From assembly GCF_018398935.1 (NCBI RefSeq), contig NZ_CP074694.1:2460001-2492000 (forward strand): a stretch of 32,000 bases of DNA. Reading direction: 5' to 3'. The notes beneath the pieces were generated by a model. The model saw only the letters and a program-made list of their open reading frames with translations. It had not been told where the DNA came from and searched no databases. Both the position numbers and the translations under genes were made by a program. Origin of the DNA: Telmatocola sphagniphila (GTDB taxonomy: Bacteria > Planctomycetota > Planctomycetia > Gemmatales > Gemmataceae). Positions 1 through 32,000 of the stretch are shown piece by piece. Positions within the stretch are counted from its first letter, which is position 1. Each line of letters begins with the position of its first letter.

Positions 1-3000
1 TTCAGTTCGTTGAAAATCCTCAGTTGAATCGCCTGGAAAAGTTTCTCCCCGCTTCCCAAAGCAACTTCGCTCTTGTAACGCAGGGCGTGATTGTACAAAT
101 CGATCAGCGCGAAGCGAAACCAGTTCTTCTGATCCTGCGAGGCTGGTTTTTCCAGCTGAGTTTGAATCCAGGTTTCAGCCTGCGTGTGATGTTTCAGTCG
201 CTCCAGATTGGAAATATAGCTGGAAATGATCGGATTCGCCTCGACGGGCAAGCGACCGCCATTTGCTTCAGCGAATTCCTTCAGAGCTGCTTGCAGGAGA
301 TCGGCCGTCCGTGGAAAGTCGGCCTGCACTTGCGACAAACTATAAGCGATGTGCAGTCGATCCGAAGAACCAATCTTCGCGTTAGCCAGCAGTTCGTTCA
401 ACTGTCGGAACTGCTCATGGCGTAACTTCTCAGGAGACAGTTGCCCCAGCGAAGCCAATAGACTTGCCATCAGCCGCGGTTCGCCAGGCGTCCATTCGCG
501 CTGGAAAGCTCGGCTTAGCGCTTCGTACGCCTTATCGATGTGCGGGCCCGCCTGATTCTGCAGAGCGGCCGCTCGAATTTCGATTAGCAGTTCCAGGATA
601 TCCAAAGCCCGGCGATCGACCGGAGTTTTGGCATCCTTTCGGACTATTTGAATTCTTTGGACAATCTCATCTACCACGGCTTCGTCGCGAATTTCGCCTA
701 ACACCGACCGCATCCCCTGCAGGAACGGGTGGACCTCCCCCGCCGTATGGCCTAGGACGGCATCGGGCAGCATCTGGAGCAACCGGAAGTCTCGGCAGGC
801 GGAATAGAAAGCTTGCAATTGCGAGAGATAATTCTGCGGCGTGGCCGACTTTTCGAAGAGAGCCCGGAATATGTAAAGAACTTCCGGGTCCAAATGAGTC
901 GGCAGGTTTCCATTCGCATACTGCCAGGGTCGCAGCTGAACATAAATGATCTGACTGAGTTGATATTCCTCCATCGTTTTATACACGGCAACCTTAGCCT
1001 GATCCGATTCGAGCTTTTTATTTTCCACCAGGTAATAATTGGCCAAAGTCTGGTAGTCGGCGGGTCCCAGATCTCCGGTATCTCGGATTTGCTCGAAGAG
1101 CTTGATCGCTTCGGAGACATTCCCCTGTTCGGCGCGGAGATATCCTAATGCGACCACCCACACACCGTTCGCGGCAGTGTCCCGGATCCAGGCGGTCAGA
1201 TCTTTTTCGAGATCCTTGGTGCGATCCAGACCGATTAACAGCAGATATTTCTCAGCTCGCCAACGCTCGACCTCCTTGTGATCCTTCATCTGCAAGTCAA
1301 AATACTGCAGCAAGCGTTCTCCTGGTTCCGGCTTGGCCCCTTTACGAGTGGCCAAATTTTCCAACATGATCAGGTTGCGCTGCTGCAGAGCTCTCGCCAA
1401 TCGCAGATTCAGGCTCTCTTCCTCATCGAGGTTTGCGTGCGGTAAGGATTGCCGGAAATCCTTCCAGCATTCTTCAGCCACCTGCTCGAGATTTCGCTCG
1501 AGTAGAATATCCAGCCAGTGACGTTCCGCTCGCAACCAAAGCGCGAACGGAGGCGCCGCTTTCTGACTTTCTTCGTTCAAGCGGTTGGAATATCCTTCCC
1601 GTGCCAGACGAAGGAATTCCAGATTCTTCTTTTGCAATTCCGTTCGAGTCAGTCGCTCCGGGTGCTCCAGAGTTTTCTTCAGAGCGCCTTCGCGGGACTT
1701 CAGCATTGCACTGGTAAGTTGGAGTAAGTGGCTGACGTAACTCGCCAATTTCTGCTCGGGTTCGTCGCTCTCAGTCAACTTGTCGAGAAGAATAAAGCAT
1801 TCCTTCTCGATCGCATCCGTCCAGCTATGAGCCAAAAGCAATGCGAATAATTTCTCCGCATAAAGCAAACGGTACTGTTCGGGACCTTCCCGATATTCCC
1901 GACGCACGAACTCCAGATCCCGATCTCCCGCCTCCCGAGACAAAAGACTCAGAATTACTTCTCCAATACGATGCTTCAGTTCCGGATTCTTCTCGCTCGT
2001 CCAACGACGGGTGAGCGTTTCCAGCAATTTCTTCAACTGGGCCTCGTAATTTGATAGTTCCGGGCTCACCCAACGAACCAGATGTTCTATCCTCGTTATT
2101 GACATAGTCTCTGCATCTTGGAAAAGCTTGGAGGCAAACTCTTTACGTAGCGCCAAGGCTGCTTCCGTGGAGTTGAAACGTGAATTGAAAATGGTACTCA
2201 CGAATTGAAGCCGATCATCGAATCGCGACAGTTGACGTGCCGACTTCTCCAGGGCGGGAACCCAGCTTTCATCGAATCGCGAAAGATAAATATCTACCAT
2301 CTGGCTGCAGGCGAATTGGATTGCGGCCTCAAGCCGAGCGCGAGCCGCGGGGGTGAGTTCCCCGTTCGCCTCCCCTTCGTTCAACCAGAGTACCACTTTA
2401 TCTTTGGCTTCTTTTACCTGATTGCTTCGGACCAGGGACTGCAAATAGAGGGCGTAGTGAGAATAAGATTCCGAGTCGTTTTTTAGCCAGCCGGCCAGAT
2501 TCGTGGCCAGGTCGCGATAGCGGCCGCGCTGTTTCAGAAATTGGAACAGCAGATCATGCAAATCGGTTTCCTGGCGCTTATTCCAGTTCGCGGCAGGTAC
2601 CAGAATCTTCTGCAGCCATTTGTCGGCGGCTTCAAAATCATCCGCTTCAATCAAATTTTTGACATGCTCGTGCTGAACCTGATATTCCTTGGGATATTCC
2701 AAAGTGAGCTGACGGGAAAGTTCCAGCGCCCGAGTCAGTTGTCCCGTGAGTTTAATCAGATTTATCTCGCGGGTCCGCCAGAGAATCGGAGCTTTTAGCT
2801 GGGCCGGTTGGCGATAATACAGCTCTTTAACCATAGCTTCAACCTGTATCAATTCATTCGCTTCCAGAATCTGGTTCGCTTGCGAGTAATTGTGCTCAGC
2901 GAGAAAATAGGCATTTGCTTGCACTTTGGGATCCTGGGAATTCACCAGGTTCCGGGCATCTTCCAACAAACGATTTTTCAATGGCTCATGCTGCCGGCTG

Positions 3001-6000
3001 GCCATCAGGAAGGAATTTACAAGGAATCGCAGTCCCGGTTTAGTGGCCGTGAGCTTCTCGAATTCGGAGAGTTGTTCCTGAGCGATAGCCCAGCGCTGAG
3101 AACTGGCGAAGTGAATAGTTAAAACAGCTCGCTCGATGAGAGTCGCCTTCCCCTCCTGCACGGCGGCCTTCGCTTCCTGAACCGAGGGGAGCTTCCGAGG
3201 CAGAAAAATCCCCCGCTCTATAAGACGAAGCTCATCTTTCATTTTCTGAGCAAAATTCGGCTTGGCTAACTCCGCAACTTGCAGGGTGACTCGAGAAACC
3301 ACCACTCCCTTTTCATTAATCGTTTCAATCTTGCGAGCCCACCACTGGCCACCGACTTCGATAAAATCACCGATTTGAATAGATGAAGTGATCTTCTCTT
3401 TGGCGCGATATTCCACGCTCAATACCACGTGTCGGCTGGTGTCGATGATATAACGAACTTCACTATCCTTTGAGTTCGGAATCTTGAGAATCAGAACCGA
3501 TCGTTCGGCGTTAATCTTTTCGACAGTAGCCAACTGATTCGAATTCACAATATGAAGTAGGCCGTTGGAATAATCGTGAAATCGGACCTGCGGATAGAGC
3601 AGATCGCTCTTAGCACTGGCGCGAGTACGACCTAGTTGGAACGCCGTGTGATAAAGTCCCGTTACCTTTTCATCCGACCAGGAAATAATCCCCGGGCCCC
3701 CATCAGGTTGCAGAGAAGTCAACCAGGCATTCCCCGAGAGAAGGGTCATCTCGTGGCTTCGTTCCTTCAATTCATTGCTGTCCGTATCAAAGTTGTCGAT
3801 CTGCGCGGTTACTTGGACTCCTCCTGCGAGTGTTCGGATCTTTTCCAATCGGGAAAGGCTCTGGGAAAGCTCAATCGCTTCTTTGGACCAGTGCGACTTA
3901 ATCACACGCGGTTCTGAAGTTCGCGCTATCACTTGGGGGAATAGAGAATCCAACCAGATTGGTCTTGGAGGGGTGGGAAATTGCAGTCGTCTGCGGTCGT
4001 ACATCAAATTCAATATCGACAAATCGGTTAGTCTTCCTCCGAAACCGGTTCGTCCAGCGGGCATCGACCGCTGCAAGCGTTTTCCGAGGAACAAGTTCTC
4101 AGAAACAGGCTCGCTGAGTGGTGCAAGCTTGTCCCTTGGCTCTTCGAATTCGGTGGAGTCGATCTCACTTTCACTCTTTGAGGGTGATGGCGTCAAATCA
4201 GTCGCGTCCAGTCCAAGAGCAGGAGATTCGATCTCTTTAAGGTCCTTTTCGCCACCTCCAAGAAGGGAGGGTAACTTCATGCCGAACTCTTCTCCGTAAA
4301 TTGCATCTTGTTTTTTGTCGTCGATTAAACCTGCGATCTCGATAATTTCTTCAGGAGTTCGCGAATCACTTTCGGGGGCGCCTTCCATGGCCCAAGCTCG
4401 GGGGTTTCTGATCATTAGTTCCCGATTTGGAATCACGTTGTTCACTCGCCCCAATCCCAGCAGTCGCGACAAAACCTGCTTACGAAGCTGAATCCGATAA
4501 TCCCCGGCCAGACGCATCTGCTTTTGCTTCAATTCGAAAGAGGAATTATCCTGTCCCAGAGCGAAGAATTTTTCTCCATCGCGCATTTGAAACCGACGTT
4601 TCACGGCGAATCGTGCGCGATCCGTATCCGATTCAAGCACTAGCAGCGATGTGTAGGGAGTGATGATTTGAAACTCCTCCGAGAGGGCAATAATCTCCTG
4701 TTTGATCGATTCGGAACTGCCCTGCTCCAGGAGTTTATCCAGATGCATGCGAGCCCAGAGACGAGGGATAAATGAGTTACCCGCTTCGGCGTCCCGCAGC
4801 GAAATTTTGGTGGTATACCGTACAGGCTTGCCACCCAATTTCCCGGTAACGATCAGCTCTCCGGCTTGATCTTTCCCTTCCGGAAGATACCGGCCGAGCA
4901 GGATCTGCTGCGAACCGCTGGGAAGATTCGGAATCTCCTCTGGATAGACTCGGGCCGTACGAATCCCCTGGAACTCCACCTTGAGATCGCGAATTCCCGG
5001 CGACGCTATTTCGCGAAGGAGTTCGAGTGCCGAGATTTGCGGGCCATGTTCGCTCGAAATTCTTCGGATGGAACCGCCGCCGATCGACGCTATAGCCTTC
5101 AGTACCGCGGGTTCGGTACTATTTCCCACGGTTACCGCATGAAAAGTACCCGGCTTATTGGAAGCAATTTGATTCAAACGTTTGGCGAATGCAATCGGAT
5201 CGGCGTCAATCGTAGTGGGAACCGCATCGCCAATGTAGATGACGTGCGTTTTTGCGTCGGTTTGCGTCAGGGCCGAGCCAAAAGCGCGATCCAAATCGGT
5301 CCAACCCAGTGATTTCCGCTTGGCCAGTGTATTCTGAATTAAGGCAATGTTGGTGGCGGTGGCCGGTTGTGGGTTGTCGAAGAGCCAGTTGGTATTCACG
5401 TCGCAGGTAGCAAAATTTATGAAATCTTTTTCGGTGAGCGCACTGGCTAAAGAGGCGATGAAAGTTTTTTGGGCCGCACGCTGATTCTTATCCAGGGAAG
5501 CCGAGGTATCGGCCAGAATCAGCAATCGAAGCGGCTCGCTATTGGGAATTAAAGGCCGTTCCCAGATCCCATCCGAACCCGGCGGCATCAGTTGAACCAT
5601 AAAATAGCCGTCGTCACCGCGACGATGCGGAATGACCACCACCTCGGACTGTCGCCCTTCCAGTTCCACAACCGCTTCAAAATCTCGTGTCGGCGTATAT
5701 TCCTGCGCGGTGAATTCCACTTTTCCCGAATGCTCCGTCTTGGCAATCCGACTTAAGTGCGTGGGTGAAGAGATATTTTTGATGGGGAGCGCCGAATGCA
5801 GTTGGACGTCGATTTTCAACTCGCGAAGAGGATGTTGCTTCAGCAATTCGCTCTGGAGGCCATAGCTATAGCGGTACTTATTCCCCTGGAGTGGCAGAAC
5901 CTGAGTATAGGTGATTTTGATTCGCTTTTCTGATGAGGCGTTTATCGGAAAGACCCGGGCCTTGAACATATTCCCCCCGGCCCACTCCAGCAGACCGGGA

Positions 6001-7028
6001 TCGCGTTTTTCACGGAGAATGGTTTCGTATATTTCACGTGCCCGCTCCTTCTCAACGATATCGGCTTCCACGAGTTTATCGCCGATCCACATGCCGAAGC
6101 CGGAGATCGAAGCATCGGCTGGCAACGGAAAATAGAAAACCCCTTCCAGAACCCCCGGCGTATGATTCACGAACGATTCCTCAATCGTCGTGCGGGCGAT
6201 CTGATCGCGAATGTCTACTTGAACGTGGTGGTAACCGACCGTCAGCGGAGTGCTTCGCCCATCGAGATTGGCAATCAACGAGCCGATCGATTCGTTGGCC
6301 GTAATTCCTTTGAATCCCTGCAGCCAGAGTGGCTCCTGCTCGACGGCGACCAGTTTTTCCTTTTCAATGCGGAAGATCTTCTTGGTAGCCACGCTCACTT
6401 TCTGAAGATCCGGCCCCACCAGTTCAATGGGTGCATTCGCTGCCGGGATGAGTTCGAGTTCCCCGGAAGAGAGTCGTATCTCGGTTGGTTTCACGAGTTC
6501 GACCGTCGAATGGGGACCTACAATTAACCCACTAGAATTGATGAGCCGGACGGAAGCGGCGTTGGCTCCCCGCGCATCGGTTCTTACCAGATCGCCCGGC
6601 TTGAGTACTAAATGTGGAGTTACTGGCGACCAGCGTTCCTGCTGAACGGGTTTCACCGTCACGAGTCCCTGGGAATCGGTAATTTTCCCGATTCTACCAT
6701 CATCGATCAATTTTTCCCCCAGCACGAATTTGTCTTCCGGCGCAGGCGGATCGGTGGGAAACAGCGGGACCACCCAGCGTGCAACAACTAATCCGATAAC
6801 TAACAAGGCGGCTAGTCCGCTAGCCGTCCATTTGAAACTCGAAATAAACATGATTCGTTTTCTCGATTGGGGAGAGGTCGAGGCCTTCTGGCTCTCGAGG
6901 AATATTTGCGTAGATTGTTCGCGTAAACGATTCAGATAAGCGGGATCGGGCGTCGGAATCGAGCCGTTCAACGACTTCATCAGAGCCTGAATTTGATCTT
7001 CGTTCGGGCGAGGTTCAGGTATGTTCAT
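1..7028 (-). CDS. Giant membrane-anchored anti-sigma-like sensor protein, partial (C-terminus lies beyond position 1). Order: short cytoplasmic N-terminus, one TM helix, FecR-like domain, VIT domain, vWA domain, acidic linker, beta-rich domain, more than 1,100 aa of helical-repeat-like sequence.
   Basis: Absent from the supplied ORF track because it has no in-window stop. I translated the minus frame from ATG 7028 down to position 3 without meeting a stop. GAGG lies 6 nt upstream of ATG 7028; an alternative ATG is at 7043, and an in-frame TGA sits at 7049-7047. No other ORF is listed in this minus frame between 1 and 7028, which fits one continuous open frame. The product starts MNIPEPRPNEDQIQALMKSL. 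TM helix WTASGLAALLVIGLVVARWVV is at about 6775-6840. A FecR-like stretch (GKITDSQGLVTVKP...W...LKPGDLVRTDARG) is at about 6430-6700. A VIT-like stretch (FVNHTPGVLEGVFYFPLPADASISGFGMWIGDKLVEADIVEKERAREIYE..KRDPGLLEW) is at about 5880-6240. A vWA domain with MIDAS-type DTSAS (LRLLILADTSASLD) is at about 5040-5535. Confidence 0.85.
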   Translation of the reverse strand, partial: MNIPEPRPNEDQIQALMKSLNGSIPTPDPAYLNRLREQSTQIFLESQKASTSPQSRKRIMFISSFKWTASGLAALLVIGLVVARWVVPLFPTDPPAPEDKFVLGEKLIDDGRIGKITDSQGLVTVKPVQQERWSPVTPHLVLKPGDLVRTDARGANAASVRLINSSGLIVGPHSTVELVKPTEIRLSSGELELIPAANAPIELVGPDLQKVSVATKKIFRIEKEKLVAVEQEPLWLQGFKGITANESIGSLIANLDGRSTPLTVGYHHVQVDIRDQIARTTIEESFVNHTPGVLEGVFYFPLPADASISGFGMWIGDKLVEADIVEKERAREIYETILREKRDPGLLEWAGGNMFKARVFPINASSEKRIKITYTQVLPLQGNKYRYSYGLQSELLKQHPLRELKIDVQLHSALPIKNISSPTHLSRIAKTEHSGKVEFTAQEYTPTRDFEAVVELEGRQSEVVVIPHRRGDDGYFMVQLMPPGSDGIWERPLIPNSEPLRLLILADTSASLDKNQRAAQKTFIASLASALTEKDFINFATCDVNTNWLFDNPQPATATNIALIQNTLAKRKSLGWTDLDRAFGSALTQTDAKTHVIYIGDAVPTTIDADPIAFAKRLNQIASNKPGTFHAVTVGNSTEPAVLKAIASIGGGSIRRISSEHGPQISALELLREIASPGIRDLKVEFQGIRTARVYPEEIPNLPSGSQQILLGRYLPEGKDQAGELIVTGKLGGKPVRYTTKISLRDAEAGNSFIPRLWARMHLDKLLEQGSSESIKQEIIALSEEFQIITPYTSLLVLESDTDRARFAVKRRFQMRDGEKFFALGQDNSSFELKQKQMRLAGDYRIQLRKQVLSRLLGLGRVNNVIPNRELMIRNPRAWAMEGAPESDSRTPEEIIEIAGLIDDKKQDAIYGEEFGMKLPSLLGGGEKDLKEIESPALGLDATDLTPSPSKSESEIDSTEFEEPRDKLAPLSEPVSENLFLGKRLQRSMPAGRTGFGGRLTDLSILNLMYDRRRLQFPTPPRPIWLDSLFPQVIARTSEPRVIKSHWSKEAIELSQSLSRLEKIRTLAGGVQVTAQIDNFDTDSNELKERSHEMTLLSGNAWLTSLQPDGGPGIISWSDEKVTGLYHTAFQLGRTRASAKSDLLYPQVRFHDYSNGLLHIVNSNQLATVEKINAERSVLILKIPNSKDSEVRYIIDTSRHVVLSVEYRAKEKITSSIQIGDFIEVGGQWWARKIETINEKGVVVSRVTLQVAELAKPNFAQKMKDELRLIERGIFLPRKLPSVQEAKAAVQEGKATLIERAVLTIHFASSQRWAIAQEQLSEFEKLTATKPGLRFLVNSFLMASRQHEPLKNRLLEDARNLVNSQDPKVQANAYFLAEHNYSQANQILEANELIQVEAMVKELYYRQPAQLKAPILWRTREINLIKLTGQLTRALELSRQLTLEYPKEYQVQHEHVKNLIEADDFEAADKWLQKILVPAANWNKRQETDLHDLLFQFLKQRGRYRDLATNLAGWLKNDSESYSHYALYLQSLVRSNQVKEAKDKVVLWLNEGEANGELTPAARARLEAAIQFACSQMVDIYLSRFDESWVPALEKSARQLSRFDDRLQFVSTIFNSRFNSTEAALALRKEFASKLFQDAETMSITRIEHLVRWVSPELSNYEAQLKKLLETLTRRWTSEKNPELKHRIGEVILSLLSREAGDRDLEFVRREYREGPEQYRLLYAEKLFALLLAHSWTDAIEKECFILLDKLTESDEPEQKLASYVSHLLQLTSAMLKSREGALKKTLEHPERLTRTELQKKNLEFLRLAREGYSNRLNEESQKAAPPFALWLRAERHWLDILLERNLEQVAEECWKDFRQSLPHANLDEEESLNLRLARALQQRNLIMLENLATRKGAKPEPGERLLQYFDLQMKDHKEVERWRAEKYLLLIGLDRTKDLEKDLTAWIRDTAANGVWVVALGYLRAEQGNVSEAIKLFEQIRDTGDLGPADYQTLANYYLVENKKLESDQAKVAVYKTMEEYQLSQIIYVQLRPWQYANGNLPTHLDPEVLYIFRALFEKSATPQNYLSQLQAFYSACRDFRLLQMLPDAVLGHTAGEVHPFLQGMRSVLGEIRDEAVVDEIVQRIQIVRKDAKTPVDRRALDILELLIEIRAAALQNQAGPHIDKAYEALSRAFQREWTPGEPRLMASLLASLGQLSPEKLRHEQFRQLNELLANAKIGSSDRLHIAYSLSQVQADFPRTADLLQAALKEFAEANGGRLPVEANPIISSYISNLERLKHHTQAETWIQTQLEKPASQDQKNWFRFALIDLYNHALRYKSEVALGSGEKLFQAIQLRIFNEL

Positions 7029-7635
7029 GGCAAGCCTCAGCATCAGTCATGGTCTCGCCCGTGAGCTTTTTGAAAATCCCTCGAAAGGCTTCCCGGGCGC
7101 GAGCCAGTTTGGAGCGCACGGCCGTTTCGGTGGTTCGCTCCCGTTCCGCAATGACGAGAATGGGTTCATCCTCTAAATATTTCGCAATCAACAATTCCGC
7201 GTAATCGTCGGGCAACTCGATCAAAACGGTTCGGACGAGTTGCTGCAACTCGGCCGATTCCAGCAGATCGGGGGCGAGAGAATCATTTCCTTCCAACCAG
7301 CGAGCCAGTCGCCCTTGACTGGCCGCTAGCCATTCGGGCCGATTCAATCGGGCCTGCTGTTGGCACTTTCGGAAGTGCAGGGACACCTGCAGTCGAGTAA
7401 TGCCCCAGAGCCAGACCCAAAGAGTTCCTTTCGATTCGTCGTATGTTCGAATGGAACGGGCGGCGGCCATCAAAGATTCCTGAACCACGTCCCCAATATC
7501 CGCTGATTGGGAGCCTAATAAGCGGGCCACGCCGTGCCAGACTCGCGGTGCGTAGCAATCGTACAAGGACTGCCAGGCGTGGGTATGCCCCTCCCGCAGT
7601 CCTCGAACAACCGTACGTGCCTGGTTCTCATCCAT
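7015..7635 (-). CDS. ECF-type RNA polymerase sigma-70 family factor
   Basis: 206-aa ORF. Region 2-like sequence: DVVQESLMAAARSIRTYDESKGTLWVWLWGITR. Region 4 HTH-like sequence: LPDDYAELLIAKYLEDEPILVIAERERTTETAVRSKLARAREAF. The size and two-domain layout are typical of group IV (ECF) sigma factors. Its 3' end overlaps the start of the downstream giant ORF. Confidence 0.9.
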   Translation of the reverse strand: MDENQARTVVRGLREGHTHAWQSLYDCYAPRVWHGVARLLGSQSADIGDVVQESLMAAARSIRTYDESKGTLWVWLWGITRLQVSLHFRKCQQQARLNRPEWLAASQGRLARWLEGNDSLAPDLLESAELQQLVRTVLIELPDDYAELLIAKYLEDEPILVIAERERTTETAVRSKLARAREAFRGIFKKLTGETMTDAEACHEHT

Positions 7636-7887
7636 AAATCGGGGATCCGTAGCTTCGCATTCGAGACGGCCTCGATTGCGGTAATCGAATCGATTCCCGC
7701 AAAAACCTCTTGCCGGTAAACTACCGGTCTTTTGGGGTGTTGTTACTATCCTATTTGCGCGGAAGGACCGAAATGTATCGCGGAAAACTTCGAGAATTGG
7801 GAAGTTGAGCTGTAACTTGCTGGAGGACCAGCAGTTGCGAAGCGAAATTCCTCGTAGAAGACTGGCGGAACTGAGAATCTCGGAGGG

Positions 7888-8517
7888 TTAAGAATCCGAA
7901 TCCAGGATTTTGAAAGATTCGAAGAATTTGATGGCGTTCGGATGTTCTTCAGTCATCCCGACGCCGCCGATGAGCTGAACGAATAATTGCTTATCGATCA
8001 CATAGGCGCGAACCAAAAATTTGACTTGCCGACGCGTATATTCCGCCACCAATTGTTTTCCGGGAGAATCGCCGAGTTTGATCGACTTTCGGCTCACCTC
8101 CCGTATGGTGGGAATATCCCGTCGCAAGCTCTGCATAAAACTCATGCAGACATCATCCAGGACCGCTACTTCCGAGCGAGTAGACAACTCGGAGAGGATC
8201 TTATCCTTGGTGTAAGCGAATTTAAAAATGGTATTCTCTTCTGGCTGGAGAGAATAAGTAACTATTTCCATTCCGGAAATGGTATCTTCCGTCGGCCGCA
8301 CTTTATTCGGGAGCATAAACCGAAAGTGATTTTGAACGAGGATTTCTTTCCAGAGTTCCTTGTTCTCAGTTGCCTTGGATGAGGAATATTTTTGCATTCC
8401 TTCCCGGGCAAGAAAGAAGCTCATCGCTCCGAAAACCAGGCCCAAAATAGTTACGAGGGGAGTACTCGTTCCCTTGCGGCTGTAAAGGCTCGACAGCACG
8501 GCACTGGAGAGGATCAT
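7888..8517 (-). CDS. Hypothetical N-terminally membrane-anchored protein
   Basis: 209-aa ORF with an ATG start. One hydrophobic helix (LVTILGLVFGAMSFFLA) is followed by a soluble domain with no motif I recognise. Coding-like composition, somewhat AT-richer than its neighbours. Confidence 0.6.
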   Translation of the reverse strand: MILSSAVLSSLYSRKGTSTPLVTILGLVFGAMSFFLAREGMQKYSSSKATENKELWKEILVQNHFRFMLPNKVRPTEDTISGMEIVTYSLQPEENTIFKFAYTKDKILSELSTRSEVAVLDDVCMSFMQSLRRDIPTIREVSRKSIKLGDSPGKQLVAEYTRRQVKFLVRAYVIDKQLFVQLIGGVGMTEEHPNAIKFFESFKILDSDS

Positions 8518-8649
8518 GCACCAATCTCCGCGAATTATTCACTATTCGTCTGGGTTTAAGGATTTCGAGTCCTTTTGATATATAGCACCCGAACAAATTA
8601 AAATTCGGCGAAAAGTGAAATTGAATGCGGTTGCTGCCCGCCCTCAATT

Positions 8650-8666
8650 TTCAGATTAAATCTGAA
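8650..8666. promoter_or_regulatory. Perfect 17-bp palindrome, candidate operator
   Basis: TTCAGATT-A-AATCTGAA read directly, with 8-nt arms that are exact reverse complements. It lies in the divergent intergenic region about 175 nt upstream of the ABC ATPase ATG (8842). The loop is too short for it to act as an RNA hairpin. Confidence 0.25.
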
Positions 8667-8841
8667 GAAATGCTGGGGTATTTTGCTCACGCAGCGAGCC
8701 GTCGCCAGGCCATAGGAATGTCGGTGAAATTTTAGTCGGCTTCCGGCAATTCGCTACCGGCATTGAAAATCTGGCCGGAACCATATCAAATCAGAGCATC
8801 GATGAATTTTCTGCCGGAGTCTGCGGGAGGCCAGGGATAAT

Positions 8842-9813
8842 ATGCTGATGATTCATGCCAAGGGTCTGGCGCGATCCTTCCAGACCAAACGGGGAACGGT
8901 CGAAGCAGTTCGCGGAGTGGATTTCCAGGTTTCGGCCGGGGAGATTGTCGGTTTCCTGGGCCCCAACGGCGCCGGGAAAACCACTACGCTCCGACTCCTC
9001 ACCACCTTGCTCCGTCCCACCTCAGGGACAGCGGAGGTTGCGGGCTGTAATCTAATTTCGGACCCGGAAGCCGTTCGCTGCAAGATAGGCTATGTCGCGC
9101 AAGGAGGTTCTGCCGCTCCGGACGCCACGGTAACGGAAGAGTTGATTTATCAGGCTCGGCTGTACCGCATCAATAAAACCGAAGCGGCCCGGCGAGCCGA
9201 ACAACTTTGTAAAGAGTTGGACCTGGCCGGTCTCGAATCTCGGCGTAGCAGCACACTCTCGGGAGGCCAACGACGTCGGCTCGACATCGCTTTGGGTTTA
9301 GTTCACAGTCCACCACTGGTGTTTCTCGACGAACCGACCGTTGGCCTGGACCCACAGGCTCGGGCTAATCTTTGGGACCACATTCGCCGGTTACGCGACA
9401 AATCGAATACGACGATCTTTCTCACCACCCACTATCTCGATGAAGCCGACGCTCTCTGCGATCGGATACTAGTTATCGATCACGGCAAGATCGTGGCCGA
9501 AGGCACTCCAGAGGAATTGAAACGACAGGTCTCCGGTGATGTCATCCACGTTGAACTCTCTTCCGAGCTGGAAAAAGCTCGAAAAATTTGTTCCGCTCTA
9601 CCCGGTATCCGAAAAGCAGTTCTCTCGGAAGAAACCTTGCACCTGAACGTGGACGACGGTGGTCAAGCGATGATGAATGTTCTGCGAGCTCTGGATACTG
9701 CTCAGGTGCCTTTAACTTCCATCCAGTTATCGAGGCCGACGCTCGACGACGTCTTTTTGACGCTCACCGGTCGATCGCTTCGAGACGACGAGATCGCAAA
9801 GACCGGCAAGTAA
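8842..9813 (+). CDS. ABC transporter ATP-binding protein (DrrA / ABC-2 exporter type)
   Basis: Walker A GPNGAGKTT, ABC signature LSGGQRRRL, Walker B LVFLDEPTVGLD, H-loop TTHYLDEA. Followed 55 nt downstream by an ABC-2 permease. Confidence 0.95.
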   Translation: MLMIHAKGLARSFQTKRGTVEAVRGVDFQVSAGEIVGFLGPNGAGKTTTLRLLTTLLRPTSGTAEVAGCNLISDPEAVRCKIGYVAQGGSAAPDATVTEELIYQARLYRINKTEAARRAEQLCKELDLAGLESRRSSTLSGGQRRRLDIALGLVHSPPLVFLDEPTVGLDPQARANLWDHIRRLRDKSNTTIFLTTHYLDEADALCDRILVIDHGKIVAEGTPEELKRQVSGDVIHVELSSELEKARKICSALPGIRKAVLSEETLHLNVDDGGQAMMNVLRALDTAQVPLTSIQLSRPTLDDVFLTLTGRSLRDDEIAKTGK

Positions 9814-9867
9814 AAAAGCAGCCGCAAAATTCAAATGGAACGAAATTCAGCGTTTTAAGGAATATCG

Positions 9868-10629
9868 ATGGAAACCGTGCGCGATATCTCTCTAGTTTTT
9901 CAACGCCATGTCTATCAGGCTCTGCGCAATCCGGTGCTGATGATAATCGGCCTGATTCAACCAATTCTCTATCTCTGTCTGTTTGCCCCTTTATTGATCG
10001 GATTTGCGGGGAAACCGGGCTTTCCTCAAGGCGATTCCCTGCAGATTTACGTACCAGGTCTTCTCGTTCAGTTGGGACTATTCGGTACGACTTTCGCCGG
10101 GTTTGGGATCATCAGTGAATGGCGGATGGGATTGCTGGAACGCATGCGAGTGACCCCGGTGAGTCGCCTGGCGCTTTTGCTAGGGCGTGTTCTACGAGAT
10201 GCTTTCGTTCTCGAGTTGCAAACTCTCGTTTTGATCATTGCGGCCTTCGCTTTTGGGCTGCGAGCACCGATCGCCGGCGTACTGGCGAGTTTGATTTTAG
10301 TCGGATTGCTGGCAATTACCGCGGCATCACTTTCCTACGCCGTCGCGTTGACTGTAAAATCGGAGAATGCCTTTGCCCCGATCCTGAACATCACCACCAT
10401 CCCCCTTCTTTTACTGTCTGGCATCTTATTGCCAATGTCCCTAGCCCCTTCCTGGCTGGATACCCTTTCGCGTCTCAATCCGCTCAGATATTTAGTCGAG
10501 GCGATTCGGGAATTGTTTTTGGGCAATTATTTCAGCGATCGGGTCTTTCTGGGCGCGGGGCTGATCGCGGTTTTAGCAGTGGTCGCCGTGGCGATCGGTA
10601 CCCGCAAGTTCCGCTTGGAAAATGCTTAA
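9868..10629 (+). CDS. ABC-2 type transporter permease
   Basis: 253-aa polytopic hydrophobic protein with about 6 predicted helices, directly downstream of the ABC ATPase. Its length and topology are typical of the ABC-2/DrrB family. Confidence 0.85.
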   Translation: METVRDISLVFQRHVYQALRNPVLMIIGLIQPILYLCLFAPLLIGFAGKPGFPQGDSLQIYVPGLLVQLGLFGTTFAGFGIISEWRMGLLERMRVTPVSRLALLLGRVLRDAFVLELQTLVLIIAAFAFGLRAPIAGVLASLILVGLLAITAASLSYAVALTVKSENAFAPILNITTIPLLLLSGILLPMSLAPSWLDTLSRLNPLRYLVEAIRELFLGNYFSDRVFLGAGLIAVLAVVAVAIGTRKFRLENA

Positions 10630-11591
10630 CTCTTTGCGGTAATTCGTCTTTCTTTCCTCTGGGCCTCTTTGGAAGGAAGCTTGAGATTCCAAGCCAAACC
10701 CAAAAAGGCCATCATTCGGATCACCCAGTAACTGGTATCGATCTGCCACCAGCTTAATCCGTGGCGAACCGAGGTGGGAAAGGCATGGTGCGTATTGTGC
10801 CAGCCCTCCCCCATGGCCAGGATGCCGAAGAAGATATTATTCCGACTCTCATCGTCACTGTGATACGGTTGCATCCCCCACAGATGACATGCGGAATTGA
10901 CGCTCCAGGTGATGTGATGCACCAGGAAAATGCGAACCAGGCCCCCCCATATAAATCCGGTCCAGGCCCCCATCCAACTCGAGGAAATGATTCCACCGAG
11001 CACCGCAGGCAAAATCAGGCTCAAAGCCACCCAGAGCGGAAACAAATCATTCGCGATCCGAAGACTCCGGATGTTCTTTAAATCCTTGATATAGTGTTCG
11101 AAATCGGCCGGATCGGCATTAAAAAACCAGCCGATATGAGCGTGCCAAAAACCTTTGAGCAAACCCAAAAATCCCTTCCCATGATGGTGCGGCGTATGGG
11201 GGTCTTCCGGCCGGTCGCTGAACTTGTGATGCCTGCGATGCATGCCGACCCACTGGAATAAAGCTCCCTGAATCGCCATGGAGCCGAAAATCGCCCAGAG
11301 GAACTTTATCCAGACATAGGTTTCAAAAGATCGATGCACGAAAAGACGATGAAAACCGATTGTGATTCCCAATGCGGAAACAGTGTACATACCCAATAGC
11401 AGGCCCAAGTCTGTCCAGCCGAATCCCCAGCCCCAGACAAAAAATGGAGCGGCCATCACTCCCAGCAACGGAACAATGATTGCGACTAAGGTCAATAACC
11501 GGACCCCGAGAGTCACTTTTTGAGGAGGTACTTCGAAAGAGCTAAAGTCCGATTTTCGCTCGGCTACTAGGATTTCAGAAAGTTCTGGCAT
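10626..11591 (-). CDS. Membrane fatty-acid desaturase, acyl-CoA/acyl-lipid delta-9 (OLE1/DesC-like) family
   Basis: Three histidine boxes in the canonical order and context: GFHRLFVHRSF, WVGMHRRHHKFSDRPEDPHTP and GEGWHNTHHAFPTSVRHG. N-terminal TM helices are present. Confidence 0.9.
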   Translation of the reverse strand: MPELSEILVAERKSDFSSFEVPPQKVTLGVRLLTLVAIIVPLLGVMAAPFFVWGWGFGWTDLGLLLGMYTVSALGITIGFHRLFVHRSFETYVWIKFLWAIFGSMAIQGALFQWVGMHRRHHKFSDRPEDPHTPHHHGKGFLGLLKGFWHAHIGWFFNADPADFEHYIKDLKNIRSLRIANDLFPLWVALSLILPAVLGGIISSSWMGAWTGFIWGGLVRIFLVHHITWSVNSACHLWGMQPYHSDDESRNNIFFGILAMGEGWHNTHHAFPTSVRHGLSWWQIDTSYWVIRMMAFLGLAWNLKLPSKEAQRKERRITAKS

Positions 11592-12258
11592 TAGTGGAGC
11601 CTTATCAATTGAAACGGGAAAGCCAGCCTTACGAACGAGAAGAGAACTGGGAGATGAGTTCTTTAGTTATAAAAATCGCAACAATCGTGCCATCGCGAGT
11701 CGAACTCATGAATTGGATTCGTCTCGAATCTCACTACAATCGATCTATTGTGAGTACTTATACTATAATTTCTCGTCTGAATTGACCCGTTCAAGGTCGG
11801 ACCTTTCTTTCGGGACGACGCCAAAAAGCCTTGCTAAATAGCGATTTCTGCAAGAAAAATCGCTTTCTGGTTCTGCCGGATCTGTTCTGGTCAAATCCGA
11901 TCCAGATTTTTCTGATTCCTTTGGGAATACTAAGAAGTATCTTTAGCCAAACGCCAAAATGGCGTCGCTCAACTCTCCAGATGGCAAAGGACTGACCTAC
12001 TTCAGAATAGTTTTCAGCCGGTTTGCTCGTCGCTGCCCGATGCAATTCAAGTGCCTCCAATTCAAGGTACTCGAAGCCTCCTTATGCAGGCAGTCAGATG
12101 TCAACGCTTCCCTGGGCATGCGGGAAATAATCGATTTTTTGGGTTTACTGATAGTTCTCAGCAACGTGCATTTAATTCATAGGCCCGGTTAACTATCTTC
12201 TCTCTGATAAATTGCTCCGGTTGCTTTGGACTGCGTCGGAATCAATGATTGGCTCCCC

Positions 12259-12287
12259 ACGCGGGAAGACATTTTCCACGTTTTTTT
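12259..12287 (+). terminator. Plus-strand intrinsic-terminator-like hairpin in the gene-free region
   Basis: ACGCGGGAA-gacat-TTTCCACGT forms a 9-position stem with one mismatch and one G-T wobble. It runs directly into a T tract (12282-12287). Confidence 0.35.
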
Positions 12288-12644
12288 GATGATGGACTCG
12301 AAACCTGGTGATTTAGCCTAAGTCAGGCTGCCAATAACATCCGAACTGGCTGCCAGTTTTGCATCTCCTCCACGACCGAATTCCGATGAAACGCTGCACT
12401 TAAAGATTTCCCTCTAGAATTGGCTCCTTTGAAAAAACCCGCTGTAAGCTTCGTGGAGAGGCCTCTAGAGAATCGCGGCCATTGTTATCAATAACGTGGC
12501 TAGAGACGTCTCCACTTCGAGGTCTCAGAGTGACTTCACTCGAGTTTTTCAAAAGCATTAATCGATGGTCGCGAAAAAAATTTGAATCTCAATTTGCGGA
12601 CAGCTTTCAGGCGGGTAATCTTGAAATTGTTCACGGTTAAAATG

Positions 12645-12689
12645 AAAAAACTGAGGCATGGGTTCGGAACGACCCAAACCTCAGTTTTT
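12645..12689 (-). terminator. Rho-independent terminator of tRNA-Leu (A-tract / hairpin / T-tract, potentially bidirectional)
   Basis: Outer stem CTGAGG (12651-12656) pairs with CCTCAG (12679-12684). Inner stem TGGGT pairs with ACCCA. The hairpin is flanked by A6 (12645-12650) and T5 (12685-12689). On the minus strand it starts 7 nt after the tRNA 3' end and is followed by TTTTTT. Confidence 0.6.
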
Positions 12690-12691
12690 AA

Positions 12692-12775
12692 TGCTGGAGA
12701 CAGGACTTGAACCTGCACTCTCTTGCGAGAACCAGCCCCTCAAGCTGGCGCGTCTGCCAGTTTCGCCACTCCAGC
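12692..12775 (-). tRNA. tRNA-Leu (anticodon GAG), class II with long variable arm; CCA not encoded
   Basis: Minus-strand sequence: GCTGGAGTGGCGAAACTGGCAGACGCGCCAGCTTGAGGGGCTGGTTCTCGCAAGAGAGTGCAGGTTCAAGTCCTGTCTCCAGCA. Acceptor stem GCTGGAG/CTCCAGC. Anticodon stem CCAGC/GCTGG with loop TTGAGGG (U33, GAG, G37). Variable arm TCTC-GCAA-GAGA. T-arm GCAGG-TTCAAGT-CCTGT. Confidence 0.85.
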
Positions 12776-12786
12776 GGCAGAAAGAA

Positions 12787-12814
12787 ATTATGCACGCCCC
12801 GATTTGATTTTCAA
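12787..12814 (-). promoter_or_regulatory. Sigma-70-type promoter for tRNA-Leu
   Basis: On the minus strand, TTGAAA (12814-12809), a 16-nt spacer, then CATAAT (12792-12787). The -10 element ends 11 nt upstream of the mature tRNA 5' end. Confidence 0.45.
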
Positions 12815-12878
12815 GAGGGACAGTCCGAAACTCGCTCAGGTTCAGCAGATTTTAGGGCATCTTTAGCTACTTTCGGAC

Positions 12879-14777
12879 CTAACTCACCATCTGTGCCCAG
12901 ATATTCTTTAGAGCATCTTTACTATTGGTCGGCAAATTGCCCTGCGCATATTCCAGCCGGGCAATCAGCACCGCCAACCTTAAAGCCTGCGGGTCAAGAT
13001 CGGGAAACTGATTTTGAATCCGTCCCGCGAACTCCAGAGGTGTTTCATCGACAGAGCGTGCGGCCTCCCGGTCACTGGCCCAGGCCTCCATAGCCGAGAA
13101 AGTATAGCGGATCAGCGTTTCGGTACTTCGAGAGCGGGCGCTGCCGTCTTCGAACGGATTGGAAAACTGTGCAAAGGTGATCTTCGGTTCCTCAACCGGC
13201 CGTTCTTTCTCGATAGATTTTGCGGCCCCTCGGCCGAACAACCGATCTAAAAAACCTTGGATTCGAGCGAGTAGACTTTGAGCCCATTTAGTAAACGGAG
13301 CGATATTTTTCAGCACGAAATAAGCGATAATGAAGAGAACTATCAGCAGCACGACCGCGAAAACAATCCACTTCAGGAAGGCCGCGATATTCTGGAATAC
13401 TTTGCCTAACTGGTTCTGTTGAAACTGTTCGAAGCTGTCCCGGTCGCGGTCCTGATTGCTATCGCGATTTTGAGTCGTCTTTTGTTGTTCGTTCGAATTT
13501 TGATCTTTGGAGCCCTTCTGCTCATTCCGGGTCTGCTGCCCTTTCTCCCCCGGGTTGGGTTGCCCCTGCTCGCCTTTCTTCGCCGCGTTCGGACCATTTT
13601 TTTGATCTTTTGAATCGTCCGATTGATTTTGATTTCCTTTGTTCTGATCGCCGCGACTATTCCCCGATTTTCCCTCTTTGTCGCCGCTGCCTTCCTTGGA
13701 TTCGCCTTTTTCCCCTTTGCCTCCCGGGTTGCCTTTTTTGGCGGTTGCTGAACCATCACCGGCTTTTGTCTGTTCGCCGGTTCGGCCTTCCCCTTTGCCG
13801 GCATCGCCACTACGACGAACTGCATTCTTGGAAGCATTCCGTTCCGTGGAATTCAAAAAATCGAGCTTAACGAGCGGAGTTTCGGAATAAGGGCGCGGCA
13901 GAATCGCCGACACGACAATGAAGCCGGCAATCAATACGGCCCCAATTCCCAGCCAAATCCCCGTCATGGCCTTGGGCATGGTGAGATCACGCTGGCGAAT
14001 GTACCGGCGGACGCCCAAAAAGCTGGTGGTGAGTAGAAGTCCTAGCGAACAGGCCACGTAGACCGCCGCCAGCTGGAAAACGAAGCTTCGTCGAGCCCCT
14101 TCCCCGGGAGGAATCAGAGACTGGCCCAAGCCGAAAATCGGTAACGCGGCCATCGCAAAGTAGATGATGGTCGTCCCGGGCGTATGCGGCTTTGATTCCT
14201 TCCTTTTGCGATACTCCTGGTATCGTTCCCACCAACTCAAGGATGGTGTATAGGGATTGTCGTGCCCCGGCTCCGGTTCGACAGGCTCTTCCTCTTCTTC
14301 ATGCAATTTCTTGCCTTCGAATCCCACGGCAGAAAGCAAGCCCCTGTCGGCTGATTCCCGCCGTTCGTCTATGTGAGTGCAGTCCCGGACCAGTTTGTGA
14401 GAGGTCCACCAGACGATCAGCAGCAGACCGCAATTGATTAGGATAGATAGCTTACCGGCCAGGGTATCCGGTGGATATTTGACATAGGCGATGAGCGCAA
14501 CGAGGGAGGCCCCACTCAATGCCAGCCCATACATGGTTGACCGGGCGGGATCCACAACAATCGATATCCGGCAGACCAGCACTATCCCGAAGACGAAGAA
14601 AAAAAGCGTGTAAAGCAGGTTGCTTTCATACTTTCCCGCGTAGAAAATTTCCGCCAGGAAAAACACGAGGCTGCCGACCACTCCCATGATCAGCATCGGG
14701 CTTAAGGCAGTAACCACGTAATCTGCCACGCCGGGTCCGGTTTCCTCGGTCGCGGCGGGTTTGGGGAAAGGTCGCAT
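12879..14777 (-). CDS. Polytopic membrane protein with a C-terminal DUF4129-like domain and a long internal low-complexity segment
   Basis: 632-aa ORF with about 8 N-terminal TM helices. A Lys/Gly/Gln/Asn/Asp-rich segment spans aa ~312-456 (nt ~13410-13844), followed by one more TM helix (FLKWIVFAVVLLIVLFIIAYFVL). The C-terminal tail resembles DUF4129: ETLIRYTFSAMEAWA...ETPLEFAGRI...LRLAVLIARLEYAQ. Confidence 0.8.
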   Translation of the reverse strand: MRPFPKPAATEETGPGVADYVVTALSPMLIMGVVGSLVFFLAEIFYAGKYESNLLYTLFFFVFGIVLVCRISIVVDPARSTMYGLALSGASLVALIAYVKYPPDTLAGKLSILINCGLLLIVWWTSHKLVRDCTHIDERRESADRGLLSAVGFEGKKLHEEEEEPVEPEPGHDNPYTPSLSWWERYQEYRKRKESKPHTPGTTIIYFAMAALPIFGLGQSLIPPGEGARRSFVFQLAAVYVACSLGLLLTTSFLGVRRYIRQRDLTMPKAMTGIWLGIGAVLIAGFIVVSAILPRPYSETPLVKLDFLNSTERNASKNAVRRSGDAGKGEGRTGEQTKAGDGSATAKKGNPGGKGEKGESKEGSGDKEGKSGNSRGDQNKGNQNQSDDSKDQKNGPNAAKKGEQGQPNPGEKGQQTRNEQKGSKDQNSNEQQKTTQNRDSNQDRDRDSFEQFQQNQLGKVFQNIAAFLKWIVFAVVLLIVLFIIAYFVLKNIAPFTKWAQSLLARIQGFLDRLFGRGAAKSIEKERPVEEPKITFAQFSNPFEDGSARSRSTETLIRYTFSAMEAWASDREAARSVDETPLEFAGRIQNQFPDLDPQALRLAVLIARLEYAQGNLPTNSKDALKNIWAQMVS

Positions 14778-14803
14778 GAGACCGGCTCGATTCTCGATGA
14801 CAT

Positions 14804-15403
14804 TTACTTTTTCGCGGGTACCGGCTTATTCGACTTGATCTGCAGCTTCCGCGTGAAAACTTCCGACCCCGCTTTTACGATTATCAAATCTTCCGCATCG
14901 CCGCCCGAGCTGATAAAGCCCATCTGGGAAATCGGATTCTTCGAGGGATTCACCATCACGCCGGCCAATCGTGCTCCCGGATCGAAAATCTGAATGCCCG
15001 CCGGAGTAGCCGCATAGAAACGGTTCATCGAGTCGCTGGCCATCGCGGTAACTTCCAATTTCTTCTGCCCCGGGGCCACCTGCATGGCGTAGCATTTGTC
15101 GCCCGCGTCCAATTGGCAAATTGATTTCTGCTCATCGTACTGGACTCGGTAAGCCCAGAGGTGATAGTCCGATTTATCGGCGACTACCAGAGTTCCGCCA
15201 TCCTTCCAGAGCCCAAACACTCCAGGCGACTCCAGAGGTATCTTGACTTTCAAAACGGGAACCTTTTCGACCGGTAGCTGATCGGTCTTGGCCAGCTTCC
15301 AGCTCTCATTCTCGACGAGAATCGTGGATAGAGGCATATCCTGGGACTGCACGCACGACGCGAAAAGTAGAAACCCGCTTAGAACCAAAAGCAAGCTTTT
15401 CAT
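14804..15403 (-). CDS. Secreted lipoprotein, possibly a partial SMP-30/gluconolactonase-like beta-propeller
   Basis: I chose the internal ATG at 15403 (MKSLLLVLSGFLLFASC, lipobox LFASC). The track's longer start at 15460 would overlap the esterase gene. C-terminal pattern: FYAATPAGIQIFDPGARLAGVMVNP...GFISSGGDAEDLIIV. Confidence 0.65.
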   Translation of the reverse strand: MKSLLLVLSGFLLFASCVQSQDMPLSTILVENESWKLAKTDQLPVEKVPVLKVKIPLESPGVFGLWKDGGTLVVADKSDYHLWAYRVQYDEQKSICQLDAGDKCYAMQVAPGQKKLEVTAMASDSMNRFYAATPAGIQIFDPGARLAGVMVNPSKNPISQMGFISSGGDAEDLIIVKAGSEVFTRKLQIKSNKPVPAKK

Positions 15404-15420
15404 TGTCGTCACTTTCTTAA

Positions 15421-16344
15421 TTACTTCGCCGGAGCGGGAGGGGTGTCTCGCCAGAGCCACTTGAGCGATTCGGGCAAGATCGCGCCGCCATGCCGACCAC
15501 TGTGTCCTCCGGTGCCGAAGACAAACTGGTAGTCGTAATTCATATACTTCAAGGCCGCGGCCATGGACTTATTCGCCAACGGCCAGGAGCCAAAAAGGTT
15601 ATCCAGATCGTTCTCGCCATCCTGCAGGAAAACTCGGATCGGCTTGCGTTCGGTTTTGCGAATCAAAGACGGATAAATATCTCCGCCGCGAATATTGGTG
15701 AAGGAACCGACGTGGCTAAGCACTTTGCCGAACATATCGGGGCGCACCCAGGCCGCCGTGAAAGCGCAGATGCCACCCGAGGAGATCCCGCAGATCGCTC
15801 GCCCAGCCGCATCGTGGCGGATCTTGTACTTTTCCTCGAGAAGCGGGAACATTTCCATTTCGAGAAACTCGGAGTACTGCGGCGAGGGAGTGTCGTATTC
15901 GAAGCTCCTGTTCTCACGGGACCGCCCTTTCGGCTCCTTAGCTGGCACTACTCCCGGATCGATAAACAAGGCGATCGTAACCGGCATCTCCTTCTTGTGA
16001 ATCAAATTGTCGAACACAACCGGCACACGGAAGTCTCCTTTAGTATTCAGGTAGGCATTGCCATCTTGAAAGACCATCACACAAGCAGGTGTCTTGCCAT
16101 CGTACTGCTCCGGAACGTAGATCGCGTAATTGCGAACTGTGCCCGGGAAAACTTTGCTCTCCATTTTGTACTGAGTGACTTTTCCCTGCGGCACACCCGG
16201 CTGCACCAGCGAATCGGGGCCGTGCTTGTAATCCTCGTTATTTTTCTTCGGAGATTTCGGTGCGTCTTTCCGGATTTCCTGAGCAGTTATCGGATTAACG
16301 AAACCTGTGGAAACGATGAGCAAGCCAAGACAGAACCCTCGCAT
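15421..16344 (-). CDS. Secreted alpha/beta-hydrolase of the putative esterase (enterochelin-esterase / esterase D-like) family
   Basis: Signal peptide [23 protein letters not shown]. Nucleophile elbow G-I-S-S-G-G within [19 protein letters not shown]-terminal GGHSGRHGG fits the catalytic His region. Confidence 0.85.
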
Positions 16345-16433
16345 AATCGATCACCCCGATACTGAGCAGGAATGGCATTAAACTAACAAGATTTATTGCG
16401 ACTCTCAAGACAAAAGGGGGCCATTCCAAGCGA

Positions 16434-16460
16434 AAAGCCAGGCGTTGGAAGCCTGGCTTG
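16434..16460 (-). terminator. Hairpin terminator downstream of the TPR lipoprotein gene (weak T tract)
   Basis: Perfect 9-bp stem AAGCCAGGC (16435-16443) / GCCTGGCTT (16451-16459) with a 7-nt loop. On the minus strand it starts 27 nt after the stop codon at 16486 and reads GCCTGGCTTTTCG. Confidence 0.45.
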
Positions 16461-16485
16461 GGAAGTTCGATTTAGAAAGTTGGGC

Positions 16486-17352
16486 TTAGCGTTGCGCGGT
16501 CAACTGAGGGACACTCGCAAAGGAACGAGCTGGCAGAAGACTGTCGTCCCACATACTGTTAGAGGCAATGGTCGGCCTCTCAAGTGGATCGTTTGAGGAA
16601 ATCGGCTCGTTAAACCCGGCGGGCATTACTGGCGCGCCCGCGGGAGTCCCTTGAGCTTCTCCATTCATACTCTTCAGAAATTCCTTGGCGGGAAAGTAAT
16701 TCGGATTTACCTGCAATGCTAACTGCATCTGCTCACGGCATTGAGCTTCCTGATTCAAGTGCATCATCATCCGGCCGAGGTTGTAGCGGGCATCCGGTTC
16801 GCTCATCGAGCGGATCAACCAGGCATACGATTCCTCGAATCGTCCCGCGCGAGCCAGAGTCATCCCCAGCATTTTTCGGTAGACTCGGTTGTCCGGATCG
16901 AGCTGACAAGACTGATGCAGAGAATCGATCGCCGAGTTCCAATCCTTGAATTGGCCGTAACAGCAACCCTGTTCATACCAAACTGCGGCATTTCGCGAAT
17001 GCGTTTTCAAAGCGGTTTGGTAAGTCGCGATTGCCTTGTCCTTATCCTGCATATTGGAATAAACGTGAGCCATGCCGAGCAAAGCGGGTAAATGAGTCGA
17101 ATTATGATCCAGAGCCGTTTGATAAGCTTGAAGGGCTTGAGCTTGCAGCGAATCCTTTTCATGTGTCGGGCGATTGGGCTGTAAAGCTGCTTCCGCGCGG
17201 ACATCCCCAACGGCTACCAGTGTTTCGGGACGAGTATTAGCATCTTCTTTCATCACAGTAGTGGCGGAAGTATTTTCCCGCTGAAAGGGTTTCATGCAAC
17301 CCGCGGAAAAGAGAATAGGCGTAGCTACCAACATAAGCATCCGTGCTTGCAT
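16486..17352 (-). CDS. TPR-repeat lipoprotein (candidate TadD / secretin pilotin-like)
   Basis: I chose the ATG at 17352 (MQARMLMLVATPILFSAGC, lipobox FSAGC); the track's 17373 start is a TTG. Several TPR-like repeats are present, for example AIATYQTALKTHSRNAAVWYEQGCCYGQFKDWNSAIDSLHQSCQLDPDN. Confidence 0.8.
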   Translation of the reverse strand: MQARMLMLVATPILFSAGCMKPFQRENTSATTVMKEDANTRPETLVAVGDVRAEAALQPNRPTHEKDSLQAQALQAYQTALDHNSTHLPALLGMAHVYSNMQDKDKAIATYQTALKTHSRNAAVWYEQGCCYGQFKDWNSAIDSLHQSCQLDPDNRVYRKMLGMTLARAGRFEESYAWLIRSMSEPDARYNLGRMMMHLNQEAQCREQMQLALQVNPNYFPAKEFLKSMNGEAQGTPAGAPVMPAGFNEPISSNDPLERPTIASNSMWDDSLLPARSFASVPQLTAQR

Positions 17353-17457
17353 CGTGAATCCCCCCGAATTCAAGTGATCGTCCTTCGAAAAACCCGGGGT
17401 GGAACCGCTGTGCGCGCCACCCTAGATTCTCGAGAATATGGGGTGTTCGGTACCAGC

Positions 17458-18834
17458 CTAGAATTCTGCGATAAAACTCGCAGCCGCTTCGACGATCAGG
17501 TCGCGCGTTAAATGCACAGGATGCCGTCTGTATCGACAGATTGATTGAACAATCTCCAATAAATCGCGACAATCACTGGCGCGAGGGCTTCTCCCCCTGG
17601 TGTAATAACGCTCGTACAAATAATCGACTCCCTCGGGGGTCGGGGTCATTCCAAGCTTCTTGCAATAGTTATTGAAAATTTTCTCGTAGATATCCCGCGT
17701 AGGGGCATGGACCTGAACCTTGTGCCGGATACGTCGCAAGAACGCATCGTCCACCAAATCCTTCGGATCCAGGTTAGTCGAGAAGATAATCAACTGTTCG
17801 AACGGCACTGCAAACTTCTTACCGTTGGAAACGGTCAAGAAATCGTGCCGGTCTTCCAACGGCAGAATCCAGCGATTCAGCAATTCTTTAGGACTGACAA
17901 TCTGGCGACCGAAGTCGTCGATCAAAAACACTCCACCGTTGGCTTTGAAGTGAATAGGCGCCTGATAGAAGTTCGCTTCGGAATTAAATCGCAAATCCAG
18001 CATATCCAGGGTCAATTCCCCCCCGGTCACAATGACTGGACGGCGTATGCGCACCCAGCGGGGATCGATGTTCCCAGTGGTGAGTAACCTTCTTACCGTT
18101 GCATCGCCATCATCTGTACGCAGGTCGATCGTTTCATCGACGGCGTGGAGCGAAGGATCGAAGCAAGTAACGATGTGGCCATCGGCGATGAAAGCGTAGG
18201 GAATATAAATCGCCCCGCCGGAGTTATTCATGAATTCGCCGATCGCCCGGGCGATGGCGGTCTTACCGTTTCCGGGAGGGCCGTAAATGAATACCGATTT
18301 TCCGGAAACCACTGCCGGGCCAATGGCGTTGAACAAATCTTCTTTGATGACCAGGTGGGTAAAAGGAGGACGCAGAAGCTCAGGAGTACAGCGAATTCCC
18401 GTTACCGCCTGACGATAGGTCTGTTCCACATAATCTTCAATGGGAACTGGAGCGGGTCCGACGTACCCGCAGATCTGCATCACTTCGGAGGATCGCTTAC
18501 GGCCCAGATCGGTCAGGGCGTACTTATAGCTCACTTCCCCAACCAGATCCCCGCCTTGAACTTCGATGCATTTTTCGCCTTTCAAAAAATTCAATTGATC
18601 GCGAATGATTTTAAAGGGCAGGCAGAGAAACTGTGCGAGATCCCGTCCGAGCATGGAGCCGCGAATATAAATCGACTTGAGAATCATGTCGTTGACGAAT
18701 GATTCTGTAAGCCCCGATTCTTTCAGGGTTTCTGGAATCACCGGACCTTCCAACCCTGAGTTGAAATCCCAGTCCGAGTTCGAAGAACTTCGACTTTGGG
18801 AACGACTGGCGGATGTGACCGAATTAGTTTTCAT
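17458..18834 (-). CDS. Classical-clade AAA+ ATPase with a ~180-aa non-ATPase N-terminal domain; function unknown
   Basis: Walker A GPPGNGKT (nt 18259-18282), Walker B GGVFLIDDFGRQ, sensor-1 IIFSTNLDP, Arg-finger region LVDDAFLRRIRHKV. No TM helix. The start is taken at ATG 18834 (MKTNSV...); the track's start at 18864 is a TTG. Confidence 0.85.
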   Translation of the reverse strand: MKTNSVTSASRSQSRSSSNSDWDFNSGLEGPVIPETLKESGLTESFVNDMILKSIYIRGSMLGRDLAQFLCLPFKIIRDQLNFLKGEKCIEVQGGDLVGEVSYKYALTDLGRKRSSEVMQICGYVGPAPVPIEDYVEQTYRQAVTGIRCTPELLRPPFTHLVIKEDLFNAIGPAVVSGKSVFIYGPPGNGKTAIARAIGEFMNNSGGAIYIPYAFIADGHIVTCFDPSLHAVDETIDLRTDDGDATVRRLLTTGNIDPRWVRIRRPVIVTGGELTLDMLDLRFNSEANFYQAPIHFKANGGVFLIDDFGRQIVSPKELLNRWILPLEDRHDFLTVSNGKKFAVPFEQLIIFSTNLDPKDLVDDAFLRRIRHKVQVHAPTRDIYEKIFNNYCKKLGMTPTPEGVDYLYERYYTRGRSPRASDCRDLLEIVQSICRYRRHPVHLTRDLIVEAAASFIAEF

Positions 18835-18867
18835 TGTGCTGAGTCTCGAAGCGATAAAGCCCAATAA

Positions 18868-19095
18868 TTACCTGCGCCAGCGGCCGCGGGTGATGATGAA
18901 TATCCCCACTGCTCCCAGCAGCAGCACGATGCTCACAATTCCGTTCTCGGTCACGAGAACGTGCGTCCAGTAGTTGAGAAAGTTCTGCCAATAGAGGTAG
19001 AAGCTTCCCGAAAGGCCGAACAAGTATGGCGTACTGTGAAGTAACATTAGCGTGAACAGGAAAGATAATGGGACATCTGAAATGAAACATAGCAT
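18868..19095 (-). CDS. Possible small two-TM membrane protein (uncertain)
   Basis: 75-aa ORF with two hydrophobic stretches and a basic tail (RGRWRR). Its stop lies 33 nt upstream of the AAA+ ATG. However, its ATG sits immediately after the T8 tract of the upstream terminator, leaving no room for a promoter or RBS. Confidence 0.35.
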   Translation of the reverse strand: MLCFISDVPLSFLFTLMLLHSTPYLFGLSGSFYLYWQNFLNYWTHVLVTENGIVSIVLLLGAVGIFIITRGRWRR

Positions 19096-19127
19096 AAAAA
19101 AAACCGGGGAGTCTAATGACTCCCCGG
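19096..19127 (-). terminator. Strong rho-independent terminator after the tad-linked lipoprotein gene
   Basis: Perfect 10-bp GC-rich stem CCGGGGAGTC (19104-19113) / GACTCCCCGG (19118-19127) with a 4-nt loop. On the minus strand it is followed by T8 (19103-19096). It lies 28 nt after the stop codon at 19156. Confidence 0.75.
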
Positions 19128-19155
19128 CAACTTGAGAATTATCGAAAAGTTTTTA

Positions 19156-19869
19156 CTAGCGAGGCGTTACGCCGGTGCCAGTACCGGTTCCCCCGGTATT
19201 ACCCGCATTCCCGGTGTTGCCGGTATTCCCAGTGTTGGTGTTGTTATTGGTGTTACCGCCGGTCGCACCACCGCCACCGCCGCCTCCGCCCGTCGCGCCG
19301 CCGCCGGCCGCACCACCAGCCGCTCCACCGCCACCGCTGTAATTACTGAGCTGAGCCGTGGTCGCATTTCGAGCGGAAATTGCGGATATGCTCGGATCCG
19401 ACGGATCGTGAATGTAAACTTCGAAGCTGGTAGGACGACCCGCGGTTCGGGAGGCCAGATATTTCTTGATGGCCGCGATTCGCTTGGCGTCCAGATCTCG
19501 CTGCTTCTCCGAGAAAGCAGTGGGATTTTCCGCGTTGTACGGTATGTCCGTAGCGGTTGCCAGGAACAGCCGGGAATCCGGCGCTGGACGGCGTCGCACC
19601 AGTTGATCCAGTTTGTCGAGCCCTGAAACATTCAACTTGTCAGTTTCTGCTTCAAAGTTGTAGTTGAAAATCGTCTGATCTAGGATGTGCCCGTTGTGAA
19701 CCTGGGCAGCATACAGAGACATCGTGTTAGCACGCGCCGTGGAATTGTAACGTTCCATGGCACATGGATCGACTGCCTCATGGTAGCGATCGCATACCTG
19801 GCAGCCCGTGGACAGCGATAAACCAAACATCCCGACGCCGATCGACAGGACGCGAACAACCTTCACCAT
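19156..19869 (-). CDS. Lipoprotein with a Gly/Ala/Asn/Thr low-complexity C-terminal tail, last gene of the tad transcription unit
   Basis: Lipobox LSLSTGC in MVKVVRVLSIGVGMFGLSLSTGC. A ~150-aa globular part is followed by a 60-aa tail: SGGGGAAGGAAGGGATGGGGGGGGATGGNTNNNTNTGNTGNTGNAGNTGGTGTGTGVTPR. Confidence 0.75.
   Translation of the reverse strand: MVKVVRVLSIGVGMFGLSLSTGCQVCDRYHEAVDPCAMERYNSTARANTMSLYAAQVHNGHILDQTIFNYNFEAETDKLNVSGLDKLDQLVRRRPAPDSRLFLATATDIPYNAENPTAFSEKQRDLDAKRIAAIKKYLASRTAGRPTSFEVYIHDPSDPSISAISARNATTAQLSNYSGGGGAAGGAAGGGATGGGGGGGGATGGNTNNNTNTGNTGNTGNAGNTGGTGTGTGVTPR
19159..19338 (-). repeat. Imperfect short tandem codon repeats (GGN/GCN/AAY/ACN) encoding the Gly-rich tail
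   Basis: The plus strand reads as runs of ggtattccc / ggtgttgcc / ggtgttacc, then accgccaccgccgcctccgcc units. This is coding low complexity and is not spaced like a CRISPR array. Confidence 0.5.
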
Positions 19870-20071
19870 GGAAAGTCCTCCCCTCGTATTTCTACTCCTG
19901 CTGTTAGAATCGGTAGGAAGAGTATCTCCAGTTTAATCTTTCTCGCCCGTTTTATCGGACTTGCCCGACTTAATGGAATTTAACTAAACGAACAATGCCG
20001 GTGCAATCGGCCGATTCTATGAAATCGACTGATCGCACAGGCACTGTAAAATTTCCTTTTCGTCCTTCAGA

Positions 20072-21079
20072 TCAACCGCCGCCCTTCAGAAGCCCCTTCT
20101 GAATCTGAATCGCCGCAGGTCCGCAAAGTACGACGAAGATAGCCGGGAAGATGAAGAGCACCAGAGGGAAGATCAACTGCACCGCCGTTTTCTGGGCCTT
20201 TTCTTCAGCGATCTGTCGACGCTTGATTCGCATCGAGTCGGATTGCACTCGCAGGGCATGACCGATGGAAGAACCAAATCGATCGGCCTGAATCAAGATC
20301 GCTGCCAGGCTTCGCATATCGTCAACGCCCGTTCGCACACCGAGATCGTGTAGCACTTCTCGTCGCGGACGGCCCATCTGCAATTGCATGTTTGCCAAAG
20401 AGAATTCTTCAACGATCACTTTAGCATGCTCGCCCATCTCTTCAGTGACTTTTCGCATGGCGGCGTCCAAACCCAGGCCGCTTTCCACGCAAACCACCAT
20501 CAAGTCCAGGGCATCGGGCAACGAGAGGAAGATTTCCTTCTGACGGCCTTTCTTCAACTGGCCTAAAACGATGCTGGGAACGTACAGGCCGATACCGGCT
20601 CCGACGATTACCCACTGCATGGCTTCGAGAGATAATCCGGCGGTTGGGAAAGCATAGGCACAAGCTACACCTGTGAAGAACAGGAAGCTGGCCATCCGAA
20701 TGCCGTAGTAAACTTTCGGTGCGTTGTCGGATCGGAAACCCGCATTGGCGAGGGTCACCTTCAAGTTATTCTTCTCCAACTCCGATTGAGGCTGCATGGC
20801 CGAACCGAGTTTGGAGATCTTTTCCTTCAGGCTGCTGAAACGATTTTCGGAGTCGTTCTTATCCCCCGATGCCGGATTTTCCAGATCGTGGTAGGATTTG
20901 GGTCGACCCAGACGAGCCAGGCGTTCTTCAGCCTGGTTGGTGGATTTACTGAAACTGCTCATCAAAAACCAGGCAATACCCATGCAGAGCAGAAAAGCGA
21001 TCATGGGAAGCAGTTCGTTCATCGTAAGCGCGGCCAGTAACATTGCTGAGACTCCGGTTGTGTAGTTCGACTTCCCCAA
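20072..21079 (-). CDS. tadC: Tad pilus inner-membrane platform protein TadC (T2SSF domain)
   Basis: Polytopic protein with a T2SSF-like cytoplasmic domain (LSLPDALDLMVVCVESGLGLDAAM...) and a C-terminal TM helix. It directly follows tadB. The track's start at 21079 is a TTG; in-frame ATGs at 21043 and 21022 are alternatives. Confidence 0.88.
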   Translation of the reverse strand: MGKSNYTTGVSAMLLAALTMNELLPMIAFLLCMGIAWFLMSSFSKSTNQAEERLARLGRPKSYHDLENPASGDKNDSENRFSSLKEKISKLGSAMQPQSELEKNNLKVTLANAGFRSDNAPKVYYGIRMASFLFFTGVACAYAFPTAGLSLEAMQWVIVGAGIGLYVPSIVLGQLKKGRQKEIFLSLPDALDLMVVCVESGLGLDAAMRKVTEEMGEHAKVIVEEFSLANMQLQMGRPRREVLHDLGVRTGVDDMRSLAAILIQADRFGSSIGHALRVQSDSMRIKRRQIAEEKAQKTAVQLIFPLVLFIFPAIFVVLCGPAAIQIQKGLLKGGG

Positions 21080-22108
21080 TTAAACCTTGATATCCACGAT
21101 TTTCTTGATGGAGTACGCCCCGATGAGCATAAGTATGATCGCTCCAATACTCATCTGGACCCCCATCGGATCCTTCCACAACTGTTCCACGTAGTCCGGT
21201 TTCATCTGAAGTAACATCAGGAACAGGCCGATCGGCAACGCGATCAGAACGATACCCGACAAACGACCTTCGGCCGTGAGTCCTTTAATCAGACCCATAA
21301 TCTTGATGCGTTCGCGAATAATGTAACCGATACGATCCAGAATTTCCCCGAGGTCCCCCCCCGTTTGACGCTGGATGGCCACCGAGGTGACGAAAAAGCG
21401 AACGTCGAGGTTCGGGATGCGTCGGCTCATGTTATCCAGAGCTTCTTCGACGCTGATGCCCATATTCTGCTCGTCGTAGACTCGTGCAAATTCCTTGGAA
21501 ATCGGAGGAGGCAATTCTTCCGCGACCACGTGCATACCGGAATTCAAGGAGTGGCCGGCTCGCAGAGCTCGTGCCATCAATTCCATCGCATCGGGCATCT
21601 GATTGGCAAACTTCTTCAATCGCGAAGCGCGTTTGAACCAGACCCAGATCAACGGCATGACGCCAAACACGAGTGCCCCGACGGGAGCAACGTAGAAGTT
21701 GACAACACCGCCGATCAGGAAGAAACCGGCACCGGCCAAACAGAGGGCCACTCCGAAGAGTTTGGAAGGCTCCATTTTCACGTCGGCCTGCTCGAAGTAG
21801 AGACCGACATCGAAGGACTTGGGAATTAATCTCTGAAGCAGCGATTTGGTGTTCACAGAGTCCAGGGCCTGCTTCAGCAGCATATCGGACTGAGAGCTGC
21901 TGGCTGCCGCTGGTCCACCCCGGCCAACCAACTGGTCGAGACGTTCGACGTTACGATTATTGCCGGAATCACGAAGAACGAAGGCCGCGATCCCAACGAG
22001 ACCGGATACGCCTAAAAACGCTAGCATTGAAATTACTGTGGGATCCATTGCGGAAATTCTCGCTGAAGGTCGGGGTGCAGATCCTAATGGCCCTACTACG
22101 AGAGCCAA
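21080..22108 (-). CDS. tadB: Tad pilus inner-membrane platform protein TadB (T2SSF domain)
   Basis: T2SSF-like segment QMPDAMELMARALRAGHSLNSGM... flanked by TM helices, directly downstream of cpaF. The track's start at 22108 is a TTG. An ATG at 22048 (MDPTVISMLAF...) is a likely alternative. Confidence 0.88.
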   Translation of the reverse strand: MALVVGPLGSAPRPSARISAMDPTVISMLAFLGVSGLVGIAAFVLRDSGNNRNVERLDQLVGRGGPAAASSSQSDMLLKQALDSVNTKSLLQRLIPKSFDVGLYFEQADVKMEPSKLFGVALCLAGAGFFLIGGVVNFYVAPVGALVFGVMPLIWVWFKRASRLKKFANQMPDAMELMARALRAGHSLNSGMHVVAEELPPPISKEFARVYDEQNMGISVEEALDNMSRRIPNLDVRFFVTSVAIQRQTGGDLGEILDRIGYIIRERIKIMGLIKGLTAEGRLSGIVLIALPIGLFLMLLQMKPDYVEQLWKDPMGVQMSIGAIILMLIGAYSIKKIVDIKV

Positions 22109-22127
22109 TTATTGCCAATATAGAACA

Positions 22128-23504
22128 CTAATCGCGGAGCAGAACTCTTTCGCTGAACATATTTGAAGGTAATTTGACACCTTTAGCTTCCAAACGGGAC
22201 ACGAAACTCGGGCGAACCCCGGTGGCTTCGAACTGTCCGTACGCACGACCGTTCTGGTCGACGCCCACTTGTTTGTAACGGAAGACTTCCTGCATGACGA
22301 TAACATCCTGTTCCATGCTGAGCACTTCCGTGATGCTGGTAACCTTACGAGGACCCCCTTGGAGTCGGTTCGCCTGAATAACCAGGTCAACGGCGGAGGC
22401 AATCTGCTGTCGCATCGCCTTGATCGGCAACTCGAAACCCGCCATCATGATCATGGTTTCCAATCGGGCCATCGCATCGCGAACCGTGTTGGCGTGCAGA
22501 GTGGTCATCGAACCGGAGTGACCAGTATTCATAGCCTGAAGCATGTCGAGGGTTTCGCCGCCGCGACACTCGCCGATGATGATTCGTTCAGGACGCATAC
22601 GCAGGGCGTTGCGAACCAGATCGCGGGTCGTCACCGCGCCTTTGCCTTCGATGTTCGGCGGCCGGGTTTCCAGTCGGACCACGTGATCCTGCTGGAGTTG
22701 CAATTCGGCCGCGTCTTCGATGGTTACCAATCGTTCATCGCTCGGGATGAAACTCGAAAGCGTATTCAAAAGCGTCGTCTTACCGCAACCGGTACCTCCC
22801 GAGATCACGACGTTCAATCGGGATTTGATGCACGCTTCCATCAACATGGCCATTTCGGGCGAAAAGGCCTTGTAATTCAGAAGGTCCTCGAGCTTCAGCG
22901 GATTCGAACCGAATCGGCGAATGGAAAGCGAGGCCCCATCCAGAGCAATCGGCGGAATCACCGCGTTCACGCGCGAGCCGTCCGGCAGACGGGCGTCGAC
23001 CAGAGGTGAAGTTTCATCCACGCGGCGGCCGATTTTCGAAACGATACGATCGATGATTTGAAGCAGGTGATCGTTGTCGCGGAATATCACATCCGATTTT
23101 TCGAGTTTACCGCGACGCTCGATGTAAATGTTTTTGGGACCGTTGACCAGGATATCGCTGATGGTCGGGTCTTTCAGTAGCGGTTCCAGCGGTCCGAAAC
23201 CCAGTGTCTCATCGAGAATTTCTTCGATGAGTTTTTCGCGCTCCATGCGGTTGAGGAGCGGATTTTCGGTGTCGCAAAGATGTTCGATCACCCGGCGAAT
23301 ATCGCGCCGGAGATTCTCGCTGTTCAGATCCTTAACGCGCGTGAAGTCGAGTCTTTCGACCAACTTGGAGTGGATCTGGCGCTTGAGTTCGTCGAAGTTT
23401 TTATTGCCGCCCCCACCGGAGCTTTGAATGGTGGACGATAAGGTTCGGCCGCCCTGGTGGCTCAAGCTGTTGAGTTTGGACAATCCCTGTTGCAATCGCG
23501 ACAT
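22128..23504 (-). CDS. cpaF: Tad pilus secretion ATPase CpaF/TadA (T2SSE family)
   Basis: Walker [15 protein letters not shown], Asp box VTIEDAAEL, Walker [12 protein letters not shown], His box [15 protein letters not shown]. Confidence 0.95.
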
Positions 23505-23566
23505 CGCTTCTACCTCTTGCTGTCAATCACGCCGTCGAATCTTGGTGAAGTATCATCAATCCACGA

Positions 23567-24778
23567 TCAGCTGAACCAACCCTTTTTCTTGGCGTTGTCG
23601 GCCACGTTGATGGATCGCCCCATAATCGCCTGAGCTAATCCCTGGATGCTTTGCTGGGCTCGGCACTTAGGCGCCATCTTGATCAGAGGTTCGCCGTGGG
23701 TGCGCGATTGCATCACAGTTTTGGAATCATTGGGAACCTGCCAGTAGATCTTCTTGCCGATGACTTCTTCCGCCTTTTTGAGCGTAATGCCATCCTCGAG
23801 GTGATCTGAACCCGATCGATTGACCACAATCTCGACCTTCTCGCCCAGTTCCGGCTCCTGATTCAGGGCATGATTCAAACGTACCACATTCCGGAGAGCG
23901 CTGAGCTCCAATTGCGTTACCAGCAGAATTTTATCGGACATCCGAAGGGCCATCAGGTCCGTTGGTAACAGCGATTTCGTCAAATCGATGATCAGATAGT
24001 TGTAACTGATCTTCAAAAGGTTCAATATTCGCTCGATGTGACCTTCATGAATAATACTCACATCCGTCAATTCCAGCGGATGCCGCAGAACGGATAAACC
24101 GCTCGATTCGTGCTTGACAAGCGCCCGACGCAGGTAATTCATGTCGAGCCGTTCGATGTTGCGAGCCAGATCGGCGAGGCTGATGTTCTCATTCCCTGGC
24201 AGTTCGATGGCGATATCGGCATCTCCCAAGGCCAGGTCGAGGTCGATTAAAGCCACGTTGTTTGCCGGGTCGGCCGCGAGTGTGGCGGCCAGATTCACGG
24301 CGATAGTCGTGCAACCGACGCCGCCGCGGGAACCGAGAACCGTAACGATTTTGGAAGAATTCGTCCGTACCGTACTGGGGGCCGCGGAACTGTCTTGCTG
24401 TCCCACCGGCGCGGAAGAAACTTCGCTAAGGGCGCGACGCAAAGTCGAGAGTAAATCTTCGAGATTGATCGGCGGTGAGATGAAGTACCGGGCGCCGCGT
24501 TGTAGAGACTGTAGGAGAGTCCCACTATCGTCGCTGATTGTCAGAATAGGCAGCTTCGGATACATCGAAGCCACCTGGCTGATCATATTCAGAGCTTTTT
24601 GTCGATCGCCATCCAAAGCGACAATCACCAGTTCCGGAAGGGAGTTCTGAATGACGTCGAAGAAATATTCATAACGGGCACATTCCGCTTCCAGCCAAAC
24701 GAAATCCACGCCTAACAGCATGGTTCGCAGCGATTCGCGGGAGGCTTCAGTCGGGTCGACAATGGCAATACGATGCAT
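23567..24778 (-). CDS. cpaE: CpaE/TadZ: atypical receiver domain fused to a MinD/ParA-like ATPase fold
   Basis: N-terminal receiver-like fold (IAIVDP...ELVIVALDGD...LPILTISDD). The ParA-like P-loop reads GSRGGVGCTT (nt 24305-24334), followed by ALIDLDLALGD. The gene sits between the secretin gene and cpaF. Confidence 0.85.
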   Translation of the reverse strand: MHRIAIVDPTEASRESLRTMLLGVDFVWLEAECARYEYFFDVIQNSLPELVIVALDGDRQKALNMISQVASMYPKLPILTISDDSGTLLQSLQRGARYFISPPINLEDLLSTLRRALSEVSSAPVGQQDSSAAPSTVRTNSSKIVTVLGSRGGVGCTTIAVNLAATLAADPANNVALIDLDLALGDADIAIELPGNENISLADLARNIERLDMNYLRRALVKHESSGLSVLRHPLELTDVSIIHEGHIERILNLLKISYNYLIIDLTKSLLPTDLMALRMSDKILLVTQLELSALRNVVRLNHALNQEPELGEKVEIVVNRSGSDHLEDGITLKKAEEVIGKKIYWQVPNDSKTVMQSRTHGEPLIKMAPKCRAQQSIQGLAQAIMGRSINVADNAKKKGWFS

Positions 24779-24796
24779 AATCTTACCATCAAATAA

Positions 24797-24822
24797 TCGA
24801 ACCGCGACGAGTCGCGGTTCGA
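24797..24822 (-). promoter_or_regulatory. Strong GC-rich hairpin between cpaC and cpaE (attenuator or mRNA-processing candidate)
   Basis: TCGAACCGCGAC-ga-GTCGCGGTTCGA, with 12-nt arms that are exact reverse complements. On the minus strand it is followed by TTATTT. It ends 18 nt upstream of the cpaE ATG (24778). Confidence 0.45.
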
Positions 24823-24848
24823 ATAATTAAGTCAATTCGATCTCGAAA

Positions 24849-26708
24849 CTATCGAGGCACCGGCAGAGGCGGGAGAGCCGGTCGTCCCCCCGGCGGGATA
24901 GCCGAGAGAGGAACGCTGGACGGATCCTGAATCTGAGGTTGCGATCGATCGATTTCATATCCACTTCCCCCCACGTTCGGCAGGTTGGCCGGAACGGGAG
25001 CAGGGATCGTCATGGTGCTGGTTCCCACAGTCGCCTTGCCAACCGAAGTCGGTACCGCGGTGACTGTGATCGTATTCGCGTTCGTCGCGGGAGCCGTCTG
25101 CGAGACAATCGGTTTCGCAGCGACAGTTCCCGGTGCACAAGTCGTGCACGCTGGGGTCACGCAGGCCCCGGTTGCACAACCGGCCGTTCCCGTACCGCAG
25201 TTGTTACCGCAAGGATAAGTCGCGGCGGTCGGATCATTCTTGTACGCGGCTCGATACCGCTTGCCATCGAACACATTCCGCTGTCCGCGTGGCAGTTCCA
25301 TCATCGCTTCCAGGAAGAACTCATAGTCATCCGGAAGTCGCGTTTCCTGACCCGGCAGGCGGTTCGGAAGCTGCGAGCAGTCCATCGCATCGACTAGATG
25401 CGGGGTGACCAGAATCACCAGTTCCTGTTCGTCTTTCTCATCCGCGGCCACACTCCACAGAGCCCCGAAGAAGGGGATGTCGCCGAGCAAAGGCACTTTA
25501 ACATTGTTGGCCGTGACGGAAGTCTGCAAGAGTCCGCCGATGGCGAAGGTCTGCCCTGGTTCCAACACCACCGAGGTCGTAATCGAGTTTTCCGAGAGGA
25601 AGGGCGAGGTTCCGAAGCTGGTCGTCAAAGCCGAACCACCCGGACCATTCACACTTCGCACTCGCGGAGCCAACTCCAGGAAGATCTTGCCGTTCCCGTA
25701 AACGATCGGCGTGTAAACCAGTTCGGTACCCACCGGTCGATAATCCACGCCCGGTCCGGTGATCCCGGAAGCGGGGCCGATAACGGGCTGCTGACCCCCT
25801 ACCAACAACGATCCCTGTTTACCGCTCTGAGCCACCAACTTGGTCTCAGCCAAGAATTTGGCCACGTTTTCCGTCTTCAGGGCCTGCAGCATTCCCTGGA
25901 AGTTCGCCGGAACGATCCCGAAGGGCAAGTTACTTGCGGTACTACTGGTACCGGCGATCGTATTCACGGGGGAAGTATAGACCCCAACACCCGTTCCGTT
26001 GGAAGCCACTGCACTCACATTGACCAAACCGCCCAGGATGCTACCCGTACTGAAGGTCGATCCCTGGACTACCCAGGAGAAGCCTCGGTTTCGAGCTTTG
26101 GTTCGGCTCACACTCGCGATCGTCACGTCGAGTTGAACCTGACTCACTCCGCCCACCGTCATCGCATTGATGACTGAGCCGCCTCCGGCTCCCGCACCGA
26201 TACCGGCGAAAGCGGCATTGGCAATTTGCAGGATCGGATCGATGTCGGCCGAGTGGGCCACGTTACCGGTCAGAACAATTCGGTTCTGACCGAACGGTGT
26301 AATTTCAATATTTGCAGTAGGAAACTTACTTCGGATCAGCGTTCGCAGGGCTTCGATATCGGCCTGCACGATGATCTCGTAGGTTTCTTCCGTGTTACCC
26401 GATATCAGGGTAATTTTGGCAGTACCGATCGATCGTCCGAGCAAGATCACTCGGGTCGGATCCGTACTGTCGGCGATCACCTGCACTACCGCAGGGCGGT
26501 CGCTTTCGACTTTAGTTATCGGTTGCTTCACTCGCATCTGCAACCGAACGGTGGTTCCCACGGGAACCAAAACTCCCCCGGTACGATCCGTTTTGGGGGC
26601 CTGGGCGGGCTGAATCACTTCCTGGGAAAAGGCTGCGCCGCCTCCCAGGATCAGGCCCAGGGACAGAGTCATCATAGACCAGCGTCGTGCTGAAAAGAAA
26701 CGGTGCAT
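24849..26708 (-). CDS. cpaC: Tad pilus outer-membrane secretin CpaC/RcpA with a long C-terminal extension
   Basis: Signal peptide MMTLSLGLILGGGAAFSQE. The N-terminal region resembles a pilus-formation N-domain (VPVGTTVRLQM...AVVQVIADS...ILLGRSIGTAKITL). Secretin core signature: VPLLGDIPFFGALWS...EQELVILVTPHLV. About 170 extra C-terminal residues follow. Confidence 0.9.
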   Translation of the reverse strand: MHRFFSARRWSMMTLSLGLILGGGAAFSQEVIQPAQAPKTDRTGGVLVPVGTTVRLQMRVKQPITKVESDRPAVVQVIADSTDPTRVILLGRSIGTAKITLISGNTEETYEIIVQADIEALRTLIRSKFPTANIEITPFGQNRIVLTGNVAHSADIDPILQIANAAFAGIGAGAGGGSVINAMTVGGVSQVQLDVTIASVSRTKARNRGFSWVVQGSTFSTGSILGGLVNVSAVASNGTGVGVYTSPVNTIAGTSSTASNLPFGIVPANFQGMLQALKTENVAKFLAETKLVAQSGKQGSLLVGGQQPVIGPASGITGPGVDYRPVGTELVYTPIVYGNGKIFLELAPRVRSVNGPGGSALTTSFGTSPFLSENSITTSVVLEPGQTFAIGGLLQTSVTANNVKVPLLGDIPFFGALWSVAADEKDEQELVILVTPHLVDAMDCSQLPNRLPGQETRLPDDYEFFLEAMMELPRGQRNVFDGKRYRAAYKNDPTAATYPCGNNCGTGTAGCATGACVTPACTTCAPGTVAAKPIVSQTAPATNANTITVTAVPTSVGKATVGTSTMTIPAPVPANLPNVGGSGYEIDRSQPQIQDPSSVPLSAIPPGGRPALPPLPVPR

Positions 26709-26773
26709 CCTATCACCTCTTTACCTTGAAAAAGTGGGCATCCGACCCACCCCTGCCATACCACCGAACAAGT

Positions 26774-26808
26774 AATCTCCCCCTCGAAAGGGGGGATTGA
26801 ATTTTTTT
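26774..26808 (+). terminator. Terminator-like hairpin plus T7, oriented antisense to the tad genes
   Basis: AATC-t-CCCCC / tcgaaa / GGGGG-GATT forms 9 bp with one bulged T. On the plus strand it is followed by GA-A-TTTTTTT (26802-26808). That T tract overlaps the cpaB stop codon (26807-26809). Confidence 0.35.
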
Positions 26809-28030
26809 ACTTCAAAGTCACGCGTTCTTTAGTGGATCCATCACCCGGTTGAGCGGGCTTGGCATCCTTCTGTTCCTTCTTCTCTTCGGTCTTGCTGGAG
26901 TTGCCGGCATCGCCCGCTACTCCCCCATCCAACCGTCGCCATCCGCCAGTTTCGGTCTCTTCGTAAATCACGTCGACCGAGTTACCACCCTCCTGGATGG
27001 TCATGGTGATGGTCTTTTTCTTCTTCGCCGGTTCGGGATCTTTCAGAACCGTAACCGGTGCTTTCTTCACTTCGGTATCCGAGAGCGATTCTTCCACCAG
27101 CATTTGTCCGGCCAGAAGATCGGTCGTCAGGTACTTATTTTTCAGATCGCTCGCGTTGATCGACAGCTTACCCGGGAATTCCCCATTTTTCAGAGCGACT
27201 TCTTTTTCTTCCACCAGTTCGCTGAGGTTCGCTTCCGTAATCTTTTCATTCTGCTTCAACGTCTTCTTGACGAACCAGGCCTTGACGAAATTTACTGCCG
27301 GGGCCGGGGGAGCTTCTTCTTTTTTCTCCCGGTCCATACCAGGCATATCCTTCAGAACGATGTCGTAACCGGTCTTCAGGGTATCGTCATAAGGCTGCTT
27401 GTCGTCTCGCAGCAACAAGCTCATCCCGCTATCTTCGAACAACTTCAACAGCTGTGCGTCCTCATCTTTGACCGCAATCGTACAGGTGTTCAACTGCTGT
27501 ATCGCCGGGTTAGCCTCTTTGCGGTCCTTATCGTCAATCGAAAGAACCAAGGCATTTCGCATCAGTCGAACCGGTCTTCGAATCCGGCTGTCTTTCAGGT
27601 CGACCACCATCCCCAGCACGTCCACGTGATCGCCCGGTTTGACGAAGCCGGACACGGCCTTATCCACCGAAATCTTGATCGCAAATCGCTTGTGACCCGG
27701 GGGCAGAACCACATCCGGTGCATTCGAGATATCCAGAGCGGTAAACCAGCTCTTGGCTGGCTTGGTCGCGGAGATCTTTTTGCCTTTCAGGGCGTTCGGA
27801 TCGGTAATCGCATCGAGCGGAACCGCGTCTTTATCGAACTCCGAGAAAGCCACGAGCGTCGGCAGATTCTTTTCATCGAGAATCGTACCGATGGGGAGCG
27901 TTTGCGTCGCCACCACAACTTTTACTTTTTCAGCCTGCACTTGCGTTCCGTACATCTTGGAAGTTGCAAATGCCGCCGCCAGTCCAAACGCGATGGCCAC
28001 AGCCATCAATGCCACATTCTTCGATTTCAT
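26807..28030 (-). CDS. cpaB: Flp pilus assembly protein CpaB/RcpC (SAF + RcpC domains) with an extra C-terminal region
   Basis: N-terminal TM anchor (VALMAVAIAFGLAAAFA). SAF-like VKVVVATQTLPIGTILDEKNL. RcpC-like KRFAIKISVDKAVSGFVKPGDHVDVLG. Residues ~216-407 are additional to the canonical part. Confidence 0.85.
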   Translation of the reverse strand: MKSKNVALMAVAIAFGLAAAFATSKMYGTQVQAEKVKVVVATQTLPIGTILDEKNLPTLVAFSEFDKDAVPLDAITDPNALKGKKISATKPAKSWFTALDISNAPDVVLPPGHKRFAIKISVDKAVSGFVKPGDHVDVLGMVVDLKDSRIRRPVRLMRNALVLSIDDKDRKEANPAIQQLNTCTIAVKDEDAQLLKLFEDSGMSLLLRDDKQPYDDTLKTGYDIVLKDMPGMDREKKEEAPPAPAVNFVKAWFVKKTLKQNEKITEANLSELVEEKEVALKNGEFPGKLSINASDLKNKYLTTDLLAGQMLVEESLSDTEVKKAPVTVLKDPEPAKKKKTITMTIQEGGNSVDVIYEETETGGWRRLDGGVAGDAGNSSKTEEKKEQKDAKPAQPGDGSTKERVTLK

Positions 28031-28377
28031 GGATGCAGTCCTCAGTCAGGAGTTAATTCCTACCGCCCCAGTCCGCGCCCTCGCATCTATGACTGGTGGT
28101 TACTGCCATCCATGGCCGACTGCCTTTTTCGCAGGCAGTTTGCGAGTGTAATCTTTACACCCGCGATAACTTCAATGATTCTCTCAACAACCTAGCATAT
28201 TTTTCCTGCGGAGGCTTAAGCTCGCAGGAATCTTCTTTCTTTTCCTGTAATACTTGTCTTTCTGCCTGCTACGATTTTTTCGTCCGTCTTAGTACCCAGA
28301 CTTCACTCTTTTCCTGATTTACGGATCATACCTGCGGAAAGGATTTGCCTAGTCCGGCAAGATGGGCGAACCGGGTA

Positions 28378-29169
28378 TTATCCAACCGTCCAGGTAGGCA
28401 TCGCGTTGGTCATGTAGAGATAGGTCAGATAGCCGAGGAAGCCGACGCACAGGGGCACGCCGTAAGGAAGGCGAACCCAACTGGATCGACGCTCGTTAGC
28501 ACGTTCGGCCGCTTTCGAGGGGCCATGGGTCACGAGCACCTTGAGATCAGTGCCGATTTCTTTGAAGTTAGATAGGTTTTTGTGAATGTTGCGGCGGAGT
28601 GCCATCATCACCAGCGCGAAGACTCCACCGACGATTGCACCCGCTGCGAAAGCATAGAACACCATGGGAATCGCTTCCTGGTAGCCGTAGAAGGCACCGA
28701 TCCAGGAGCCGAAGCCCATTTGCATCTTCACATCGCCCTGCCCCATCCCTCCGATAGCCAGCATGGGGAACAGACAGATAAAGCCGATGCCCGTTCCGAT
28801 GAGAGCCGAGCCAAAGCCACCGCGACCTGCATCGAAACTCATGTTCAGATCGTGCAGCCCGCCTAAGACCCAGCCGCTAACGACCAGGGAAAGAGTCAGC
28901 CAGTTTGGTACTTTGAAGGCCCAGCCGTCGATGATCGCGGCCAGAATCATGCCGAGGCAGACAACGATGATTGGTCCATGGTTCATCAGGGAGCTGTTCG
29001 GCGAGGCGACACTGGCCCATACCGTGTGTCCGATCCAGGCGCAGAAGACCAGGATGGCGGCTATGAATGGAACCTGAGCCATTTGCAGTACAAAGGCTCG
29101 GTCGATGGTACCATCGTCTACCGATTTTTGAGCGACGGGAAGAGAAGTCACGTTAGTTGCAGTCATCAT
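28378..29169 (-). CDS. cpaA: Prepilin peptidase CpaA/TadV (A24 aspartic peptidase, no methyltransferase domain)
   Basis: Polytopic protein. The two catalytic-Asp contexts are AAIIDGWAFKVPNWL and GGMGQGDVKMQMGFG. Located between flp and cpaB. Confidence 0.85.
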   Translation of the reverse strand: MMTATNVTSLPVAQKSVDDGTIDRAFVLQMAQVPFIAAILVFCAWIGHTVWASVASPNSSLMNHGPIIVVCLGMILAAIIDGWAFKVPNWLTLSLVVSGWVLGGLHDLNMSFDAGRGGFGSALIGTGIGFICLFPMLAIGGMGQGDVKMQMGFGSWIGAFYGYQEAIPMVFYAFAAGAIVGGVFALVMMALRRNIHKNLSNFKEIGTDLKVLVTHGPSKAAERANERRSSWVRLPYGVPLCVGFLGYLTYLYMTNAMPTWTVG

Positions 29170-29380
29170 TCGAGGAAATCCTCACTCTGGGGTAATTTAC
29201 TTCCAGTAAGAAGATCTCCATTCCGCCGGGTTGCACTTTTTGGCGACGATGCGAATCGCACCGGCACCTCAAATTACTCACCCAATCGAGCGGCTTCTTC
29301 TGGAAGTCACGTCAAATAACTTGTTGCGCTCTACGAATCTCCTGGGATTCGCCTGCACTTTCCAGAATGAAGCCCGCTCG

Positions 29381-29578
29381 TCAGGTAGTGGTGGCACCAC
29401 TGACTGCCGCATTCAAGCTCGCATTCGCGAAAGTGCTGTTCGCATTCTTTCCAAGCGTCGTAATTGCAGCGATGCAGACCACTACGATCAGTGCCAGCAT
29501 CACGGCGTATTCGACCGCGGTCGGACCGTCTTCTTTCTTGAGAAAACGGACCAGATTAGTTTTCAATTCACGAAACAT
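29381..29578 (-). CDS. flp: Flp/Fap family type IVb prepilin
   Basis: 65 aa. The leader ends KKEDG and is followed by PTAVEYAVMLALIVVVCIAAI, which gives the G/xxxxEY Flp motif and a hydrophobic helix. A strong SD (AAGGGAGGA) lies 6 nt upstream of the ATG. Confidence 0.9.
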   Translation of the reverse strand: MFRELKTNLVRFLKKEDGPTAVEYAVMLALIVVVCIAAITTLGKNANSTFANASLNAAVSGATTT

Positions 29579-29775
29579 CAGACATCCTCCCTTTTGCGCA
29601 TGGGTTCATCGCGCTGCGTATAAAAACCCAAGTCCGCAATCAGAGGGAGTTATCATTCAGGCATCCAGCCTAGACAACGGATTGCAAACTATCGACTGGT
29701 TTGTCCGGCTTAGGGGAGCCTTTCATCCCAGAGATCAATCAGCATTCACGGGCGGTAAAACCCGAACTTGCAGAA

Positions 29776-29804
29776 AAAGTAGAATCAGAATTCGGTACTG
29801 TCAA
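29776..29804 (-). promoter_or_regulatory. Candidate sigma-70 promoter for flp
   Basis: On the minus strand, TTGACA (29804-29799), a 17-nt spacer, then TACTTT (29781-29776). This would give a leader of about 190 nt. It is a motif match only. Confidence 0.3.
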
Positions 29805-29902
29805 ACCACGATAATGGGGTTTATCTCGGAATCCGTGAAAACTTTCGCAAGTATATCCGTCGACACTTATTTCTGAGACATGAACGGAATTGATTCAAGA
29901 AA

Positions 29903-29932
29903 TAAAAAAACGGTGGAGGAAATCCACCGTTT
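29903..29932 (-). terminator. Rho-independent terminator of the Tyr-rich protein gene
   Basis: Stem AACGGTGGA (29909-29917) / TCCACCGTT (29923-29931) with a 5-nt loop. On the minus strand it is followed by TTTTTTTATTT. It lies 31 nt after the stop codon at 29963. Confidence 0.7.
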
Positions 29933-29962
29933 GAAAATGTTGCAAAACGCGACCAGAACCTG

Positions 29963-31135
29963 TTATTCCGAAGTTACGGAAGACATCACTTGATCCAGAA
30001 GTTTCTTCAAAACCGCATGCAGCGACAAATAGTCTTTTTCCGTGCCCGGTAAGGCCGGAGCCACCCGCACGTGATTCTCTTCCAGGTATTTCAACAGGGC
30101 CGCACTATCCTTGGCTTTGATACCATGCTTCCAGGAGCAGAAGTCGGGGGTTTCCTGCAGAAATTGAACTGTGGAATCCAGGTTTCGCAGGAATTGCTTG
30201 GCCTGAGTATATTTCATCAACCCGATTTCCTGGATCTGGGGAGCCAGCAAATCCGAGAGCTTCTGAATATCTTTCCGTAGTTCCTTAGCTTCCGAGGCCG
30301 TCGGCTTCTCCTGCCGGTTCAGAGATACCAGAGCCTTATAGCCGGCCTGAATTTTGTTCTTCATCTCCTGGGTTTCGGCATCGGCATTATCGAAAGCCTC
30401 TCCCCAGGGAAGTTTGTCCGAGTTAGGTAACATGAGGAAGCCATACTGCCCGTTGGCCTTGGCCGCATGGAAATTAATCTGGGACATATCCACATCGACC
30501 GCTTTCGCAGGTCGATGCCCTTTGGTAGCCTCGTCCAGAAGCTGATCCAGCAGTGCGTTAATGGCTTCCCCGGTAAAAATATCCTTTTCCGTAAAGACTT
30601 TAGGCGCTTTCACTTCGGCTTTTGGCGAGCTGGCTGGCTCCTGCACTTTCCGCCAGTTGTCGTAAGTACTGTCCTTAGCTCGCGATGGGGAAGTTTTTAC
30701 AGGGGTACTGACATCCGTGGAGTTGTAAACGGCGTATGGGTTACCGATGTAATAGTAAGGGGAATAGCCGTAAGGGTTCAGGTAATAGTAAGGGGAATAG
30801 TAATTGCGACTTCCATAGGCATAGTAGCCGAGGTTCAGCGTTCCGGCCCATGTACCTCCATACCGACTACTGGAATAGGCGGAGACCGATAGGTTTCCGC
30901 CGTTGTAGAAATTGTTGTAGCCGTACGGCCACACGTAGTTGCTATTGTAGTAGCCGGTATTGTTGAAGCGGATGGCCGCCGCGCTCGAGTAATTGTAACC
31001 CGAATTCGCATAGCCGCCGGTGAACCCGTAGTTATAACCTGCACCATATCGAACCTGAGCATGCGCCTCAGAGTTCGGAACTGCACAGAACAAGCCCGCT
31101 GCCAGAACTGCTCGTACCAAGAGTTTGGATTTCAT
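29963..31135 (-). CDS. Secreted protein with an N-terminal Tyr/Gly/Asn-rich low-complexity domain and an unrecognised helical C-terminal domain
   Basis: Signal peptide MKSKLLVRAVLAAGLFCAVPNSEAHA. Residues ~27-140 (nt ~30716-31057) read GYNYGFTGGYANSGYNY...YYSPYYYLNPYGYSPYYYIGNPYAVYN. SD-like GAAGGAAAG lies upstream of the ATG. Confidence 0.8.
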   Translation of the reverse strand: MKSKLLVRAVLAAGLFCAVPNSEAHAQVRYGAGYNYGFTGGYANSGYNYSSAAAIRFNNTGYYNSNYVWPYGYNNFYNGGNLSVSAYSSSRYGGTWAGTLNLGYYAYGSRNYYSPYYYLNPYGYSPYYYIGNPYAVYNSTDVSTPVKTSPSRAKDSTYDNWRKVQEPASSPKAEVKAPKVFTEKDIFTGEAINALLDQLLDEATKGHRPAKAVDVDMSQINFHAAKANGQYGFLMLPNSDKLPWGEAFDNADAETQEMKNKIQAGYKALVSLNRQEKPTASEAKELRKDIQKLSDLLAPQIQEIGLMKYTQAKQFLRNLDSTVQFLQETPDFCSWKHGIKAKDSAALLKYLEENHVRVAPALPGTEKDYLSLHAVLKKLLDQVMSSVTSE

Positions 31136-31588
31136 GGCTTTCCTTCTTTCCTACTGGTGCAACATCTTAGTGGAGTAATTCGTTTGTCGGTTTCATTTAT
31201 TCAACCGCAAATTCCTCACTGTTCATAATACCCCTTTTCTAGACGACTGTTTCAGTGAGAAAGGTCTCATTTAGACAAACATCTGAATATTAAGAGCTTA
31301 TTAGACACTTAAGTATATTCATCACAACAACTTACAACGATTCTGAACCTCGAATGAGAACTGTTCTATCGATCTGAAATCCGGCATTTTTCCAGCGGAT
31401 CAATGCGTACGGAAGAGGTGCTATTCCGGGAGCGGCTTCAGGATTTTTTTCAGACAAACCGAAATTGCCCACAAAAAGCAGATTCAATCCTCTACTCGCG
31501 GAAAGTCTTTGAATCCATGAGGCTTCCTTAGCCAGCCCACATTCTGTATTGAGTCGAGAGGATCGAATATCCCCTCCTTTGCCGAATC

Positions 31589-32000
<412 letters not shown>

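Follow-up and report, generated by a model that had tools for sequence, protein, structure and literature searches.

A giant VIT-vWA-TPR membrane protein paired with an ECF sigma factor in Telmatocola sphagniphila is a putative anti-sigma factor of a widespread family

Introduction

SigW-RsiW and RpoE-RseA are pairs of an ECF sigma factor and a single-pass anti-sigma factor, and the classical ECF promoter consensus is of the GGAAC/CGT type. In Planctomycetota, ECF sigma factors number in the dozens and giant genes are numerous, and to our knowledge almost none of them has a known role. For the ECF289-type systems the predicted anti-sigma factor contains a fusion of a von Willebrand factor domain and DUF3520; it is known from comparative genomics only (Casas-Pastor et al. 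2021, PMC7826278).

Here we describe a two-gene locus found in the window, that is, the whole 32,000-nucleotide stretch of Telmatocola sphagniphila (Gemmataceae) DNA that was analyzed. Like SigW-RsiW and RpoE-RseA, the locus combines a small factor consisting of sigma2 and sigma4 with a membrane-protein gene that adjoins and overlaps the sigma gene; its product is predicted to have a cytoplasmic N-terminus, one transmembrane (TM) helix and, outside the cytoplasm, a sensor part. A conserved motif also lies upstream of the sigma gene, which would point to autoregulation if the sigma factor reads it. Unlike in those pairs, the N-terminal segment of the large protein is only ~50-65 residues long and carries no described anti-sigma domain, the extracytoplasmic part comprises ~2,850 residues, and the motif is not of the GGAAC/CGT type. 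As in the ECF289-type systems, the predicted anti-sigma factor has a periplasmic vWA domain and is known from comparative genomics alone, but it lacks DUF3520 (absent among the Pfam matches at E ≤ 0.1) and adds a VIT domain, a beta domain and at least 1,900 further residues. A full-text literature search found no description of a sigma/VIT-vWA-TPR protein family. The two-gene module is real, conserved and widespread but unstudied.

Results and Discussion

Translation of the minus strand from the ATG at 7026-7028 gave 2,342 stop-free codons (window 3-7028). With 3 of the 64 codons as stops, such a run would arise by chance with a probability of about (61/64)^2342, or ~e^-112. The translation matches residues 1-2342 of P0001 with 100% identity; P0001 is the T. 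sphagniphila protein annotated as KIH39_09760 and has 2,935 aa. The frame read in the initial annotation as open from ATG 7028 to position 3 is confirmed. Extension of the contig to the left of the window, a check proposed there, recovered the complete gene of 2,935 codons on L083, with the C-terminal 593 residues left of window position 1 and with convergent genes next downstream. The same annotation had presented the gene as one missed by the open reading frame list; it is absent from that list solely because it crosses the window edge, and public records annotate it. The window thus holds residues 1-2342 of a VIT-vWA-TPR membrane protein and putative anti-sigma factor (3..7028, minus strand, as are all features described below).

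The adjoining gene (7015..7635) encodes the ECF sigma factor with which the large protein had been paired. Its 206-aa product contains only sigma2 and sigma4 (Pfam Sigma70_r2 at 24-90 and Sigma70_r4_2 at 132-183), as ECF (group 4) sigma-70 factors of ~200 aa do, and it scores 53.8 bits against TIGR02937 (sigma70-ECF), above the cut-off of 42.9; every one of the specific NCBIfam sigma models stayed below its own cut-off. The nearest solved structure is SigW (E 8.5e-11), and the protein is nearer to SigW-type models than to FecI. The sigma stop codon (7015-7017) lies inside the large gene, giving a 14 nt overlap, and many of the homologous gene pairs overlap by 4 or 14 nt. The two genes are probably translationally coupled.

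Relatives of the large protein were found in at least 568 species genomes. The size of the protein is indeed unusual, as had been noted, but the family is not rare. In 44 of the loci retrieved and in G. obscuriglobus, the large gene is immediately preceded on its own strand by a sigma orthologue (E 1e-60 to 1e-90). When the flanking ORFs of 60 loci were clustered, the sigma gene was the only conserved neighbour. In a 24-sequence alignment, invariant residues occur along the entire length of the large protein, implying that it is under purifying selection throughout.

Residues 1-65 (6834..7028) form a predicted cytoplasmic segment, which we regard as a putative sigma-binding (anti-sigma) module, type A, because of its conserved motif and its co-variation with the sigma factor. 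It contains two predicted helices (residues 10-20 and 29-48, modelled at low confidence) and a basic stretch, SRKR, and its type-A consensus is E..LAALLAA..DAAPPD..FL.RLR.QS..F. A single TM helix follows at residues ~66-90 (6759..6833): within the 2,342 in-window residues, 19-residue Kyte-Doolittle windows above 1.8 start only at residues 65-74, and basic residues lie on the N-terminal side of the helix. This agrees with the short cytoplasmic N-terminus and one TM helix described initially. No anti-sigma domain was matched by Pfam in residues 1-272, even at E ≤ 10, and 18 family N-termini showed neither a zf-HC2, RskA or RsiW-like domain nor any other described anti-sigma domain in Pfam; a profile of the segment likewise matched no known anti-sigma domain in the PDB. 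When the motif was searched by phmmer against 1.84 billion representative proteins, no small stand-alone anti-sigma factor was found, and all of the 30 matches were family members or their contig-end fragments.

The kind of N-terminus changes with the kind of sigma factor over ~60 loci. Motif A heads the large protein in all loci with sigma type A, a different cytoplasmic motif accompanies sigma type C (170 aa, 4 loci), and in the 12-13 loci that have no sigma gene, mostly outside Planctomycetia, the large protein starts with a cleavable signal peptide, directly after which comes the same beta domain. Three loci (L004, L037 and L059) keep the type-A N-terminus beside a disrupted or truncated sigma gene; these exceptions may be assembly errors or genuine decay. 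The signal peptides of the sigma-less relatives indicate that the core of the protein lies outside the cytoplasm. The co-variation supports the general idea, already raised in the initial annotation, of the N-terminus as an anti-sigma module: judging from these sequence patterns, the 2,935-residue membrane-anchored protein probably holds the sigma factor in check, and residues 1-65 would bind it physically. One could suppose instead that the sigma factor merely transcribes the neighbouring giant gene and that the N-terminal segment is a signal anchor only, as its shortness and the lack of a detectable known anti-sigma domain might suggest. A plain anchor, however, would need no conserved 50-residue cytoplasmic motif, and the motif switches with the sigma type and gives way to a signal peptide where the sigma gene is absent; we regard co-expression without binding as improbable.

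Taking together the gene pair, its conservation and domain content, and the co-variation of the N-terminus and the promoter-like motif with the sigma type, we consider it likely that the locus is a self-contained ECF sigma/anti-sigma pair, cognate and autoregulated, grafted onto a giant protein that was ancestrally secreted. The sigma gene would be co-transcribed with the gene for the 2,935-aa single-pass membrane protein, the first ~65 residues of which would sequester the sigma factor on the cytoplasmic side. The other ~2,850 residues would be extracytoplasmic and would comprise, in order, a beta domain of FecR-like fold, the VIT-vWA module, a disordered acidic linker, a beta-rich domain and an alpha-solenoid/TPR part of ~1,650 residues. 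Ancestrally, this extracytoplasmic part would have been a secreted protein, and in Planctomycetia its signal peptide would have been swapped for a cytoplasmic anti-sigma cassette with a signal anchor, and a sigma gene of its own would have been acquired. The binding of a ligand or partner at the MIDAS site or the TPR surface, or damage or proteolysis of the extracytoplasmic part, may then lead to release of the sigma factor, which would transcribe at least its own operon from GCGAYAC-N14-GCGCAAA and perhaps a regulon beyond it.

The part nearest to the membrane is a beta domain (residues ~108-245; 6294..6707) that a structure model and Foldseek characterize as FecR-like in fold, although membership of the Pfam FecR family is not supported. 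The model has a mean pLDDT of 84. Foldseek against the PDB matched it to 5ix9 (E 1e-3), and the second-best PDB fold match was the PupR C-terminal cell-surface signalling domain, 6ovk_R (probability 0.98, 92 columns, rmsd 2.8, TMq 0.39). Of the FecR-like domain claimed for this region, the fold resemblance to the PupR periplasmic domain stands, while a Pfam FecR match is not supported: FecR (PF04773) was not matched in the window protein even at E ≤ 10, nor were FecR_N/DUF4880 (searched also in 18 family N-termini) and STN/DUF4974. Sub-threshold PF04773 matches appeared in 2 of 20 homologous beta domains (best E 0.082), and a profile of the domain searched against the PDB gave MtxA at E 0.015 and neither FecR nor PupR.

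Like FecR and PupR, the large protein combines a cytoplasmic N-terminus and one TM helix with a beta domain that lies next to the membrane and is similar in fold, and these features, together with the high rank of the PupR match and the sub-threshold PF04773 matches, would fit true FecR-type cell-surface signalling, in which a TonB-dependent outer-membrane transducer provides the input and autocleavage and intramembrane proteolysis follow. Unlike FecR and PupR, it has no FecR_N, STN or significant PF04773 match, even with the permissive Pfam threshold, and its sigma factor is of the SigW rather than the FecI kind. No gene for a TonB-dependent receptor or transducer was found in the window, in the extended locus or in the conserved neighbourhoods of the homologues. 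Moreover, the beta domain is also present in the sigma-less secreted homologues, directly after the signal peptide, and is therefore part of the secreted core rather than of an anti-sigma transducer. Membership of the FecR family is not supported, the likeness being at the level of the fold only; the initial assignment to the FecR class is not upheld, and signalling of the FecR type appears very improbable.

The next part of the protein is the VIT and vWA pair with an intact DTSAS MIDAS motif that had been read from the sequence, and all of these elements are present. Pfam matched a VIT domain (PF08487, residues 267-374, 5907-6230) at E 7e-29 and a vWA domain (VWA_3, PF13768, residues 501-653, 5070-5528) at E 1e-9. 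The DTSAS motif (5496-5510) belongs to a complete MIDAS of the form DxSxS ... T ... D, and none of its residues D507-T-S509-A-S511, T577 and D601 varies among the 24 aligned homologues. Together with a C-terminal beta/helical part, the two domains form a module resembling an inter-alpha-trypsin-inhibitor (ITIH) heavy chain (residues 273-808; 4605..6212). ITIH4 is collinear with this whole range (E 1.4e-19), and ITIH1 (6FPY) is its top fold match (E 4e-34, TM 0.68). The collinearity of VIT, vWA and C-terminal part, over ~540 residues, is shared with ITIH1, ITIH4 and other VIT-vWA proteins (PARP4), as is the complete MIDAS. The identity to these proteins is only 15-20%. Unlike them, the Telmatocola module forms part of a giant protein anchored in a bacterial membrane, and it lacks the DPHFII-type cleavage motif, since neither DPHF nor PHFI (the ITIH-type cleavage/transfer site) occurs in the large protein.

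An extracytoplasmic VIT-vWA module tethered to the envelope is also found in the TIGR03788 sortase target family of marine proteobacteria and in the XrtN, MSEP-CTERM and PEP-CTERM VIT proteins. TIGR03788 is the best NCBIfam match of the large protein (residues 397-806), but the score of 193 bits is far below the family cut-off of 551. Unlike these surface-sorted proteins, the large protein carries no C-terminal LPXTG or PEP-CTERM sorting signal and is tethered N-terminally by a signal anchor. The ITIH-like, metal-dependent binding module is the likely input of the system.

Upstream of the sigma gene, a conserved promoter-like motif (7752..7785) was identified from 34 loci and by a position weight matrix (PWM) scan. 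It consists of GCGATAC (7781-7775) and GCGCAAA (7760-7754), separated by 14 nt, and ends 118 nt before the sigma ATG. Both blocks occur with fixed spacing upstream of the sigma gene in the 34 homologous loci, the family form being GCGAYAC-N14-GCGCAAA, which is unlike the classical consensus. No sigma-70-type promoter was matched on the strand of the motif. When both strands of 1.3 Mb were scanned with the PWM, every match lay upstream of the sigma gene. With leave-one-out testing, the site in the window reached 38.7 bits, against 13.0 bits for the next best site in the 32 kb. A second site was not found in the 32-42 kb of the Telmatocola genome and ~20 kb per homologue that were scanned. The motif changes with the sigma type: in the sigma-C loci its place is taken by GGGTAATT-N16-GCGTCTAA, which is of the classical ECF-like kind. 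From the conservation of the motif we infer that the sigma factor reads it as its own promoter.

The confinement of the motif to the operon's own promoter in all DNA scanned would also be expected if the loop served supply feedback and not environmental sensing. The giant protein would then be a structural, adhesive or scaffolding effector of the envelope whose level is steadied by the cassette: free sigma factor would drive the operon, its only target, and newly inserted giant protein would titrate the sigma factor. Such a loop would agree with the absence of any conserved neighbour besides the sigma gene, with the sigma-less signal-peptide homologues, in which the core works without a sigma factor, and with the conservation of all 2,935 aa, as expected of a working machine and not of a mere sensor. 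However, the motif scans covered the loci only, so that distant targets are possible; ECF anti-sigma factors normally transmit a signal; and a closed negative loop alone leaves unexplained why two different sigma/N-terminus cassettes were recruited. We therefore think it unlikely that supply feedback is the whole function.

Returning to the grafted sigma/anti-sigma pair, a bolder version of it can be offered tentatively, as a possibility that we hold to be somewhat doubtful. The type A and type C segments would represent a new class of exchangeable anti-sigma cassette, which on two or more occasions was grafted, along with a matching sigma factor and promoter, onto an ancient secreted ITIH-like/TPR giant. 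The result would be a private circuit in which an envelope protein of ~3,000 residues reports on whether it is engaged or intact and governs its own production by way of a sigma factor that uses a non-canonical promoter. In any case, the family links a single dedicated sigma factor with a putative anti-sigma protein that is among the largest and is conserved in hundreds of species, and it offers a candidate promoter and a natural experiment in its sigma-linked and signal-peptide versions. It could show what giant envelope proteins do, how a sigma/anti-sigma cassette joins an existing secreted protein, and whether the short motif at the N-terminus represents a sigma-binding domain of a new kind.

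A link of the output to nearby surface-organelle genes had also been suggested. The Tad/Flp pilus genes of the window carry no copy of the promoter-like motif, and such genes are not conserved beside any homologue in the 60 loci; the link is not supported.

The remainder of the large protein begins with a linker. The predicted structures cover residues 1-870 and 88-262, and at the end of the longer model (residues 859-870) the pLDDT falls below 50. The acidic Ser/Glu/Asp linker described initially was confirmed at residues 870-1020 (3969..4421), which abound in E, D, S, P and G and are so variable that the 24-sequence alignment yields no consensus. It is followed by a conserved beta-rich domain (residues ~1020-1280; 3189..3971) with many invariant residues, for example W1047, W1229 and W1230. 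The sole family hint for this domain is a weak match to LolA_like (PF17131, E 0.021), and it is possibly LolA-like.

Residues 1281-2342 (3..3188) are helix-rich and repeat-like, with a helix-former content of 0.5-0.58 and little Pro or Gly; within the window, the Pfam match to TPR_19 is weak only. The helix-rich region runs on to residue 2935 outside the window, where it ends in canonical TPRs, in keeping with the long helical-repeat-like tail that had been proposed. Strong TPR matches lie at alignment-profile positions 2,900-3,058, also outside the window, and the C-terminal part matches consensus TPR and OGT TPR at E 1e-20 to 1e-61. TPRs are also among the precomputed Pfam matches of the homologues.

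An open frame of giant length is paired with an ECF sigma factor gene

Translation of the minus strand from the ATG at 7028 to position 3 gave 2,342 codons with no stop, identical to residues 1-2,342 of P0001, a 2,935-aa Telmatocola sphagniphila protein (family Gemmataceae, phylum Planctomycetota) publicly annotated as hypothetical protein KIH39_09760 / "VIT domain-containing protein". The gene reported in the initial annotation is real and correctly located; its description as a hidden gene was an artefact of the window edge, as it is absent from the ORF listing solely because it runs past that edge and is already annotated publicly. In a longer contig covering the locus (L083), the gene closes after 2,935 codons and the genes beyond are convergent. 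The product of the sigma gene directly upstream (7015-7635, minus strand) is 206 aa long and has Sigma70_r2 and Sigma70_r4_2 domains; it exceeds the cut-off for the sigma70-ECF superfamily and has SigW as its nearest solved relative. The stop codon of the sigma gene sits 14 nt within the large gene.

Architecture of the giant protein

The cytoplasmic segment (residues 1-65) carries the conserved motif E..LAALLAA..DAAPPD..FL.RLR.QS..F (motif A) and two predicted helices. The membrane anchor, which starts at about residues 65-74 just after SRKR, is the sole strongly hydrophobic stretch of the in-window part. The following beta domain (residues ~108-245) was modelled confidently (pLDDT 84), and its top PDB fold matches were 5ix9, a cell-surface anchoring domain, and 6ovk_R, the periplasmic domain of the FecR-family regulator PupR (probability 0.98, 92 columns, rmsd 2.8 A). 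Even at E<=10 no Pfam FecR match was obtained for the window protein, and among 20 homologous beta domains only two matched, both below threshold. The initial interpretation was broadly right except for its FecR label: we rejected membership of that family because FecR_N, STN, a significant PF04773 match and a TonB-dependent partner gene nearby are all missing.

Over residues 273-808 the protein aligns collinearly with inter-alpha-trypsin inhibitor heavy chain H4 (E 1.4e-19), and this region has ITIH1 as its top fold match (E 4e-34, TM 0.68); Pfam detected VIT (E 7e-29) and VWA_3 (E 1e-9) in the protein, and the MIDAS residues D507, S509, S511, T577 and D601 are invariant across 24 homologues. 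We regard this VIT-vWA part as a genuine ITIH-like module; the closest bacterial families are surface-sorted VIT-vWA proteins, for which its scores fall below the cut-offs. An acidic, Ser/Pro/Gly-rich and unconserved linker (residues 870-1020) leads to a conserved beta-rich domain (residues ~1020-1280), whose single family hint is a weak LolA_like match (E 0.021), and then, from about residue 1280, to a helix-rich tail with canonical TPRs at its end, outside the window. Neither a sorting signal nor an ITIH cleavage motif was found at the C-terminus.

Most homologues, for example P0041, P0086 and the protein of locus L010, have an extra domain of 130-190 residues that follows the TM helix and precedes the beta domain (consensus ...W...P...R.....G.Y.IA.G..W.VDEKAN.A...); it is missing from Telmatocola and its nearest relatives. 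This domain may be LolA-like, because one protein bearing it was named outer membrane lipoprotein-sorting protein by JGI.

Distribution and neighbourhood

A word-based search found 956 protein clusters for the large protein, and a species-level genome scan placed relatives in at least 568 stretches, from which 80 loci were kept. The relatives are mostly from Gemmataceae, Pirellulales, Thermoguttaceae and Planctomycetaceae, with more distant ones in Brocadiaceae, Phycisphaerae and bins labelled Kiritimatiellae, Verrucomicrobiales, Latescibacterota and Acidobacteriota. In 44 loci and in Gemmata obscuriglobus, the gene immediately preceding the large gene on its strand is a sigma orthologue (E 1e-60 to 1e-90), commonly with a 4- or 14-nt overlap between the sigma stop and the large-gene start. 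When the flanking ORFs of 60 loci were clustered, no conserved neighbour emerged besides the sigma gene. One MAG, DATKZH01 (Thermoguttaceae), carries the giant gene twice, on separate contigs (L032 and L064); therefore paralogues exist within one genome.

The N-terminus co-varies with the sigma factor

The key evidence for the pair is that the cytoplasmic N-terminus changes with the sigma factor. Motif A accompanied the type A sigma factor in the window, in Gemmata and in each of the 44 loci (14 cases, missed by tblastn, were confirmed by eye). In four loci (L010, L068, L069, L082) the ECF sigma factor is a different one, of 170 aa (type C; ~4667-5182 in L010), related to the window sigma factor at only ~1e-12, and the large proteins of these loci bear a different cytoplasmic motif, LSGPLRDAIE.IRR.EPS.AMLARVLERARQI. 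In 12-13 loci without a sigma gene, the protein begins with a cleavable signal-peptide-like sequence that leads straight into the same beta domain; a Thermoguttaceae locus (L055) is one such case.

Three loci (L004, L037, L059) keep motif A beside a disrupted or truncated sigma gene, reflecting either assembly error or sigma-gene decay. In L004 and L037 the sigma gene upstream of 6001 is apparently disrupted while the N-terminal motif persists, as does the promoter motif in L004; in L059 (4966-11190) the type-A N-terminus continues in frame from a truncated sigma2 remnant. At the sensitivity of a phmmer search of 1.84 billion representative proteins, motif A was confined to this family, the short matches being contig-end fragments, and the N-terminal segment matched no described anti-sigma domain.

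A cognate ECF sigma/anti-sigma pair is the best-supported reading, in which the giant protein would work like a classical single-pass ECF anti-sigma factor. The sigma factor would be bound by the cytoplasmic cassette, and input would come through the 2,850-residue extracytoplasmic part. As candidate signals, the MIDAS site could take up a metal-dependent ligand, the TPR surface could engage a partner or the protein could be damaged; release could occur by proteolysis or conformational change. The nearest catalogued idea, judged from its published description, is ECF289, with a predicted anti-sigma factor containing vWA and DUF3520 (PMC7826278); DUF3520 is absent from the large protein. Our literature search found no description of this VIT-vWA-TPR/sigma family, and reviews go no further than noting that giant genes of unknown role are numerous in planctomycetes. 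The pair would be an unstudied but widespread variation on the ECF sigma/anti-sigma theme, its putative sensor part, ITIH-like and TPR, being of exceptional size. The existence of sigma-less, signal-peptide relatives indicates that the extracytoplasmic protein is older and functional on its own; the cassette would have been added in Planctomycetia, apparently in two versions.

A candidate promoter motif upstream of the sigma gene

Upstream of the sigma gene lies a two-block motif on the minus strand, GCGATAC (7781-7775) and GCGCAAA (7760-7754), with the consensus T...GCGACACAT..CG-N8-GCGCAAA; no sigma-70-type promoter was matched on the sigma-gene strand. A matrix from 26 sites, scanned over both strands of 1.3 Mb, gave 35 hits, all on the gene strand and a short way 5' of the sigma gene, six of them in loci outside the training set. 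When excluded from training, the window site scored 38.7 bits vs 13.0 for the next best site in the window. If the motif is read by its cognate sigma factor, it should change with sigma type, and such a change was seen: three of the four type-C loci have a different, classical ECF-like motif, GGGTAATT-N16-GCGTCTAA. We infer autoregulation from this sequence pattern. Since the sole motif copy found in the scanned DNA lies at the pair's own promoter, a circuit that merely holds the level of the giant protein steady is a serious rival to a signalling role.

The promoter motif is immediately preceded, on the same strand, by a 209-aa ORF without a Pfam match (7888-8517, minus strand). Gene calling on L083 includes this ORF, which is not conserved in other loci.

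Other genes in the window

An ABC-2 type transporter pair (ATPase and permease; 8842-10629, plus strand) diverges from the sigma operon. G. obscuriglobus also has an ABC_tran/ABC2_membrane pair, <=4 kb upstream of the orthologous sigma gene; no conservation of this arrangement emerged across the 60 loci.

A complete-looking Tad/Flp pilus cluster (20072-29169, minus strand) comprises two T2SSF (TadB/TadC) genes, a T2SSE ATPase (CpaF-like), a secretin, RcpC/CpaB, an A24 prepilin peptidase and a receiver plus ParA/MinD-like protein (CpaE-like). The suggestion that the pair's output is tied to these surface-organelle genes found no support, because the Tad/Flp, MoxR-like, TPR and DUF4129 genes are not conserved beside homologues of the pair and carry no copy of the promoter motif. 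The run at 12882-18864 (minus strand) encodes a DUF4129 protein (632 aa), an unknown 218-aa protein, an esterase, a TPR protein and an AAA protein with weak MoxR-like matches, and may be a MoxR/vWA-type envelope module. The sole Rfam/ARAGORN match in the window is a tRNA-Leu (anticodon GAG; 12692-12775, minus strand), and the window edge cuts an AcrB/AcrD/AcrF-family efflux pump gene, leaving its C-terminal end at 31592-31993 (minus strand).
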